This document shows, in pieces, positions 1 through 59,057 of a DNA stretch of 59,057 nucleotides (position 1 is its first letter; the number at the start of each line of letters is the position of its first letter). Source of the stretch: a virus. Lineage: Duplodnaviria; Caudoviricetes. The notes beneath the pieces were generated by a model that saw only the letters and a program-made list of their open reading frames with translations, had not been told where the DNA came from and ran no database searches. The position numbers and the translations under genes were made by a program. The stretch covers positions 1 through 59,057 of the IMG/VR virus record IMGVR_UViG_3300037524_000403; one strand, given 5' to 3'.

Positions 1-1
1 T

Positions 2-1639
2 GATCCTGTTCCAAATATAGGACTGCACCTCGGAGCGGACTGGGGCCTTTGCTATGACGACCAGACAGAGGTTCTAACGGAAGCTGGCTGGAAGTTCTTC
101 AAAGATGTTGATGCTGTTTCAGACAAGGCAGCAACTAGGAATCCAGAAACAGGCGCTCTTGAATACACGCCAATCAATTTTAAGGTAGATCGCCCCTACA
201 AGGGGAAGATGCTTCAGTGGGCAAATAGCACCATAAATTTCTGTGTGACACCAGAGCACAGGGTTCCATTTTCGTACAGAGAAACGCCAGATAAGGTTCA
301 CTTCAAAGAAGCACAGTGGTTGGCAGATAATATGACTGGCCACCACTACGTTGACCTCTGCGCAAAGTGGAATAAGTCCGCAGATTGCGGGGACTATGGC
401 CCGCTAAACTGGCCCGCTGAATTATTCGCTGAGTTTATGGGCATATACCTTAGCGAGGGTTGTTGCGAAAAAGGAAGCCCAGCTTATAGAGTTACAATAT
501 CGCAGAAAGATCAGTGCCCAAAAATACAGGCTGTTTTGGATAAAACAGGGCTAAATTGGGTTTGGAAGGGCCGTGAATGGGTGGCATCGTGTCGCCCTCT
601 CGCTGAGTACCTTCAACAATTTGGCTACGCACACGACAAGCATGTGCCTCTGTCCATTAGATCCATGTCTTCGGGGAACATTCTCCGGTTTATAGATATG
701 TACACGCATGGTGATGGCCACATTCGTACAAGATCAAATGGGTCAGTTGAGCATACGATATACACGGTATCGAGCCGTATGGCTGCTGACATGCAAGAGC
801 TTGCTCTCAAGGTTGGCTGGCACTCATCTGCTAACTGGGAAGAGCCGCAAACGTCGGTTATTGCTGAGAACGGCGTTGAGCGAGAAATAACGAATACGGG
901 TGGGTATAGAGTTTGCTTTAAAAAGCGCGCCACTCGCGGCGAACTTTTGAAGGAAGCATACTCGGAGATAGATTACGACGGCAGGATATATTGCCTGAAT
1001 GTTCCGTATCACACGCTCTTCGTTAGGCGTGGCGGTAAGGTGCATTGGAATGGGAATACCCCAGCAGGATTGATTGCCCAGCGCACGGCTAGTGGACAGA
1101 TATTGATCCACCAAGAGATCGTTTGTGACGGCATTGGCGCGGTACGGTTTGCCGAGCAGATTAAGCGGGAGTTGGCTGAGAATTTTCCTGGGTTTCCGAT
1201 TACGGGACTCTGGGGCGATCCGGCGGGAGCGCAGAAGGCACAGACGGATGAGAGTACCGTCTTCGCGATAATGAAGGCGGCGGGCCTTCCGTTTAGACCA
1301 GCCCCTGGTCAGAAGATTTCACTCCGCTTGGAAGCCGTTCGCGCGCCACTTACCAGGTTGGTTGATGGAAAGCCTGGGGTTTTGATTCATCGTCGCTGCA
1401 CGATGCTCCGCGCGGCTCTATCAGGCAAGTATTGCTACAAGCGCATTCAGGTCACTGCTGAGCGCTATATGGATAAGCCTGACAAGAATGAATACAGCCA
1501 CGTTGCGGATGCGATGACTTACCTTGCTCTTGGAATGGGCGAGGGCAAGGCGCTGATGCGTGGAAGTGATTCAGAGGCTATGCGCCCTGGAGTTTGGGTC
1601 AACAATCGGAAGCCAAGAGTTTTGAGGGCAAGGGGCTAG
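2..1639 (+). CDS. terL: Terminase large subunit, C-terminal (nuclease) part, intein-containing; continues from 58227..59057
   Basis: Frame is open from position 2 (DPVPNIGLHLGADWGL). After intein removal it reads GADWGL-TPA. It also contains the WGDPAG and YSHVADA nuclease motifs. Confidence 0.92.
   Translation, partial: DPVPNIGLHLGADWGLCYDDQTEVLTEAGWKFFKDVDAVSDKAATRNPETGALEYTPINFKVDRPYKGKMLQWANSTINFCVTPEHRVPFSYRETPDKVHFKEAQWLADNMTGHHYVDLCAKWNKSADCGDYGPLNWPAELFAEFMGIYLSEGCCEKGSPAYRVTISQKDQCPKIQAVLDKTGLNWVWKGREWVASCRPLAEYLQQFGYAHDKHVPLSIRSMSSGNILRFIDMYTHGDGHIRTRSNGSVEHTIYTVSSRMAADMQELALKVGWHSSANWEEPQTSVIAENGVEREITNTGGYRVCFKKRATRGELLKEAYSEIDYDGRIYCLNVPYHTLFVRRGGKVHWNGNTPAGLIAQRTASGQILIHQEIVCDGIGAVRFAEQIKRELAENFPGFPITGLWGDPAGAQKAQTDESTVFAIMKAAGLPFRPAPGQKISLRLEAVRAPLTRLVDGKPGVLIHRRCTMLRAALSGKYCYKRIQVTAERYMDKPDKNEYSHVADAMTYLALGMGEGKALMRGSDSEAMRPGVWVNNRKPRVLRARG
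50..1057 (+). mobile_element. Intein (336 aa) with LAGLIDADG-type homing endonuclease domain in terL
   Basis: Starts CYDDQTEVLTEAGW (block A) and ends IYCLNVPYHTLFVRRGGKVHWNGN|T (blocks F/G, Thr+1). Endonuclease-like blocks FMGIYLSEG and FIDMYTHGDG are present. Confidence 0.92.
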
Positions 1640-1641
1640 AG

Positions 1642-2085
1642 ATGGTGAATCCGTATTCCCAAAAGACGGTGAAGAAGAAGGGGTTCGACGGGGTTGAGTA
1701 TGATGTCCCCCAGCCAAGGACATTCAACTCGGTTCTGGCTGGCATGGCTGTTAGCCGGGCCATCCAGGATCAGGATTATGAGGCTATTGCTACAGGTCCG
1801 CTCTCCACTCGCCACTCTGCTCAGGTGGCTCTTAAGGAGGCTGGGTATGAGGACAAGTCTGCCACATCAGGGGCATCGACTGTAACGCCAGCCACAAAAT
1901 CTTACGTCGGCACTCAGACTCGGGGTGCCATCCTTATGTCTGAGCAGGACCCGTCTGCTGTTGATGCAAAGAGCCTTGGCGGCTCAGGTTCAAGCTCTGG
2001 CGGTGGCTCATCCCAGCCTCTTGGGAATGTCGTGACGCCGGAGGACGAGTTCTTGCGCAGGTCTGGCCCGCTCCTGTTGAGGTAG
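1642..2085 (+). CDS. Hypothetical protein, Ser/Gly-rich, possibly virion-associated
   Basis: ATG directly after the terL stop; in the head operon. Confidence 0.6.
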   Translation: MVNPYSQKTVKKKGFDGVEYDVPQPRTFNSVLAGMAVSRAIQDQDYEAIATGPLSTRHSAQVALKEAGYEDKSATSGASTVTPATKSYVGTQTRGAILMSEQDPSAVDAKSLGGSGSSSGGGSSQPLGNVVTPEDEFLRRSGPLLLR

Positions 2086-2090
2086 TCACA

Positions 2091-2318
2091 ATGAGCTTTG
2101 GTTCCTCTACTCCGTCTCCCCCCAAGCCTCAGCCCGTGACTCCTGTCCCGCAAGAGGATGATCCAAAGTCCCTTGAGGCGAGGAGGGTGGCTGCTGCTGC
2201 GGCTGCCCGCCAGGAGGGGGCCTCTGCCCATCTGTTGAGTGGAGAGAAGGGTATTGAGGAAGACCCTGATGTTTCCAAGAAGAAGCTTCTTGGAACAAGC
2301 TCTATGTCCACTGTTTAG
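2091..2318 (+). CDS. Small pre-portal protein, paralog 1 (positional analog of T7 gp6.7/gp7.3)
   Basis: GAGG RBS; MSFG start, Pro-rich N-part, LL..acidic..KKKLLG end; upstream of portal. Confidence 0.7.
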   Translation: MSFGSSTPSPPKPQPVTPVPQEDDPKSLEARRVAAAAAARQEGASAHLLSGEKGIEEDPDVSKKKLLGTSSMSTV

Positions 2319-2327
2319 GAGTCATAG

Positions 2328-2525
2328 ATGGGATTTGGAAAAAAGAAATCTGACCCAACTCCGGCTCCTGTAAAGCCGCAGATTGTAGTGTCTCCTGGAT
2401 CGGGCTCTGGATTGACTGATGGAGCGACGGCACAGCAGGCTCAGCGCGTAGAGACTGCAACACCCCAAACATCACTTCTCACTCAGAATGATGAGGATGA
2501 TAAGCTCAAGAAGGGAATTGGCTAA
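2328..2525 (+). CDS. Small pre-portal protein, paralog 2
   Basis: AGGAG RBS; MGFGKKKS...SLLTQNDEDDKLKKGIG. Confidence 0.7.
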   Translation: MGFGKKKSDPTPAPVKPQIVVSPGSGSGLTDGATAQQAQRVETATPQTSLLTQNDEDDKLKKGIG

Positions 2526-2728
2526 TGGGAATGGGAAAAAAGTCTGCGCCTAAGGCTCCGCCGCCTGCTCCTGTTGCTGCCCCGACAGTCGAAACAAAGA
2601 CGACGGTTGATAGCCAGGCGGCAAAGAACGCTAACGCTCAGGCTCGGGTTGAGGAGAACCAGTCCGCTACCCTCCTGCAAACCAAGGACGATGAGCTTCT
2701 GAAGAAGCAGCAAGTGGGGGTCGCCTGA
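2525..2728 (+). CDS. Small pre-portal protein, paralog 3
   Basis: TAATG coupling; MGMGKKS...TLLQTKDDELLKKQQVG. Confidence 0.7.
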   Translation: MGMGKKSAPKAPPPAPVAAPTVETKTTVDSQAAKNANAQARVEENQSATLLQTKDDELLKKQQVGVA

Positions 2729-2934
2729 TGGGTATGGGGGGAAGTAAGAAAAGCTCTGCTCCAAAGACTGGGGCAGATGGGCTGCCTAGACCATCGGTGA
2801 CGAGTGCGGTTCCAACTGCTGGCAATCCAATCCCGCGTCAGTCAGTGGCGGTTCAAGAGAAGCTTTCAGAGCAAACCAAGTCCGCATCTCTTTTGCAGGA
2901 TGAGGACGAGCTTATGAAGAAGGGCCTGGCCTAA
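2728..2934 (+). CDS. Small pre-portal protein, paralog 4
   Basis: TGATG coupling; MGMGGSKKS...SLLQDEDELMKKGLA. Confidence 0.7.
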   Translation: MGMGGSKKSSAPKTGADGLPRPSVTSAVPTAGNPIPRQSVAVQEKLSEQTKSASLLQDEDELMKKGLA

Positions 2935-4679
2935 TGGCTATGGATGACGCCAAGCAAAAGGTCTTTGACCTTGCTTGTCGGCTCAAGGAAAACAGAGGTG
3001 AGTGGCTTACTCTCTTTGAAGAGCTGGCTCGCATGTACCTCCCGAACCGCGCTGGGTTTACCGGCGAGGTTAGTGAGGGTGATGAGCGCAATTGGGACAT
3101 TTACACCTCAGCTCCTCGATTGGCGCGGCGCGGCCTTTCTACCGCCCTCTCCACGATGCTCCGCCCACCGGGACGGGAATGGTTCCGCGCCCGCGCGAAG
3201 GACGAGGTGCTGAATTACGATGAGGCGTCTCGTGCTTGGTTGGATGTTGCTACGCGGATTACCTATGCCGCAATCTATGACCCGGATGTAGATGCGGACA
3301 GATCACTGTCCGAAGCGGACGATGATCTTGTCACCTTTGGTACGGCGGTAATCCAGGTCCTCTGGGATCTTTCCAAGAGCAAGCTTCAGTTCAAGACGAT
3401 ACCGCTCAAGAACGCGGTGCTGATGACAAATGCTCAGGGCAAGGTTGACGGCATCGCCTACTTCCAGGAGCTTGAGCTACGTCAAATCTTAGATCTCTTC
3501 CCGGAAGAGAAGCTGACGCAGCAGATGCAGGATGCCCTTAAGAAGGGTGACCCGAAGTTCAGCCAAAAGTTTGAGATCCTTCACGTTGTCATTCCGAATG
3601 ATGACTATCTGAGGTTTGGCAAGGGACCTAACCGCCTCCCTTACAAGAGCCTTTGGTTCTCTGTGAAGGACAAGGAGCTGCTGGACGAGGGTGGGTACTA
3701 CTCCTTCCCGTACATCGTCCCGCGCTGGGATACGATGACGGGAGAGGTTTATGGCCGTTCTCCCGCGATGGTAGCACTAGCGGACGCTCGCCTAGCCAAT
3801 GCCGTCAGCAAGACGATGATTGAGGCCGGTGAGAAGGCTCTTGATCCGCCGTTGGTTGCTCCCGCCGATATGATCCGTGGTGACGTGGAGTTGTTCGCTG
3901 GCGGCTTGACGCTCTACGATGCAAACGGCTTCCAATACCAAGGCGATCCAATTCGTCCGGTTCAGCTCGGAAAGATCCCTGACAAGATTTATGAGTTCCT
4001 GGGAGAGGTGGAGCGGCGCATTTATGCAGCCTTCTACCGCGACGTTCTGGAGCTTCCGAACACGGCTGAGAAGGATTTGACCGCGACTGAGATCAACGCG
4101 CGGATGGATCAGTACCTTAGACAGGCAGCGCCTGTCTTCTCCCGCATTGAGGCTCAGTACAACGCCCCTCTGATCAACCGCGTCTTTGAGCTTCTGGCCG
4201 CGAATACGATGTTCCCCGATGCTCCTCCCCAGCTCCAGGGACAGGAGATTAAGTTTGAATACGAGTCTCCGGTCAAGCAGGCCCGCGAGAAGGCCAAGGC
4301 CATTAAGATGTTGGAGGCCTTGCAGTCTGTGTTGCCGATGGCTGAGGCTGCCCCTCAGATCATCGATAACATCGATATGGACATCACGACCCGTATCATC
4401 TTGCAGAACTTTGGGTTCCCGCAGGAGGCGATGGCTCCCTTGGAGGCAATGCAGCAACAGCGTGCTGCCCGTGCCAAGGAAATGCAGATGGCCAAGATGG
4501 CTCAGATGGCTCAGATGGCCGGTCCTGCAATGGCACAGAGCATCACGGCTGCCGCGAAGGCCAAGGAGGCTGGTCTTGTTCCGCAAGATCAAGCCTTCCC
4601 GGATTCTGCTGCTGGCTTGATCCCGCCGCCCGGCGAGGCTCAAGAGATCCTTGATGCTGAGTTTGAGGACGCTGCGTGA
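2934..4679 (+). CDS. Portal (head-to-tail connector) protein, T7 gp8/BPP-1-like
   Basis: 581 aa; motifs FPYIVPRW...GEVYGRSP and LTATEINAR typical of podoviral connectors. Confidence 0.92.
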   Translation: MAMDDAKQKVFDLACRLKENRGEWLTLFEELARMYLPNRAGFTGEVSEGDERNWDIYTSAPRLARRGLSTALSTMLRPPGREWFRARAKDEVLNYDEASRAWLDVATRITYAAIYDPDVDADRSLSEADDDLVTFGTAVIQVLWDLSKSKLQFKTIPLKNAVLMTNAQGKVDGIAYFQELELRQILDLFPEEKLTQQMQDALKKGDPKFSQKFEILHVVIPNDDYLRFGKGPNRLPYKSLWFSVKDKELLDEGGYYSFPYIVPRWDTMTGEVYGRSPAMVALADARLANAVSKTMIEAGEKALDPPLVAPADMIRGDVELFAGGLTLYDANGFQYQGDPIRPVQLGKIPDKIYEFLGEVERRIYAAFYRDVLELPNTAEKDLTATEINARMDQYLRQAAPVFSRIEAQYNAPLINRVFELLAANTMFPDAPPQLQGQEIKFEYESPVKQAREKAKAIKMLEALQSVLPMAEAAPQIIDNIDMDITTRIILQNFGFPQEAMAPLEAMQQQRAARAKEMQMAKMAQMAQMAGPAMAQSITAAAKAKEAGLVPQDQAFPDSAAGLIPPPGEAQEILDAEFEDAA

Positions 4680-4945
4680 AAGTAAGAGAGCGTGTTTCTG
4701 CTAACGCAGGTGTTCTTGGGGTTGTGGAGCGTTCCGCCCTCTACAAGTCCGTCTTCAATACGATTGAAGGCCAAAAGGTACTGGCGGATATTCTGAACCG
4801 TCTTTGCAATGTTGACGGTCCTTGCTTCACCGAAGCTCCCCTTGGGATTGCCTACAATACAGCTAGGCGAGACGTAGGTTTGGAGATAGCCCGCTTGGTG
4901 TGGCTGGAGGTCACTGAGGACAAAACTCCAGAGGTTGTTAAATGA
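4676..4945 (+). CDS. Bbp19-like small phage protein
   Basis: LYKSVFNTIEGQKVLADIL pattern; position between portal and scaffold. Confidence 0.65.
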   Translation: MKVRERVSANAGVLGVVERSALYKSVFNTIEGQKVLADILNRLCNVDGPCFTEAPLGIAYNTARRDVGLEIARLVWLEVTEDKTPEVVK

Positions 4946-5859
4946 GCGAAGTTGCTAATGGCAACGCTACGGGAAATTCTGCGCCGACAGGTAACGTTCA
5001 GTCACCTTCGCCCAGTGGCTATCAGGGTGGAGGTCAGAGTTCTGGCAATAACGGACCCTGGTACTCCTCCTTCACTTCCGGTCTGGAAGGACCCGACGCG
5101 GAAGGATTCACGTCCTACGCATCCCGTTACCAGGACCCTGCATCGTTTGCGAAGGCAGTTGCAAATCTCCGCCGCTCGCATGACTCGCGCATTCCGCTCC
5201 CAGGTCCCGATGCAGACGAGAATCAGTGGGGAGAGGTCTACGATAAGCTAGGCCGCCCCAAGAGCCCGGCTGAGTATCAGTTCAATCATCTTCAAGACGC
5301 TCCGCCGCTTGCGGACGTTGAAACGGAAGCTCGCGAGAACTTCCGTGGCGTAGCGCATCGTCTTGGTCTGACTCAGAAGCAGATCGATGGTCTGACTCAG
5401 TGGAATGATTCATTCCGTAAGACTCAATATGAGGCTTTCGAGAATGCCCCGAAGTTCTCTGCTGAGAAGACCAAGGAAATCCTCACGAAAAAGTATGGCC
5501 CTGATCGCGATAGGAATTTGAACGTCTATCGCAATACGGTGAAGCAATACATCGGGGAAGACCTTGAAGCCGCATCCAAGCTTCGTTTGGATGACGGCTC
5601 CTTTGTTTTGGATCATCCTGCGATTGTCGATGCGTTCATTCGCATTGGCCTTGAGCGTGCAGAGGACCAGCGTGGTGTTCCGATGCTCAGCGCTAGTGAG
5701 CGTGAGTCTACGCAGGCGAAGATTGCTGCTCTTGAGCAGGACGCAGCGAGGAACGGGATCTCTACGGCATCGGAGCCGTATTACTCCCAGCTTCGTTCCC
5801 TCTACGAAAAGCTTGAGGGCAAGAAAAAGATAGGGGCCAACACAGTCTTTAGTGGATGA
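4942..5859 (+). CDS. Capsid assembly scaffolding protein
   Basis: Low-complexity N-terminus, YDKLGRPKSPAEY and AHRLGLTQKQ motifs; between portal and capsid. Confidence 0.8.
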   Translation: MSEVANGNATGNSAPTGNVQSPSPSGYQGGGQSSGNNGPWYSSFTSGLEGPDAEGFTSYASRYQDPASFAKAVANLRRSHDSRIPLPGPDADENQWGEVYDKLGRPKSPAEYQFNHLQDAPPLADVETEARENFRGVAHRLGLTQKQIDGLTQWNDSFRKTQYEAFENAPKFSAEKTKEILTKKYGPDRDRNLNVYRNTVKQYIGEDLEAASKLRLDDGSFVLDHPAIVDAFIRIGLERAEDQRGVPMLSASERESTQAKIAALEQDAARNGISTASEPYYSQLRSLYEKLEGKKKIGANTVFSG

Positions 5860-5867
5860 GGTGACAA

Positions 5868-6506
5868 ATTCCTCGGCTCATAGATTTAACTGGGTTGCGG
5901 GTGGGTCGGCTGACTGTTGTTAGCCGTGGACCAAATGATGGCAACAGCCCCCGATGGCACTGCCGCTGTGATTGCGGCAGTGAGCGTCTAATTTACGGTG
6001 GCCATTTGCGCCGCGCCAACCAGCAGTCATGTGGTTGCGCTCGTCGGGAGAAGAATACAAAGCACGGGTTGTCAAACAGGCACAGTGCCTACCAGGCCTG
6101 GGTCGCCATGATGGGCCGGTGCTACAATTCCCAAAGCAAGGCCTATGCAAATTATGGCGGGAGAGGGATTCGGGTTTGCGATCGGTGGCACGACCCGGTT
6201 CAGTTTTGCTCTGACATGGGACCAAGACCGAGCGCAGAGCATTCCATTGATCGCATTGACAACGACGGCAACTATGAGCCGGAAAATTGTCGTTGGGCAA
6301 CGAAAAAGCAGCAAATGAACAATCGGCGCGTTTCAAGGAAGATCACTCACAACGGGCAAACGCGCACGGTTGCCAAATGGGCTGCGGATCTGGGCATTGG
6401 ATGGCACATCATCGCCCAGAGAATAAGCAGAGGGTGGACCACTAAAGAGGCTATTGAGACGCCTGTTAGAAAGAAGAGGGACATATGCTTACAGAGCTTG
6501 CCTTGA
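5868..6506 (+). CDS. HNH homing endonuclease (probable ATT start; first TTG at 5895)
   Basis: IDLTGLRVGRL, WHCRCDCG, YGGRGIRVCDRW and SIDRIDNDGNYEPENCRWAT motifs. Confidence 0.85.
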   Translation: MPRLIDLTGLRVGRLTVVSRGPNDGNSPRWHCRCDCGSERLIYGGHLRRANQQSCGCARREKNTKHGLSNRHSAYQAWVAMMGRCYNSQSKAYANYGGRGIRVCDRWHDPVQFCSDMGPRPSAEHSIDRIDNDGNYEPENCRWATKKQQMNNRRVSRKITHNGQTRTVAKWAADLGIGWHIIAQRISRGWTTKEAIETPVRKKRDICLQSLP

Positions 6507-6688
6507 CTATTTGCCTTTTGGATGACGCTCAGAAGTGCCGGGAAGAGCACATGACTTTCTCGGATGTTTCGCTTCTGACGTGCTCCATCGCTGGGCAAGC
6601 TCAGGTCGCTCACTATATGGAGCGCAGGCCTCGTTGGTTCGTGAAGCGTTGGGCCTGCCAGCAGGCGGGGAAATACGCCAAGATTTAG
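6485..6688 (+). CDS. Hypothetical protein (Cys-containing)
   Basis: GAGG RBS and ATG; operon context. Confidence 0.5.
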   Translation: MLTELALTICLLDDAQKCREEHMTFSDVSLLTCSIAGQAQVAHYMERRPRWFVKRWACQQAGKYAKI

Positions 6689-6700
6689 CGGGAGTGCCCA

Positions 6701-7189
6701 ATGGGCATCAAAAAGTTGCTGGGCATGGGTGATAAACCTGGCCCGACAGAGCTTCTGATCAGGGCAGCCGTGCTTCTGATCGTGAAGGAATTAAGAAAAA
6801 CGGAGACACAAATTATGAGCACTCTTGACGATGTAAAAGCCAAGGTTGCCGAGCAGTCGAGCGTTGTGGCTTCTGCCGTAGCGTTTATCGATGGGCTGAA
6901 GGACAAGCTGGATGCAGCGGTTGCTGAATTGAAAGCTGGTGGCAGCCCAGAGAAGATCAAAGAAATCGTGGACGCTTTGGACGCTGACAAGAACAAACTT
7001 GCCGAAGCGATCAAGGAGAACACGATTGCGGAGATTGAACCTGCACCGGCCCCGGTTGAAGAGCCTGCCCCTGTTGTGGAGCCTGCACCGGCTCCGGTTG
7101 TTGAACCGGCACCGGAGCCCGCTCCCGAGCCTGTTCCTGCCCCGGCAGAGGACGCTCCCAAAACGGACCAGTGGGGCAACCCGCTTTAA
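6701..7189 (+). CDS. Coiled-coil protein with Pro/Ala/Glu repeat tail (alternative start 6815)
   Basis: GGAG RBS at both ATGs; repeated PAPV(V/E)E units. Confidence 0.65.
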   Translation: MGIKKLLGMGDKPGPTELLIRAAVLLIVKELRKTETQIMSTLDDVKAKVAEQSSVVASAVAFIDGLKDKLDAAVAELKAGGSPEKIKEIVDALDADKNKLAEAIKENTIAEIEPAPAPVEEPAPVVEPAPAPVVEPAPEPAPEPVPAPAEDAPKTDQWGNPL

Positions 7190-7246
7190 CGCTCCCGCAG
7201 GCCTACGCCACTAGCGTAGGTGCGCTGGTTGCGTAGGTACGCCATT

Positions 7247-7280
7247 CCCCATAGCAGGCAACTGCTGTGGGGTTTTTCTT
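7247..7280 (+). terminator. Intrinsic terminator
   Basis: CCCCATAGCAG-GCAA-CTGCTGTGGGG followed by TTTTTCTT. Confidence 0.75.
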
Positions 7281-7470
7281 GCCGGATACCCCGCAAGGCC
7301 CCGGCGCTTTCACTACTGGAATCACGTCAAAACGAAGCCCGGTGAAAGCCGAGCTGAGGCCCGCATTGCGGCACCCCTGACAGCAAAGCACTCACATACC
7401 GGACACCCTTTGTTCGACGCCTAGCCGCTCGAAAGAGCAATTCAACCGTCAATAGGAAAGGGAGTCTGAA

Positions 7471-8313
7471 ATGACAGCTCCGACTATTGACCAAGCCTTT
7501 ATTACGCAGTTCAACAAGGACCTCCACCTGACGTATCGTCAGATGGGATCTAAGCTGCGTGGCTTGGTCAGGACGGATGGCCAGGTGGTTGGCTCGTCCG
7601 TCAACTTCTACAAGCTCGGCACGTTGGCAGCCGGAACGAAAGCCCGCAACGGCGACATTCCGGTTCAAAATCCTGACCACTCAAAGGTCACCGCCAACAT
7701 GGCCGATTGGTACATCCACATGCTGGTAGATCAGCTTGATCTCACCAAGCTAGAAGTGGATGTCCGCAAGGGTTACGTTGATGCTGGCGCTTCTGCGTTT
7801 GGCATCAAGACTGACCAGATCATCATCGGCGCTCTAGAGTCCGGTGCGACGGTCAACTTCGGTGGCTACACCGGCAACCTGACGCGGAACAACTGCCTCA
7901 CGGCTGTTCAGAAGCTCAATGAGGCCTTCGTCCCTGATGATGGCAAGCGCTTTGCCCTCGTCTCGGCTGCGGCCTGGTCGCATCTGATGGCGATCGATCA
8001 GTTCGTTCGCTCGGACTACGTTGGTCCCGATCTGCCCTTCAAGCAAATGGGCATCGAGGCTCGTACGTGGCTGGGCGTTCACTGGATGACGCATCAGTAT
8101 CTGCCGGGCGTCGGCACCTCAAACGCCAAGTACTACATGTTCCATTCCTCTGCGATTGGTCACGGCATCAACGCTGATGTCTCGACCCAGTGGCAGTGGA
8201 AGAACGAAAAGTGGGCTTGGTCGATGGCCGGTGCAATGTCCATGGGCGCTGTGGTTATCGATACGAACGGCATCGTTGAGATGCGGTTCAACGATACCGC
8301 AACGCTGCCATAA
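7471..8313 (+). CDS. Major capsid protein
   Basis: 280 aa; IDQAFITQF...YRQMGSKLRGLV start typical of BPP-1/HTVC010P-like capsids; strong RBS. Confidence 0.88.
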   Translation: MTAPTIDQAFITQFNKDLHLTYRQMGSKLRGLVRTDGQVVGSSVNFYKLGTLAAGTKARNGDIPVQNPDHSKVTANMADWYIHMLVDQLDLTKLEVDVRKGYVDAGASAFGIKTDQIIIGALESGATVNFGGYTGNLTRNNCLTAVQKLNEAFVPDDGKRFALVSAAAWSHLMAIDQFVRSDYVGPDLPFKQMGIEARTWLGVHWMTHQYLPGVGTSNAKYYMFHSSAIGHGINADVSTQWQWKNEKWAWSMAGAMSMGAVVIDTNGIVEMRFNDTATLP

Positions 8314-8327
8314 GGGAGGGATAGCAC

Positions 8328-8603
8328 ATGCCGTATAACAGCAACTATCTGTCCTGCGTTACTCCTCATGGCGGTCTTTCGGGATCAAATCTGTGGTTCT
8401 ACACGACCACGGATAACGCCGCTACCATTGCTGGTGCTGGCTACTTCTCCGATGGCATCGCCAAGGGTATGGGAGTGAATGACGTAGTGATCGTGACTCA
8501 GGTCACGGCGCTGCCCAACACGACGCCGACCGGCATCTCGGTCTACGTGGTTTCCGCCGTCACTGCGACGGCTGCCACCGTGATCAAGACGGGCACGGCA
8601 TAA
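8328..8603 (+). CDS. Probable capsid decoration/cement protein
   Basis: Small beta-rich protein directly after the capsid gene; GGAGG RBS. Confidence 0.55.
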   Translation: MPYNSNYLSCVTPHGGLSGSNLWFYTTTDNAATIAGAGYFSDGIAKGMGVNDVVIVTQVTALPNTTPTGISVYVVSAVTATAATVIKTGTA

Positions 8604-8661
8604 CCGCTCAACAGGCCCCTGGGATTCTCCTGGGGGCCTGTTGGCATATCTGGAGACTCAA

Positions 8662-9102
8662 ATGGTCGCGGCACGGCAGCATTGGCTGCACTCTTGGAAT
8701 ATCGATACCCAGCGCGGGCGGCACGACTACGACTGCCCCGAACACAAGATCGAAGAAATGATGCACGCCAGATATTTTGGCGCGATCCACCAGTGCTTTA
8801 AGCGCGGTGACTACGTTTACGTGACGGACGCAGAACAGAAGCTCTGCACGTTCCTGATTGAGGACGTGGATGCTGAGAACCGTCAGGTTCGCTTCTCTGT
8901 CCTTGAGAAGTTTGAGGCGAAACTTGTCACTGCTGATTCCGATGAGAGGGACAGCGGAATGGCGATCAAGTGGAAGGGGCCGCGAGGCGGCTTGTTTTGC
9001 ATCGTGGACAAAGAGGGCAATGTCCTGAAGTCAGAGCTCCGCAACAAGGTAGAGGCGGAGCGTGCAATGGCTGAGCTGATTGGAAAGCTTGAGGCAGCTT
9101 AA
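8662..9102 (+). CDS. Hypothetical phage protein
   Basis: GGAG RBS before ATG 8662; coupled to the tail tube A gene. Confidence 0.6.
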   Translation: MVAARQHWLHSWNIDTQRGRHDYDCPEHKIEEMMHARYFGAIHQCFKRGDYVYVTDAEQKLCTFLIEDVDAENRQVRFSVLEKFEAKLVTADSDERDSGMAIKWKGPRGGLFCIVDKEGNVLKSELRNKVEAERAMAELIGKLEAA

Positions 9103-9707
9103 TGTCAGGTCGGACAAAGACGACGGTATCCAATCTTGCCCTCCGCGAGATTGGAACATACCGGATTGATGACTACGATGAGGACAGCGCCGAGGCAGAG
9201 GTCATCCGTGATGTATGGGATGATACTGTCCGATCTTGCCTTGGTAGGCATGAGTGGCGCTTTGCTATGAAGCAGGTTCAGCTTCAGAAAAGCCCGACTC
9301 CTCCATCAGCCCGGTATGAATATCAGTACAGGTTGCCGTCTGATTATGTTCGCCTGAGCGCTGTTTCAGACAGAGATACAATGGAGCCCATTACGGATTG
9401 GGACGTTGTTTATACTGACAACGCCCCCACTCCGACTGTCATTACAAATGCAGATGCTTGTTATATTGAGTACGTAGCTTTGCTAGAAGACCCTGAGACG
9501 TGGGCTCCACATTTTGTAGATTACTTTGTTGCGGTCTTGGCGTCTAAGATCGCCTCCCCTTTGAAAAGCACAGTAGAGCGTAGCCGTCTTGTGGATTATG
9601 CGGAGAGGTCTGCTCTTCCAATGGCTCGCTCTGCCGACTCGACCATGCAGCCGCCTAAGCGGCCTCCGCTCGGGAACTGGATTAAAGCAATGAAGATGGG
9701 TGGCTGA
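9102..9707 (+). CDS. Tail tubular protein A / adaptor (T7 gp11-like)
   Basis: SNLALREIG, HEWRFAMK and YQYRLPSDYVRL motifs. Confidence 0.85.
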   Translation: MSGRTKTTVSNLALREIGTYRIDDYDEDSAEAEVIRDVWDDTVRSCLGRHEWRFAMKQVQLQKSPTPPSARYEYQYRLPSDYVRLSAVSDRDTMEPITDWDVVYTDNAPTPTVITNADACYIEYVALLEDPETWAPHFVDYFVAVLASKIASPLKSTVERSRLVDYAERSALPMARSADSTMQPPKRPPLGNWIKAMKMGG

Positions 9708-12700
9708 TGGGAGCCATAAACGCGCCCATAATTACATTTACTGGCGGGGTTATTGGTCCTCTCCTGCATAATCGCGTAGACATTCAGAGCTACCCAACCG
9801 CTGCCGAAGAGCAATTGAATTGCTGGCCGTACGCGCAGGGACCACTAGATCGTAGACCGCCCCTAAAGTTCATTGATGAGTTTGTTAATTCGTCTCAAAA
9901 GGGGAAGCTTATCCCGTTCGTCTTCTCTGTTGACCAGAGCTATATTGTTCTTGCGACAGAGAGCGGGTTTGAGTTCTTTACTCAAGACGGGAAAATAGAG
10001 ATTGATAACATTTCAACGCAGACTGCGGACTCGTCTTTTACAGAAAACCCGACAGTTGATTTAACGCAGATTGCGAACATCTGGGCCTCTTCAACTGGTG
10101 GAACTGGGTCAATTGCGGCTCTCAGGGATGGAAATCCAGCGACGTGGTGGGAGAGCACGGCTGATGATACTCAATGGATTGCTTTTGACTTTGGTTCGCC
10201 AAGACTTCTGAGGCAGGTTCGTATCTCTTCAGGAACGATAGAGTTTGACAGGTGCCCAAATGTAGTCCGTGTGGAAGTTAGCACGAATGGTGCATTCACT
10301 GGCGAACAGGTCACGGTTTACGGCCCAGTAAGCATTGGCAACTTTGCTGCTCTTGAAACAAAGATTATAAGTTTTTCAAATGCGACGACTGCAAGGTACG
10401 CGCGCATTGTTATGACTGGAAAGCAGGAGGCATTTGGCGGAGCCAACGAGTATAGAATAGCCGGTATCCAGCTATACGATACAAGGTGGTGGGATATAAG
10501 CAAAGGTGCCGCATCGTCATTGATCTCAAACGGCAACCTTTACCTAGATAGCGACGGGGCGAATGAGTCTGCTGTTTTGCAGGAAATTAGCACTTCCAGT
10601 CCTAACTCCTACCACGTTATTAAGATAAAGGTGTTTCACGGACCTATAAATGTTGATGTTGGGACAACAGACACAAATAATGATCTTGCGAGTGTGACCG
10701 GACTCAATACCGGGACACACTACATCACCGTTACGCCAAACCAGTCAAACTTCTTCATCAAGCTGTATCACGACGACAATGCTGGCCGCATTGTTGAGTC
10801 TTGCGAGATTGTCACCGGGACGACCAGGTTGCTCGTTGAGCACCCATACTTGGAAGAAGATCTTCCCTACTTGCACTTCCAGCAAATTGGCGATGTGCTG
10901 TATATAGCTAATGGGGAATACTGGACGCGGAAGCTTGTTCGCCGTGGTCATCGTTCGTGGAGTGTTGAGCGGTTCTTGCCAAATGATGGTCCATTTGGGA
11001 CGCAAAACGCAGATACTATGACCTTGGCTCCGTCTGCTACGAGCGGGCAGATTATACTCACATCCTCAAAGCCGTACTTTGACGCCCAAGATGATGAGGA
11101 TTGTTTGTTTGAGATAACCGGAGCTGGGCAGGCATCAGAGCTTACGGCGAACGCTGGCGATAAATATACGTCTGGGATCAAGGTGTACGGCGTTGCTGAT
11201 GCCCAGCGAACATTCCAAGTCGAGATCACCGGGTCATTTATTGGGACGATCAGGCTCCAGCGAAGCTCTGGGAATGAGAACAACTATACAGACTTCCGGT
11301 CCTACACTTCCCCAGTCGTGGAGGCTATAGACGACAACCTTGATAACCAGGTGTGGTTCTATCGCCTTGCCATAAAGCCAGGAGAGTTCACGTCTGGGAC
11401 TGTGAATCTCAGAATCTGGTTTGCTGGTGGCTCAACCACGGGGCGGTGCCGAGTTATATCTGTCACGTCCCCAACGACAGCTATCGCAGAGGTTCTTTCT
11501 GAGTTCTCGAATACGTCTCCGTCAACGACTTGGAAGCGGGGGGAGTGGAGCAAGAAAGACGGCTTTCCTGTCTCCGTTACCAGAGGCTTTGGCCGCTTAT
11601 GGCTTGGCCGTGGCATTAAGTTGTGGGGTTCAAAGTCAGATAATTTCGCCTCGTTTGAGGCCGGTGCTGAGGCAGACAATGCCATCTCGTTTACGCTGGC
11701 CGCGCCATCTAGCGATGCAATTCGCTCTTTAGCCTTTCTCCAGCATCTATTCATAGGCACGGCGACAACTGAGAGCATTGGCCTTGGCAATACTCAGTCA
11801 GAGCCCGTAGGCCCGTCTAACTTCCAGATCATTCAATCGAGTGAAGAGGGGGTTGCCAAGATCATGCCGGTGACGGTTGCTGGGTCCGTTCTGTACCCGC
11901 ATCGCAACCTAAGCAAGTTGATGCAGTTTACGCAAAATCCAAAGGCTCTTTCTGAAACATCTTACATCTCTGTGGACCTTAACCGCCTTAGCCCGGATCT
12001 TCTAAAGTCAAAGATTACATCCATTGGCGTCCAGAGCGAGCCAGAGCGGCGTAATTACCTTGTCATGGGTGATGGCTCAGTGATGGCGCTCCTTTTCCGA
12101 AGAGAAGAGGATGTTGTTGCGTGGTCTATGCTGAGGACTGATGGGCGCTTTGAGGACATACAGGTTATTTCTCAAAGTGACCAAGACGCAGTTTACGCCA
12201 TTGTAAGGCGTAAGATTGGCGGCGTGTGGAAGCGCTATATCGAGCGTTTTGGCAGGGAAGATCCGCTTGTTGATGAAGAGCGGTTCCACCTTGATAGCTA
12301 CCTTAGCTACGAGCTTCAGCGGCCAAACGCGGTCGCGGAGCCGGATGCCACATCAGGCACGATTACGGTCACGACGGATAGCGCGGCGTTTGATCTTGGC
12401 GATGTTGGGTCTGTCATTTGGATTAATGGTGGCCGTGGCCAGATCACAAGCTACACCTCCCCGACAGAGGTTGAGGTTGAGGTGTGGTCTGACCTTGAAA
12501 ATACGGATACGGCGGCTCCTGGCCTTTGGGGGTTCAATCCTGAGTTCTCAACTGTAGCTGGCCTTGGCCACCTTGAGGGCAAGACGGTCAGTCTCTACGG
12601 GGATCGGTTAGACCTTGGCACTGCCGTTGTCTCTGGCGGAAGCGTATCGCTTCCAAAGGCGTGCAGCATTATCCACGTCGGTCTTCCCTATGAGAGCAGG

Positions 12701-13024
12701 TTCAAATCTCTAAAGCTGAGTTATGGCGCTCAGAAAGGCACAGCCTTGAACATGCCTAAGGCAGTTAAGAACATTGGCTTCCTTCTTTTCAAGGCTGGTA
12801 CACACGGGATTTACTTTGGCCACTCGTTCAAGAATATGAAGCCGCTTATCCTAAAAAGCGGAAATACGCCGGTTGGGGAGCCGGATAGGTTATTCACTGG
12901 AGAGAAATTCGAGGCCTTTGATGCTCGTTACAACGAGGACGCGCGCATTTGCATCAAGTGGACGGGCTGCGCTCCTGGGGCCATTGCAGGAATCATCGCC
13001 GCCATCGACGAACACGACAGATGA
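9707..13024 (+). CDS. Tail tubular protein B / nozzle (T7 gp12-like) with inserted discoidin-like domain
   Basis: TFTGGVIGP start, GPLDRRPPLKF, LIPFVFS, VVAWS and VGLPYES motifs; 1105 aa. Confidence 0.85.
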   Translation: MGAINAPIITFTGGVIGPLLHNRVDIQSYPTAAEEQLNCWPYAQGPLDRRPPLKFIDEFVNSSQKGKLIPFVFSVDQSYIVLATESGFEFFTQDGKIEIDNISTQTADSSFTENPTVDLTQIANIWASSTGGTGSIAALRDGNPATWWESTADDTQWIAFDFGSPRLLRQVRISSGTIEFDRCPNVVRVEVSTNGAFTGEQVTVYGPVSIGNFAALETKIISFSNATTARYARIVMTGKQEAFGGANEYRIAGIQLYDTRWWDISKGAASSLISNGNLYLDSDGANESAVLQEISTSSPNSYHVIKIKVFHGPINVDVGTTDTNNDLASVTGLNTGTHYITVTPNQSNFFIKLYHDDNAGRIVESCEIVTGTTRLLVEHPYLEEDLPYLHFQQIGDVLYIANGEYWTRKLVRRGHRSWSVERFLPNDGPFGTQNADTMTLAPSATSGQIILTSSKPYFDAQDDEDCLFEITGAGQASELTANAGDKYTSGIKVYGVADAQRTFQVEITGSFIGTIRLQRSSGNENNYTDFRSYTSPVVEAIDDNLDNQVWFYRLAIKPGEFTSGTVNLRIWFAGGSTTGRCRVISVTSPTTAIAEVLSEFSNTSPSTTWKRGEWSKKDGFPVSVTRGFGRLWLGRGIKLWGSKSDNFASFEAGAEADNAISFTLAAPSSDAIRSLAFLQHLFIGTATTESIGLGNTQSEPVGPSNFQIIQSSEEGVAKIMPVTVAGSVLYPHRNLSKLMQFTQNPKALSETSYISVDLNRLSPDLLKSKITSIGVQSEPERRNYLVMGDGSVMALLFRREEDVVAWSMLRTDGRFEDIQVISQSDQDAVYAIVRRKIGGVWKRYIERFGREDPLVDEERFHLDSYLSYELQRPNAVAEPDATSGTITVTTDSAAFDLGDVGSVIWINGGRGQITSYTSPTEVEVEVWSDLENTDTAAPGLWGFNPEFSTVAGLGHLEGKTVSLYGDRLDLGTAVVSGGSVSLPKACSIIHVGLPYESRFKSLKLSYGAQKGTALNMPKAVKNIGFLLFKAGTHGIYFGHSFKNMKPLILKSGNTPVGEPDRLFTGEKFEAFDARYNEDARICIKWTGCAPGAIAGIIAAIDEHDR

Positions 13025-13046
13025 GAAGGATAGCTGGCAGGCTAAG

Positions 13047-13463
13047 ATGGCTAAGGCGGGCCATCAATTCATACCTATACAGCCGTCCCACATATCACTC
13101 TTCGCCGTATCCCATAACTGCGAGGAGCCAAAATTTGAGGATGTATTCGGATATAGCTTGGTGGATCGCCACTACCTGCCGCTCGCGTGCGCTGGACTCT
13201 ACTTCGAGCCGGAAGGAACGGTAACGATCTTTGCCCATCTTGGGCCTTGGATGAGAATTTATAGCGTCCCTATCCTTAGGCTGACGAGGAATGTCTTCCA
13301 AACAGCGAGAGACATAGGTGTAAAGGAGTGCTTTTGCATAGCGGAGGAGTCTGTCGGCCCAAAGGCTCGGTCAACAATTGAATACTTTGGTGGGGAGTAT
13401 ACGGGGAAGGACAGTGAGTTTGGTCCTATCTACAAACTCGATTTGACCAAGTGTAAGTTGTGA
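13047..13463 (+). CDS. T7 gp13-like (acetyltransferase-fold) protein; start uncertain
   Basis: Position after the nozzle gene; size and C-terminal pattern. Confidence 0.5.
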   Translation: MAKAGHQFIPIQPSHISLFAVSHNCEEPKFEDVFGYSLVDRHYLPLACAGLYFEPEGTVTIFAHLGPWMRIYSVPILRLTRNVFQTARDIGVKECFCIAEESVGPKARSTIEYFGGEYTGKDSEFGPIYKLDLTKCKL

Positions 13464-13470
13464 GGCTTCT

Positions 13471-13962
13471 GTGCTTTCATTTGAAGAAGCCCATCGTCTT
13501 TGGTTCTACGACGAAGAAACTGGGATTTTTACGTGGAAGACCCCTCCTATTGCGACGGTGAAGGTAGGCGACAGGGCGGATCACCCGTGGGGCGTAAGAG
13601 CCCGCCGTGTAATGTCCAAGGGCAAGAAGTATTTTGCTCATAGAGTTGCTTGGCTAATGGTCCACGGAGAATGGCCAAATGCCCCCATCGATCACATAGA
13701 TTGCAACGCAAGCAATAATGCTCTGAATAATCTTAGGCTTTGTACGCCAGCACAAAATTCCTGGAACAGGGCTGCCTCAGCAAACAACAAGACAAGTGGA
13801 AGAAAGGGTGTTTGCTACGACAGGTTTTCTAATAGGTGGGCTGCTTACATGAACGCCCACGGCAAGAGGGTACTTAAAAGATCATTCAAAACAAGAGAAG
13901 AGGCTGAGGCTGCCCATGCAGAGGCAGCTCGAAAGCATCACGGGCAGTTCGCTAGGTTCTAG
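13471..13962 (+). CDS. HNH endonuclease with AP2-like C-terminal domain
   Basis: AHRVAW, IDHIDCNASNNALNNLR, SGRKGV and HHGQFAR motifs. Confidence 0.88.
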   Translation: MLSFEEAHRLWFYDEETGIFTWKTPPIATVKVGDRADHPWGVRARRVMSKGKKYFAHRVAWLMVHGEWPNAPIDHIDCNASNNALNNLRLCTPAQNSWNRAASANNKTSGRKGVCYDRFSNRWAAYMNAHGKRVLKRSFKTREEAEAAHAEAARKHHGQFARF

Positions 13963-13980
13963 TCCAACTGGAGGGGAACT

Positions 13981-14223
13981 ATGACGACGCAAGAGAAAAC
14001 GAATGTTGTTCCGATCAGGGCAAACATCGTGATCGAAAAAGAAAAGGATAATGAGCCTACTGTGAATGACATTCTTGATGACGCCAAGAAGCGTGAGCTT
14101 ACGGATTGCATCATCATTGGAAGAACCAAGGATGAGATGCTGTATTTCTCAACAACGGTAAATGAGTTTGAGTTTGTCTGGTTTTGCGAGCGGGCAAAGC
14201 AGGCGGTGATGGGGGACGAGTAG
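13981..14223 (+). CDS. Hypothetical protein (resembles the C-half of 34996..35385)
   Basis: GGAGG RBS; IIIGRTKDEMLYFSTT. Confidence 0.6.
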   Translation: MTTQEKTNVVPIRANIVIEKEKDNEPTVNDILDDAKKRELTDCIIIGRTKDEMLYFSTTVNEFEFVWFCERAKQAVMGDE

Positions 14224-14709
14224 ATGGCATTCGCTGCTGCGATAGGCCCGATCATTGGAGGTATTGCCTCCATAGCGGGGGCAATGATTTCAGCCCGCGC
14301 GATGCAGCAGCAGGCCGATGCCCAGGAGGAGATTGCTGAGTACAACGCCGCCCGTGAGCGTGAGAAGGCTGCCCTTGCTCAGGCTAAGGGCGCTCTAGAG
14401 TCCAGCAAGAAGGGCAAGGAGTATGACCGCGCCTCGGCACAAGCCCGTGCGGTGCAAGCCCAATCTGGCGTCTCCACGACGGAAGGCACGCCTCTTCTCC
14501 AGCAGGAAGACTTTGCTGCTCAGAAGTTTTGGGACCAAAATATCATAATGAGCGACGCAATTATCGAACAAAGGGACCGATTAAACAAAGCTGAAATCAC
14601 AAAATACGAAGGTGCCGTCCAGGCTCAAGCTTCAAGAGCGCAAGCGACGGCCTCCTTAATAGGAGGGGTGGCGAGCGGTGTTAAGGGACTGGCGTCGGCG
14701 TTCGGATGA
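14224..14709 (+). CDS. Internal virion/ejection protein (T7 gp14-like)
   Basis: Hydrophobic Gly/Ala N-terminus, AQSGV...GTPL motif, Ala/Gln-rich helix. Confidence 0.75.
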   Translation: MAFAAAIGPIIGGIASIAGAMISARAMQQQADAQEEIAEYNAAREREKAALAQAKGALESSKKGKEYDRASAQARAVQAQSGVSTTEGTPLLQQEDFAAQKFWDQNIIMSDAIIEQRDRLNKAEITKYEGAVQAQASRAQATASLIGGVASGVKGLASAFG

Positions 14710-15194
14710 CATACGAAGAGGCTAACCGCCTATGGCGGTACGATCCAACAACCGGCTTCCTGCATTGGAAGATCAAGCCGTACAAGAGCCGCCAAAATCC
14801 GGGTGACAGGGCTGATAGCTCTATAAAGAGATACCGAGTCACACACTACAAGGGCGTGAATTATCTAGCTCATAGAGTTGCTTGGCTTCTCACTTACGGT
14901 GACTGGCCGGAAAAGAACATAGACCACATCGACAACGATGGTCACAACAACAAGATCGAGAATCTTAGGCTTTGTGAAAGATGGCAAAATTCCGCGAATA
15001 GGCGGAAACCGTCCAACAATAGTTCTGGGTTCAAGGGAGTGAGTTGGGTGGCCAGAAAGGGGCGTTGGAGGGCATCTCTTATGGTGAATGGAAAGTCGGT
15101 TTTCCAGAGAACATTCAAGACACCAGAAGAGGCTTACGACGCATATTGCCGAGAGGCTGCTAAGCATCATGGCCACTTTGCGAGGGTCGCTTAA
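14706..15194 (+). CDS. HNH endonuclease with AP2-like domain (paralog of 13471..13962)
   Basis: AHRVAW, IDHIDNDGHNNKIENLR and SGFKGV motifs. Confidence 0.88.
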   Translation: MTYEEANRLWRYDPTTGFLHWKIKPYKSRQNPGDRADSSIKRYRVTHYKGVNYLAHRVAWLLTYGDWPEKNIDHIDNDGHNNKIENLRLCERWQNSANRRKPSNNSSGFKGVSWVARKGRWRASLMVNGKSVFQRTFKTPEEAYDAYCREAAKHHGHFARVA

Positions 15195-18061
15195 TGGCGC
15201 GTGTTCCACAGGCACAAGATATTGGCGTCTCCTCGTTCAACGTCGGCTCGGCAGCCCAGATTGACATTGGCGTAGCCAAGGAGATTGGCCGCGCTGGGAG
15301 CGCCATTGGAGACGCAGTGGCGGCTCTTGGCGGAGCTTTTGGGGAGCTGGCTGGCCGCGTTCAGGCGACAGAGCAAGCTGGTGCGTACTCAGGTCTGATG
15401 AATGACCTGTACGATGCGGACGCCAGGATTGAGACTGACGCGATTAAGAACGATGCCCCTGATGGCTCCAATTGGGATAATGCCGGAACACAGTTTGGAG
15501 CGTATTCTAAGGAGTGGCAGAACGACCCTCGTTGGGGGATGCTGACCCCAAAACAAAAGGCTCAGGCTGAGAACGCTTATCGTGATTTGAGCCGGAATAG
15601 GGTCATTGGCCCAAGCAGCTACCTTGAGCGTTCTCGCAAAGCCAAGGTTGGGTTCCAGATCGGGAAGATTGGAGAGACTGCGGCCACCTCTATGGGCCGT
15701 CTCTCCCTTGATGACCCTCGCAACCAAGACATCCCACCTCAGGTCTACGGTTCCCGCGTAGACGCAGAGCGTGATCTTGTGTTCAGCCGCATCGATGCGA
15801 TGACGGGCACGGTCTTTAATCAGACTGAGGCTGAGGCGCTAAAGGAGCAGTACAAAGCTCAGTTCGTGCAGCGTAAGGCAGAGTTCCTTATGCGCAGCCC
15901 TGAGGGCGCACAGAACTTTATTGATGAGTACAACAAGCTCCCGAAGGAAAAGCTTCAAAAGCCGTCTTACCTTGGAGCCCCTGATAGCAAGGTAGATACG
16001 GGAGTCTCCGCCGGTCCTGATGCCCCTGACTACAGAGGTCGGAAAGGCCCAGCCTCTATCCGCTACAACAACCCTGGTGCGATGTGGCCAGGGCCTAGCT
16101 CTAAGAAGTTTGGTGCTGTTGGCCACGTAAATCTCAAGGATGGCCAAGGCAATAAGATTGCGGTGTTTCCTACTGCCGTTCATGGGGCGGCAGCTCAGTT
16201 TGATTTGCTGAGCAGAAAATATACCGGGAAAACGCTGCGTTCTGCCATCTCCACATGGAGCGGTGGCAACTCTGTAGGAACCTACCTCAAGGTTCTTGAG
16301 CGTGAGATTGGCATCTCCGCGAATACCAAGCTCACAAAGGAGATGATTGCCGACCCTCGCATAGCCATTCCCTTGGCCAAGGCGATGGGTGTCCAGGAAG
16401 CGGGCAAGCCGTTCCCCATGAGCGACAAGGGATGGGCTAACGCCCATGCCATGTTTCTTGGGAAGTCCCCTGAGATAGTCCCCTCAACGTCAGGGGAGAT
16501 CCAGGTTGCGGACGCAGAGGGCAGGACCGTACCCTCTGGCATGATGAAGCTTGGCGCTGAAGAGGTTGAGGTTGCCAAGGAAGTTTCTGACAGTGTTGGC
16601 CTTGACGTTGGCCGCTTTGCCACGCTCCCGCCAGATACGAAGCTCTCTGAAGCTGGCCTTACCCCTGAAGAAGTCTCCGCTCTTGAGTCCCGCTTCCCTG
16701 GCGTTGACATTGGTGAGGTTACGGTAGGAGAGGCGGCGGAGCTTGTTGAGGAGACAGGCTTCAAGCCAGACATGGGCGGTGGCTCTGCCCCGTCTATGAA
16801 CGATGCTCCCAAGGAGGAGCAAGAGGCTGAGGAGCAGCCAGACCTAGAGGAGCGTCTTGTCTCTGGCGCTGAGATGCGCGTCAAGGTTGGGAACGGGCAT
16901 ATGACGTTCTCTGCTGACGAGATGAAGTATTTCACTCCTAAAATGATGAAGCAGATTGAGAGGGATTTTCGCGCACGCCAGGCTCTTGCCAAGAAGCAAA
17001 ATCAAGTCTTGGCAGACGAGATGATGAAGGCCCAGATCAATAGCTGGGAACAAGAGAACAAGCCGGTTGATCCTAAGTTCATCAACCAAAAGGTCATTGA
17101 TGCGGCCTATCCGCCGGGAACGCCTAAGCGTGCTGCCTACGATAGGAAGGTGGCTGTTCTTGAATCGACGGCAAAAATCTTTTCAACTGCTGGAGACAAG
17201 AGCACAGAGGAGTTGATGTATGAGGTTGAGGCTCTTGAGCCAAAGCAATCCAGCTTCTCGACTCCTGATGAGTACAACGCCGCTGTAGCTGCTTATCGGT
17301 CTGCTGATCGGAAACTACAAAAGACATTGTATCTTCGTGACAATGACCCGGCTGCGGCTGTTGAGTCATCTACTCTGGTGCAGAACGTCCTCTCCAAGTT
17401 TGAGGGCGGAAAGCCAAAGAGCCAGGCCGAGAAGAAGATGCTTATCGATGCTCGGATGCTGGCCCAGCGCCAGATAGGAATCCCTGAGGATCGCCGCTCC
17501 CCCATTACAGACAAGGAAGCAAAGTTCTACGCAACCAAGTTGAGGGACGTTCCTGAGGAGGGCGTTCCCGCTCGGATTGAGGAGTTGGCGGAGTCGGTCA
17601 AGAAAAACTACGGCGCAGAATACACAGGCCTTGTTGTTCGCTCAGTCATCAAGGAGTTTGTCAGGTCTGGAGCGCAGCGTGAGGAAATGGTTAGCTTTGC
17701 GCAAAAGCTTGTCACCTCACGCGACATTGGACCGATGGAGTATGAGGATATTGAGCGATACCAAGAGCAAACTGCAAAGCGCATTACCAACCTTATGAAC
17801 TGGGGCCGCATTCAGGCGGCCCGCAATCAAAAGCCGTGGCGTCAATCTCGGCCTGAGGAGTCCTCCCCGACATTCATGGGCTCCTTGCGGGCTTTTGGTG
17901 ATGTCGCGAGGGGCGCACTGAGTCCTTCTGAGTCAAAGCCCAAGATCACAAAAGATGACATAGCTTCTCTGAAATCCAGCAGGGATGTAACTGGGTTTGC
18001 CAAGAGGTTTGGCATTACAGAGGCCGATGCACTTCGCTATTTGCTGGAGACAAAGCGCTAA
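15194..18061 (+). CDS. Internal virion/ejection protein (gp15-like position) with lysozyme-like domain
   Basis: 955 aa; central SIRYNNPGAM...AVFPTAVHG...TLRSAISTW segment resembles virion muralytic domains. Confidence 0.7.
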   Translation: MARVPQAQDIGVSSFNVGSAAQIDIGVAKEIGRAGSAIGDAVAALGGAFGELAGRVQATEQAGAYSGLMNDLYDADARIETDAIKNDAPDGSNWDNAGTQFGAYSKEWQNDPRWGMLTPKQKAQAENAYRDLSRNRVIGPSSYLERSRKAKVGFQIGKIGETAATSMGRLSLDDPRNQDIPPQVYGSRVDAERDLVFSRIDAMTGTVFNQTEAEALKEQYKAQFVQRKAEFLMRSPEGAQNFIDEYNKLPKEKLQKPSYLGAPDSKVDTGVSAGPDAPDYRGRKGPASIRYNNPGAMWPGPSSKKFGAVGHVNLKDGQGNKIAVFPTAVHGAAAQFDLLSRKYTGKTLRSAISTWSGGNSVGTYLKVLEREIGISANTKLTKEMIADPRIAIPLAKAMGVQEAGKPFPMSDKGWANAHAMFLGKSPEIVPSTSGEIQVADAEGRTVPSGMMKLGAEEVEVAKEVSDSVGLDVGRFATLPPDTKLSEAGLTPEEVSALESRFPGVDIGEVTVGEAAELVEETGFKPDMGGGSAPSMNDAPKEEQEAEEQPDLEERLVSGAEMRVKVGNGHMTFSADEMKYFTPKMMKQIERDFRARQALAKKQNQVLADEMMKAQINSWEQENKPVDPKFINQKVIDAAYPPGTPKRAAYDRKVAVLESTAKIFSTAGDKSTEELMYEVEALEPKQSSFSTPDEYNAAVAAYRSADRKLQKTLYLRDNDPAAAVESSTLVQNVLSKFEGGKPKSQAEKKMLIDARMLAQRQIGIPEDRRSPITDKEAKFYATKLRDVPEEGVPARIEELAESVKKNYGAEYTGLVVRSVIKEFVRSGAQREEMVSFAQKLVTSRDIGPMEYEDIERYQEQTAKRITNLMNWGRIQAARNQKPWRQSRPEESSPTFMGSLRAFGDVARGALSPSESKPKITKDDIASLKSSRDVTGFAKRFGITEADALRYLLETKR

Positions 18062-21000
18062 TTGGACAAGAAATTCCAGACTGAGATTGCACCTGGCGAG
18101 CCTTCCTTTGAGGAAGAGGCGGTACTGCCACCGATTGAAGTTCCAAACACGGAGGAGCCTGAGCCTGCATCAGAGCTTGGCCAAAGTGAGTTTGGCGTAG
18201 GTGATGCTCTTCCTCCCGGCCTTACCGTTGATGAGCAAGCCTCCCCCAGCGATATTTTCATTGATGAGGGCGAGGAAGCCCTTAGGCAGGAGCAAGGTCT
18301 GGAGGCCTTGAAGGGCCTAGTGATCTTAGAGGATCGCAGCCGGAAGCTGCGCGAGACTGGCAAGACGCTTGGCAGCATTCTGGATAAAGCCGCTCGTGAC
18401 CCAGGCCTAAAGCCGATTGTCCCCTTAGATGTTCTGGAGGAGTCGTTCCCAGACCAGAACGTGATGCAGCAAAGGTTGGCTCCGACAGAGGAGCAGCGTC
18501 AGAAGTTTGCGCTTGAGTCTGTTGGCATGGGCCACTGGGCTCGTGCTTGGGGCAATCACCTCATTATGGAGGGCAAGGGCCTCAAGGCTAAGGGCCAAGA
18601 GGCATTTGGGGAATCTCTGATTCAGCAGGGCCAGTGGTACGTCGCCAACGCCCCCAAGAGGGACGTGGAGCTTTTTGCTGAGATTGATTCTGTCAGTAAG
18701 GGCTTCCAATGGGGTGCTGAATCCGCTGAGGAGGGCGCGGCATCCTCTTTGCCTTACCTTGCGATGGGTGCTGTTGCTAAAGCTCTCAGCCTTGGCGCAA
18801 CCCTCCCTATGGTTGTTGCGGGCCAAAACTCTGGATCTGGTCAGGTTGTCCTCTCTTTGGAGGAGATGCGGGACGAGTTCGACCGCTTGGCTTTTGAGGC
18901 TGAGGACGCGGGCCAAGGCAAGATGGCCCAATACTACAAGTATCAGGCCAAGAACATGGACCCTGGTAATCACCAAGCCCTGGTTCAGTCCTTTGGCGTT
19001 GTTGTTAGCGGCTTGAATGTCGCTACAGAAAGGGTGGCTATTTTCAACTCAGCCCCCAAGCATTTGGTGGATGAGGCAAAGAAGATCCTCATTCGCAGGG
19101 CTGTTAGCCACATGGCCCTGAAGGGCGCTGGCGGCGGCTTCATGGAAGGCGTCACAGAGGTTCTTGAAGACTTCAGCACTCAAGTCGCGGCTATGAACGC
19201 AATGGGCCTTGATGCGTGGGTTTCCATGCAGGCCTCCGCTGCGGATATGCTGAAGCTGAAGGATCATCCTACCAAGGCAGGCGTTCAGTATCGCGGCGCT
19301 ACAGAGTCGTTCACCGCAGGTGCAGCCGCAGGCACGATGCTTGGTACGGGCGGCGCTGGGGTAGATGTTGCTCGCGTGGCACTGGCAGGCCGCAGGGGCT
19401 CCGCCACGGATGCTGGCGTTGGCGTAGATGGCCTCCCGACTGAGTTCCCCGCTCCGCTCCCCCCAGAGTTGATGCAGCCGCAGCAGCCCGCTGCCCCTGC
19501 CCAAGAGCCTGTCATTCTGGATGACGCTCAGTCCGCAAAGCTCAAAGAGTACCTTGCCAACCCTGCGAACCTCACCCGTCCCAAGGACTACAAGGCGATT
19601 GGGGAGGCGCTGGGGATACCGGAGGATAAGGTCCCCGCTGCCCTTGATAGCGCAGTAGAGGACGGGACTCTCCGCAAGGACAACCGTGGGATCTACCGCA
19701 GGAACAACGTAGAGCCCGCCAAGCCACTTATACCGGAAACTGGGGAGGCAGCCGGTGATCAGTTTATACTACCGGAGCCCGCCAGTGAGACGACGCAAGA
19801 GGCCCAACCGGAACTTGCCCAGTCAGAGGTGGTTCCTACTCCTGCCGGTGAGGTACAAGCTGGAGTGGCTGAGGCCCAGGCCGGGACAGATCAAGTATCC
19901 GTTGCCATTGACCCGGCCACTCAAATCCGTGAGATCGAGGGGCGTATAGAGTCCAAGCGCCAAGAGCTTGCTGATGTTCGCTCTGGCATCAAGGGGGCCT
20001 CCAAGGAAGAGCAGGCCCAGATCAAGGATCGCTCCGACTCCCTGCGCAAGGAGATCAAGGCCCTTCAAAAGGAACTGAAGGCTGTAGAGTCTGCCCCTGC
20101 CAGGGTGGCTCAGCCTCAGGAAACGGCTGCCCAGCCTACTCCACAGCAGGAACTAAAGGCGGCTCCCCAGCCTGAGTTCAAGCCTGAGGAGCGTAAGCAG
20201 GCGGAGGCGGCCACCCAGAAGGCTGCGGCTGAGTACCTTCCCGGCATTACGGAGCAAGAGGCCACACGTCTTAATGAGCTTGCCATTGACCAAGGCAAGT
20301 CTGTAGAGGATTCTCTTGAAAACCTATTCAAGGAATATGCGGAGAGCTTAGTCGGTGCCAACCCAGTTAACAACGCTACAGCGACGCCTCAACAATCTCC
20401 AGTACCTCAAGAGCGTGCGGGAGAAGGTGACAGACCCGCAGGCCAGGGAGAAGCTGATGCGGTACGAGAGGGCGATGCTCAGCCTGGCCAAGAAGGCACT
20501 GGCGGAGGAATCCTCGCCCGCCAAGATGTAATCCCGTTTGCCGTCTATAGGAACGAGCGTGCCCGCGCTGCCTTTAAGTTTGCAGAGAAGATTGAGCTTC
20601 GCCTGCGCGAGGCGTTGGGCCTTACAGAAGAGGCCAAGACCAAGCGGTTCATATCTAAAATTAAGCCCCTTACCAAGGACGGTAAGGCTATCCAGGTCAA
20701 GCTCTTTGACCGGACCCTTAAAGGTTTGTCCTCTACTGAGCAGGCGTTTGTTAGAGAGGCAGAGGGAGGTGGCAGCGGCCAACCCGTCTTTGCGTTTTAT
20801 AACTACGACACAAGCACGATTGCGCTCTCTTTATATGCCGGGACAGAGGCCGGTGATACTATCAGGTCATTCCTTGCGCACGAAGTCGTCCATGCCTTGG
20901 TTGACATTGGCGTCATCACTCGGGCGGAAGTTAAGCTCCTTGCTAAAGAAGCAGAGAAGTTCTCCCCAAGAGCGCTGAAAGAGATTGAGCGGGCCTATAA

Positions 21001-24000
21001 GACCCTCTACCGCCGCGAGTCCCCAGCCAGACTTACAGAGCTGATTGAAGAGGAAAAGGCTGCCTTCCTTGTCCAGGTCAACATGGACAACAAGCTCAAG
21101 GCAGAGGAGAGCCTGATCCGTGACATCCTGGATCGCATCAAGGAATTTCTTGATGGACTTCGCGCTGCCTTCCGTGGAGAGGGAGATCAGGAAAAGATCA
21201 CTTGGCTCGATGTTATCCAGACCCTGGTGGATACCAAGGTCGGCAGTGGGCAGGCTGGACCCTATGTCAATCAGGATGAACTGACTCGGGCGATCGAAAA
21301 GATCAGGGCGGATCTTGCAAAAGAGAAGCGCATCCCTGCTGCATCTGTTCTTAAGGCTATAGAGAAAGCCACGGACGAGCTTGCAGCCCAGCCTGCTCCA
21401 GTCGTCGGAACTAAGCGAGCAACCCTTTCTATCCCAGGCCTAAAGCGCCCCCTCTCTCCAGCAGAGGTGGCAGAGGCACGCCGCAAGGAACAGTCTGTCC
21501 TTGGCCCATTCCCGCCAAGCCCAGTCGTTGCGGATATGACGGGCCTTCCGCCGGTCGGTTTTCAAGCCGACATCCGGCACATCCTGAGCAAGCGCCAGGG
21601 CAAGGATGACGAGCGGTTTATGAAGATGCCGCAGTCGGAGCAGGAGGTTCGTGAGAACATCTCCCGCGTCCTGGAAGATCCTCACTTTGGCTACGTCTAC
21701 AAGACGGGCAACATCACGCTCATCCATCGGACAGATGAGTTTGACTACGTGGTTGCTGTGAAGCCAAAGGTATCAGGGTATGCAGATGCTGGCGGACAGT
21801 ACCTGGAAATCCCCACATCCTTTGTCCTCAAAAAGGGACAGATAGACCAAAGACTGATTGCGTCCTTGGAGGATGGCGGCCCTGAGAATTTATATTGGAG
21901 AAAGGGTGCGGCCGAGATTGACAGGTTGCTGTATATCGTTCGACAGGCCCGAGGCCAAGGCAGCAGCCCTTTCATTTCTCAAGCTATCACACAGCTCCAG
22001 AAAGAGCAACTGGCTCTCAAGGGCGTTAAGCCAAAGATCCTTGCCGCGCTTGCGCCGAGCCCAAACAATCCTAATCCCGTCAGGGGCCTCAACACCATCA
22101 TCCGGGAGTTGGCGGATGGAATGGGCGTGGTGCTCAAGCAAGGGCACAGCAAGAAATGGGGATACAAGTCTAAGGTCGGTGTAATCCGGCAAAAGCAGTA
22201 TTACGATTTTGCTGCTCTTTCCCAGAACCTTGTCCCGGTCATCAACCAGCGCTACGGCCAGGCCTACAGCGATCTCATTGCCAAGCACGCCACTGAGCTT
22301 GGAATGATGACCCAGACTTTGGACCCCGAGGTTGGGCACTACGAGTTCGTCCAGCTCTACCTCTCTGATCCGAATACTGCGATCCAGAAGGCTCCCAACT
22401 TCTACGAGGATTTTGAGGACTTCCTGGAAAGGAACAGGCCTAGCGACTTGCTGGCCATGCAGACGGCTCAGTACGCCTTCCAGGAATATCAAAAGGCTGA
22501 TCCTGTCGCTGCTGTAGAGAGCATGATCACTCCTGCGGATGGCACGACGAACGTAGATAAGGTCAAGAAGCAGATTGCCCGTGATGGCGTCTATGAGACG
22601 CTGAAGAACGGGTTCCTGCTGGTCTACTCCAACGTCATCTCCCGCTCCTCGCCCAACAAGAGCTTGGTGCGCGGCATCCTGAATGCTGACTTGGAAGCTA
22701 CCGGGGAAAAGCGCCAGCTTTTACCCTCACAAGATCCCGACAAGCTGTTCCGCATGATCCCCTACGCTCAGCAAGCGGGGACGATGGACATCAAGGAAGG
22801 CATTGAACTTCCCAACGGTCAGAAGATTAGCAAGGGCCTGCCTGAGATTTTGAGGACTGCGCTGGGGGATGATCGGACTGTGGCTGCCAGCCTGAAGGAA
22901 GGCAGCAAGTATTCCCACTTCCTGACCTACCTTGTCTCTCTCCGTGGCCGTCAGCTTTGGGACAAGTACGCGGCTGGTGAGCTAGAGCGCTCTCCCTGCG
23001 TCACCCCAAGGTCTGTGATGGATACTGCCATCCAGCAGCTTGAGGCCCAGTATCCTGAGTTTGTCCAGGCTCAAAAGGAGTTGAACAAGTTTACCCGTGG
23101 GATGCTGCGTCTCCGCCGTGAGATCGGGATGCTCACGGAGAAGGATTACCAGAACCTTTTGAAGGACAAATACTACGTCCCCTGGCAGCGCTCTTTTGAT
23201 GAGGAGATTGCTGTTCTCTTTGACAAGACTTCCGGCATCAACTCAGCCAAGTTTGATCAGAGGTTCCGTGGCTCGAATAGAGACATCATTGATCCGTTTG
23301 TCTCCCTAACCAAGGCTGTCTACGCCACCCGGAATGCCCATGCCCAGAACCGCTGGGTCAAATCCCTGATCAATCTTGCGGAGAGCACGGGGCCGGTGGG
23401 CGGCAAGTTCGTGGAGAGGATTAGCGCTCAGCAGCTTAAGGCCATGAACGTCAGCATTGACGAGGCCATTACGGCTGTGGCCCGTGAGCAGGGGCTGAGC
23501 AAGCAGGATACCAATGACCTCTTGGTGGAGGTTGCTGCCGATCTAGGATCGGACGCAATTGCGACCTTGTTCCGCTCGTCCGTCATCAAGGCTGGCAACA
23601 AGCCGATTGCCTTCTTCATGGAAGATGGGAAGGTTCAGGCCGTCCAGATCAACGACGCTGGCACGGCTCAGATGCTCTTTGACTCCATCAACCTGATGAA
23701 CAATGACGCAAGCAATTGGCTAATACAGGCATTCTCTCTAACAACGCAGATACAGCGCGCAACCATCGTCACCAGCATCCCCTACATCTTTGCCACCTCG
23801 ATGCGAGACTTCGTGGCTGCTCCCAGCTACGAGCGCCGGATGGTTCCGTTCTTCTCTCAAGCCAGCGGAGCCCTCAAGATATTCCGGGGAGATCCACTCC
23901 TTGCTGAGTACGTTCGTGCCGGTGGCTTGATGGGTGGTCCCGTCTCCCACGGTATGGATCAGCGTAAGCTGGACGAGGGGATCGATAAGCTCGTGGCGCT

Positions 24001-26056
24001 GGGCTACGGCGTGGATAAGAGCACGTCTCTGTCAGACTTCTTTAGAAAATGGTCTACCAGACTAGAATACACGGAAACCTCAACCCGCATTAAGCTCTAC
24101 GAGCACGCTAAGAACAGAGCGCTGAAGCAGGGCCTCTCGGAGATGGAAGCGCGGCTAGAGGCTGCGTTTTACGCCAACGATTATTCTGACTATGCCCTAC
24201 ATGGGATGCGGACGTATCCCATCCGCAAGATGATCGCCTTTTGGAACGCCTCTCTCCGTGGTGTGGAGCGGTTTGTCAAGACGGCCACCTCTCAGGGTGA
24301 TTACGGCACGAACTACCGGATGATCAATCCGTATCTCAAATACAAGTTTGGTCAGTTTGAGGGATGGTCAAAGGGCACCGGCAACGTCAAGGGTCAGGCT
24401 CTTGTGGGCGCTGGGAAGATCACAAGGAACGAGATCAACCAGCTTGATCAAAGTGCGGCTGCCTTTTTCTACTGGGTCTTCTTTGTCGGCGGCATCTCCA
24501 TGATGCTTTACAATATGTTTGGAGATGATGAGCGGTTGCGTGATGTGCCGGATGACATCAAGGCCACGCACTGGATCATCCCCACGGGCAAGATGCTCAA
24601 CCTATTCCCCAAGGACTCCCTATTCACAGACATCCTAAAGTCTATGGGTTTAACGGAAGATACGATCAACCGCTGGCCCAAGCCCTTTGAGTCTGCCTGG
24701 CTTGCCAACTTGATTGAGCGTCTGTTGCACGAGCAGCAAAAGGAAGACCCGAACTGGTTTACCAGGTTCAAGCGGGACTTCTTTGATGCAACGCTGCCGC
24801 CTATGACGCCAACGTGGCTGAGCCTGTACAATATTCTTGGCAGCGGCATAGACCCCATGTCCAAGAAGCCTCTTCTTTCTCGTAGAGAGCAGGCGCTAGA
24901 CCCCAAGGACCAGTACAAGCCTTACACCTCTGAGTTTGCAAAGTGGCTGGGCGAGAAGACGAATACCTCTCCCATTATGATCGATGCCTCGCTCAAGGCT
25001 CTAGGTACAACCTGGGCTCGTGACATTCTCACGCTCAACATCCCAGGCACGCCTTGGTACGACGATCGCAAGCCCATCCTTGGCACGGATGAGTACGTGA
25101 TCATGCGGCGCTTTACGTGGGCTGCCGGTAAGGGCTCTGAGGCCAACCGCAATCTCAAGGAGATGATGGGTGAGGAGGACCCGGTTGGGGGTGTGTTCAC
25201 CCGCCTCTCTGTCCCGTTCTCCCGTCTCGCCATGCGCTCCAAGACTTACGCGGAGCGGCTAAAGACATCCACTGCGGACTCGGTGAATAGATACCTGGCA
25301 GAGATGACCCCGCGAGAGCGGGGTTATTCAATTCTGATGGCTGGTTCTGCGGGCAGGGACTCAAAGCTGGAGAAGCTGGACCCGACGAATAGAGCCTATG
25401 AGATCGGCTCCAATGCCTACGCTCTCCAAAAGGAACTGACCAAGGGAACGCTTGTCCTGGACAAGGGCGGGAAGAAGGAAAGCCGCGTCCAGATTGATGC
25501 CCAGACGGAGGCCCGTGCCAAGAGCACGCTGATGCTGATCCAGGCTCAGGAGGCTCACAACGCTTTGGTCCTGACTGGAGAACCTGGCTACGCCAAGCGT
25601 GTCTTGATCGATGTGCAGCCTCTGTACGAGGAGCTGAAGCTGAGCGATCCGCAGATTTACGACGAGCTAAAGCGGAGGAACGAGAAGGCCAATGTTCTCC
25701 CGTTTGAAGGCATCAAGGCTGTGTGGCCTCAACTTCAAAGGCAATTGGAGAGTGATGAGGCATACAGGTTTGCGCAGGAGGGAAGGCCTGAGCAGGTCAA
25801 ATCCCTGATTAGGGATCTGTGGTTCAAGGCCAAGTACCCTGCAACCAAGATGATGAAGCTTGGAGGCCCCAAGCTTCCAGATACGACTCTCTACGAGGAT
25901 GGCTCACGCAATCCAAAGTTTGAGAAGTGGCCCGATCAGGACCGCATGGAACTGAACGAGGATGAGAGTGATGCAGCCGCGATGGCCGTCGATGAGAACT
26001 ACGGGAAAAAGATGATCGTCAAACCTAAGCCGCAACCAAGGGAGCAGGGGATTTAA
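18062..26056 (+). CDS. Giant internal virion/ejection polyvalent protein (gp16-like position), HEXXH metallopeptidase-like and LPD38-like regions
   Basis: 2664 aa; LAHEVVHAL zincin motif; YYVPWQR, AFWNASLRG and RWPKPFE motifs in the C-half; TTG start. Confidence 0.72.
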   Translation: MDKKFQTEIAPGEPSFEEEAVLPPIEVPNTEEPEPASELGQSEFGVGDALPPGLTVDEQASPSDIFIDEGEEALRQEQGLEALKGLVILEDRSRKLRETGKTLGSILDKAARDPGLKPIVPLDVLEESFPDQNVMQQRLAPTEEQRQKFALESVGMGHWARAWGNHLIMEGKGLKAKGQEAFGESLIQQGQWYVANAPKRDVELFAEIDSVSKGFQWGAESAEEGAASSLPYLAMGAVAKALSLGATLPMVVAGQNSGSGQVVLSLEEMRDEFDRLAFEAEDAGQGKMAQYYKYQAKNMDPGNHQALVQSFGVVVSGLNVATERVAIFNSAPKHLVDEAKKILIRRAVSHMALKGAGGGFMEGVTEVLEDFSTQVAAMNAMGLDAWVSMQASAADMLKLKDHPTKAGVQYRGATESFTAGAAAGTMLGTGGAGVDVARVALAGRRGSATDAGVGVDGLPTEFPAPLPPELMQPQQPAAPAQEPVILDDAQSAKLKEYLANPANLTRPKDYKAIGEALGIPEDKVPAALDSAVEDGTLRKDNRGIYRRNNVEPAKPLIPETGEAAGDQFILPEPASETTQEAQPELAQSEVVPTPAGEVQAGVAEAQAGTDQVSVAIDPATQIREIEGRIESKRQELADVRSGIKGASKEEQAQIKDRSDSLRKEIKALQKELKAVESAPARVAQPQETAAQPTPQQELKAAPQPEFKPEERKQAEAATQKAAAEYLPGITEQEATRLNELAIDQGKSVEDSLENLFKEYAESLVGANPVNNATATPQQSPVPQERAGEGDRPAGQGEADAVREGDAQPGQEGTGGGILARQDVIPFAVYRNERARAAFKFAEKIELRLREALGLTEEAKTKRFISKIKPLTKDGKAIQVKLFDRTLKGLSSTEQAFVREAEGGGSGQPVFAFYNYDTSTIALSLYAGTEAGDTIRSFLAHEVVHALVDIGVITRAEVKLLAKEAEKFSPRALKEIERAYKTLYRRESPARLTELIEEEKAAFLVQVNMDNKLKAEESLIRDILDRIKEFLDGLRAAFRGEGDQEKITWLDVIQTLVDTKVGSGQAGPYVNQDELTRAIEKIRADLAKEKRIPAASVLKAIEKATDELAAQPAPVVGTKRATLSIPGLKRPLSPAEVAEARRKEQSVLGPFPPSPVVADMTGLPPVGFQADIRHILSKRQGKDDERFMKMPQSEQEVRENISRVLEDPHFGYVYKTGNITLIHRTDEFDYVVAVKPKVSGYADAGGQYLEIPTSFVLKKGQIDQRLIASLEDGGPENLYWRKGAAEIDRLLYIVRQARGQGSSPFISQAITQLQKEQLALKGVKPKILAALAPSPNNPNPVRGLNTIIRELADGMGVVLKQGHSKKWGYKSKVGVIRQKQYYDFAALSQNLVPVINQRYGQAYSDLIAKHATELGMMTQTLDPEVGHYEFVQLYLSDPNTAIQKAPNFYEDFEDFLERNRPSDLLAMQTAQYAFQEYQKADPVAAVESMITPADGTTNVDKVKKQIARDGVYETLKNGFLLVYSNVISRSSPNKSLVRGILNADLEATGEKRQLLPSQDPDKLFRMIPYAQQAGTMDIKEGIELPNGQKISKGLPEILRTALGDDRTVAASLKEGSKYSHFLTYLVSLRGRQLWDKYAAGELERSPCVTPRSVMDTAIQQLEAQYPEFVQAQKELNKFTRGMLRLRREIGMLTEKDYQNLLKDKYYVPWQRSFDEEIAVLFDKTSGINSAKFDQRFRGSNRDIIDPFVSLTKAVYATRNAHAQNRWVKSLINLAESTGPVGGKFVERISAQQLKAMNVSIDEAITAVAREQGLSKQDTNDLLVEVAADLGSDAIATLFRSSVIKAGNKPIAFFMEDGKVQAVQINDAGTAQMLFDSINLMNNDASNWLIQAFSLTTQIQRATIVTSIPYIFATSMRDFVAAPSYERRMVPFFSQASGALKIFRGDPLLAEYVRAGGLMGGPVSHGMDQRKLDEGIDKLVALGYGVDKSTSLSDFFRKWSTRLEYTETSTRIKLYEHAKNRALKQGLSEMEARLEAAFYANDYSDYALHGMRTYPIRKMIAFWNASLRGVERFVKTATSQGDYGTNYRMINPYLKYKFGQFEGWSKGTGNVKGQALVGAGKITRNEINQLDQSAAAFFYWVFFVGGISMMLYNMFGDDERLRDVPDDIKATHWIIPTGKMLNLFPKDSLFTDILKSMGLTEDTINRWPKPFESAWLANLIERLLHEQQKEDPNWFTRFKRDFFDATLPPMTPTWLSLYNILGSGIDPMSKKPLLSRREQALDPKDQYKPYTSEFAKWLGEKTNTSPIMIDASLKALGTTWARDILTLNIPGTPWYDDRKPILGTDEYVIMRRFTWAAGKGSEANRNLKEMMGEEDPVGGVFTRLSVPFSRLAMRSKTYAERLKTSTADSVNRYLAEMTPRERGYSILMAGSAGRDSKLEKLDPTNRAYEIGSNAYALQKELTKGTLVLDKGGKKESRVQIDAQTEARAKSTLMLIQAQEAHNALVLTGEPGYAKRVLIDVQPLYEELKLSDPQIYDELKRRNEKANVLPFEGIKAVWPQLQRQLESDEAYRFAQEGRPEQVKSLIRDLWFKAKYPATKMMKLGGPKLPDTTLYEDGSRNPKFEKWPDQDRMELNEDESDAAAMAVDENYGKKMIVKPKPQPREQGI

Positions 26057-26059
26057 TAT

Positions 26060-29000
26060 ATGACTGTTAGCTCTGTAAACTCTACTGTTACGTACACTGG
26101 CTCGGGTAACACCGGGCCATTTTCAATTCCATTCTATTTTGCCTCGACCTCTGAGCTAATTGTCACCAAGACAAGCTCTGCTGGTATTGAGACAACCCTT
26201 GCGAGCCCTGGTGACTATGCGGCCTCCGGGGCGGGCTCGGATACGGGGGCCATTACCCTTACCACTGCATTGCCGGTGGGAGAGACGCTTACGATAAGCC
26301 GGATGACCACCCGGACTCAGACGCTTGATCTTGTGCGGTCGTTTATTGATCCAGAGCGCATGGAGTCGGCCCTCGATCGCCTCGCGCGTTCTGGCATTGA
26401 CTTGTGGCGCGAGGTTGGCCGGTCACTTCGCCTTTATGAGGACGATGTTTCTGGCTCTGGGGCGTGGGACGCAGAGAACAACAAGATCAGCAGGCTTACT
26501 CCTGGCGTGGCATCTACGGATGCTGCAACCAAGGGGCAAGTTGATAGCATTGCTGGATCGGCTGATGCAGCCGCTGCCAGCGCAGCCGCTGCTGCTGCAA
26601 GCGCAGCCGCCGCCGCCGCCTCGGCTGAGAGCATCGAAGATGTTATTTCTGGCTCCGTGGCTTCGTTTGAGGGCCGAACTGGTGTTGTCGTTTCCCAGGC
26701 TGGTGATTACACGGCGTCAGAGATTACCAACGTCCCCAGCGGGAATCTCTCCGCTGCCAACGTCCAGGCCGCTCTTAACGAATTGCAGGCCGATATTGAT
26801 GGAAGGCAGCCCCTTGATGCTGAGCTGACCGCCCTTGCTGGACTTGTCTCATCTGCGAACAAGCTTGCCTACTACACTGGCTCCGGGACAGCAGCCCTAA
26901 CCGACCTTACCGCTTTTGCAAGAAACTTGCTCGATGACGCAGATGCGGCAACAGCGAGAGCTACCCTTGGCCTTACGATAGGTACGAATGTTCAAGGTTG
27001 GGACACTGACCTTGACCACTACGCTGCCAATGTCAGCCCGTTTTTCAAAACGCTAATAGATGACGTGGACGCTGCTGCGGCACGCACGACACTCGGCCTT
27101 GGCACGGCGGCTACATCTGCCGCTTCCTCATTCCAAGCTGCGGACCCGACGCTTGCGGCTCTAGCCTCTTACAACACGAATGGGATACTGGCGCAGACGG
27201 CAGCCGATACGTTCGTTGGGCGCACGATCACGCCTGGCTCGGGCATCACGATCTCTAACGGTGATGGCGTTGCAGGAAACCCGTCCATTGCTATGGATAT
27301 AAACGGGCTCCTTAACCGCACGAGCTGGGGGCCTGGCGATAAGATCCCGATCTATCAGGCTGGAGTTGGCATCAGAAAGATTGACTATGCCGACATTCCG
27401 GCGGGCGGTGGCGGGCTCTCTGCCGCTTATGCCAACGTCACAGACGGGACTAACTCTGCCGCTGCCGTGGCCTCTGACACTTTGAAGTTCAGAGTCGGGA
27501 CGGGCCTAACCGTCACTGTTGGCAACAACGATCTGACGCACGGTGATAACGTCCTTTTCTCGCTGGATAGCAAGCTTTCCAACCTTGCTAGCGTGACGGG
27601 CGCTTCTGATACGCTTCCGTATATGACGGGGGCAAGCACATGGGGGACAACGGCCCTCTCTGGATTTGCCAGGACGCTCCTGGACGATACGGACTCCTCT
27701 GCTGCTCGTACGACTTTGGGCCTCAACATTGGCGTCAACGTACAGGCCTACGATGTAGAGCTTGCAGCTCTGTCTGGGCTTACGTCCGCTGCGAACAAGC
27801 TTCCATACTTTACTGGCTCTGGAACGGCAGCAACAACGGATCTATCTCCATTTGCTCGCGGGCTTCTTGATGACACGGATGTTGGGACGGCACGCACCAC
27901 TCTGGAGCTTACGAATGCCCTTGTCTTTGACACAAGAGCCCTAGCCATAGCTGCAACAATTCCTGCTGATGTAGATTCGTTTAGGACCCTTGGTTATTCC
28001 GCTGTTGGGGATGGCGGAGGTGCCCGCTACATCCGATCAGCATCCGGCCCAGCGTCCACGTTTGGACGTTGGAGGTTCCAATCCGCAGATGGCGCATGGT
28101 GGCGACTGGATGAGCCAGAACCAGACGTGATGATGTTCGGGGCTCTTGGCGATGCCACGGATGGCGGAACGATCGGCACAGACGATAGCGAAGCATTTTC
28201 CGACGGCATCGAATATCTAAAAACCATCTACGGTGGTGGCACGTTACGCATCCACAAGCGCCACATCATTGACGACAGCTCGATAGACATTAAATCGGGT
28301 GTTCATCTGAAGGGCCAGCAGGCGCGGCCTGGATTGCTGGAGAATTTAACGGACAGCTACGACGACACACATAGCGTCATCTACATCAATCCAGCCCATA
28401 ACTTGACGGTTCGGCCAACGTCGAGCGTTTCCAATTTGATTCTGATCCGAAAAGGGCTGATAACTCCCTATGCGAACGAAGCTGCGGCGATTGCCGACAA
28501 AGCGAATTTCTCTGGCACAGCTATTCTGGCTGTCGGCCAATGCCGAATAGAAAACATTCTCGCTTTAGGATTTGGGCGCGCGGTTGATACAGCAGTCGCT
28601 GGAGGCCGGTTTGATTTCGTCGGCGTGTGGTTTGATTGCACACATGGCATCAGAATAATTGGATCTGGTGACATCACGGTTTGCGACCGGTGCCACGGCA
28701 TCCCGTTTTTGACAACGAATCGCGGTTACGCCGCATCAACAATGGTTCGGACGGGAATTGCCTTTGAGTCGAACCCGACCAATGATTGGGGGCAATATCG
28801 AAATTGCTTCTGCATCGGATGGTCAACTGGGTTTTATACGAATGGAACGGGAAGCGGCAGCTATACTTTTGTGAACTGTGGCGTTGACTGGTATCCGGGA
28901 GAGCCGGGCGCTGTGGTTGGCTTTTATGTCGGGGCGGCAGTTGGGGAGTCGGTGTTTTTAGGTTGCCAGACGATTATGCCAATCGCTTGGCATATCGAAA

Positions 29001-29878
29001 ACGGCCTTTCGGCAGGCACTGGCGGGGTTACCAAGCTGATTGGCTGCACGAGTTGGGGGATGGTCACTGACCATGTTCGCGTCACTACGGGCCGCGCCAT
29101 TGTCTCTGGGTGTTCTTTTCGTAACGGGACATATGGCGTGATTGCCGAAAGCACAGCGGGGCCGGTTACAGTCATCGGGTGCGAATTTGATACGGTCACG
29201 ACTCCGACAAGCATTCATGCAACGCCGTTAGCCAATAGCCTTTTGTTTGGCAACACGCGTTTTGCTGGTTCGACCGACCCAACCACAAGGTTCAGATTAA
29301 CGTCTGGCGGGGTAATCGCATGGGACGGATCAGATGTTAGCATTACGCACAGCGCGAATCTTCTATCATTTTCCGGTGCAAGCGTTGGCTATATTTTTGA
29401 TTCTATGGTGCGAGCGGATAAAAGCGGTGATGTGCCGTTAATACGAACAAACCGCTTGGACGCTCACGGTGTCGCCGCAGTCGGTCGCCATGACTTTATT
29501 GGAAAAGATAGCGCATCTAATGATCATTCCTACGCTCAGATTGATGTTGTCTGCGATGACAACACAAACACGTCGGAGGACGGGCATATTCGATTTGCTG
29601 CGTCTCTTGCAGGCACTCTGACAAATGGCCTGTGGGTGTACGGTAACGGCGCTGTTGTCGCTCCAGAAGTGGCCACCCCTGCTGGGGGAACGACGGGGCG
29701 CGGTCTACGCTTTGGCACTACCGCCAACTTCGGTGTGTTCTTTGGCTCTGGCGCTCCGACCCTTTCGGCGGCGCAGGGATCTTTGTATCTCCGCTCGGAT
29801 GGGTCATCGACTTCCACACGCCTCTACGTCAACACGAACGGCTCAACGGGCTGGGCGAACTTCACGTCATCCTCTTAA
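26060..29878 (+). CDS. Tail fibre/tailspike (T7 gp17-like N-terminus, internal repeats, beta-helix C-part)
   Basis: YTGSGNTGPFSIPF anchor; repeated units ending LLDDxDxxxARTTLGL; MFGALGD...DDSEAF...GGGTL start of a pectin-lyase-like domain. Confidence 0.85.
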   Translation: MTVSSVNSTVTYTGSGNTGPFSIPFYFASTSELIVTKTSSAGIETTLASPGDYAASGAGSDTGAITLTTALPVGETLTISRMTTRTQTLDLVRSFIDPERMESALDRLARSGIDLWREVGRSLRLYEDDVSGSGAWDAENNKISRLTPGVASTDAATKGQVDSIAGSADAAAASAAAAAASAAAAAASAESIEDVISGSVASFEGRTGVVVSQAGDYTASEITNVPSGNLSAANVQAALNELQADIDGRQPLDAELTALAGLVSSANKLAYYTGSGTAALTDLTAFARNLLDDADAATARATLGLTIGTNVQGWDTDLDHYAANVSPFFKTLIDDVDAAAARTTLGLGTAATSAASSFQAADPTLAALASYNTNGILAQTAADTFVGRTITPGSGITISNGDGVAGNPSIAMDINGLLNRTSWGPGDKIPIYQAGVGIRKIDYADIPAGGGGLSAAYANVTDGTNSAAAVASDTLKFRVGTGLTVTVGNNDLTHGDNVLFSLDSKLSNLASVTGASDTLPYMTGASTWGTTALSGFARTLLDDTDSSAARTTLGLNIGVNVQAYDVELAALSGLTSAANKLPYFTGSGTAATTDLSPFARGLLDDTDVGTARTTLELTNALVFDTRALAIAATIPADVDSFRTLGYSAVGDGGGARYIRSASGPASTFGRWRFQSADGAWWRLDEPEPDVMMFGALGDATDGGTIGTDDSEAFSDGIEYLKTIYGGGTLRIHKRHIIDDSSIDIKSGVHLKGQQARPGLLENLTDSYDDTHSVIYINPAHNLTVRPTSSVSNLILIRKGLITPYANEAAAIADKANFSGTAILAVGQCRIENILALGFGRAVDTAVAGGRFDFVGVWFDCTHGIRIIGSGDITVCDRCHGIPFLTTNRGYAASTMVRTGIAFESNPTNDWGQYRNCFCIGWSTGFYTNGTGSGSYTFVNCGVDWYPGEPGAVVGFYVGAAVGESVFLGCQTIMPIAWHIENGLSAGTGGVTKLIGCTSWGMVTDHVRVTTGRAIVSGCSFRNGTYGVIAESTAGPVTVIGCEFDTVTTPTSIHATPLANSLLFGNTRFAGSTDPTTRFRLTSGGVIAWDGSDVSITHSANLLSFSGASVGYIFDSMVRADKSGDVPLIRTNRLDAHGVAAVGRHDFIGKDSASNDHSYAQIDVVCDDNTNTSEDGHIRFAASLAGTLTNGLWVYGNGAVVAPEVATPAGGTTGRGLRFGTTANFGVFFGSGAPTLSAAQGSLYLRSDGSSTSTRLYVNTNGSTGWANFTSSS

Positions 29879-29887
29879 GGCGATCAG

Positions 29888-30079
29888 ATGAAGGCAGATT
29901 CAGTTAAGCGCACTTACACAGTGCAACTAACCATCGATTATATGAAAGTAATTAGCGATGCTTTGGTGGAGTTGCCATTCAAAGTAGCGGCTCCTGTCCT
30001 TGAAGAACTCAATCGGCAAGTCTACGAGCAAAGTCGAGCTGTGGCCAATGCCGAAAAGGAAGAGGTTAGGAAAGAATGA
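29888..30079 (+). CDS. Small protein after the tail fibre (possible chaperone)
   Basis: ALVELPFKVAAPVLEEL; position. Confidence 0.55.
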   Translation: MKADSVKRTYTVQLTIDYMKVISDALVELPFKVAAPVLEELNRQVYEQSRAVANAEKEEVRKE

Positions 30080-31167
30080 AACCCATCACGATGCGGCAAG
30101 CCCATGCCGTTTTACGAGATATGGGCTTTTACAATATGGCTGAGTCCTACGCAGAGCGGGATGAAAAGCTTATGGCCAAGTGGAAAAAACCAGGCACCAT
30201 CGTCAAGCGGGACGATGAGGATCTGGAGAGGTTGCGAAGGTATTTTGGTATCACGCCAGCGAACATAGACCTTCTGTTCAAGAAGGCATCAGAGAAACCA
30301 GGAGGCCCGCCCAGTGCGGGCCTTATTATTTCGGAGAAGGACATGGGTGATTCGGTAGAGCCTACCCCTAAATGGCTGACGCTTGCTCGGAGCTACCTTG
30401 GGACCAAGGAAGTTCCCGGCTTGGGAGCCTCTAAATCAAATCCAAAGATCAATGACTTTTTCAAGGATGCTGGCTTCCCTGGCATCTATGACGACACGAG
30501 CTGGTGTGCGGCCTTTGTCTCAGCAGTGATGAAGCGCTCGGGCTATCCCGTTCTGGCAGACCTGACTGCTCGTTCTGCCCGCCACTACGGCGTGCGACTG
30601 AAGAAGCCCAAGATCGGGTGCATCGTTGTCTTCTGGCGGGAGTCCCCCAATTCCTGGAAAGGCCACGTTGGCTTTGTCACTGGCATCAATCACGCCACGA
30701 AGACCTTGAAGGTTCTTGGTGGCAACCAGTCGGATGCGGTGACAGAATCCACGTACCCCATGAGCCGTGTGCTGGATTACCGTTGGCCGGTAGCTCCCAC
30801 GATTAAGGCCCTCAAGAAATCAGGCTCAAGCGAAGCTAAGAAGTCCGAGGTAGCTAAGACAGTGGGCGTTGGCGTGACGGTTGTTGGCGTTGCCAATGAG
30901 GTAGCCAAGGACCCGTCCATCCTTCCTGAAATTGGATTGACTGAGATTGATGCAGTCAAGGCGATCGTGGATCGCTTGGCTGATTGGTTTCAGGTCCTTT
31001 CAACCAACAACGGCGTGCTCTTGATCGTTGTCGGTGTGGTGACTTGGTACATCGCGACAGAGTGGCAAAAGAACCGCATTGAGCGCGCCAAGCGCGGCTT
31101 CCCCATTTTGGAGGAAGACATCAAGGCGGACAAAGTTCTGATTGAGGAGCTTCATTCCGATGTTTGA
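30076..31167 (+). CDS. Endolysin, TIGR02594/NlpC-P60-like peptidase with C-terminal hydrophobic segments (internal start 30343 likely)
   Basis: WCAAFV, GHVGFV and VLGGNQSDAV motifs. Confidence 0.82.
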   Translation: MKPITMRQAHAVLRDMGFYNMAESYAERDEKLMAKWKKPGTIVKRDDEDLERLRRYFGITPANIDLLFKKASEKPGGPPSAGLIISEKDMGDSVEPTPKWLTLARSYLGTKEVPGLGASKSNPKINDFFKDAGFPGIYDDTSWCAAFVSAVMKRSGYPVLADLTARSARHYGVRLKKPKIGCIVVFWRESPNSWKGHVGFVTGINHATKTLKVLGGNQSDAVTESTYPMSRVLDYRWPVAPTIKALKKSGSSEAKKSEVAKTVGVGVTVVGVANEVAKDPSILPEIGLTEIDAVKAIVDRLADWFQVLSTNNGVLLIVVGVVTWYIATEWQKNRIERAKRGFPILEEDIKADKVLIEELHSDV

Positions 31168-31714
31168 ATGGCTAAAACAAATCTTGGGGAATTGGGGGCT
31201 GGCAAAGGATGCCATGACCAACCCCGGTGAGACGGGCGGGGAGGTTGCTCAATCAATTATTGAGCGACTGAACCCCGCCCTGCAAAGGATCGTGGTTCTC
31301 ATCCTGATTATCATCGCCCTGGTTATGGGTGCCAACATCGGGATTGATTACGAGCGCTCGCAGATGACCATCCAGGCCACGCCTCCGGCCAAGGAGTCGA
31401 GCGTAAACCCTAACCCGCCTCCGGCAGAAAACATCAAGGCAGTAGAGGTCTGGACCCCAGCCCTTGAACCCATCCTCCTGCCGGAGGCTAAGACACCCGT
31501 AAATTTTACTAAGCCCAGGCAGGCTGCCAAGCCTAGCCTGGGCGCTACACAGAAGGCCGTACAGACTAGGAAACGTCCGTCCGGTATAAGGCACTCACAA
31601 AAACTAAATCGGCCTGTACGCTCGTATACGGCACGGGAAAAGCTAAACCACTACAAGGTGTGGCAAGGACTACCTAAGCGTGAAATGACGACAAGTGGAC
31701 CGGGGGGATACTGA
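31160..31714 (+). CDS. Membrane protein in lysis region
   Basis: GAGGAG RBS; TM segment IVVLILIIIALVMGA; Pro-rich tail. Confidence 0.6.
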   Translation: MFEWLKQILGNWGLAKDAMTNPGETGGEVAQSIIERLNPALQRIVVLILIIIALVMGANIGIDYERSQMTIQATPPAKESSVNPNPPPAENIKAVEVWTPALEPILLPEAKTPVNFTKPRQAAKPSLGATQKAVQTRKRPSGIRHSQKLNRPVRSYTAREKLNHYKVWQGLPKREMTTSGPGGY

Positions 31715-32103
31715 TGGTTGAGAAGTTGCAGTCCGTACTCAGTCAGGGCGTTCCGCTTGTGAACGCCATTCTGGTCGCGGTGTGGCTTGTCGGAACATCC
31801 ATCACGCTGACCCTCCAATGGTCCACGGTTAAGAGCAGCATCGCTGCCTTGTCTGCCGAGTTGGTTGTGAGGGACGAGCGCCTAATGACCCGGCTCCAGT
31901 TTTTGGAGCGGGACACAATGGCAAAGAACCTGACTCGTTGGTCCCGCGATAATCACGAATTGTGGTGCGCCAAGACAGAGCAGGCGAATCCAAATTGGAA
32001 ATGCGGCGCTATCCCAGAAATCCCCAGAGAATATCCAAAATCAGGCTCGCTTGAATGGTGGGGAGAAAGTAGAAAAGCGCCAGTCAGCCAAGACGGAGAA
32101 TAG
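31714..32103 (+). CDS. Membrane-anchored coiled-coil protein in lysis region
   Basis: N-terminal TM segment; TGATG coupling. Confidence 0.6.
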   Translation: MVEKLQSVLSQGVPLVNAILVAVWLVGTSITLTLQWSTVKSSIAALSAELVVRDERLMTRLQFLERDTMAKNLTRWSRDNHELWCAKTEQANPNWKCGAIPEIPREYPKSGSLEWWGESRKAPVSQDGE

Positions 32104-32105
32104 GA

Positions 32106-33071
32106 TTGGTAGGGAAGACCGGTCTATCCGATAATGAGTTCATCCAACTTTGGAATGAATTTGGATCTGCCACGAAACTCGCAAAACATTTAGACCTTAA
32201 TGTCAGGGGAGTTTTTCAGCGGCGGAGGAACATAGAGAAGAAAAAGGAACTGCACCTCAAGGCAGACACGCTATGGGGAGGGCAGGTCAAAAAGATCAAT
32301 TACCGGCAGATCGTAGAGAATGTGGTTGGGCCGGTAGTTATATTCTCAGATATGCACGCATGGCCGGGGGATCGTTCCCCGGCCTTTTTTGCGTTGTTAG
32401 AGGTCATTAAGAAGATCAAGCCCAAGCTGATCATAAACAACGGGGATGCCTTTGATGGGGCTACCATCTCCCGCCATCCCCCAGCGGGCTACCTGGATCT
32501 TCCGTCAGTCGAGCAGGAGCTATCCTACTGCCAGGAACTCTTGAAGCAGGTTGAAAACGCAGCCCCTAAGGGCACCCCTCTTTTGTGGTGCGCTGGGAAT
32601 CATGACAACAGGTTCACGGCCAGGCTTGCCCAGATGGCTCCTGAGTTTGCCAAGATTAAGGGCGTAGACTTGAGGGACCACTTTCCAAAGTGGACGTGGG
32701 GGTGGAGTGCGTGTCTAAACCCTGGGACAAGAGGAGAGACTTGGGTTAAACATCGCTGGCATAATGGTCAGCACGCAAGCTTCAATAATGTTCTTAAGAG
32801 TGGCGTTAATATAGTTACGGGCCACACCCATCAATTAAAGGCAACGCCTTTCACTGACTACAAGGGGCGCAGGTGGGGCGTAGAATGTGGCAGTTTGTCC
32901 CCGGTTGGGTTGGAAGCAGGCCACAAGTTTTCTTACGCTGAGGACTCTCCAAGCAATTCTTGCCAAGGATTTGTTGTGCTACATTACACCGATGACGGCA
33001 AACTGCTGCCACCTGAATTGGTCGAGACTATAGATGGCTCTGTTTATTGGAGAGGCGCAAAGATTTTTTAG
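32106..33071 (+). CDS. Calcineurin-like metallophosphoesterase with N-terminal HTH
   Basis: SDMH, NGDAFD, GNHD and GHTH motifs. Confidence 0.85.
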   Translation: MVGKTGLSDNEFIQLWNEFGSATKLAKHLDLNVRGVFQRRRNIEKKKELHLKADTLWGGQVKKINYRQIVENVVGPVVIFSDMHAWPGDRSPAFFALLEVIKKIKPKLIINNGDAFDGATISRHPPAGYLDLPSVEQELSYCQELLKQVENAAPKGTPLLWCAGNHDNRFTARLAQMAPEFAKIKGVDLRDHFPKWTWGWSACLNPGTRGETWVKHRWHNGQHASFNNVLKSGVNIVTGHTHQLKATPFTDYKGRRWGVECGSLSPVGLEAGHKFSYAEDSPSNSCQGFVVLHYTDDGKLLPPELVETIDGSVYWRGAKIF

Positions 33072-33347
33072 CCGCTCGTTGGCGGCGGCGTTTTTCTCGT
33101 TCGCACAACCTAGGCTCGAAAGTAATCTTAGCCCAGAATCTATCGAGAAAGTCGCGGTCAAACATGGAAGAGAAAGTAGCTGAGAGTTACCTAAGAAGCA
33201 AATGTTGTGGCACTTGCTCCTACTGGTCCAAGCTCACCACGTTTGAGGGCGTCTGTACGTCGAGCGAGTGTCTGAGTGGAATGCTTGACGTGACGGAGAT
33301 CCGCTACTGCTGCGCTGGGTATGAGCCAAGGGCGGAGTAAGCGGGGG

Positions 33348-33560
33348 TTATCCTTCCACTGTTTCAACGCGGTTATTCCAGCGCGCGACATTGCCGGACT
33401 GCCACCCAAACCCGACGCCGCATGACGTGCAACGGATCGTGAAGCACTCCATGTTCGCAGGCTTGGACAGGCTTAGCCAATCGCGGTTCGCCACGGCTTC
33501 GCCGCCACAAAATGGGCAGGGCCGCAAGTTCAAACCCGGCACTTTTTCGCGTTCCGCCAT
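33348..33560 (-). CDS. Lar-like restriction-alleviation zinc-finger protein
   Basis: LRPCPFCGGEA...IRCTSCG...ARWNNR pattern. Confidence 0.7.
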   Translation of the reverse strand: MAEREKVPGLNLRPCPFCGGEAVANRDWLSLSKPANMECFTIRCTSCGVGFGWQSGNVARWNNRVETVEG

Positions 33561-33674
33561 CGGGGGGCTCTCTTCCAAATTAGGTGGCCGTCTCTCCGGC
33601 CTGTCACGCCTTTTGCGGTCCGCATCAGGAAGCTCGACGTTCAACGCTCCTGTGTATTGTTTAGCACCTTGCGA

Positions 33675-33704
33675 TTGACAAATCAACCGGGCCAACCCTA
33701 CATT
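33675..33704 (+). promoter_or_regulatory. Sigma70-type promoter; probable leaderless transcript
   Basis: TTGACA-N18-TACATT; ATG at 33712 lies 7 nt downstream with no SD. Confidence 0.55.
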
Positions 33705-33711
33705 TCCACAA

Positions 33712-34281
33712 ATGACGGTGGACAAGACAAAAACAGCATGGCTCTACCCCGGCGACAATCGGCACAAGGCCGAGTTTCGGGCGGCTGGTGCGCAGCATTT
33801 TATTGAGATCGGCGGCAAACACGAGACATGGCGGGACGCCGTGCGCTTGGTTCGCCCCGGCGATACGGTGTTCATATGGGTTCTGGTTCGCGTCCCCACG
33901 AGAAAGGGGCAAGACGAGCTACCGCCAGTCGCTCAGGTTCGGGAGGTTATTCGAGAAATCCACGACCGGGGCGGCGTGTTGATAGAGGTCTACACGGGGC
34001 GCAGAAGCAGCAAAGCAACGGATAAATCTGCTATGATTGCTGATGCGCAGCGGAGCCTCAAAACGGCGGGGCGGCGGTTGCTTCCTCCCGGTCACGCATC
34101 GCCGGGACGCAGGGAGCGCAAGTTCACTGCCGAGGAATGGGCTTTAGCGGAAACCATCTGGCGGGACGTGCATAAGTTCCCGTCTTGGGAGTTTGTGCAG
34201 CAGCATTTGCCGGAAGGGTTCACGACAGCACGGGCATTCAGGAAGTGGGGAGCGCGCGGCGCTGCCCCTAGGAAGCGATAG
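33712..34281 (+). CDS. Divergent serine resolvase-like protein lacking the catalytic YxRVS motif
   Basis: VRPGDTVFIWVLVRV resembles LRxGDTLVVWxLDRL; GR linker and C-terminal HTH-like region. Confidence 0.55.
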   Translation: MTVDKTKTAWLYPGDNRHKAEFRAAGAQHFIEIGGKHETWRDAVRLVRPGDTVFIWVLVRVPTRKGQDELPPVAQVREVIREIHDRGGVLIEVYTGRRSSKATDKSAMIADAQRSLKTAGRRLLPPGHASPGRRERKFTAEEWALAETIWRDVHKFPSWEFVQQHLPEGFTTARAFRKWGARGAAPRKR

Positions 34282-34290
34282 GAGCGAACA

Positions 34291-34554
34291 ATGAGCACTT
34301 GCCCCGACTGTGGCCGCAAGAACGTGCAACACCCCGAAGGGCGCATAATGCGCTGTGGCCGCCGCGCGGTTGCTTTCGATGTCTCGGATGATTGGAAGGT
34401 TCGCATGTCAGAACAAGAGCTCTGCAAGAAAGCAGCCGAGCGGCGCGGATATACAGCCGAGCAATGGTCGATAGATGACGAGGCGGATCAAAACGGATGC
34501 AGGACATATAAAGACTTGGACGGCACCATTCACATAAAACCAAGTAAGACATAG
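34291..34554 (+). CDS. Hypothetical protein
   Basis: AGGAG RBS; CPDCG motif. Confidence 0.55.
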   Translation: MSTCPDCGRKNVQHPEGRIMRCGRRAVAFDVSDDWKVRMSEQELCKKAAERRGYTAEQWSIDDEADQNGCRTYKDLDGTIHIKPSKT

Positions 34555-34563
34555 GAGAGACAG

Positions 34564-34773
34564 ATGGACGACATCACAGCGCAGAAGATCAAGCGAATTT
34601 ACGGCCTGCTTTGGAACGCCAAGACAGATAGATCTACGTTTTCAGGCGTGGCCGTGTCTGAGGCGCGCAAGATCGCCTTGTCTATGATCGACAAGGACGG
34701 ACAAGCTGACGGCATCCAATGGGCCAACCACGAAATTCCCAAGATGCTGGATGCCGTCACGATGTCAGAATAA
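34564..34773 (+). CDS. Hypothetical protein
   Basis: AGGAGA RBS. Confidence 0.55.
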   Translation: MDDITAQKIKRIYGLLWNAKTDRSTFSGVAVSEARKIALSMIDKDGQADGIQWANHEIPKMLDAVTMSE

Positions 34774-34785
34774 GGAGGGGGGGGC

Positions 34786-34980
34786 ATGTTGCGACCCATA
34801 AACACGGCGGAAGCTATCGCACTTGCTGGAGATCTCGCTGGCCTGACGGACCCCTCTGATCCAGAGGCGGTGCGAGTGCTGCGATTAGCAGTCCACTACC
34901 GCGAACGCATCGCAGAGTGGGAAAGATGGTTTGATGCGTTGGAGCGGTTTGAAGGTCCAGAACCGCCTGCGCGGCTGTAA
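34786..34980 (+). CDS. Hypothetical protein
   Basis: AGGAGG RBS. Confidence 0.5.
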   Translation: MLRPINTAEAIALAGDLAGLTDPSDPEAVRVLRLAVHYRERIAEWERWFDALERFEGPEPPARL

Positions 34981-34995
34981 GAAATAGGAGGGGCT

Positions 34996-35385
34996 ATGAA
35001 GATCGAAACGGACGAGGACCACAAGGCTGCCTTGGCCCGCATCGACGCGCTCATGAGCGCGGAAGCCGGAACGCCAGAAGCGGATGAATTGAGCACACTG
35101 GCCGACGCAGTGCAGTTATACGAAGAGGTGCGCTTTCCGATTGCCCCGCCGACAGCCGAGGTGATTGCGTTTCCAGGCATCACGACGCTCGACATGCCGC
35201 CAGAAAAAGTTTTGTCGGCTGCAATCGCGCATGACTTAGAGACTGTTGTGATTGTCGGCAAGGCGAAAGACGGCACGCCATATTACGCAGGATCAACGTC
35301 AGACATGCACGCCGTCCTATACATGATTGAAGTGTTCAAGCGCGACGTTGTGCTGGAAACCGAAACCAACGGCAAGGCCGTGTAG
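34996..35385 (+). CDS. HigA-antitoxin-like N-terminal region fused to a phage domain
   Basis: IETDEDHKAALARIDALMSAEAGTPEADELSTLADAVQLYEEVRFPI; AGGAGG RBS. Confidence 0.6.
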   Translation: MKIETDEDHKAALARIDALMSAEAGTPEADELSTLADAVQLYEEVRFPIAPPTAEVIAFPGITTLDMPPEKVLSAAIAHDLETVVIVGKAKDGTPYYAGSTSDMHAVLYMIEVFKRDVVLETETNGKAV

Positions 35386-35401
35386 TAAATTGGAGGCAGA
35401 G

Positions 35402-35635
35402 ATGATCTATCAAAACGTGATGCGATACTCCCCCAATGAGCGAGTTTTTCGTGTTGGGCGATTGGTGTGGGACACCGGCAATGTCGGAGATGGAAAAGGC
35501 TACTCTACTAAGCTGTCATTGGCTCTGACGCCCACGCTGTTCCGGTGGTATCGCGAGCCGGGTCATGTGTGGACCCTAGTGCTATTTGGCATCAGGGTTC
35601 AGCGGACTACCGCCTGGGGCGGTCGGTATGCTTAA
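35402..35635 (+). CDS. Hypothetical protein
   Basis: GGAGG RBS before ATG 35402. Confidence 0.5.
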   Translation: MIYQNVMRYSPNERVFRVGRLVWDTGNVGDGKGYSTKLSLALTPTLFRWYREPGHVWTLVLFGIRVQRTTAWGGRYA

Positions 35636-35818
35636 GGTTGAAAGCCAAAGAGCCGAGCGACAGTGCCGCGCGATGATGTTGTTTCACCGTCAGGTTCGCG
35701 TCTGCTACTGGCGACGACTTCGCAGCCGATACGCGCCAAGGCTACCGCATCACAAGAAGGTCTGGCGGCGCGTGGTCGATGCGCCGCACGTTCGCAAATT
35801 TGCGTAAGAGATAGGAGG

Positions 35819-36085
35819 CTACCTAGCCACCCTTACCTCACCCATGACCAAGGCTCTATAGGCTGTCATCATAGCAATCCTCAGGCTCCTAAAGGTCTTG
35901 GGCAGGATCTGGCCATTGACCTTGGCCCAGTAAAGCTGCTTGCCCTCGTACCTTCCCACCAGCAGCCTATCCTCAGCTCCCCGCCAGACATACCGATGCC
36001 CATCGCTGGTAATCCAGCAGCGCCACTCTACGTTGCCGGTCCTAAACGGCGGAGCCTCGCTTGGTCTAGATTTGTGTCCGCTCAC
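35819..36085 (-). CDS. Hypothetical protein
   Basis: ORF at the end of the leftward operon. Confidence 0.45.
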   Translation of the reverse strand: MSGHKSRPSEAPPFRTGNVEWRCWITSDGHRYVWRGAEDRLLVGRYEGKQLYWAKVNGQILPKTFRSLRIAMMTAYRALVMGEVRVAR

Positions 36086-36214
36086 CTAGTTAGTTCCGCT
36101 CTCGTTCCTGCGCTGTTCATGCATCTCAGCGTTACCTTGTTCGACAAGCAACCAAGGCTATACTGCCCTGATTGCTATAGGTTTTCTGTTTGAGGTAAGT
36201 CACAGGGCGCAAGT

Positions 36215-36247
36215 GTTATACTCGCCTTCCTGGGGCGCGAGTATAAC
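36215..36247. repeat. Perfect 11-bp inverted repeat downstream of the integrase/HNH genes (candidate att or terminator element)
   Basis: GTTATACTCGC-N11-GCGAGTATAAC. Confidence 0.55.
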
Positions 36248-36274
36248 TACTAAGCCGCTGACTTGTCTTGCTTA

Positions 36275-36766
36275 TTATCTACAGTTTCTGGATTTGGTAG
36301 ATATTTGGTCAAGTCTCTTCCTGTATTTCTTCACTGGAGCATCGACAGCCATGCCCATTTTGATCCTGTGATACATTAGGGCTTTGCGCCTATGGCAGAC
36401 ACGGCACCTTCTCTCTCCACTGCTCATGGTGAGCAGGTTTTCCTCGTTTAGTTCGTGCCCTTCGCGGCAATGGGTGTGGAGCTTTTTCATCGAACCCCTC
36501 TCCTTTGCCTGCCTCATGTTCTCAGCATGAGTGCCAACTTGCAGGTGTTGGGGATTGCAGCACGACCTGTTGTGGCAGGTGTGCATTACCTCAAGCCCTC
36601 TCATTATTGGCCCAACAAACAACTGATATGAAAGCCTGTGGGCAAAATGCTTCACGCTTTTGACTGACAAGGTTCCATATCCAGAATCTGTAATACGCCC
36701 TGTCCACAACCAACATCCGCTGATCGGCTCTGGGCTCACCCTTGAAAAGAAGTCTTCTTTACGCAT
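36275..36766 (-). CDS. HNH endonuclease
   Basis: GCWLWTG, AHRLSY and MHTCHNRSCCNPQHLQVGTHAEN motifs. Confidence 0.88.
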   Translation of the reverse strand: MRKEDFFSRVSPEPISGCWLWTGRITDSGYGTLSVKSVKHFAHRLSYQLFVGPIMRGLEVMHTCHNRSCCNPQHLQVGTHAENMRQAKERGSMKKLHTHCREGHELNEENLLTMSSGERRCRVCHRRKALMYHRIKMGMAVDAPVKKYRKRLDQISTKSRNCR

Positions 36767-37782
36767 GTACCTTTCCCTGCGTTCAGCTTGGCGCTGGCCA
36801 CGATGTCGTCCACATGGGACTTCTCCAAGTGCCCGTATCTCTCATTCAGAACATCAATATCCTTCCAGCCGCCGCCCTCCTGTACGTCCTTCAAGCGAGC
36901 GCCTGAGAGGAGGAGGCGGGTAGCAAAGGCATGGCGACCGATCTTGTGGGTGGAGTAGTAAGTCAGTCCGTTGTTCTTACAAAGGGTGCGGAGATACTGG
37001 TTGATGTTCATTGCAGGCTCGGGGACCTGAAGCTTGGCGAACACAGGGTCAGAGCGATCGCCAAACTGGCACTCCGCGAACAAGTCCAGCATTGCCTCCC
37101 GCACCTCAGGGTGCATCCGTACGGAGTGAGGCTTGCCGTTCTTGGTCTTGATGAAGGTGATGACATTCTCAGACCAGGAGATGTGCCCCCACCTCAACCT
37201 CTTCAGATCGGATGGCCTAATCCCGTGGAAGGTCAGGATCAGAATCACGGCCTGTAGCCAGATAGGCATGGGGCAATCCAAGAGAGCTTGGATGTGATCC
37301 TCTGGAGCTGCCTGGACCTGCTTAGGATCTACCTTGGGCTTCTTGAGAGTCACCCTTGGACAGAGGTTATTATCCGCTGCAAGGTTTAGGATGGCTGCCA
37401 TTGGGCCATAGATCGCCCGCTTGAGCGTCCCGGTAGATACCTTACCAGGGCACCGGATCTTCTCGTACTTGATCACCGCGTCTTGGGTGATGTCACCGCA
37501 GCGCCATTCCCCCCAGTAGGTAAGGAGCCGCTGGATGTAATAGGCCTGCTTGGGCTTGGGGTCCTTGCGGCGGCAGTAAAACTCAACCGCCTCTGCAAAG
37601 GTAAAGGTAGAGGCAGTGCCGTGGATGGCCCTGTCCTGTATCTTCTGCGTTACCTTTATTAGCAGGGCTTCTGCCGTGCGGCGGTCAGAAGTTCTTGTGC
37701 TCTCGCGCACGCGCTCTCCGAGGAGCGTACCAACGAGCCAATACGTGCGACTCTTCCCGCGCGTCTTAAGTTTGATCGACAC
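36736..37782 (-). CDS. int: Tyrosine recombinase (integrase)
   Basis: Catalytic set GIRPSD, KTKNG, HKIGRHAFAT, GW and RYGH. Confidence 0.9.
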   Translation of the reverse strand: MSIKLKTRGKSRTYWLVGTLLGERVRESTRTSDRRTAEALLIKVTQKIQDRAIHGTASTFTFAEAVEFYCRRKDPKPKQAYYIQRLLTYWGEWRCGDITQDAVIKYEKIRCPGKVSTGTLKRAIYGPMAAILNLAADNNLCPRVTLKKPKVDPKQVQAAPEDHIQALLDCPMPIWLQAVILILTFHGIRPSDLKRLRWGHISWSENVITFIKTKNGKPHSVRMHPEVREAMLDLFAECQFGDRSDPVFAKLQVPEPAMNINQYLRTLCKNNGLTYYSTHKIGRHAFATRLLLSGARLKDVQEGGGWKDIDVLNERYGHLEKSHVDDIVASAKLNAGKGTCVKKTSFQG

Positions 37783-37949
37783 CGGAATGCCTCCTCTATG
37801 ACTGTATCCACCTGATCCTCAGCAATGAAGATCTGACGCCTATGGATGTAACACAGTCCAGAGGAGGTAACAACCCGTGACAAGGTACGCCGTGAAATTT
37901 TAATGGGGAGGGCTTGGCGCACCTCCTCCAGCGAAAGATACCGCTTCAT
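37659..37949 (-). CDS. Excisionase-like HTH protein
   Basis: YLSLEEVRQAL..ISRRTL; overlaps the int start. Confidence 0.55.
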   Translation of the reverse strand: MKRYLSLEEVRQALPIKISRRTLSRVVTSSGLCYIHRRQIFIAEDQVDTVIEEAFRCRSNLRRAGRVARIGSLVRSSESACARAQELLTAARQKPC

Positions 37950-38218
37950 TCTCTATCGTTCTCAATCTGATAGGGAGGGGTGATCAGCGCTGGGGGCAGC
38001 TCAGCATCAGGCCGGTTGCCGTAGATGGAGTAGGTGTTCCCGTATCCATCCTTTTTCCACATATTGTTAGTGCCGTATTCAAAGATCAGCCCATTCGAGC
38101 TTTCCTTAAACATCCTCCCGCTATCGCAGTACGTAAATCCATTTACGTTTGTCCTGCAATTCTCTGCATATGCGGGAGAGGCAAGGGCCATAGCCAGCAG
38201 TGCGATTGGGTGTTTCAC
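37946..38218 (-). CDS. Small exported protein
   Basis: Signal peptide MKHPIALLAMALASPAYA. Confidence 0.6.
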   Translation of the reverse strand: MKHPIALLAMALASPAYAENCRTNVNGFTYCDSGRMFKESSNGLIFEYGTNNMWKKDGYGNTYSIYGNRPDAELPPALITPPYQIENDRE

Positions 38219-38431
38219 GAGGCGACCTTTCTAACGTGGAGGATTGCCTGCTCCATCCCCTCTGCCGTCCTGACAATCATGGGGATGCCTGACGTGGTAG
38301 AGAGGACAATTCTACCATGCCTCTCACGGAAGCCAAGGACCTCTCCCAGCTCATCGGGCACGTGGTAGACCAAAGGAGCATGACCAGGGATGGTCAGCAG
38401 CACCTCGCTCCACCTCTCAACCGGCCTATTG

Positions 38432-38638
38432 TTAATCAGACTGAACATAGACCTTCTCCTCCTTGAATCCCAGGATCTCAAGCAACCTCTTGCTGGGCTT
38501 GCGCTGGCCGTTCAGGACATAGGAGACAAAGGCTTTGGAGAAGTCATTGTCAGCAGCCCAAGTAGCAGCGTTTCCAGCCTTGGCCACATCACTCTTTAGT
38601 TTCTTTCTTACGTCCTCGACGCTTAGATACTTCGGCAT
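38432..38638 (-). CDS. Small Cro/XRE-like HTH protein
   Basis: SKAFVSYVLNGQRKPS. Confidence 0.65.
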   Translation of the reverse strand: MPKYLSVEDVRKKLKSDVAKAGNAATWAADNDFSKAFVSYVLNGQRKPSKRLLEILGFKEEKVYVQSD

Positions 38639-38833
38639 CACTCTCACCAAATAGTTTCAGGCAACTGTGGACCCCATCATCAAATCCCCATTTGTAAAGC
38701 GGGGAGAGGATTCCGTAGCGGTTTCCAATTCTGGACTCCCGCCACTTCTCAATCTTCTTTCTTGCCCACTCCCTCGCCTCGGATTTGGACACGACATCCG
38801 CTGAAGGTAAGGCTGCTTTGCTCCGCCGCATTG

Positions 38834-39328
38834 TCACGACCCGACCCTCCGCCGACGGTCCCCGCGAGTAAAATCATCAGCCAGGCGCATCTCTCTTTTC
38901 TTTCTTACATGGTTCCTCCAATAAGCTCTGTGGCGATCTCTATTCTCCTCTACGTTCTTCCTAACGCGCTCTTTTAAGCACGTCCTACACCTTCGTATTC
39001 CGTGCTTATCTATTTGGGTGTTTTCCGGCGTCATCTTGTGCCCACGCCGACAAGAGGCGCGCCCCTTATTGATGATATCGGAAGTGTTTTCCTTGTACGT
39101 CCCGGACCTCAAGTGTGCCGGGTTCACGCAAGAGGGATTGTCGCACTCATGCAAAATGATCTCCCCTCGTGGGATCTCTCCGACAAGCATCTCATACGCA
39201 AAGCGGTGGGCCTTGAGAGGGACGCCCTCTAGAACAAACTGGCCATACCCTTTGGGGTTGGCTGACGCATCCCATAGCCAACATCCGCTATTGGGCTCGT
39301 ACGTCACCTTTTTCCAGAATCGTTCCAT
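38834..39328 (-). CDS. HNH endonuclease (paralog of 36275..36766)
   Basis: GCWLW, AHRFAY and LHECDNPSCVNPAHL motifs. Confidence 0.88.
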   Translation of the reverse strand: MERFWKKVTYEPNSGCWLWDASANPKGYGQFVLEGVPLKAHRFAYEMLVGEIPRGEIILHECDNPSCVNPAHLRSGTYKENTSDIINKGRASCRRGHKMTPENTQIDKHGIRRCRTCLKERVRKNVEENRDRHRAYWRNHVRKKREMRLADDFTRGDRRRRVGS

Positions 39329-39672
39329 CCGCGTATCTCTACAAAGCAACCTGACAAGTCTTTTGAATACCAAGCCAGCATTAGCTTCTCTATCAGACTG
39401 TCATCTTCAATTACGCCAGATAAGACGAGTGCATCGAGTATTGATTTTCCATAATTATCGACATCTCTACGCCTTCTGTCTGGCTTTATAAGAAGGATTC
39501 TGACTGTCACCTTGCCAGGGATATGGACCAGCCCCTGGCTCTTGATCGCAGCGCCTACCTCTCGCAGCCACGCTTGATACCTCGTGGTTTTTACGCGCCC
39601 TCTCTTCGTGTTGAAGAAGAGGTTATTGACGCTGAGTGGGAAGGGCAGCCGGTACGAGACACATTTGGCCAG
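39304..39672 (-). CDS. rusA: RusA-like Holliday junction resolvase (start uncertain: CTG 39672 or ATG 39873)
   Basis: LPFPLSVN, PDRRRRDVDNYGKSILDAL and IEDDS motifs. Confidence 0.85.
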   Translation of the reverse strand: MAKCVSYRLPFPLSVNNLFFNTKRGRVKTTRYQAWLREVGAAIKSQGLVHIPGKVTVRILLIKPDRRRRDVDNYGKSILDALVLSGVIEDDSLIEKLMLAWYSKDLSGCFVEIRGWNDSGKR

Positions 39673-39695
39673 CCGCCCTTCCGCTCCCCCACCTC

Positions 39696-39941
39696 CTAGC
39701 CGCCCGAGGCCGGAGGTATCTTTGTTGATGTCATCTCGCCCGTCGCAATTGGGATTGCCGGGACCTCGATTGTCCCCACGCTGGTTGCCTTCAGCAGATG
39801 AACCTTCACTCCGAAGTTCTCGGCCACCAGGTTCTTTGCGTGTTCCGCCGCTTCCAGTTTTGTGTCGAACCATTCGGGGGGAGACTCATTTGCTTCTGAC
39901 CAAACTCCCCAAATCTCTGGGGGCATCACTACTTCACTCAT
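39696..39941 (-). CDS. Hypothetical protein
   Basis: ATGA-coupled within the leftward operon. Confidence 0.5.
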   Translation of the reverse strand: MSEVVMPPEIWGVWSEANESPPEWFDTKLEAAEHAKNLVAENFGVKVHLLKATSVGTIEVPAIPIATGEMTSTKIPPASGG

Positions 39942-40288
39942 CGTCGTGCTACTCCACGGTGCGCCGCTGTTTGAAACTCACGCTCATTTGCACTCTGCGT
40001 TTGGTAGACTGAGACTGTATGCCGAGCCGCCTCTTGTAAGGCTTTCAACTTTTCCCACTCACCCCACGCTATTGCCTCTTCATCGCAAGCCCTCTTGTAT
40101 TCGTCCGTCAGTCTGGCCAGGGCTTTCTTGGCCTCAACGGTTTTCCCTTCGGCCCTTTGATACTCAAAGGCCTCCTGCACCTCGCGCATATACTCCGCAC
40201 GAAGGACACGTTCCTTTGCCGCTCCTAATGCAGCGGCATTATCAGCCATAAACTCAATGGCCTTTTCTGCCTCTTCGTCAGAGATCAT
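39938..40288 (-). CDS. Helical coiled-coil protein in recombination cluster
   Basis: Coupled ORF with helical composition. Confidence 0.55.
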   Translation of the reverse strand: MISDEEAEKAIEFMADNAAALGAAKERVLRAEYMREVQEAFEYQRAEGKTVEAKKALARLTDEYKRACDEEAIAWGEWEKLKALQEAARHTVSVYQTQSANEREFQTAAHRGVARR

Positions 40289-40479
40289 GGATCAGAGACA
40301 TCGTTGAAGGCCTCAAGAACAATTTGATAGGCCTCTTTCACAGTTGCCAAGTGGCATTCCAATGCTGTTAAAACAGCTTTGTGCTGCTCAACAGTGAATT
40401 GCATTGTGGCCTCCACCTCTTCATCTTTTTTATACGGAACCTCAGGAGGCGGCTTAGGCTTGGGCGGCTTCGGCAACAT
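40285..40479 (-). CDS. Hypothetical protein
   Basis: Coupled ORF. Confidence 0.5.
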   Translation of the reverse strand: MLPKPPKPKPPPEVPYKKDEEVEATMQFTVEQHKAVLTALECHLATVKEAYQIVLEAFNDVSDP

Positions 40480-40673
40480 TACTCCTTCTCCGCGTTCTTC
40501 TCTTTGTATTCAGTTGCCCACTGCGTCAGCAGATCAGCAAACAAATGGGTATATACAGTGCATTGGCCGTAGTGGAGTTGGCATAGATCCTTGGACACAG
40601 CCATCATATCGCTATAGCTCAGCTCATTTATTGCGGTGGCAAGATCGTCGATCTTGTACTTGTAATCGCTCAT
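40479..40673 (-). CDS. Hypothetical protein
   Basis: Coupled ORF. Confidence 0.5.
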   Translation of the reverse strand: MSDYKYKIDDLATAINELSYSDMMAVSKDLCQLHYGQCTVYTHLFADLLTQWATEYKEKNAEKE

Positions 40674-40845
40674 TTTTCATGATCCCCTTTGTGCCACTGG
40701 AGAAAGGCCATAAGGTCAGCCAAATTCGTGAAGCAAAACGTGCTGCCTCGCAGATGAGCCTCTGGGCGATCATTCACCGTAAGGGCGTAAGAGTTCCCAG
40801 CCTCTTTTATGATGATGATCTTATCGTAATCGAACACATTGATTT

Positions 40846-41055
40846 TCATTGCTGAATATCCGCCATTGCCTGGACTCTATCCAACAGAGATTCGACGAGG
40901 GTTCGTGTATTTGCGATTCCTGCCAGACACGCCAACGCAAGTAGGCTGTTTGCCAACTCCCGTACTTCCGTTGGGAAGTCGTTCTGAAGCCGCTCGATCT
41001 TTGCTTGCACCTCGGGTGACCCCAACGCTCGCTCGTCTCGGAAGAGTGTAGCCAT
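40846..41055 (-). CDS. Hypothetical protein
   Basis: GAGG RBS. Confidence 0.5.
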   Translation of the reverse strand: MATLFRDERALGSPEVQAKIERLQNDFPTEVRELANSLLALACLAGIANTRTLVESLLDRVQAMADIQQ

Positions 41056-41220
41056 TAGTTACCTCAGACTCCAAAATTCTAAGCAACTCAGCCTCTATGA
41101 TCCGTGCTCCACGGCGAGGCTCAGGAATGGGAAGCGAGTCTACGATCTTCATCGCAAGCTCCAGGGCCTCCCTCAGACCGGCACGCCGCCCACGCTGGTA
41201 GAAAACATCATCCTCAGCCG

Positions 41221-41664
41221 TCATGGTTCTTGCTCCCAGTCTCCATTCAGCTCTTCCGGCCATTCCTGGCTTTGTGCAGGAGGTGCTTGGTTGCGAGGTG
41301 GCTGGGCAGGCCGCTGAAAGCGCGAAGGTGCTGAGCGAGGCGGAGGGTCACCGATGCTATCTTCAAAATAGGCCTTCTGGACCCTTGCTTGCTCTTGGCG
41401 CTGGGCGCTCTCCCTACGGGCCTCATCCTTGGGCCTCACAGAGATGGAGAAAAACTCCTCTCCAGTCTTGCTTGACCGCTTGACCCACATGGAAGCCCAT
41501 ACCTCAACCCCATTGACCAATCCCTGGCCGGTGAAATCAGGATGCTTGTCCGATGCTTTTCTTTCGTTGGGGAACAGCGCCATCTCGTTGTCCCGGCGCT
41601 CGCGCTGAGGCCGACCGTTTCGTGGTCGGTTGAACCTCGGTCTTGGTTGTGACCAGGTGGACAT
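41221..41664 (-). CDS. Putative ssDNA-binding protein (DUF736-like)
   Basis: LFPNERKASDKHPDFTG...WASMW motif; acidic tail. Confidence 0.6.
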   Translation of the reverse strand: MSTWSQPRPRFNRPRNGRPQRERRDNEMALFPNERKASDKHPDFTGQGLVNGVEVWASMWVKRSSKTGEEFFSISVRPKDEARRESAQRQEQARVQKAYFEDSIGDPPPRSAPSRFQRPAQPPRNQAPPAQSQEWPEELNGDWEQEP

Positions 41665-42394
41665 TCTTCAACTCCTCTATGGTTTGCATAGCCTTTGCCA
41701 ATTCCCGACACCGCAGGAAGGCATCAATGTAGATTTGCTGGCGGGCCATTCTGCCCACCTCCAGCGCCCCAGACTTTTTGTCTAGGCGAACAATCATCCA
41801 CTGCTGGATTTGAATGTCTGGACGCATCTCCTCCAGGGCATTCGTGTATGCAGCGATCTGCATAAACATCTCTGGGTAGATGCCGGATGATGTCTTGATG
41901 TCTGCGATGGTCACTTGCCCGTCGACGTGAGCGATGATGTCGGCGGTGCCCGCATACCACCACTGCTTGCTGAATAGGATCTGCTCGGCAGCAATCAGCT
42001 TGATCTCAGTCTTCCGACGCCAATCAAGGAAGGCGTTGCAGGCTTTCAATGACTCTTCCGAGGTGGGGGAAGCCATTGGCTTGCCCTTTAGACAAGCCTC
42101 AACAATTGAATGGACCTCTGATCCAATTCCAGCCGCATCATTCTTTGCTTTATTGTGAGCGGTGGCCGCTTCCCGACAAAGAAGCTCAATCTCATTCTTG
42201 CTCAAACCCTCACGCCAATTGTTTTTGACGTGGTTTGCCGCCATTGAGGCAGCCCATTGAATGAGCGCTGGCTTATTGATTGTCTTGAGGATGGAGGTAA
42301 CACCGGCAGCAGGTGTGCCGTTAAACTGGTAGACGTGCCGCTCCTCATTAAATGTCAGCTCCCCGCCGTAGACCTTGAGCGATTTGTTGGGCAC
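41537..42394 (-). CDS. PD-(D/E)XK exonuclease
   Basis: GVTSIL, GSEVH, YAGTADII, IADIKTS and QIAAY motifs; GTG start with GGAGAG RBS. Confidence 0.85.
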   Translation of the reverse strand: MPNKSLKVYGGELTFNEERHVYQFNGTPAAGVTSILKTINKPALIQWAASMAANHVKNNWREGLSKNEIELLCREAATAHNKAKNDAAGIGSEVHSIVEACLKGKPMASPTSEESLKACNAFLDWRRKTEIKLIAAEQILFSKQWWYAGTADIIAHVDGQVTIADIKTSSGIYPEMFMQIAAYTNALEEMRPDIQIQQWMIVRLDKKSGALEVGRMARQQIYIDAFLRCRELAKAMQTIEELKNVHLVTTKTEVQPTTKRSASARAPGQRDGAVPQRKKSIGQAS

Positions 42395-42516
42395 GTATCT
42401 CTCCGTTACCAAGAAAGGAAGGCCACGTTGGCAACAAGCGCATCTGGCCAAGGAGGGAACCAGAGCGGGACCACGGGGAGTTGGCTGCTGCTCAGCCGTG
42501 GCCTTCCATGTACGCG

Positions 42517-42545
42517 AAGGTACATAACCTTGCGTTACCCGTCAA
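42517..42545 (-). promoter_or_regulatory. Leftward early promoter with operator in the spacer
   Basis: TTGACG-N17-TACCTT; the spacer is GGTAAC-GCAAG-GTTATG. Confidence 0.75.
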
Positions 42546-42620
42546 CCCGAGAAGTTGCGCTTCCCTGTGGACAACTCGATATGTTGACCTAGATCAATAC
42601 CTGCGACATTTTGGTAGAGT

Positions 42621-42923
42621 TCAGACGATCCGTCGTTTAGCTTTGCCGAGGTTCTTGTTGATCCGTTCGACTAAAGCCATTGAAAGGCCAGACAAATCTC
42701 CGCGATAGATCCAGTCTAGGGTTAGTCCCCATGCGTCACACATCAAGACGCCAACCTCCCAAGGAGGCCGACGCGCGCCAGACTCATACATCGTCTGAGC
42801 CTCGCGAGTTATCCCTAGAGGCTTTGCAAAGCCGCGCTGCGTTATGCCGATTGCCATCCTCGTTATGCGAATCCGCTCGCCTACAGAGATTGCAGTGTAG
42901 ATCTCTGGATCTTTCTGCTTCAT
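42621..42923 (-). CDS. CI-like XRE repressor (no peptidase domain)
   Basis: GERIRITRMAIGITQRGFA...YESGARRP...TLDWIYRG; divergent from the cro-like gene. Confidence 0.8.
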   Translation of the reverse strand: MKQKDPEIYTAISVGERIRITRMAIGITQRGFAKPLGITREAQTMYESGARRPPWEVGVLMCDAWGLTLDWIYRGDLSGLSMALVERINKNLGKAKRRIV

Positions 42924-43042
42924 CGATTCTCCCCCTGGTAACAGGGCGGGTTTACCCCGGTTATAGTTCTCATGCAATTGTAACATCGCGTGTACTCATT
43001 GGACATACGCCCACCACCCGGCGCATGTATTGTTAAGGGTGC

Positions 43043-43070
43043 TTGACACCACGTAACCCTGAGTTATGCT
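43043..43070 (+). promoter_or_regulatory. Rightward early promoter with operator
   Basis: TTGACA-N16-TATGCT overlapping CGTAAC-CCTGA-GTTATG. Confidence 0.7.
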
Positions 43071-43096
43071 GTGTCATCGGTACAGTGGGTGGGACA

Positions 43097-43315
43097 ATGA
43101 TCGATTCAATCGAGAAGCTTGTTGATGCGTTTGAAGGCCCAACCAAGTTGGGTCAAATCTTGGGATGCACGAGCCAGAACATTTCGCTCTGGTCGCTACG
43201 TGGAGAGATCCCGCCGGGGTGGCACTATAGACTCCACCTTCTCGCTGAGGCCAAGGGGCTTGCTTACAACAAGCATAAGCTCTTTGGAGTTCCCAAAGGC
43301 TTCGGGAAAATCTGA
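43097..43315 (+). CDS. Cro-like repressor
   Basis: GPTKLGQILGCTSQNISLW..RGEIP. Confidence 0.75.
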   Translation: MIDSIEKLVDAFEGPTKLGQILGCTSQNISLWSLRGEIPPGWHYRLHLLAEAKGLAYNKHKLFGVPKGFGKI

Positions 43316-43326
43316 AAGTAACAGAT

Positions 43327-43362
43327 GGCTAGGTGAATAACAAGGCACCTAGCCTCTTTTTT
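43327..43362 (+). terminator. Intrinsic terminator (tR1-like)
   Basis: GGCTAGGTG-N10-CACCTAGCC followed by TCTTTTTT. Confidence 0.7.
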
Positions 43363-43379
43363 AGCTATGGGGTAACTCA

Positions 43380-44060
43380 ATGTTACTGGACGAGGTTAAT
43401 AGGTCAAAGGTTTACGTGTGGACTGAGGAGGCTGACGAGCGGCTGCTGAGGCTGCGCAAGCAGGGCTACTCCTACCCACGGATAGCCGAGATGATGGACA
43501 TCCCCTCCGAGGGCGTTGTCAGGCGGCGGGTTGAGAAGCTGACCCCCATAGGAGAGCAGCGCCCCCTTGGTCCCTTCCGCCCCTTCACGGACGAGGAAAA
43601 GGAGGAGTTCAAAAAGCTCTTTCTGGATGGGGTATCAATGAGTGACATCGCCGCCAAGATGGGCAGGACCAAGGGTTCTGTCTGTGGAATGCGGCTGAGG
43701 ATGGGGTTACCTAAGCGGATAAGGATTGCCAAGCCTGGAGAGCCGAACCCCTACGGCTGCCAGATCAGCAAGACGCGGCTGAGGCAGCGCTGCGATGGAA
43801 AGCCCAGGGCTCCCAAGATTGCCAAGGACCCGTCAGCCCTCAGGGAGGCTGAGCAGCGTCTAGCAGAGGCAGCGGACGTGGGCTTTCACGGTGGCGGGCT
43901 GACCTTTGCTCAGCTCACCCCGTCTTGCTGCCGTTTCATCAAGGGCGAGGTGCAGGACCCTGCCCATCGCTACTGCGGCTCCAAGGTAGTGCCCGGTCAT
44001 AGCTGGTGCCGCCACCACATGGGAGTGGTGTTCCGCCCGGAGCAATCCCGTGTTCGATGA
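43380..44060 (+). CDS. GcrA-like transcription regulator with two N-terminal HTH repeats
   Basis: WTEEADERL and FTDEEKEEFKKLFLDGVSMSDIAAKMGRTKGSV; C-terminal CCRFIKGE...YCG...WCRHH. Confidence 0.75.
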   Translation: MLLDEVNRSKVYVWTEEADERLLRLRKQGYSYPRIAEMMDIPSEGVVRRRVEKLTPIGEQRPLGPFRPFTDEEKEEFKKLFLDGVSMSDIAAKMGRTKGSVCGMRLRMGLPKRIRIAKPGEPNPYGCQISKTRLRQRCDGKPRAPKIAKDPSALREAEQRLAEAADVGFHGGGLTFAQLTPSCCRFIKGEVQDPAHRYCGSKVVPGHSWCRHHMGVVFRPEQSRVR

Positions 44061-44529
44061 TATCGAGCTGGCTCCAAAGGAAAAGAAAGAAGAGCCCAAG
44101 CCCAAGAAGAAGATCAAGCGCAGACTTTGGGAGCCATCTCCAGAATACATCAAGATGGTCATCGACACCCTGATAGAGGAGGGGTTCCCAAAGACTCGGA
44201 TCAAGTTCCGTAAGGGCGAGCGGAAGGTCCGATTACTTTTGAAGTGCCGTGGGTACGATGAGATCCACTTTGTATTCCGCAAGTTTTACACGCCGCATCA
44301 TGTCCGCCAATTCTTGAAACTCATGTACCGCTGGGATGAGCCCGGCAGGAGGCCAAAACGTGGACGACCCAGAAAACCAAAAACCCCAAATCCTAAAAAG
44401 CCTAGAGCCTTGGACAGAAGAACTAAAGCCTGGCGTAAGCAGAGGATTCACAAATTTAAGTCGGCTCAGACAGGAATCACTTATCCGCTGCTACCAAAAC
44501 GGCGTCGAGCAAAGCTGGCCCCTAAATAG
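44050..44529 (+). CDS. Basic hypothetical protein with AT-hook-like motif
   Basis: KRGRPRKPK. Confidence 0.5.
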   Translation: MFDDIELAPKEKKEEPKPKKKIKRRLWEPSPEYIKMVIDTLIEEGFPKTRIKFRKGERKVRLLLKCRGYDEIHFVFRKFYTPHHVRQFLKLMYRWDEPGRRPKRGRPRKPKTPNPKKPRALDRRTKAWRKQRIHKFKSAQTGITYPLLPKRRRAKLAPK

Positions 44530-44678
44530 CCCCTGCTCGCATCAGCTCGGCCCATACGGCTGGCTCTCTGACACCCTGCTTTCTGGGTACTCCTGCTACC
44601 GCAAGGGGGACGGGACTTTGTACGTCTATCGAACCGTCATTGTGAACGGTGAAACTGATTGGAACTGGAGTTAGTAAA

Positions 44679-45530
44679 ATGAGTGTTTATCAATTCGTAC
44701 GTGCAAAGAAAGCCGGAGATCCGTTCGCCAAGGCGGTACTGATTGCACTGGCTCACTATGCGAACTGGGAGTGGGGGCATTGCTTCCCCAGCGCCCAGAC
44801 CATCGCAAACGATTGCGAGTGTACCGAGAAGACGGTCAGGACTAAGCTCGAATATCTAGTCCAGAAGGGCCTCATTTCGATCCAGCAAAGGCCAGGAAAA
44901 ACCCCGGTCATAACCCTGACTGGGTACCGCGAATGGTTTCTTGAGAGTGAAAAACGTGCTGGTGCTACCCCGGTAAGCCTTACCGACCCTACCCAGTTGG
45001 GTAGGTCCGGTAACCCCGGTAAGCCGTACCGGGGTACCCCGGAATCCTACGACGCCACCCCGGTAAGCCACGCCATGACCCCGGTACCCGGTACCGACGA
45101 ACTTATAATAGAACAGTATAATAACTATAATATACAGCAGGACCGGGCTACGTCGGTGGACGCTTGGGAGGCGTCCCCTCCTCCGCCCTCCAAATCAAGT
45201 GAAGTGAAGTGGGCATCCGATCAGATCGAAAACCCCTCTTCGCCCGTGGTTCACCTTCCGAGCGGAGAAGCCCGCGAGATTGCAAAGAGGGCTGCGCTCA
45301 AGGCAGCCGCCGACAAGATCTCGACAGCCCAGTGGCCATTCGTGCGCCGGGACGAGAACCCGAAAGAGTTCGCCGCGTGGATGAACTGGTTTGAGGCGAA
45401 CGACTGTAAGGCTCAGCTCCATCTTTCAACCATCAAGGGCATGGCCCGCGTCCCCCACCTGGACGTGGATAAAGGCGCAGAGATTTTCCGCCGCAAATAT
45501 TTGTTTGACAGGCCTGCCCAAGTAGGGTAA
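44679..45530 (+). CDS. Replication initiator (N-terminal wHTH)
   Basis: AKAVLIALAHYAN...CFPSAQTIANDCECTEKTVRTKLEYL; internal iterons. Confidence 0.8.
   Translation: MSVYQFVRAKKAGDPFAKAVLIALAHYANWEWGHCFPSAQTIANDCECTEKTVRTKLEYLVQKGLISIQQRPGKTPVITLTGYREWFLESEKRAGATPVSLTDPTQLGRSGNPGKPYRGTPESYDATPVSHAMTPVPGTDELIIEQYNNYNIQQDRATSVDAWEASPPPPSKSSEVKWASDQIENPSSPVVHLPSGEAREIAKRAALKAAADKISTAQWPFVRRDENPKEFAAWMNWFEANDCKAQLHLSTIKGMARVPHLDVDKGAEIFRRKYLFDRPAQVG
44967..45135. repeat. Replication origin: ACCCCGGTAAGCC iterons plus AT-rich tract
   Basis: Exact copies at 44967, 45013 and 45057; variants at 45036 and 45078; AT-rich 45101-45135. Confidence 0.8.
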
Positions 45531-45556
45531 CACTGCGTTATCAGCCAGTGGGAGAG
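45505..45556 (+). promoter_or_regulatory. Promoter, operator and TCAGCCA-SD box
   Basis: TTGACA-N17-TAACAC; GGTAAC-ACTGC-GTTATC; TCAGCCAGTGGGAGAG before the ATG. Confidence 0.6.
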
Positions 45557-45557
45557 T

Positions 45558-45893
45558 ATGATGAGACGGATACTGTGTCGTCACCTGTTGGAGGCCACTT
45601 CGTTGGAAACCTCCGTCTCGGTTGAGGCCCTGATGGGCCGCTGCAAAACAGCCAAGATAGCCGCCGCTCGCCGCCTGATGTACTTCGCGGTCCCGGAAGT
45701 CGGTCTGGGGCTGAGCGAGATGGCCCGGTACATAGGCCGGGACCACTCCACGATCTGCAAGCTGATCCACTCGAAGGATCTCAAGGACGATGAGAGGGCC
45801 AAGGTTGAGGCCATCAAGCTGACGGCCCAACTTGTTGCCAGCGAGCATAAACGCCGCCTTCAGGACGCTTTCAGCACTGGGGTCGCGGCGTGA
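45558..45893 (+). CDS. DnaA C-terminal-like HTH protein
   Basis: AAARRLMYF...LSEMARYIGRDHSTI. Confidence 0.75.
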   Translation: MMRRILCRHLLEATSLETSVSVEALMGRCKTAKIAAARRLMYFAVPEVGLGLSEMARYIGRDHSTICKLIHSKDLKDDERAKVEAIKLTAQLVASEHKRRLQDAFSTGVAA

Positions 45894-46237
45894 TGAAGAT
45901 TTGGAAAGAGTTTTCTTTCGAGGCGTCCCACATCCTGCCGCCAAACGGTTTGCACGGGCACAGCTATCGGGTCCGCGTCACGATTACCGGCAAGCAGGAC
46001 GAAGGCGGCATGGTTATGCACATGGACGACTTTGAGAGGGCTTGTGCATATGTGCGCGGCAATCTCGATCATCGGCACTTGAACGACTTCATGGAGCATC
46101 CGACGCTGGAAAATTTGGCCAGAAAAATTGGGAAAGAAGTTCCATTGGCTGGCCGCAACCTCCAAGTGTTTCGCGTTGAGGTTTGGCGTCCGACTTGCGG
46201 GGACGGCGCGATTTGGGGAATTGCCGACGATGTATAA
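45890..46237 (+). CDS. QueD/6-pyruvoyl-tetrahydropterin synthase-like T-fold protein
   Basis: FEASH..LHGHSY, LDHRHLN and PTLENLA motifs. Confidence 0.8.
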   Translation: MMKIWKEFSFEASHILPPNGLHGHSYRVRVTITGKQDEGGMVMHMDDFERACAYVRGNLDHRHLNDFMEHPTLENLARKIGKEVPLAGRNLQVFRVEVWRPTCGDGAIWGIADDV

Positions 46238-46393
46238 AACCTCTTGGTCTTACAAATGCGAGACGTGCGGTGCGCCTTTGGTGCGCAAGAAAAAGCGTTG
46301 CGTTGATTGCGAGTATGAGCGGCACTTGGCGCAAGTCAGAAAGGACTACCATCGCAAGAAGGATCGTGAGGGGCAGAAGGTGAAAGCTGCGCA

Positions 46394-47080
46394 ATGACGA
46401 TCAAGTACCACGGAACACCGATAACACCGAAAGCACAGCTCGCCAGGATGTTTGGGCAGCACTTCTGCGTCTCGTTTGCGAGGCCAGATGACGCTGATAT
46501 GTGCGAGGAGATCGGGCAGTCTGTTCTGTGGGACAACGGCGCCTTTTCGGCCTACACGCAAAACCGCGAATTTGATGAGCAGGCTTTGTACGTTTGGTTG
46601 GAGCCCCGCTTGTACCATCCCCATCGTGCAGTTGTGTTGGATCGCATTGGTGGCGACGTGGATGCGCAGCGCGAGATGCTGAGGCGGTGGCCATTTCCGA
46701 AAGAATTAAGCTGGCCGGTTTGGCATTTGGATAAACCGCTCGATTATCTCAGTGAGCTTTCTGACGAGTACGGGGCCTTGTGTCTTGGCTCAGCGGGTTT
46801 GTACTGGGAGATTGGCTCAGTGGCTTGGACGCGACGAATGGAGCAGGTCTTTGAGCATTTAACCCGTCGAGGGCGATTGCCTTGGCTTCATGGCCTGAGA
46901 ATGCTGGGGCAGGTTTCTGAGTGGCCGTTGGCTTCTGCTGACTCCACGAATGCAGCTCAGAATTTTGCACGGGATACAGGATGCGCGCGATGCAAGGCCG
47001 AGCAAATAAACCGCCAAAATTGGCATGGCCGGAAGAAAATGGAATTGAATGTTGATCTGTTTTCGGAGCCAGCCCAATGA
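46394..47080 (+). CDS. DpdA/TGT-like putative base-exchange enzyme
   Basis: LWDNGAFS, WPVWH, LHGLRM and ASADST motifs; next to the QueD-like gene. Confidence 0.6.
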   Translation: MTIKYHGTPITPKAQLARMFGQHFCVSFARPDDADMCEEIGQSVLWDNGAFSAYTQNREFDEQALYVWLEPRLYHPHRAVVLDRIGGDVDAQREMLRRWPFPKELSWPVWHLDKPLDYLSELSDEYGALCLGSAGLYWEIGSVAWTRRMEQVFEHLTRRGRLPWLHGLRMLGQVSEWPLASADSTNAAQNFARDTGCARCKAEQINRQNWHGRKKMELNVDLFSEPAQ

Positions 47081-47703
47081 AAGACATCCTCAAGGCGGCA
47101 CTCAACCGCGAGATGGGTGGAGAGGATGCGACCAAGGTTGTGGAGATCTCCCGCAACCACGCAATCCCCCCAACGCAAGACCGCCTAGCCAAGATCAACG
47201 GCGGTACCTCGGTTGAACAGGTGGCGGAGTTCCCCTCTGCCGCTTGGCGGATGGTCCCGGCAGTTGAGCAACTGGCAATCCAACGCCGCGTCAGCCCCAA
47301 CATGCTCCAGGCTGCAAAGCTCTACGTCACGCTGAGCTACCTTGCTGCCGGTCCAAGCGCTGGGATTGGACGGTACGATAGCCATCAGGAAGCAAGCCCC
47401 AGTTGGTCCCGGCTGAACACCACGGATGAGCGGATTAAGGCGGCCAAGATGTTCAAGGGTGCAAGGCTGGCAGCATTTGGCACCCAGACCAAGAGCGGGG
47501 CCTGGGAACTGGACGAGGCTCTGGTCCAGGCGATTGAGCCCCTACTGCTGGCAGATCCTGACCGCTCTTGGACCTTTGAAAAGATCGGGGCCTTCCTTGG
47601 CAGCTACAACAAACGAGACACCAAGAGCGCCGTTGGCGTGACGGAATTGATCGCCGTTCTGAGGCGGCTGAGGCTGTACTTCCGTATGGGGGAGGACGGT
47701 TGA
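47077..47703 (+). CDS. Hypothetical protein (possible late regulator)
   Basis: Coupled ORF; position only. Confidence 0.5.
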   Translation: MKDILKAALNREMGGEDATKVVEISRNHAIPPTQDRLAKINGGTSVEQVAEFPSAAWRMVPAVEQLAIQRRVSPNMLQAAKLYVTLSYLAAGPSAGIGRYDSHQEASPSWSRLNTTDERIKAAKMFKGARLAAFGTQTKSGAWELDEALVQAIEPLLLADPDRSWTFEKIGAFLGSYNKRDTKSAVGVTELIAVLRRLRLYFRMGEDG

Positions 47704-47787
47704 ACCGTAGAATAGCGATTGCTGGGCCACCGTATGGCCTAAGAACGGCGTTTAGTTATTTTAGGTGTCAGACAGTGTCCGAAAAAG

Positions 47788-48180
47788 ATGGCCGTAAAAA
47801 ACGATCTGGAGGGCTTGGACCCGTATGGGGTGAACAAGCGCCTGAAATTGAGCCCCAAGAAGCGGCTCCAGTTGTTCTTGGAGCATTCAGGACGGTGCTG
47901 CCTATGCAAGCAGCCCATCCAGGTTGGGGATGGGTACATCGTGGAGCACGTATTGCCCCTAGCTCTTGGCGGTACGAACGACTGGGAGAACCTGGCCCCT
48001 GCCCACCGTTCCTGCGCTACCGCGAAGACCTCCAAGGAGGCCAAGGAGCGAGCCAAGGGGCGGAGAGTGGCGGAAAAGCACTTTGGCGGCAGGCAATCAA
48101 GGCGACCCATGCCTGGATCAAAGGCAAGTGGTTTGAAGAAAAAGCTTAATGGCCAAGTGGTGAGGCGAGATGATGAGTAA
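47788..48180 (+). CDS. HNH endonuclease
   Basis: CCLC...VEHVLPLALGGTNDWENLAPAHRSC. Confidence 0.85.
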   Translation: MAVKNDLEGLDPYGVNKRLKLSPKKRLQLFLEHSGRCCLCKQPIQVGDGYIVEHVLPLALGGTNDWENLAPAHRSCATAKTSKEAKERAKGRRVAEKHFGGRQSRRPMPGSKASGLKKKLNGQVVRRDDE

Positions 48181-48609
48181 GGATGAGCTTCTACATCGGC
48201 TGGATGTACTGGAAGACATGCTCATCAAGGCGATGTCTGAACTTGCCAATGCTAGGAACTATCTGACAAGTCTACGTTTTTTAGTGGAGAAAAAGGATGA
48301 TTGAAGGTCTTGGCATTGGGTTTGGCTTTGCGCTGGGCTTCTGGCTCTCTGGCCTGCTGTGCCTGCTAGGCTTTGTAATCCTTAGCTATTTCTTGGATTG
48401 GGTCTTTGGCCGCAAATGAGCTTCCCGGATAGTCCGGGAGGGCCGCCTGAGGGCGGATAAAACAGAGTGCCCTAACTGCCCTTACAGTTTGAGCACCCTG
48501 GATTTTTCAATGGAGAGGGGCGGCATGGAATGACAGACTCCATGCCCAGCCAAGCCAGCAATGGTGGATACCCCCGCAAGGGGCCGAATGGCGCTCGGAA
48601 ACCTCTCCA

Positions 48610-48852
48610 ATGAAAGCCTCTAACCTGAGTCTCAGTATGAGCGTCCTGTGCAAGACCTGTGGCAAGCAAGGCAAGGTCGTAGACTCGCGCCGTCATGGCG
48701 AGACGATCTGGAGACGCCGGGAATGCTGCGGGGATCGCTGGACAACCATAGAGGGCGGCAGCAACGAGGAGTTGAGGGCTCTGCGCGCTAAGGTAGAGCA
48801 ATATCGGACCATGATTGCAGGAATCAGATCAGCCTTAGGAGGCAGAGAATGA
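48610..48852 (+). CDS. NrdR-like zinc-ribbon protein
   Basis: CKTCG..KVVDSR...IWRRREC. Confidence 0.6.
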   Translation: MKASNLSLSMSVLCKTCGKQGKVVDSRRHGETIWRRRECCGDRWTTIEGGSNEELRALRAKVEQYRTMIAGIRSALGGRE

Positions 48853-49061
48853 CGGAAGAGAAAACCATCACTATCCCGGAATCCACCTATGCTGCCCTAT
48901 TGGGCCAGGCAGCCTTTCTCAGGGCCTCAGTCCATGCGCTGGGTGGAAGCTATGAGATCACCTTTGACAACATGCAGACCAATGGGACTGGTCCGATTGA
49001 GCTTAGGGGAGATCCGGTCAGAAAGACTATTTTTTGCAAGGTGGTGGAGCGGGAGACATGA
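48849..49061 (+). CDS. Hypothetical protein
   Basis: AGGAGG RBS; ATGA coupling. Confidence 0.5.
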   Translation: MTEEKTITIPESTYAALLGQAAFLRASVHALGGSYEITFDNMQTNGTGPIELRGDPVRKTIFCKVVERET

Positions 49062-49342
49062 CCCCCGAGGAACGCGCGAAAGACATCTCGTCTCTGGTCA
49101 GAGTGGATGCGGACGGGCGATTGATGTTCGACGGGCAGGATAACAACCCCGAGTGCTTGCTGACAGATGCCATAGCCGCCGCCATTCGCGAAGCCATCCT
49201 CGCAGAACGTGAGGCATGTGCGAGCTTGGCGCGTGAATTGGATATGCCGGACGATCTAGAGCCGCCGACACATACATTTATTGAAGGCTGGCAGAGCGCC
49301 TGCGCCCACATCGCCGCCGCCATCCGTGCAAGAGGCTCTTGA
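49058..49342 (+). CDS. Hypothetical protein
   Basis: AEREACA...IAAAIRARG, a common small phage protein pattern. Confidence 0.55.
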   Translation: MTPEERAKDISSLVRVDADGRLMFDGQDNNPECLLTDAIAAAIREAILAEREACASLARELDMPDDLEPPTHTFIEGWQSACAHIAAAIRARGS

Positions 49343-49367
49343 CGCGCGCATCTGCCTGATATATACA
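49339..49367 (+). promoter_or_regulatory. Sigma70-type promoter for the putative sRNA
   Basis: TTGACG-N17-TATACA. Confidence 0.6.
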
Positions 49368-49373
49368 CCTAAC

Positions 49374-49487
49374 ATCAGCGCAAGTTCCGCGCTGGACGAG
49401 TTAGCCTGGTCAGGGCTTAATCTGGCCTCTCCTCATGGCTGAAGAGAGAAAAGCCCGGTAGGATCAAGAGATCCCGCCGGGTTTTTT
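49374..49487 (+). ncRNA. Putative multi-target antisense sRNA (~114 nt)
   Basis: Promoter, three hairpins and a terminator; 49427-49443 is complementary to six RBS boxes. Confidence 0.55.
49449..49487. terminator. Bidirectional intrinsic terminator
   Basis: AAAAG-CCCGG..GGATC-AAGA-GATCC..CCGGG-TTTTTT between convergent operons. Confidence 0.75.
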
Positions 49488-49767
49488 ACGTAAAAGCCAT
49501 TGATTTTTCTTGGGAACCTAAAAATCAGGCCCGAGTCATGGGCCACCCCCGCTACACATTTGTAGGGCGCTCTCCGTCATCTGCATTGGTGTTAGCGGCT
49601 AATGTCAGCCGCATTGGTGTTCATTGATTTACCCCGACCGTTTCACGGTGGGGGAGCTGCCGGGGATGCAAGGCAGCAAGACCCCTCCCAGCTAGGCCGG
49701 GAGGGGCGGTATTCATGGCGCAGGGGATGGAACCCGTAGAGGTTTTCTACAGGTTCACACCGCTGCG

Positions 49768-50088
49768 TCAGGCGTCTTCTATGTTGGCCTTGAAGTGGTT
49801 TTCGATCGTTGCGGTTTTACCGTGACGCTCTAACCATTCCAGGGCCTCATTTGGGGACAGGGGGCGGATGATGTTGGAGCCGCCGCAGTATCCCCCGCCA
49901 TAGGCTGGCTGGGAATAGGCGGATAGCGGGCCACCTGAACCACAGATGAACCAGTTCCCGCGCTTTGTGCGGTACAACTGTTCATGGACGTTCCTAAAGT
50001 CGGGACATCCAAGCCCGTTGTCATAGCTGGCAACAAGCTCTGCCGTCTCGGTGTCGTAACGCTTTCCGCCGATTACCTTTTTAGTCAT
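49768..50088 (-). CDS. Conserved hypothetical protein
   Basis: KKVIGGKRYDTETAE...LYRTKRGNWF; GGAGAG RBS. Confidence 0.7.
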   Translation of the reverse strand: MTKKVIGGKRYDTETAELVASYDNGLGCPDFRNVHEQLYRTKRGNWFICGSGGPLSAYSQPAYGGGYCGGSNIIRPLSPNEALEWLERHGKTATIENHFKANIEDA

Positions 50089-50163
50089 TTCACTCTCCAT
50101 TGGCTGACTCTCCCGTGGCGGGAGGCAATGCCCCCGGAATAGATCCAGGGGCATCACGTCGCG
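50089..50163 (-). promoter_or_regulatory. Structured leader E0 (long hairpin, short hairpin, TCAGCCAA-SD)
   Basis: Same architecture as E1-E4. Confidence 0.6.
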
Positions 50164-50262
50164 TCACAGATTAGACCGATAAGCAACGATCCAATAGATC
50201 AGAACAAGGCCAAGGCCAGCATAAGCCAAGGCTCCCATTGAGCAGCCCAGAAGCTCAAGCAT
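50164..50262 (-). CDS. 32-aa membrane peptide
   Basis: MLELLGCSMGALAYAGLGLVLIYWIVAYRSNL; AAGGA RBS. Confidence 0.45.
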   Translation of the reverse strand: MLELLGCSMGALAYAGLGLVLIYWIVAYRSNL

Positions 50263-50527
50263 ATTCCTTGCGCTCCTCATTAAGATGCTCGGCAATCTCC
50301 TGCCAATCAACGTCGTTCATTTCCCGATCTGAATCCATATCGGGGGTGCGTGCCTTTCCGGTGAAGTCTTGGAACAATTGGGTGCAGAACTCCTCCGCTT
50401 CGTCCGCGTCAATCTCATTGACTGAACGCCGCAGAAAGCGCTGCTTTTCCCGGTACATAGGCTCCTCGTTATCAATCCATAGATTGATCTGCCAAGTCGC
50501 CCAATTCTTCCATCCGTTGTAAGACAT
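50255..50527 (-). CDS. Conserved hypothetical protein
   Basis: YNGWKNWATWQINLWIDNE...VDWQEIAE. Confidence 0.7.
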   Translation of the reverse strand: MSYNGWKNWATWQINLWIDNEEPMYREKQRFLRRSVNEIDADEAEEFCTQLFQDFTGKARTPDMDSDREMNDVDWQEIAEHLNEERKEYA

Positions 50528-50607
50528 CGTTTTCTTCCTTTGGCTGAAATGGTGCAAAGCGCACCAGCAAGGGCACTAAGGGTTACCTCAGTGCCCAAGC
50601 TGCTAGG
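50528..50607 (-). promoter_or_regulatory. Structured leader E1
   Basis: 3 bp, UU/UU loop, 10 bp, GUAACN loop; short hairpin; TCAGCCAAAGGA. Confidence 0.7.
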
Positions 50608-50854
50608 CTTTACCGCCGTTGATTATCCTCAGAGCTGGCGAGACGCCGCGAAGTTTGCGGTGCTGCGCTGCTGTAAGGGCTTTGGGTTTAGCCGGTGCCC
50701 TTGGCTTTCGAGCTTTGGGCTTAGGCTCCACCGCTTTGCGCTGGGCGCGTGATCGCTGGAAATAATCCCAGAGATACCCGCCACAGATCAAAGGCGCGAA
50801 CGCCAAGAAAACCAGAACATCGAGTAGCGAGGTAGGTCTTTCTGCTGCTCTCAT
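50603..50854 (-). CDS. Small membrane protein
   Basis: TM segment LLDVLVFLAFAPLICGGYLW; ATGA coupling. Confidence 0.55.
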   Translation of the reverse strand: MRAAERPTSLLDVLVFLAFAPLICGGYLWDYFQRSRAQRKAVEPKPKARKPRAPAKPKALTAAQHRKLRGVSPALRIINGGKA

Positions 50855-51006
50855 AGCGACCTCCCAACGATCCAATCCATTGCGGCGGATTTGCTTGGAA
50901 GGTTGGCGACGACGTAAGGCTCAGTCTCGTAATCCCAGTCGAGCACAAGCCAACGCTTGGAAAACCTGGAATATTCAACGTAATACCCTAGAAACTCGAA
51001 TTTCAT
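50851..51006 (-). CDS. 51-aa hypothetical protein (below the ORF-track cut-off)
   Basis: MKFEFLGYYVEYSRFSKRWLVLDW...; GGAGAG RBS. Confidence 0.6.
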   Translation of the reverse strand: MKFEFLGYYVEYSRFSKRWLVLDWDYETEPYVVANLPSKSAAMDWIVGRSL

Positions 51007-51088
51007 TTAACTCTCCATTTGGCTGAACCCCGTGCAATAGCACAGGCGCAAGGTCTCAGAGAGTTACCCCTGAGACCAAGCGGCTAGG
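51007..51088 (-). promoter_or_regulatory. Structured leader E2
   Basis: Same fold as E1 with compensatory changes. Confidence 0.7.
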
Positions 51089-51991
51089 CTATGCTGCAAG
51101 TTCTAGATGCTCCAAGACTGCCGGAACGCTGGCTTTAGTCTTGAGAAAGTCCGCAGCCTTTTGAGCGGCGGAAGCGGCGGTAAAAATGAACCGCTTGTCA
51201 TTCTTCAAGGCTGTAAGCCAGTTGGCCAGATAAGCAGCATGTTGCTGCCCCTCGCCATCAATCCCTAGTTCCGCGCAAAGAAAGGCCGAGCAAAGCTCGG
51301 CTACCAATTCTTCGGCGGCATACTCAGGATTGCCAAAGCGGCCTTTATGCAAGTCACGTTTGCACCGTGACTCATGGTCGGTCCAATGCCCCAATTCGTG
51401 AAGCATTGTCGCGGCGTAGTGCCCAGGCGATTTGAACGCGCCACGAATTGGGAAGTCGATCGTGTCACGCGATGGTGAGTAGCAAGCCCTGGAAGATCCG
51501 AATCTTACATCGGCTCCAGTTGCCTTGACCCACGCATCAAAACCAGGATCAGAGATAGGGTCCGCAAGCTTTCTTGGTGCGGTCAGTCTCTCTGGTAGCC
51601 CATCACATTGGGCTACGTTGAACACGTAATAAGAACGCATCATCGTGATGCTGCGATCCTCTTCCGTGCCATCGTCCTGTTTTTCCTTCACGGTGAGCGG
51701 CTTTACAAAGACAATAAATGTCCCCTTCTCGCCGCCCTTGACCGTCCCGCCTGCTTCCTTTGCCTGCTTAAAGGTAAGGAATCCGGCGGTAGGCCAACCA
51801 TGAACCGCCTGGGCGATCCACAGCAGCAGCGTATTCACGCCGCTGTAGGGTCGCTTGGTCACCGCGTTATGAGGGTCGGCACTATGGCCAATCTCTTTCC
51901 AGGGCTTGACCCATGGCGGCAAGCCGCCTGATTCAAGCTGGGCGATGATCTGGTTGGTCACAGTCTGGTACACATCAAGCTTCTTTTCCAT
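51089..51991 (-). CDS. ardC: ArdC-like antirestriction protein (ssDNA-binding plus zincin domain)
   Basis: PWVKPW, YSGVNTLLLW, TFKQA, VFNVAQ, HELGHWT and YAAEELVAE motifs. Confidence 0.9.
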   Translation of the reverse strand: MEKKLDVYQTVTNQIIAQLESGGLPPWVKPWKEIGHSADPHNAVTKRPYSGVNTLLLWIAQAVHGWPTAGFLTFKQAKEAGGTVKGGEKGTFIVFVKPLTVKEKQDDGTEEDRSITMMRSYYVFNVAQCDGLPERLTAPRKLADPISDPGFDAWVKATGADVRFGSSRACYSPSRDTIDFPIRGAFKSPGHYAATMLHELGHWTDHESRCKRDLHKGRFGNPEYAAEELVAELCSAFLCAELGIDGEGQQHAAYLANWLTALKNDKRFIFTAASAAQKAADFLKTKASVPAVLEHLELAA

Positions 51992-52072
51992 CGTTCTATC
52001 CCTTTGGCTGAAGGTCCTGCATAGTGCAGGCTCAAGGTCTCACAGCGTTACCCATGAGACCAAGAGGCTGGA
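51992..52072 (-). promoter_or_regulatory. Structured leader E3
   Basis: Same fold as E1/E2. Confidence 0.7.
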
Positions 52073-52336
52073 CTATTCGAGTCTGTCAACGTAGAGCCTT
52101 ACCTTGATACCGTCCCGGCGATTGTTGCCCGTGACGGGATCAATGGGCCGGTCAATCTCTATTGAGATCCACTCGTTTTTGCCCCGGTTGATGTAGTTGA
52201 AGCCGCTTAGGGTCATACCACGATGACAGAGCTGGCCATATCCGCCGCGATATTCATATTCCGGGAATGATTCCATCTCCGCAAACAGTGCAGAGACTTG
52301 TTCCTCAGTCGCCGTGACGGTGTGAATAAGAGGCAT
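52073..52336 (-). CDS. Hypothetical protein
   Basis: GGAG RBS; first clear gene of the leftward operon. Confidence 0.6.
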   Translation of the reverse strand: MPLIHTVTATEEQVSALFAEMESFPEYEYRGGYGQLCHRGMTLSGFNYINRGKNEWISIEIDRPIDPVTGNNRRDGIKVRLYVDRLE

Positions 52337-52411
52337 TTTCTTCTCCATTGGCTGACGCTGCAATTTGCAGCCCGCTACCGTCTCAGCTCGAAAGCAAAGA
52401 CGGCAGCAGGC
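52337..52411 (-). promoter_or_regulatory. Structured leader E4
   Basis: Long hairpin with TTCG loop, CTGCA-AAT-TGCAG hairpin, TCAGCCAATGGAG. Confidence 0.6.
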
Positions 52412-52569
52412 CATAAATTGGAGATGGTAGAAGCGCCCCACGAATCCGCTCTTCGCGGCTCACTGGCACCTGTTGATGGGTACTCCATCGGTCCTAGTGG
52501 GGGATTGCGTTGTTTTCTGCCTGGTGGAGGGGTAGGGCTCGCAAGGCCGGAACGTGATTGAATATCACG

Positions 52570-52598
52570 AAGGTAACACAACGATACCCAATTGTCAA
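52570..52598 (-). promoter_or_regulatory. Promoter of the ArdC operon with operator
   Basis: TTGACA-N17-TACCTT, same -10 as the 42517 promoter; overlaps GGTAAC-ACAAC-GATACC. Confidence 0.75.
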
Positions 52599-52631
52599 CG
52601 GGGCAAGTGAATTAAACCAGGATCAATTGCC

Positions 52632-52943
52632 ATGACTTATCCGTGGCACAGGGAATATGAGGATCAAATGAACTACGATGAATCAAAGGCAAAGCCCAAA
52701 AAGGCCAAGGCTCCCGAGCCCATGAAATTGAAAGATGAAACGAGCTGGGTAGATCACATTGATAGCGCTTTCCTGCTCTTTGGCGTGGCAATCGCTATTA
52801 TCATCGTCCTGTTATTTGTGACAAAGCCGGACGCTCCCTCCCTTGAGGAGGCTTCAAGGCCTGCCGTGACTGAACCGGCAAAGCCTGGTGGCAAGCCCGG
52901 CGAGTCAGCCCAGGATGTATTTGATAGGAATTTCGGACGCTGA
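52632..52943 (+). CDS. Membrane protein
   Basis: TM segment AFLLFGVAIAIIIVLLFV. Confidence 0.55.
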   Translation: MTYPWHREYEDQMNYDESKAKPKKAKAPEPMKLKDETSWVDHIDSAFLLFGVAIAIIIVLLFVTKPDAPSLEEASRPAVTEPAKPGGKPGESAQDVFDRNFGR

Positions 52944-53066
52944 TGCGCACAGCAGCCGAAAGACTGGCCAAGGTTAGGGTGACATGGGGCACTCCGGCTC
53001 TAGCCTTGGCTCTTTCCCTCATACAACTTCTCGAAAAAATAATCTTGGAAGCCCACGAAAACGAAT

Positions 53067-53672
53067 ATGGCCAGAACTCTTGAAACAACAGTCCAAGAGA
53101 ACGCCAATATCCTTGCTGTTCCAAAGGGCAACCAAATAGACAGATACAAGCCTGATGCGAGGGAACTGGTAGAATACTCCCCAGAATTAGCCTCTTTTAT
53201 CCTGAGAGAGATAGGAAAGGGCAGAAGCCTAATTACAGTCTGCCAAGATGAGGGGATGCCACATCACGCCTCATTTCTCAGGTGGTGTCATGAGATGCCT
53301 GAATTGATGGACAGGTACTGCCATGCAAAGAAGCTCCGAGCGCACGCCAAGGCTGAAGAGGTATCAGCCCTCACTGACGCCTTAGATCCTGTAAATACTG
53401 GGAAAAATGAGGCTTACGTCACTGACATCAAGGCCAGAAACCTGCTGCGGATAGCAGAGCTAGGCGATCCAGCCTCATTCAGTCCTAAGATGCAGATGAT
53501 GCACCATCACTCAGGTGGCGTGGTCAGCATCACGATGGACCTGTCAGCACCACAGTCCCGACCGATAATTGACACGACTGCGAGCCAAGTACCTGAAACA
53601 CCTCAAATAGACGCGCCTCAGGTGGGCGACAGTGAGAAAAAGGGCGAGGGGGGTGGGGGGTCTACAGCTTGA
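53067..53672 (+). CDS. terS: Terminase small subunit (Sf6 gp1-like HTH)
   Basis: YSPELASFILREIGKGRSLITVCQDEGMP...FLRW. Confidence 0.75.
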   Translation: MARTLETTVQENANILAVPKGNQIDRYKPDARELVEYSPELASFILREIGKGRSLITVCQDEGMPHHASFLRWCHEMPELMDRYCHAKKLRAHAKAEEVSALTDALDPVNTGKNEAYVTDIKARNLLRIAELGDPASFSPKMQMMHHHSGGVVSITMDLSAPQSRPIIDTTASQVPETPQIDAPQVGDSEKKGEGGGGSTA

Positions 53673-53852
53673 GTCCCCCAGTCTGAATTGATGGGGGGGT
53701 ATGTTATCGTGTTCCACCTCCGACCCACACACAGTTCTTCCCTCAGATCGGCCTGTCTTAATTTTTTTTGCTACGTGTGGGCGGCGCGGTTAGGAATTGG
53801 TTCCCAGTGGCAGCGAGCCGAAAGAAATGGTTTTGCGTTTAGGGTGGCCTGG

Positions 53853-54056
53853 ATGCCAGTAAGTAAAGCAGAACTGGTTCTGCATTCCATCTTGAAGGCT
53901 GCGCCTTTTTACAAGCCGTGTCTGACGTGCCAGCACGGTTGGTTCAGGGGGAGTGACCACATGGGGTGGTGTAGGAATGTCCCCCCGTTGAAGACACCCA
54001 GGCCTGTGGATGAGGTCCACACCTGCGCTGCATGGAAGCAAAAGCTAGATGAGTAA
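53853..54056 (+). CDS. Small Cys-rich protein
   Basis: CLTCQH...GWC...TCAAW. Confidence 0.45.
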   Translation: MPVSKAELVLHSILKAAPFYKPCLTCQHGWFRGSDHMGWCRNVPPLKTPRPVDEVHTCAAWKQKLDE

Positions 54057-54363
54057 GCGCTTAGAGGAGCGGCTGGAGGATCTGGAGGGGGAGTTAGCCT
54101 GGTCCAGGGATCTGAGTGAGGTTGGGACCCGTGAGGTTCAAGGCTCGTTGAGTGACCTCCGTGCGGATCTAGCTCGATTGAAGGCTGATCTTTCTCAGTA
54201 CCAGGCACAGCAGGAGCGGCTTGCTCAACGATTGGATGCCCTCTCTGGGGGCTTGGGAGAGATTGTGAGCGGGATGACGAGGCTGGAGGCAAGAATACAT
54301 GCGCCCCGGAAGATCATCCGGGATGAGGATGGGATGATAACCAGGGTTGAGGTTGAGAGCTAA
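54049..54363 (+). CDS. Coiled-coil protein
   Basis: Heptad pattern; ends PRKIIRDEDGMITRV. Confidence 0.6.
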   Translation: MSKRLEERLEDLEGELAWSRDLSEVGTREVQGSLSDLRADLARLKADLSQYQAQQERLAQRLDALSGGLGEIVSGMTRLEARIHAPRKIIRDEDGMITRVEVES

Positions 54364-54803
54364 TGTCTAAGGGCAATACGTTTGAGAATGAGCTGTTGCT
54401 GCATATTTTTAATAATGCGGACATAGCGAATATTGGGGATGCCACGGGTCTTCGTGGATCCTCTACGGCTGGGAATCTCTACGTCTCGTTGCACACGGCG
54501 AATCCTGACGAGTCTGGGAGCCAGACCACGAGTGAGTGTGCTTATGGCAGCTATGCCCGTGTAGCTGTTGCGAGGACGGTTGGTGGTTGGACGGTTAGCG
54601 GCAATGCTGTGAGCAACGCGGCCTTGATACAGTTCCCGCAGTGTACCTCTGGCTCGGAGGTGGTAACGCATTTTGCGGTGGGAACGGCGGCAAGCTCAAC
54701 CGGAAAGATCCTCTACAAAGGCGCGCTGTCTTCGTCGCTGGCGGTTAGCTCCGGTATCCAGCCGCAGTTCGCTGCTGGTGACTTAGACATCACCGAAGAC
54801 TAA
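54363..54803 (+). CDS. Putative structural protein (tail/fibre-associated family)
   Basis: LYVSLHTANP...SYARVAV...VTHFAV...ILYKGAL. Confidence 0.65.
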   Translation: MSKGNTFENELLLHIFNNADIANIGDATGLRGSSTAGNLYVSLHTANPDESGSQTTSECAYGSYARVAVARTVGGWTVSGNAVSNAALIQFPQCTSGSEVVTHFAVGTAASSTGKILYKGALSSSLAVSSGIQPQFAAGDLDITED

Positions 54804-55657
54804 TGGCTGGGTTTAAATCACTCAACGCCTACGCGGACGCCTATCTGAATGGCGCTTATACGATTGCGAGCTTTCGTAAGGCCCCGACGCAGGCGAACAC
54901 AGCAGCGAATTGGATGGACATGAGTATGGCAGCGGGCAACCCGGTGCCGAACTACTATGCCGCCACGCCGCTGATTGCAGCGAAGCTCGATCCGCAGGCA
55001 GGGCTCTATCATGGGCCAAGCGTCGCGCCCGCGAAGAAGTTTCTGCGCTTGTTGCAGGTGTTTTCCAACTCGACCAACATCGTCGCTTCGATGTGGTATC
55101 TCTGCGATTACCTGCTCTACTATCCATTTATTGACATGGATGCGGTGGGCGAAGAACAGATCCTCGACAACACGCTGACGCTCGACCGCTATCAAGATGG
55201 CGCGGGCGTGCGGATGATGATGGTCAACGTCTCGCCCACGGTTGGCGGTGGGAAATTCACGGTGAATTACGTCAATCAGGACGGCGTCACCAAGACCACG
55301 CCCAACCATTTCTGCTCGGCGGCTACGAACATTGCGACGCTCACCGCCACGACTCAAAGCGCGGCAGGCTTCATGCCGTTTTTGTCGTTGGCAGAAGGAG
55401 ACAGTGGCGTGCGGCGCGTCAACAGCGTGACGTTCTCGGTGGCCAATGGTGGCTTGTGCGCATTGGTGCTCGTGCATCCGCTGCGCACCATCCGCATCCG
55501 CGAGGCCAACGTCGCCACGGAAGTCGAAAGCATTATCCATGCGCCAGACCTGCCCGAGATCAAGGACGGCGCGTATCTCAATTTGATCGGAAACACACAA
55601 ACCGGCTCGCTCGTCTCGACAATCTTCGCGGGTCTACTTGAAACGACCTGGGGCTGA
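54803..55657 (+). CDS. Putative structural protein, paralog of 55661..56602
   Basis: PFLSLAEGDSGV...LPEIKDGAYL. Confidence 0.6.
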   Translation: MAGFKSLNAYADAYLNGAYTIASFRKAPTQANTAANWMDMSMAAGNPVPNYYAATPLIAAKLDPQAGLYHGPSVAPAKKFLRLLQVFSNSTNIVASMWYLCDYLLYYPFIDMDAVGEEQILDNTLTLDRYQDGAGVRMMMVNVSPTVGGGKFTVNYVNQDGVTKTTPNHFCSAATNIATLTATTQSAAGFMPFLSLAEGDSGVRRVNSVTFSVANGGLCALVLVHPLRTIRIREANVATEVESIIHAPDLPEIKDGAYLNLIGNTQTGSLVSTIFAGLLETTWG

Positions 55658-55660
55658 CAC

Positions 55661-56602
55661 ATGGGCTTTTCTTCACACGATGATCTGGTCAACCAGATCA
55701 CGACGAATGGCAAGTTTCTCAGGCACGACTATAACAAGCTCATTGTGACGGCTCAGGTTGCGGGCGCGTGGCACGATTTAGGTGCGCTGGGTGGCTATCC
55801 CTTTGCGGATACGGCGACACCGGGCAACAACTACGCGGGCACTAGCTTAACCTATGTTGCCACGACGGACACCTCGACCTTGCCCAGCTCGATCTGGCAT
55901 GGCGGCAACGTCTCAACGGCGACGAAGCACATCTTGAACGTGATGGCGATGTGCGGCCCTGCGGCGGCGGGTGCCCCGTGGATTTTGATGCTGGTGGATC
56001 AGTTGGGGTACATCCGCATTCAGGGTGCCTCTTCGGCAGATGTGACCGGAACGGGCCTTCGCACGGTGACTATGACGGCGCTGGGCGCGGGTGCGCGGTA
56101 TCCCTACGGCGAGGGCTCGCGCGTTTATATTTCTACGCTGGTCGCGCCAGCCACGGGCGGCCCCAACATCAGCACGTTCACCTACACGAATAGCAACTCA
56201 ACGCCGGTCACGGGCAAGACGATGCCCTACACGGTCAGCATGGCGGCAACCCCTGCGATTACGTCCATCCCCCACTCGGGCAACGCGGCGAACAGGTATG
56301 GCCCGTTCCTGCCTTTGGCAGCGGGTGACACCGGCATTGCGGATATTGAGTCCTTCACGTTCTCAGGCGGCACGGCCTACACGGGCACGACGGGCGTTCT
56401 GGTGATGCACCATGTCGTTCCGCTGCTCACGATCCCGGTTCTCGCGTCAGGTGTCGCGGCCGAACGCGATCTGGTCAATCAGCTTCCGTCGATGCCTCGC
56501 GTGCGGGACGGCGCGCACCTGAAATGGCTGATGTTTGCCACCGGTGCCACGAGCGCGAACAGCCCCTTTGTCGCCTCTCTTGATTTCGGCTGGGGCGGCT
56601 AA
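55661..56602 (+). CDS. Putative structural protein
   Basis: PFLPLAAGDTGI...MPRVRDGAHL. Confidence 0.6.
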   Translation: MGFSSHDDLVNQITTNGKFLRHDYNKLIVTAQVAGAWHDLGALGGYPFADTATPGNNYAGTSLTYVATTDTSTLPSSIWHGGNVSTATKHILNVMAMCGPAAAGAPWILMLVDQLGYIRIQGASSADVTGTGLRTVTMTALGAGARYPYGEGSRVYISTLVAPATGGPNISTFTYTNSNSTPVTGKTMPYTVSMAATPAITSIPHSGNAANRYGPFLPLAAGDTGIADIESFTFSGGTAYTGTTGVLVMHHVVPLLTIPVLASGVAAERDLVNQLPSMPRVRDGAHLKWLMFATGATSANSPFVASLDFGWGG

Positions 56603-57384
56603 TGGCCCTTCGCGGCAACATCGGACTGCACGCGCGTGGGCCGGTTCGGAATTTCGGGATCACGTCCCCCGGAAGCGAACATGCGTCACAGCAGCAGCCA
56701 GGGCGTTGGCGCAATTTTCCGCTGCACGATGGGCGGCCAACCGGGTTCAACAAAACCGGCTACCCCTCGGGGCGGTTGCATCCCTATTCATGGTCAATGC
56801 CGTTCAAGCCGGGTGGGCTGGCGGCGATCTCGACTGCGGAAGGCGTGGCAACGGCCTCTGGAGCGATGGCTGGCGGCAAAAATGCTGCCGGAACAATCAA
56901 CGGCGTTGCGACAGCCGAAGCCACACTCCAGCTCGTTGTCTCCGGTCAAGGCGCATCGAACGGTGTGGCGACCGTATCCGGCAACGTCAACGCGGCTCTT
57001 GGCGCTTCTGGCGCGACGGCAGGCGCTGCGACAGCGGCGGCTATAATAGGGGCTCTGGCGTGGGCCACGGGTGGTTCTAACGGTGTCGCAACGGCCTCCC
57101 TTGTTCGCTACGCCACTGGGAAGCTTGCCGGGTCCATCGCCCCGGCAATTACATTGGAAGCCTCTTCCTTTTCATCCTACCTCCTGGATGAGGAGGACGT
57201 TGAAACTGGGATGACGCTGCGGCAGGCATTGCGACTGGTCGCAGCAGCCTCCGCAGGAAAGATCAGTGGAGCCTCTGGCAGCACCGTCACTATTAGGAAC
57301 GCGATAGCGGACAGCAAGGACCGCATAGTTGCCACGGTTGATAGCAACGGCAATAGGACGGCGATTACCTACGACTTGGATTAG
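56602..57384 (+). CDS. Putative fibre-like structural protein with Gly/Ala repeats
   Basis: Repeated (N/E)GVATA units; ends RIVATVDSNGNRTAI. Confidence 0.6.
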   Translation: MALRGNIGLHARGPVRNFGITSPGSEHASQQQPGRWRNFPLHDGRPTGFNKTGYPSGRLHPYSWSMPFKPGGLAAISTAEGVATASGAMAGGKNAAGTINGVATAEATLQLVVSGQGASNGVATVSGNVNAALGASGATAGAATAAAIIGALAWATGGSNGVATASLVRYATGKLAGSIAPAITLEASSFSSYLLDEEDVETGMTLRQALRLVAAASAGKISGASGSTVTIRNAIADSKDRIVATVDSNGNRTAITYDLD

Positions 57385-57390
57385 TGTGAC

Positions 57391-57741
57391 ATGGCCGATT
57401 ATTTTGGGAATCGATATTGGCCACCGCACTACTTCCCACAGAAATACTTTGGCACGGAGTCGTTTGATCCGAATGCCATGCAGGGCCTCTCACAGGGCTC
57501 TGCCTACGTCATCGGTCTTCTTACGGTCAATGACGCTAACGCTCTCAGGGGCTCTGCCTCTGGTGTTGCGACTGTCTCTGGCACGCTCCTGTCCATCAGG
57601 GAGACAAAGGACTCTGGGCGTCCCGCCTGGGAGATCAACGACAAGAACCGCAAGCGTCTCATACGGGCGATGCGGAAACGTGATCGCCTTGTCCAGGACG
57701 AGGCGGAGATTGAGTACCTAATCCAAATGGGATGTATCTAG
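57391..57741 (+). CDS. Hypothetical protein
   Basis: YFGNRYWPPHYFPQKYFG repeat; SGVATVSG unit. Confidence 0.55.
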   Translation: MADYFGNRYWPPHYFPQKYFGTESFDPNAMQGLSQGSAYVIGLLTVNDANALRGSASGVATVSGTLLSIRETKDSGRPAWEINDKNRKRLIRAMRKRDRLVQDEAEIEYLIQMGCI

Positions 57742-57742
57742 G

Positions 57743-58012
57743 ATGGCCAAACAGATTTTCGCTGCATCGTCTACGGGTGCTGGCAACCCTGTTCCATGCT
57801 CTAGTGGAGCAGTGATTAGCTTGACCATCTCTGCGACCGGCAACGCCCAGCTTCAGATTTACATGGATGGCGATTGGGTAAACATCCGTACGGCTGACAC
57901 GGCGAGCATTGCGTTGGCTACGGTTGTAAGCCTCCCGGTTCGTGACGAGCCTTATTTGCTGCGGTGGAACGTGACGGCGAACGCGGGCACGATCACGACC
58001 TACATTGACTAA
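57743..58012 (+). CDS. Small beta-rich protein
   Basis: Operon context. Confidence 0.55.
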   Translation: MAKQIFAASSTGAGNPVPCSSGAVISLTISATGNAQLQIYMDGDWVNIRTADTASIALATVVSLPVRDEPYLLRWNVTANAGTITTYID

Positions 58013-58226
58013 TGAACTTCCCTGATCTGCCCCTCATTGCATGGGATACCTTCATTTCCAGGGTGAGGATCAGATGGACTTCAGGTGCAACGCCGGAGTC
58101 CTTTTTCAATCCAGATGGAAAGCAAGAAGATATGAAAGACAAGAAGGCAGCGAAGACGCTTGGGAAGCCAGCAAAGAAGAGCGGCAAGGGTCCTGACAAG
58201 TCTTCAAAGAAGGACTGCAAGTAAGT

Positions 58227-59057
58227 TTGTCTAACCAGACAATTTACCGTCCTGCCGGTCAGGTGTTGTCCAATTTCCACTTGGACAACACCAACCGGGT
58301 GCGGGTTCTGATCGGACCCTATGGAAGCGGTAAGACAACATCATGCGCGATGGAAATTCTCCGCCGCGCCAAGGAGCAAGCACCGGACAGCAAGGGCGTT
58401 AGAAACAGCCGGTGGCTGGTGATACGCAGAACGTATCCAGAGTTGCAAAAGACTACGCTCAAGTCTTGGAGCCATCTTTTCCCAGAGAATCCCTTTGGGA
58501 AGTACAATTGGAACGAGCCGATTACGCACAACTGGTCTTTCCGGTTGCCGGACAAGACAAGCGTAAAGGCGGAAATCATTTTCATGGCTCTGGACGGCCC
58601 CAGAGCGGAGGAGAACATCCACGGTGCGGAGTTGACCGGCGGATGGGTCAACGAGTGTAAAGAGGTTGCCAAGCCTATTATTGACGTGCTCCGTGGCCGT
58701 GTTGGTCGCTACCCAGCGATGAGGGACGGTGGCCCAACGTGGTACGGCGTCATCATGGACACCAACCCTCCTGATGATGATCACTGGCTGTATAAGCTGG
58801 CGGAGAAGGAGAAGCCGGAAGGCTGGGGGATCTACAAGCAGCCTGGCGGCGTGATCAAGGATCGTGAGACGGACAAGTGGGTTTTCAATCCCAACGCTGA
58901 GAACCTACAGAACTTACCGCCGACTTACTACACCGACCAGATGGCCGGTCAGACGGAAGACTACATCAAGGTCAATCTTGCGGGAGAGTACGGGTACGTA
59001 AGAGAGGGTAAACCCGTATTTCCCGAATACTCGGACACACTTCATGTTGGCGAGTTT
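58227..59057 (+). CDS. terL: Terminase large subunit, N-terminal ATPase part (runs off the end, continues at position 2)
   Basis: Walker A GPYGSGKT, RWLVIRRTYPEL, Walker B GGWVNE, IMDTNPP. Confidence 0.92.
   Translation, partial: MSNQTIYRPAGQVLSNFHLDNTNRVRVLIGPYGSGKTTSCAMEILRRAKEQAPDSKGVRNSRWLVIRRTYPELQKTTLKSWSHLFPENPFGKYNWNEPITHNWSFRLPDKTSVKAEIIFMALDGPRAEENIHGAELTGGWVNECKEVAKPIIDVLRGRVGRYPAMRDGGPTWYGVIMDTNPPDDDHWLYKLAEKEKPEGWGIYKQPGGVIKDRETDKWVFNPNAENLQNLPPTYYTDQMAGQTEDYIKVNLAGEYGYVREGKPVFPEYSDTLHVGEF

What the first reader, a model, noticed from the sequence alone, without database searches (positions are those of the whole stretch)
49339..49487. Candidate phage sRNA whose seed matches six ribosome-binding sites (trans-acting antisense regulon)
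Seen: an intergenic unit with a promoter (TTGACG-N17-TATACA), three hairpins and a terminator. Hairpin 3 contains CTCTCC-TCA-TGGCTGAA (49427-49443) with UGGC in the apical loop. It is complementary to a TCAGCCA-N2/3-SD box directly upstream of five minus-strand genes. The + strand matches are 50093 CTCTCC-AT-TGGCTGA, 50534 CTTCC-TT-TGGCTGAA, 51011 CTCTCC-ATT-TGGCTGAA, 51999 TCCC-TT-TGGCTGAAG and 52342 TCTCC-AT-TGGCTGA. A sixth box precedes a distant + strand gene (45541 TCAGCCAGTGGGAGAG, DnaA-like HTH). I saw no TAAC-N5-GTTA operator on this promoter, so it could be active in the lysogen. Inference: one sRNA occludes the SD of ardC and its neighbours, conceptually like P1 c4 or P4 CI RNA but with many targets. 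Alternative: the segment is a geneless seventh copy of a protein-binding box read on the minus strand.
Basis: partly seen in the sequence, partly recalled or inferred. Interest (0 to 1): 0.88.

Follow-up and report, generated by a model that had tools for sequence, protein, structure and literature searches.

The report
Possible phage antisense RNA against shared leaders
A short gene-free stretch between two converging phage operons carries one more copy of a leader motif found in front of the genes of the phage's anti-restriction operon, so RNA read from its other strand could pair with and silence all those genes, but no transcript or regulation has been shown.

Summary
TCAGCCA-N2-3-SD precedes all five independently started cistrons of the minus-strand ardC operon and one plus-strand gene (45541). 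A seventh, geneless copy lies at 49442-49426, just upstream of a strong plus-strand intrinsic terminator.

New here: the box is not specific to this phage. In two relatives (L051, L043) the same place is held by type II hammerhead ribozymes, and (U)CAGCCA(A) is their pseudoknot 3' tail. The window has lost the hammerhead cores but keeps the 7-mer unchanged in 7 of 7 copies.

The plus-strand replication operon ends at 49342 and its first terminator is at 49453-49487. Its RNA must therefore carry the anti-box, with or without the candidate promoter.

Support for a regulator is indirect:
- The -10 lacks the usual final T.
- The seed is partly paired.
- Predicted energies are moderate; the six targets rank 6 to 190 of 244.
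- There is no Rfam match and no relative of the unit was found.

My estimates are about 0.38 for a trans antisense anti-SD RNA, about 0.3 for a relic within a bidirectional terminator, and about 0.15 for a protein or ribosome site.

The parts
49339..49367 (+). Promoter-like site: TTGACG (49339-49344), N17, TATACA (49362-49367). The -35 overlaps the stop codon (49340-49342) of the last plus-strand gene.
   Evidence: Read. Not called by the consensus scan. It is one of 5 matches to TTGACR-N16-18-TANNNW, with 2.5 expected. No operator lies on it.
49376..49394 (+). Hairpin 1 of the candidate RNA (CAGCGC / AAGUUCC / GCGCUG).
   Evidence: Present in the MFE folds of both strands.
49426..49442 (+). 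Anti-SD plus anti-box, CCTCTCCT-CA-TGGCTGA. On the minus strand this is the geneless seventh copy, TCAGCCA-TG-AGGAGAGG.
   Evidence: No start codon lies at SD distance on the minus strand.
49427..49448 (.). It has all standard pairs on the minus strand (one U-G) and a C.A mismatch on the plus strand.
49453..49487 (.). Intrinsic terminator. The G+C-rich interrupted stem runs 49453-49481. On the plus strand it is followed by T6 (49482-49487). On the minus strand it is preceded by A6 and followed by CUUUUCUCUCUU, so it may work in both directions.
52334..52425 (-). E5: two hairpins, box 52355-52349, SD GGAGAA and ATG 52336 (87-aa first cistron).
51989..52072 (-). E1: long hairpin with UU/UU internal loop and GUAACN loop, hairpin 2, box 52011-52005, SD GGGATAG and ATG 51991 (ArdC).
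51004..51090 (-). E2: same architecture as E1, box 51026-51020, SD GGAGAG and ATG 51006 (51-aa gene, followed by a translationally coupled 83-aa gene).
50525..50606 (-). E3: same architecture as E1, box 50547-50541, SD GGAAGA and ATG 50527 (DUF7249 gene).
50086..50178 (-). E4: two hairpins, box 50107-50101, SD GGAGAG and ATG 50088 (106-aa gene). The 5' part reads GACGCGAC, and the 9-mer CAGCCAATG is shared with the hammerhead in front of the orthologous gene in L051.
45527..45563 (+). Plus-strand copy: operator GTAACACTGCGTTAT (45527-45541) abutting box 45541-45547, SD GGGAGAG, and ATG 45558 or 45561 (DnaA-C-like HTH gene).
52570..52598 (-). Promoter-like site of the ardC operon, TTGACA-N17-TACCTT, overlapped by an operator-like palindrome (52573-52587).

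Best explanation
The segment is a geneless copy of the standard cistron leader (UCAGCCA, 2-3 nt, SD) that heads every independently translated cistron of the convergent ardC operon. It sits in the last 145 nt of the plus-strand replication/DNA-modification operon, between that operon's stop codon and its intrinsic terminator. A candidate promoter of its own lies upstream.

Shown:
- Plus-strand RNA ending at 49487 carries CCUCUCCU-CA-UGGCUGA.
- This sequence is complementary to box plus SD of five minus-strand cistrons (87 aa, ArdC, 51 aa, DUF7249, 106 aa) and of one plus-strand gene (DnaA-C-like HTH).

Inferred:
- This RNA accumulates, either as a primary transcript of about 114 nt or as a terminator-protected 3' UTR fragment.
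- It contacts the single-stranded GCCA of the leaders through its UGGC loop.
- Pairing then extends over the SD (7-8 bp, a 2-3-nt internal loop, then 5-7 bp) and blocks ribosome binding. The early anti-restriction operon would thus be shut off once the replication operon is on. If the operator-free promoter is active in the lysogen, the operon would also be kept silent there.

The box itself was probably inherited from the pseudoknot tail of type II hammerheads that once separated these cistrons.
For: 1. Complementarity to all six translation initiation regions is real, and each lies at a fixed distance from the start codon.
2. Geometry: the last plus-strand gene ends at 49342 and the first plus-strand terminator (G+C stem plus T6) is at 49453-49487, so the anti-box is transcribed with that operon. 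The fold is far more stable than shuffles, z = -4.1.
3. The promoter-like site has a perfect TTGAC -35 and N17 spacing. The relaxed pattern has only 5 matches in 59 kb, and the other four precede operons. It carries no operator, whereas the ardC-operon promoter and the early promoters do.
4. The window's elements have no hammerhead core, so the 7-mer has lost its pseudoknot role there. It is nevertheless identical in 7 of 7 copies, while the adjoining hairpin stems have diverged with compensatory changes (8 of 20 predicted pairs).
5. The geneless copy shares no flanks with the other copies and has the longest SD, which suggests it is maintained.
6. The boxes in the targets are moderately accessible, with mean unpaired probability 0.35-0.63.
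7. Duplex energies for the six targets are -19.0 to -24.9 kcal/mol, against a background mean of -11.7 (sd 3.9).
8. Precedent: c4 of P1/P7 and sar of P22 block translation at the ant RBS (passages of PMC12197685). AbcR1 in alphaproteobacteria addresses many mRNAs (abstract of PMC4152367). A GcrA-like gene points to an alphaproteobacterial host.
Against: 1. No transcript has been shown.
2. The -10 TATACA ends in A, where the four other promoter-like sites end in T, and the consensus scan does not call it. Of 100 shuffles, 13 give 5 or more matches to the relaxed pattern.
3. The copy has the same orientation as the five neighbouring copies, so complementarity of the other strand follows automatically.
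4. The 9-bp hairpin has only standard pairs on the minus strand. On the plus strand it has a C.A mismatch, and it is not in the MFE of the 116-nt RNA. Apart from the 4-nt loop the seed is mostly paired.
5. Energies are not exceptional. 1203 of 39354 background windows reach -20 kcal/mol or lower. With intramolecular structure included, the six targets rank 6, 14, 35, 51, 61 and 190 of 244 SD-bearing starts.
6. There is no match to any Rfam family, C4 included.
7. Related operons show that such standard leaders exist without a visible antisense copy. L043's record (18.8 kb, 24% complete) has 3 TCAGCCA boxes and no intergenic reverse copy. G156 (78 kb, 100% complete) has GGAGTCGA 13 times on one strand, and its single reverse copy lies inside an ORF. 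L058, L129 and L124 behave likewise in the parts fetched.
8. No relative of the unit was found, so there is no covariation test.
Confidence: 0.38

Rival explanations
1. Relic inside a bidirectional terminator. The segment is only the junction of two convergent operons. It holds a two-way intrinsic terminator plus the head of a cistron cassette whose gene was lost. Its SD is locked in a hairpin with the pyrimidine tail of the minus-strand terminator. The promoter-like site is chance, and the plus-strand RNA has no trans function.
For: - The copy has the same orientation as the five neighbouring copies, lies at the 3' end of their operon, and is preceded by a hairpin as they are.
- The hairpin is perfect on the minus strand only, and the SD has an unpaired probability of about 0.02 there.
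- The tail CUUUUCUCUCUU after the stem can serve as a minus-strand terminator tail.
- The -10 lacks the final T.
- Energies and ranks are unremarkable.
- Standard leaders occur in other operons without antisense copies.
Against: - A neutral relic as old as the diverged hairpins of E1-E3 should have lost part of a 7-mer plus 8-nt SD. It has the best SD of all copies and no flank similarity that would mark a recent duplication.
- A second terminator-like hairpin at 49544-49528 already lies upstream on the minus strand, so little minus-strand RNA may reach the copy.
- All five matches to the relaxed promoter pattern, this one included, fall at gene boundaries.
Confidence: 0.3
2. The box is a site for a protein or a ribosome-associated factor. 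UCAGCCA plus SD is a start-associated sequence read by a phage or host protein, or by the ribosome, that sets translation of these cistrons. The geneless copy is a further binding site, a decoy or an autoregulatory site, on read-through minus-strand RNA. No antisense RNA is involved.
For: - The motif has a fixed place and orientation relative to start codons.
- It parallels the start-associated sequences of Cluster K mycobacteriophages, whose effector is unknown and may be 'either RNA or protein' (passages of PMC3203893).
- Similar standard leaders occur in L043-like phages, L058 and L124.
Against: - No candidate RNA-binding protein was identified. The small proteins of the operon have no informative family.
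- On the minus strand the geneless copy lies behind two terminator-like hairpins, and its SD is buried.
- This reading does not explain the promoter-like site.
Confidence: 0.15
3. A real plus-strand RNA with another job. The RNA exists, as a 3' UTR fragment or an sRNA, but acts on host mRNAs through its C/U-rich anti-SD stretch, or it merely stabilises the 3' end of the replication-operon mRNA. Pairing with the phage's own leaders is incidental.
For: - CCUCUCCU is a generic anti-SD.
- Many windows elsewhere in the phage pair as well as the six leaders do.
- Alphaproteobacterial sRNAs with several targets are known (abstract of PMC4152367).
Against: The exact 7-mer next to the anti-SD is shared only with the phage's own leaders. 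The host genome is unknown, so no host target can be named.
Confidence: 0.1

Closest known systems
c4 antisense RNA of phages P1/P7 (and sar of P22)
   Same: A small phage RNA that pairs around a ribosome-binding site of a phage mRNA and blocks translation, with complementary bases thought to lie in loops (passages of the review PMC12197685).
   Different: c4 and sar each act on a single mRNA (ant). Here six translation initiation regions in two operons would be addressed. There is no sequence or structure match to Rfam C4 or any other family. That c4 is cut out of the same transcript as its target is recalled, not checked here.
Multi-target sRNAs of alphaproteobacteria such as AbcR1
   Same: One sRNA with a terminator hairpin addresses many mRNAs at or near their translation initiation regions (title and abstract of PMC4152367 in the listing). 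A GcrA-like gene suggests this phage has an alphaproteobacterial host.
   Different: AbcR1 is chromosomal and regulates host transporters. Here the RNA and all candidate targets are on the phage. The targets share an exact 7-mer beside the SD. No homology was tested beyond Rfam.
Start-associated sequences (SAS/ESAS) of Cluster K mycobacteriophages
   Same: An asymmetric conserved motif that contains the SD, lies a few nt before the start codons of a subset of non-structural genes, is often preceded by inverted repeats, occurs in one orientation, and has a single odd copy not tied to a gene start. Function is unknown, and the effector may be 'RNA or protein' (passages of PMC3203893).
   Different: The motif is different (GGGATAGGAGCCC there) and so are the hosts. 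There the inverted repeats did not support RNA hairpins. Here the hairpins covary. The odd copy there is in the opposite orientation.
Clustered type II hammerhead ribozymes between prophage genes (Rfam RF02276)
   Same: Structured elements separate single genes, including anti-restriction genes, and the 3' tail after stem II forms a pseudoknot with loop I (passages of PMC3088659). The Rfam consensus ends in AGCCaAAg. L051 has 4 hits above the gathering score, one directly before the orthologue of the window's 106-aa gene, with tail CAGCCAATG.
   Different: The window's elements have neither CUGANGA nor GAAA and give no hit even at E up to 10. Only the two hairpins and the tail remain.
RNase III processing hairpins between the early genes of phage T7 (recalled, not checked here)
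   Same: Hairpins with internal loops lie between the cistrons of an early operon that begins with an anti-restriction gene.
   Different: No cleavage is shown here, and the stems (13-14 bp with a UU/UU loop) are shorter than typical RNase III sites.

Membership tests
Rfam C4 antisense RNA (P1/P7 c4) and any other Rfam family | Match to the family's covariance model | tested here: not met
   No match at gathering scores in the whole window. With E up to 10 on 49200-49800 there were only three unrelated weak hits.
Trans-acting anti-SD sRNA | Own promoter giving a discrete small transcript | tested here: inconclusive
   TTGACG-N17-TATACA is present, but the -10 lacks the final T and the scan does not call it. 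No raw-read or strand-specific RNA data were available.
Trans-acting anti-SD sRNA | Rho-independent terminator at the 3' end | tested here: met
   G+C-rich stem 49453-49481 followed by T6, present in the MFE.
Trans-acting anti-SD sRNA | Seed complementary to the SD region of several mRNAs | tested here: met
   7-8 bp plus 5-7 bp with six translation initiation regions, -19.0 to -24.9 kcal/mol. The ranks among all translation initiation regions are only moderate.
Trans-acting anti-SD sRNA | Seed and target co-vary in relatives | not testable with these tools
Trans-acting anti-SD sRNA | Expression and repression of targets | not testable with these tools
   Only assembled contigs of RNA libraries could be laid. 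These show neither strand nor ends.
Type II hammerhead ribozyme (RF02276), for the intercistronic elements E1-E5 | Catalytic core CUGANGA ... GAAA with three stems | tested here: not met
   No hit at gathering scores or at E up to 10 on 49300-52700. The core motifs are absent by reading.
Type II hammerhead ribozyme (RF02276), for the intercistronic elements E1-E5 | 3' tail AGCCAA that pairs with loop I | tested here: inconclusive
   The tail sequence is present in all copies, but no hairpin loop in the window complements it. In L051, L043 and L240-243 the loop and tail do pair.
Start-associated sequence (Cluster K type) | Conserved asymmetric motif including the SD, a few nt before the start codons of a subset of genes, in one orientation relative to the gene | tested here: met
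   Six gene-linked copies, all oriented with their gene.
Start-associated sequence (Cluster K type) | The Cluster K consensus GGGATAGGAGCCC | tested here: not met
   The motif here is different. It is an analogue, not a member.

The most novel reading that the evidence does not exclude
The phage has turned the pseudoknot tail of lost intercistronic hammerheads into a common 'address' on every independently translated cistron of its anti-restriction operon, and on one replication-operon gene. A single RNA of about 114 nt, or the 3' UTR of the replication operon, reads that address together with the SD and silences the whole set. This would be a phage-internal RNA regulon. It would also be the first effector found for start-associated-sequence-type motifs.
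Probability: 0.3. Interest if true: 0.8.

Novelty: new variant of a known kind. Interest (0 to 1): 0.55.

Why it matters
Phage antisense RNAs that block a ribosome-binding site are known for single targets (c4, sar). One RNA that addresses a shared leader on a whole anti-defence operon would be a different design. It would show how a phage can time its anti-restriction genes after transcription.

It would also suggest a function for the conserved 'start-associated' leaders seen in many phage early operons, whose effector has been open since 2011 (PMC3203893, passages).

One result stands apart from the sRNA question. The link found here between such a leader and the 3' tail of type II hammerheads shows that ribozyme-bearing and ribozyme-free versions of the same intercistronic module exist in related operons. 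That makes the role of these ribozymes directly comparable between the two versions.

Tried and rejected
RNA evidence. Ten wetland metatranscriptome runs (ten studies, one year and habitat, possibly one campaign) hold 5-11% of the sampled words of 48800-52600. I laid four of them (X4-X7) on 44000-54000. Only Logan contigs were available, at depth 2-6. The pieces lie at 50028-50176, 51413-51833, 52085-52332 and 52444-52735, plus one 36-nt piece at 52656-52691 with loose ends. No contig covers 49339-49487, and none covers 44000-49342. An RNA of about 114 nt would also be lost in standard libraries. The six runs I did not lay are no evidence either. Contigs in an RNA library do not prove transcription.

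Searches for relatives that found nothing useful:
- The exact 22-mer of hairpin 3 in IMG/VR gave 0 hits.
- The E1-E3 pattern in IMG/VR gave 33 stretches, all ordinary coding sequence by reading.
- The same pattern with a wider gap gave 0 hits in 401 alphaproteobacterial genomes.
- blastn of the region against phages and plasmids matched only ardC coding sequence.
- The 102-aa last plus-strand gene gave one distant hit with a different downstream region.
- The 106-aa gene family gave 186 loci. In the regex scan over 192 loci (L041-L232), 12 loci had a match, and only L043 had clustered boxes.
- The Hammerhead_II family in 151 genomes of one order gave 2 weak hits that read as coding sequence, and none in four alphaproteobacterial genomes.

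Ideas dropped:
- A bipartite GGUAAC-loop plus box site. The GGTAAC next to the 45541 copy is an operator half-site.
- A pseudoknot between a hairpin loop and the box in the window. There is no consistent complement.
- Pairing of the box with the 16S 3' end. This rests on recalled sequence and the topology is wrong.
- A split hammerhead formed by the plus-strand RNA (CUGAAGA..GAAA) and the leaders. There is no stem II and no allowed cleavage triplet in register (reading).
- The single reverse GGAGTCGA in G156 as an antisense RNA. It lies inside an ORF, and about one copy is expected by chance.
- The first duplexfold scan with a 38-nt seed, which was uninformative.

As a result the closest homologues of the 106-aa protein (P0002-P0004, 63-73% identity) could not be seen in their contigs. 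Supplements of papers were closed. The alignments and supplementary figures of PMC3088659, including the A. tumefaciens ardA array, may bear on how general the tail-plus-SD arrangement is.
Full report
WHAT THE WINDOW IS. The window is a complete IMG/VR virus record of 59,057 bases, classed linear and 87% complete.
- It has structural genes on the left and an integrase at 36736-37782.
- It has an HTH repressor-like gene at 42621-42986 and a GcrA-like gene at 43380-44060. The GcrA-like gene points to an alphaproteobacterial host.
- A plus-strand operon carries a replication initiator (44649-45530), a DnaA-C-like HTH gene (45558-45893) and a queuine-tRNA-ribosyltransferase-like gene (46394-47080), and runs on to a last gene that ends at 49342.
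- Converging on it is a minus-strand operon (52336 down to 49768) that contains ArdC (ArdcN plus zincin peptidase, E 1e-37 and 1e-47; PHROG anti-restriction, 3e-83).
- The finding lies in the 425-nt gap between the two operons.

THE OBSERVATION. It is correct in all its coordinates.
- TCAGCCA, 2-3 nt and an SD precede ATG 52336, 51991, 51006, 50527 and 50088 on the minus strand, and ATG 45558/45561 on the plus strand.
- A seventh copy (TCAGCCA-TG-AGGAGAGG, 49442-49426, minus strand) has no start codon behind it.
- The extended pattern has 6 matches in the record against 0 for the reversed control. The ardC copy has GGGATAG as its SD and is added by reading.
- Every cistron of the minus operon that is not translationally coupled to its predecessor has the box. 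Two small genes that start at ATGA and ATG overlaps do not.
- A possible eighth copy with 4-nt spacing precedes TTG 32106, a metallophosphoesterase gene.

THE BOXES ARE PART OF LARGER ELEMENTS. Each box ends an intercistronic element.
- E1, E2 and E3 align over about 85 nt. They share a stem of 3 bp, a UU/UU internal loop, 10-11 more bp closed by a GUAACN loop, a second hairpin of 6-7 bp, and then UUCAGCCAAA and the SD.
- RNAalifold predicts 20 pairs, 8 of them with compensatory changes. Several G-U pairs exist only on the minus-strand RNA.
- E4 and E5 have two other hairpins before the box.

WHERE THE BOX COMES FROM. An ArdC-bearing viral contig (L043, ArdC 45% identical) has five intercistronic elements that read as type II hammerheads. 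Each runs GGCGAAAC, stem III, GUC, stem I, CUGAYGAGCC. Three of them reach 24-28 bits against Rfam RF02276, below the gathering score of 37. They are followed by (CR)UCAGCCA, CUGA and the SD GGAGUCGA.
- Four related viral contigs show the same arrangement. Their tails are CRUCA or CCAA, which complement loop I (UGAUG or UUGG).
- A metagenome contig (L051) encodes a 56%-identical homologue of the window's 106-aa protein. It has four Hammerhead_II hits above the gathering score (46-64 bits). One lies directly before that gene, with the tail CUGACGAG-CAGCCAAUG.
- Window element E4, before the orthologous gene, has the same 9-mer CAGCCAATG at the same place. Its 5' part reads GACGCGAC where L051 has GACGCGAAAC.
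- The Rfam consensus itself ends in AGCCaAAg.
- Perreault et al. 2011 describe this tail as the pseudoknot partner of loop I. They also describe clustered hammerheads flanking single prophage genes, ardA among them (passages of PMC3088659).
- The window has no hammerhead. There is no hit at gathering scores, none at E up to 10 over 49300-52700, and no CUGANGA/GAAA core by reading.

So the box matches a ribozyme tail whose ribozyme is gone, and no hairpin loop in the window complements it. It is nevertheless identical in all seven copies while the neighbouring stems have diverged.

THE UNIT AT 49339-49487.
- The terminator is strong on the plus strand, with a G+C stem 49453-49481 followed by T6. 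On the minus strand it has an A6 tract before it and CUUUUCUCUCUU after it, so it may work both ways.
- The last plus-strand gene looks real, with an ordinary protein sequence and G+C-rich third positions by reading. It stops at 49340-49342. RNA of the plus operon must therefore contain the anti-box as part of a 145-nt 3' UTR, whatever the promoter does.
- The promoter-like site has a perfect -35 and N17, but its -10 (TATACA) lacks the final T, and the consensus scan does not report it.
- A relaxed pattern gives 5 matches in the window (2.5 expected; 13 of 100 shuffles reach 5). The other four precede the late gene at 33712, the exonuclease operon, the early rightward operon and the ardC operon, and all four end in T.
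- Operator-like palindromes GTAAC-N5-GTTAY (21 strand matches with at most one mismatch, 2.0 expected) lie on the early promoters, on the ardC-operon promoter (52573-52587) and next to the 45541 box. None lies on the candidate promoter.
- The 116-nt RNA folds at -52.1 kcal/mol (z -4.1). Hairpin 3 is an alternative structure rather than the MFE there (pair probabilities 0.31-0.43). In the 145-nt 3' UTR it is in the MFE (0.21-0.69). In both it is interrupted by a C.A mismatch.
- On the minus strand the same repeat is a 9-bp hairpin of standard pairs only (one U-G). It is in the MFE and buries the SD.

HOW WELL WOULD IT PAIR?
- Duplex energies of the seed region (49423-49447) with the six leaders are -19.0 to -24.9 kcal/mol. 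The mean over 39,354 background windows is -11.7 (sd 3.9), and 1,203 of those windows reach -20 or lower.
- With intramolecular structure included (cofold, RNA 49372-49487 against -60..+30 of 244 SD-bearing starts of ORFs of 50 codons or more), the six rank 6, 14, 35, 51, 61 and 190. Two higher-ranked entries overlap the same boxes.
- The boxes in the targets are moderately open, with mean unpaired probability 0.35-0.63.

Pairing is thus plausible but not outstanding. The case rests on the shared motif and the geometry.

COMPARATIVE CONTROLS.
- Standard leaders are common in operons of this kind. GGAGTCGA occurs 13 times on one strand and once on the other in a complete 78-kb relative of L043, with 12 and 2 in another. 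The odd copy that I read lies inside an ORF.
- L058/L129 and L124 have 5-8 copies of other leaders and no geneless reverse copy in the 7-11 kb fetched.
- Perfect leader conservation therefore does not by itself call for an antisense RNA.
- The Cluster K start-associated sequences are the nearest described analogue. They too have a single copy not tied to a gene start, and their effector, 'either RNA or protein', is unknown (passages of PMC3203893).

WEIGHING. For a functional plus-strand antisense RNA:
- the anti-box is certain to be transcribed with the plus operon;
- the terminator-proximal position is typical of sRNAs and of 3' UTR-derived sRNAs;
- the promoter-like site has no operator;
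- the geneless copy appears to be maintained although it has no gene, lies behind two terminator-like hairpins on its own strand, and shares no flanks with other copies.

Against it:
- the copy has the same orientation as its neighbours;
- the hairpin favours the minus strand;
- the -10 is weak;
- the seed is partly paired;
- the energy ranks are moderate;
- there is no Rfam family, no relatives, and no RNA data that can speak to it.

I put the antisense regulator at about 0.38, a relic within a bidirectional terminator at about 0.3, a protein or ribosome site at about 0.15, and a plus-strand RNA with another role at about 0.1.

COMPARISON WITH WHAT IS KNOWN AND NOVELTY.
- It would work like c4 of P1/P7 or sar of P22, by pairing at an RBS (passages of PMC12197685). 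It is not a member of the C4 family, and it would have six targets instead of one.
- It resembles multi-target alphaproteobacterial sRNAs such as AbcR1 (abstract only) in logic, but not in origin.
- The elements it would target are analogues of hammerhead-separated cistrons without the ribozyme.
- If true, it is a new variant of a known kind. The tie between a start-associated leader and the hammerhead tail is, as far as two literature searches show (full text of the library only), not described. I did not search specifically for that link, and supplements were closed.

Noticed in passing
window 50525-52072 (E1 51989-52072, E2 51004-51090, E3 50525-50606), minus strand: There are three copies of a structured intercistronic element. 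Each has a 3-bp stem, a UU/UU internal loop, a 10-11-bp stem with conserved loop GUAACN, and a second hairpin. Of 20 predicted pairs, 8 have compensatory changes. The elements stand where related operons have type II hammerheads but lack the hammerhead core. Whether they are cleaved, by themselves or by an RNase, is open.
   Followed up: partly
L051 1-2230 (JGI metagenome contig): This is an array of type II hammerheads between small genes. Four hits are above the Rfam gathering score (46-64 bits). A fifth is truncated at the contig end, and there is a partial one near 895. One hit directly precedes a homologue of the window's 106-aa gene.
   Followed up: partly
L043 2640-6410; G156 and G157 (whole records): L043 has five hammerhead-like elements, three of them scored by Rfam (24-28 bits, below the gathering score). 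A start-associated SD, GGAGTCGA, occurs 13 times on one strand and once on the other in G156 (78 kb), and 12 and 2 times in G157 (74 kb). Controls give 0.
   Followed up: partly
window 42524-42538, 43053-43067, 43372-43386, 45527-45541, 52573-52587 and six further sites: An operator-like palindrome, GTAAC-N5-GTTAY, gives 21 strand matches with at most one mismatch against 2.0 expected. It lies on the early promoters, on the ardC-operon promoter and next to the 45541 box. The likely repressor is the HTH_31 protein at 42621-42986.
   Followed up: partly
window 33675-33712: The promoter-like site TTGACA-N18-TACATT ends 8 nt before ATG 33712, so that mRNA may be leaderless.
   Followed up: no
window 49583-49621: An 11-bp direct repeat, GCATTGGTGTT, occurs twice flanking a hairpin (GCGGCT/AGCCGC, 49595-49612). 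A strong hairpin CCCCUCCC/GGGAGGGG lies near 49680-49705 in the same gap. Function unknown.
   Followed up: no
window 32084-32108: A possible eighth box: TCAGCCA-AGAC-GGAGAA-TAGGA-TTG in front of a metallophosphoesterase gene in the late region. It lies inside the end of the upstream gene, and the spacing is 4 nt instead of 2-3.
   Followed up: partly
window 50028-52735: All four wetland metatranscriptome runs laid (four studies, possibly one campaign) hold contigs identical to parts of the ardC operon and its leader. None holds the plus-strand operon 44000-49342. Depth is 2-6 and only contigs were available, so this is no more than a hint that the ardC operon is transcribed in nature.
   Followed up: partly
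window 43380-44060 and 46394-47080: There is a GcrA-like regulator gene (Pfam 2e-18). There is also a queuine-tRNA-ribosyltransferase-like gene (PHROG 1e-34), which may serve DNA modification in the replication operon.
   Followed up: no
L058/L129 and L124: Other early operons that carry the 106-aa gene family have their own standard leaders. (A)CCACGGAGGA occurs 5-6 times, and TGGAGATGGA/GGGAGATGGA occurs 8 times on the gene strand, mostly 3-5 nt before ATG.
   Followed up: partly
L047 6142-6211: An int-alpA RNA (Rfam RF02996, 67.7 bits) lies about 700 nt downstream of the 106-aa gene homologue in a gammaproteobacterial MAG contig.
   Followed up: no

Follow-up and report, generated by a model that had tools for sequence, protein, structure and literature searches.

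A repeated two-hairpin RNA module at the cassette borders of a phage ArdC anti-restriction operon, in slots shared with type II hammerheads

In prophages, hammerhead ribozymes border individual genes or small groups of genes, one example being ardA in A. tumefaciens; the authors who described them suggested processing into gene-length mRNAs as their role (PMC3088659). Such clustered, prophage-gene-flanking hammerheads have been known since 2011 (Perreault et al. 2011), and their purpose was called unknown (PMC3088659). Other short repeats are associated with accessory genes by different means: PeSL cassettes mediate gene shuffling in T4-type phages (PMC2839356), and the CUP elements of IncN plasmids are DNA operators for the repressor ArdK at promoters (PMC6289460).

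We analysed a Caudoviricetes sequence of 59,057 nucleotides (IMGVR_UViG_3300037524_000403, the whole of which is referred to as the window), in which a two-hairpin RNA module repeats through an ArdC anti-restriction operon on the minus strand (52415-50089). The module is structured on the RNA strand, is repeated, lies at cassette borders, and shares both a common tail and its position with hammerheads of other phages.

Layout and fold of the module

Five leaders of common layout were found in the window, in the operon order E0, E3, E2, E1, E4, and a sixth, incomplete copy (E5) lies at the operon end (Table 1). The stop codon of the preceding gene marks the start of each module, which continues with a hairpin of 13-15 bp (hairpin 1), an abutting hairpin of 5-7 bp (hairpin 2), the box UCAGCCAA, an SD, and the ATG of the next gene. 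Spacing between the hairpins is 0 nt in the model alignment and at most 1 nt, and the box follows hairpin 2 at a distance of 1-4 nt. Beside the covarying stems stand unpaired invariant bases, namely 5' AGC(C), GUAAC, and UCAGCCAA. The box together with the SD is the best-kept part (8/8 copies), and the GUAAC loop is present in five of the eight; E0, E4, and one copy from a second phage (L060_d) retain the layout, although the GUAAC loop and the 5' AGCC are both missing from them. The sequence of the 5' flank (YAGCC) recurs in the tail (CAGCC) in direct orientation and not as a complement, and conserved stretches within modules are only 8-20 nt long. The stems of E2 and E3 are nearly identical.

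Table 1. Coordinates of modules, their parts, and cassette genes in the window
Feature	Coordinates	Strand	Basis or remark
Module E0, leader of orf87	52337..52415	-	Covariance model R1 match, 34.6 bits, outside training set; fold z-score -4.63
E0 parts	hairpin 1 52409-52372; hairpin 2 52371-52357; box UCAGCCAA 52355-52348	-	SD follows box
orf87, cargo gene without family	52073..52336	-	ORF with SD; no Pfam or PHROG match
Module E3, leader of ArdC	51992..52072	-	Orthologous copy is L060_a
E3 parts	hairpin 1 52066-52031; hairpin 2 52030-52016; box 52011-52004	-	GUAAC loop in hairpin 1
ArdC anti-restriction gene	51089..51991	-	ArdcN and MPTase-PolyVal domains (Pfam E 1.3e-36 and 1.2e-46); phrog_7245
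Module E2	51007..51088	-	Read from sequence, model alignment, fold
E2 parts	hairpin 1 51082-51047; hairpin 2 51046-51029; box 51026-51019	-	GUAAC loop in hairpin 1
Cassette of two overlapping small genes	50603..51006	-	ORFs; no family
orf51	51006-50851	-	
orf83	50854-50603	-	
Module E1	50528..50607	-	Read from sequence, model alignment, fold
E1 parts	hairpin 1 50601-50566; hairpin 2 50565-50551; box 50547-50540	-	GUAAC loop in hairpin 1
Cassette of DUF7249 gene and 32-aa ORF	50164..50527	-	
DUF7249 gene	50527-50255	-	Pfam PF23907, E 6.4e-10
32-aa hydrophobic ORF	50262-50164	-	End 89% identical to L060 1635-1679
Module E4	50089..50163	-	R1 match, 24.4 bits, outside training set; fold z-score -4.14
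E4 parts	hairpin 1 50157-50125; hairpin 2 50124-50110; box 50107-50100	-	
orf106, cargo gene	49768..50088	-	ORF
Truncated module E5	49716..49771	-	Homologous to L060_d
E5 parts	hairpin 1 49756-49730; 5' half of hairpin 2 49724-49716	-	
Terminator-like G+C-rich hairpin at operon end	49682..49706	-	Read by eye; absent from consensus-scan list

An earlier note on this DNA had described E1, E2, and E3 as a 3-bp outer stem, a UU/UU internal loop, a 10-bp stem, a GUAACN loop, a short second hairpin, the box TCAGCCAA, an SD, and an ATG, and the minus strand reads exactly so at all three. The UU/UU loop is nevertheless not conserved, as the same positions hold standard pairs in four of the eight copies, and hairpin 1 is therefore better called a helix of 13-15 bp. 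The window contains 12 occurrences of TCAGCCAA, where 2.87 would be expected (a count of 12 was reached in 0/100 shuffles); only five of these occurrences are followed by an SD and ATG, all on the minus strand between 50100 and 52355. The hairpin pattern gave three matches in the record and none for its reversed control.

The alignment of eight copies (five from the window and three from L060, the second phage) was fitted to a covariance model that five of its rows had also trained; in it, pairing holds for 92.2% of the 166 pair cells compared with 62.8% in shuffles, a value that 0/500 shuffles reached, in a thin sample given that the module is known from only two phages. Both sides had changed in 19 of the 21 pairs, and slid controls gave 35-47%; this supports the proposal that the element acts in cis on the mRNA strand and has compensated substitutions. 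The strand specificity claimed for the G-U pairs also held, since 21 cells are G.U and a single one is A.C, an excess that assigns the fold to the mRNA strand. Minimum-energy folds recovered hairpin 1 in all eight copies and hairpin 2 in seven, with z-scores from -2.9 to -5.4. The predicted unpaired probability of the SD ranged from 0.10 to 0.87 among leaders with no consistent pattern, and neither exposure nor sequestration of the SD was upheld as a trait common to the copies. By eye, pseudoknots of either loop with the tail, of the kind found in type II hammerheads, amounted to chance-level matches of only 3-4 bp that were inconsistent across copies. Scans found no promoter-like sites or U-tract terminators in E1-E4 and no terminators between operon genes; E0 alone among the modules contains a weak terminator-like site, with a 5-pair stem (52414-52400).

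Occurrence and cassette exchange

The second phage, a metagenome relative (L060), has an ArdC 85% identical to that of the window and supplies the three further module copies. Homology between the two is limited to E3 with ArdC, the end of a small ORF, E5 (77% identity to L060 1673-1728 over 61 columns, blastn), the tail of E0, and the downstream flank. Between modules the gene content is not shared: a different ORF stands at the position of orf87, an unrelated 118-aa gene at that of orf51/orf83, and E4 with orf106 is missing from the relative, the direct repeat TGACGC lying on both sides of it in the window. One breakpoint falls inside hairpin 2. The relative's counterpart of the operon-end hairpin has a U run. 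That cargo differs between two phages supports the idea of modular cassettes, for which the earlier note had suggested looking for gene swaps among relatives.

The covariance model R1, trained on E1-E3 and two copies from the relative, recovered three copies that it had not been trained on, L060_d (32.2 bits) and both E0 and E4, for which a retained layout had been proposed. At E<0.01, R1 matched only the window and the relative on the sense strand of 126 ArdC-related sources (815,818 bases), and there were 0 matches in 8 further loci. Pattern searches of viral contigs likewise gave no window-type copy: the hairpin pattern had 11 loci, none with a real stem (best 8/10 pairs); the GUAAC..CCTG..box pattern had 63, about 50 of them one unrelated conserved sequence; and the box plus SD pattern had nine, with hairpins in none. 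Among 401 alphaproteobacterial genomes, three pattern matches (five for the reversed control) included none of window type. Viral-contig relatives were found for TerS at one locus and for orf87 and DUF7249 at none; GenBank phages held no DNA relative, with ArdC identity at most 45%. No Rfam family matched the modules.

Type II hammerheads in comparable slots

Five type II hammerheads lie between small genes of L017, an ArdC phage more distant than L060 (45% identity in ArdC). Rfam RF02276 lists four of them, with scores of 21-28 bits that fall short of its gathering score (37), and the fifth was called by eye; 97.9% of cells over the five are paired. Every one of them leads into (GU)CAGC(C/A)A, an SD, and ATG. 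At another ArdC locus (L115/L116), a type II hammerhead lies downstream of ArdC. The Rfam type II consensus ends 3' in unpaired AGCCaAAg, and this unpaired tail corresponds to the box present in all eight modules; the TCAGCCAA box of the earlier note is the conserved 3' tail of the type II hammerhead, a link which that note overlooked.

The window modules differ from type II hammerheads in having neither a CUGANGA or GAAA core nor a stem II. No hammerhead match was obtained at E<=10 in 49000-53500 or on one leader taken alone, nor in the window with our own hammerhead model (R2, E<=1), and no CUGANGA ... GAAA core motifs were seen by eye in the modules. Only two hairpins recur, and not a three-helix junction with open stem II; extra pairs across the flanks of hairpin 1 in four of the eight minimum-energy folds (E0, E2, E4, L060_d) differ from copy to copy. 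Unlike in type II hammerheads, no base separates the two hairpins in the model alignment, leaving no room for an NUH cleavage triplet between stem III and stem I.

Proposed function and comparison with known systems

The reading that we favour, at about even odds, is a module that both punctuates and insulates the mRNA between cistrons, a core-less counterpart of clustered prophage hammerheads, with cleavage as its presumed mode. Modules split the ArdC operon into cassettes of one or two genes, and the gene behind each module receives an invariant single-stranded segment (UCAGCCAA plus SD). They would most likely work like the type II hammerheads found in these slots in other phage operons with ArdC/ArdA. 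A cut in the transcript may fall where hairpins 1 and 2 join, or close to it; a 3' hairpin would then protect the end of the upstream cistron, the downstream one would open with a 5' hairpin followed by a uniform start region for translation, and each cassette could be expressed independently of its neighbours. Because the hammerhead core is absent, any cut would need a nuclease of the host or the phage, for example RNase III. Processing by RNase III in T7 leaves the upstream mRNA with a 3' hairpin. Classical substrates of this enzyme are longer than the 13-15 bp of hairpin 1. At T7-type sites roughly two helical turns of imperfectly paired RNA lie between cistrons, and the modules attain a total of 19-22 bp only with hairpin 2 stacked on hairpin 1, as the 0-nt junction suggests. 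Stabilisation and insulation by the module would follow from the same arrangement. Points against this reading are a contig that crosses E4, the length of hairpin 1, inconsistent SD accessibility, and occurrence in two phages only. The invariant unpaired bases also exceed the needs of a stabiliser hairpin and point to a specific partner.

Four wetland RNA libraries yielded contigs that match parts of the operon with full identity, other parts being uncovered. One contig (50028-50176) spans all of E4 uncut, although DNA carry-over is possible and the contigs do not resolve RNA ends. An uncut E4 would suit a passive insulator and translational-control element that is never cleaved, in which hairpins stop exonucleases and uncouple ribosomes or RNA polymerase between cistrons, and UCAGCCAA with the SD forms a common translation start that either the ribosome or a single co-regulating trans-acting RNA-binding factor recognises. 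This possible but rather doubtful explanation fits the conservation of the box and SD in 8/8 copies, the 4-5 bp helix that could form between bases before the box and the SD in four of eight leaders, and the hairpin-less box and SD found directly behind promoter-like TTGAC-type sites (3-4 per locus) in six AT-rich phage contigs. It leaves unexplained the strict 0-nt junction and the parallel with hammerheads, whose only known activity is cleavage; moreover, SD accessibility varies among copies and no candidate factor was found. The box shows no apparent colinear pairing with the 16S 3' end.

The slot, the two-hairpin order, and the 3' tail as in type II hammerheads, the covarying stems beside invariant unpaired AGC(C), GUAAC, and UCAGCCAA, and the lack of a known family match could alternatively mark an unrecognised self-cleaving RNA or dedicated-nuclease target that replaced a type II hammerhead and kept its tail and slot, which we think unlikely. 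A GUAAC-type module that specifically forms a new ribozyme class or a dedicated phage nuclease signal seems slightly less likely still, as E0, E4, and L060_d share the layout without the GUAAC loop and 5' AGCC, neither a third helix nor a convincing pseudoknot was found by eye, and the copies are too few for defining a core. If a type II hammerhead has indeed been replaced in this way, selection in clustered phage ribozymes would be keeping mRNA punctuation into hairpin-capped, uniformly translated cassettes rather than the hammerhead itself.

The differing gene content between modules of two phages, the breakpoint in hairpin 2, the 6-bp direct repeat flanking the E4 and orf106 insertion, and the similar shuffling by PeSL cassettes in T4-type phages (PMC2839356) would be accounted for by DNA-level recombination linkers, PeSL-like or integron-like, with an incidental RNA fold. 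That stems diverge yet stay complementary, with a G.U to A.C ratio of 21 to 1, is unexpected for a duplex-DNA site, and with conserved stretches of only 8-20 nt and no promoter-like site or U-tract terminator in the modules this account is improbable. Features of integron attC-like sites and tRNA-like RNase P substrates did not fit the layout by eye, and an ssDNA promoter of the plasmid leading-region type was rejected since the wobble pairs lie on the coding and not the template strand. The put RNA of phage HK022 consists of two hairpins and acts in processive antitermination; two hairpins at most one base apart recall such a signal acting on RNA polymerase, but five copies in 2.3 kb, one per cassette instead of one behind a promoter, no terminators found between genes, and no sequence likeness or Rfam match make this highly improbable.

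The punctuation reading can be set beside several known systems. Like the modules, T7 early-gene RNase III sites are irregular hairpins between early genes of anti-restriction type; the modules have a shorter helix, an internal loop that is not conserved, a fixed loop motif, and a downstream box. PeSL are also short repeated regulatory units bordering nonessential genes whose content varies among close relatives but consist of a sigma-70 promoter and a terminator stem-loop (PMC2839356), whereas the modules have no promoter-like site or U-tract and are under selection on the RNA strand. A likeness to CUP repeats had been suggested, and both are repeats before ard genes; it does not extend further, because CUP elements are duplex-DNA sites, ArdK operators at promoters (PMC6289460), not RNA structures, and the modules have compensated stems, a one-strand G.U bias, and no promoter-like site.

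Modules mark the borders of swappable cargo genes beside ArdC, a practical handle on anti-defence candidates. As a natural occupant of the hammerhead slot, with the same tail and hairpin order and no catalytic core, the module allows a direct comparison: if hairpin-capped ends and cassette-independent expression arise without self-cleavage, the function of phage hammerheads would be mRNA punctuation and insulation, and if not, the module becomes a candidate new ribozyme or nuclease signal. The known element that resembles it most is the clustered type II hammerhead of prophage anti-restriction operons. Both occupy slots between single genes or short blocks in anti-restriction phage operons (RF02276; PMC3088659), both have stems that covary, and both run from a long variable hairpin through a short hairpin to an unpaired AGCCAA(A)G tail and the SD.

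Operon layout and leader anatomy

Direct reading of the window placed a compact operon on the minus strand (52415-49716), with the replication genes on one side and the small terminase gene on the other, both encoded on the opposite strand. A leader stands ahead of every cassette and occupies the whole gap from the preceding stop codon to the ATG. In these five modules (E0, E3, E2, E1 and E4), hairpin 1 is a helix of 13-15 bp, hairpin 2 (5-7 bp, 3-6 nt loop) abuts it with 0 nt between, and then come 1-4 nt, the box TCAGCCAA, 0-2 nt more and the SD. The window contains 12 copies of the box, a count reached in none of 100 shuffles (expected 2.87), and an SD and ATG come next in only five cases, those of the leaders. 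Re-reading the minus strand matched the descriptions of E1, E2 and E3 in the earlier note exactly; the UU/UU internal loop it described was not a conserved feature, as four of eight copies have standard pairs there. The five copies around ArdC (E1-E3 and copies a and b of L060, a metagenome relative) share a GUAAC loop motif and a 5' YAGCC; the other three of the eight copies compared (E0, E4 and L060_d) have neither.

Coordinates of operon features in the window and of repeated leaders in two relatives
Sequence	Feature	Position	Strand	Remark
Window	orf87	52336-52073	minus	
Window	ArdC	51991-51089	minus	ArdcN and MPTase-PolyVal domains
Window	orf51/orf83	51006-50603	minus	
Window	DUF7249 gene and overlapping 32-aa hydrophobic ORF	50527-50164	minus	
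Window	orf106	50088-49768	minus	
Window	truncated module E5	49771-49716	minus	ends in hairpin 2 loop, continues into terminator-like hairpin
L060	module a	168-247		
L060	module b	1142-1221		
L060	module d	1677-1755		
L017	type II hammerheads	1645-1740, 2321-2411, 2800-2892, 3277-3370, 5324-5409	plus	each between small genes around ArdC

The window is a 59-kb virus record from IMG/VR, and its genes (T7-type portal, capsid, integrase, CI/Cro-like HTH proteins and a GcrA-like regulator) fit a temperate podovirus-like phage. Its virion module encodes a 2664-aa polyvalent protein with an LPD38 domain (18062-26056, plus strand); ArdC-type domains are typical of injected polyvalent proteins like this one, and ArdC is here a separate gene. 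Interspersed in the structural and integrase regions are one LAGLIDADG-type ORF and three homing-endonuclease-like ORFs of the HNH_3 type (209-1639, 13471-13962, 14706-15194 and 36275-36766). E0 is separated from a divergent plus-strand gene (at 52632) by about 215 nt of non-coding DNA (52416-52631), in which a TTGACA is visible by eye at 52597-52592 and the promoter scan called no site.

Four wetland RNA libraries yielded contigs identical to parts of ArdC, parts of orf87, and 50028-50176. The last spans E4 uncut. RNA ends cannot be read from contigs, and some DNA may have been carried over; these matches show only that operon sequence is present in RNA libraries.

Covariation, distribution and gene exchange

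We gathered ArdC relatives from three collections (6 viral, 38 genome and 80 metagenome loci, the last kept from 98). L060, a 2.4-kb contig with an 85% identical ArdC, carried three module copies. A covariance model (R1) trained on E1-E3, L060_a and L060_b recovered the untrained copies E0 (34.6 bits), L060_d (32.2) and E4 (24.4); beyond known copies it gave no sense-strand match at E<0.01 in 126 sources (815,818 bases). In the alignment of all eight copies, which was fitted to R1, has five rows that trained it and includes nearly identical E2 and E3 stems, 92.2% of 166 pair cells were standard pairs compared with 62.8% in 500 shuffles, none of which reached the observed value, and sliding the partners by 1-3 columns left 35-47% paired. 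Both sides changed in 19 of the 21 pairs across these copies from two phages, bearing out the proposed compensatory substitutions. The cells comprised 132 Watson-Crick, 21 G.U, 1 A.C, 8 U.U and 4 other combinations, plus 2 with gaps. Given the excess of G.U over A.C (21 to 1), the fold is therefore selected on the mRNA-sense strand, to which the earlier note had assigned the pairing. Minimum-energy folds contained hairpin 1 in all eight leaders and hairpin 2 in seven, with z-scores of -2.9 to -5.4.

The module is known from these two phages only. Three IMG/VR pattern scans and model searches of some 140 loci found no further copies, nor did a search of 401 alphaproteobacterial genomes with a pattern that recovers only three of the eight known copies. 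About 50 IMG/VR contigs (L149-L211) share a near-identical stretch of ~100 nt (e.g. L151:3955-4060) that matched the GTAAC..CCTG..TCAGCCAA pattern by chance; this stretch has no relation to the module and probably represents a gene or RNA conserved within a common group of phages.

Repeated leaders of other kinds were also seen. Six AT-rich phage contigs (L140, L143, L144, L145, L146 and L148) have 3-4 copies of a leader at each locus (e.g. L144:697, 1478, 2095 and 2509; G+C ~23-25% at the leaders), in the order TTGAC-type promoter-like site, CAGCCAA, (A/T)(A)GGAGA and ATG, and thus carry the window's box and SD in an unrelated genome; genes downstream include GGACT-like and Amidoligase_2 proteins. 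A distant TerS relative (L021:273-338 and 964-1029) holds a 66-nt repeat, 89% identical, which on the opposite strand reads as a hairpin and conserved stretch ahead of an ATG, and so is another repeated structured leader, beside packaging genes.

By blastn, L060 and the window aligned only over E3 with ArdC (77%), the E0 tail (93%), the final part of the small hydrophobic ORF (89%), a piece after orf106 and the downstream flank. The two differ in the ORF that precedes ArdC, in the genes that follow it and in the last gene. E4 with orf106 is an insertion in the window relative to L060, between two TGACGC copies; this direct repeat (50166-50161 and 49770-49765, minus strand) includes stop codons. 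The last gene of L060 is missing from the window, leaving truncated E5 with its breakpoint in the hairpin 2 loop. Relatives thus swap genes between the repeats, as had been anticipated, though this was seen with one relative only.

Role of the module and comparison with hammerheads

L017, an 18.8-kb GC-rich viral contig with a 45% identical ArdC, has another repeated leader at 1645, 2321, 2800, 3277 and 5324. All five copies contain a full hammerhead core by eye, with 97.9% of cells paired over three helices and covariation in stems III and I. The Rfam type II hammerhead (RF02276) listed four of them at 21-28 bits, under its gathering score of 37, so standard annotation would miss them. Each is followed 3' by (GU)CAGC(C/A)A, an SD and an ATG, and the RF02276 consensus itself ends in an unpaired tail, AGCCaAAg, which is the box singled out in the earlier note. 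Our hammerhead model (R2) matched L115:3915-3993 (= L116:5045-5123; 42 bits), where a hammerhead whose tail lacks the CAGCCAA box follows a small gene that lies downstream of the ArdC of another phage; in the window R2 had no match at E<=1. According to Perreault et al. 2011 (PMC3088659), an A. tumefaciens prophage has three hammerheads flanking ardA, which undergo cleavage in E. coli in vivo. The authors also describe a pseudoknot between the type II tail and loop I, and state that the biological purpose of these hammerheads is unknown.

Because slot, hairpin order and tail are common to both, the module most likely takes the role of clustered hammerheads. It would separate the cistrons of a polycistronic mRNA: the upstream piece would be left with a stable 3' hairpin, and the downstream piece would open with a small hairpin ahead of a standard start region. 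Given that there is no ribozyme core, a nuclease would be needed for the cut; RNase III would be the prime candidate, since the abutting hairpins, if stacked, could form about two turns of helix. Nearly as good is an explanation with no cut, the module being a passive insulator and common translational operator. It is favoured by the AT-rich contigs, where box and SD stand behind promoter-like sites without hairpins, a recurrence which suggests an independent role for the box, in translation or at the 5' end of the mRNA. That the module is a new ribozyme or dedicated nuclease signal seems improbable to us, even with invariant unpaired bases beside the covarying stems.

Described elements fitted less well. 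No Rfam family, a match to which the earlier note would have taken to refute novelty, matched 49000-53500 at E<=10, one leader alone, or the whole window at gathering scores. The likeness to CUP repeats proposed in that note was not sustained, CUP elements being ArdK operators on DNA (PMC6289460), and the G.U bias of the stems is at odds with a role as duplex DNA. PeSLs, described as promoter-terminator units (PMC2839356), were rejected: scans found no promoter-like site in the modules, and a single terminator-like site, a weak 5-pair stem within E0.

A type II hammerhead module runs stem III hairpin, cleavage site, stem I hairpin, core, tail and SD, whereas the window module runs hairpin 1, hairpin 2, tail and SD; we therefore read it as the same cassette border minus the hammerhead core, stem II and cleavage triplet.
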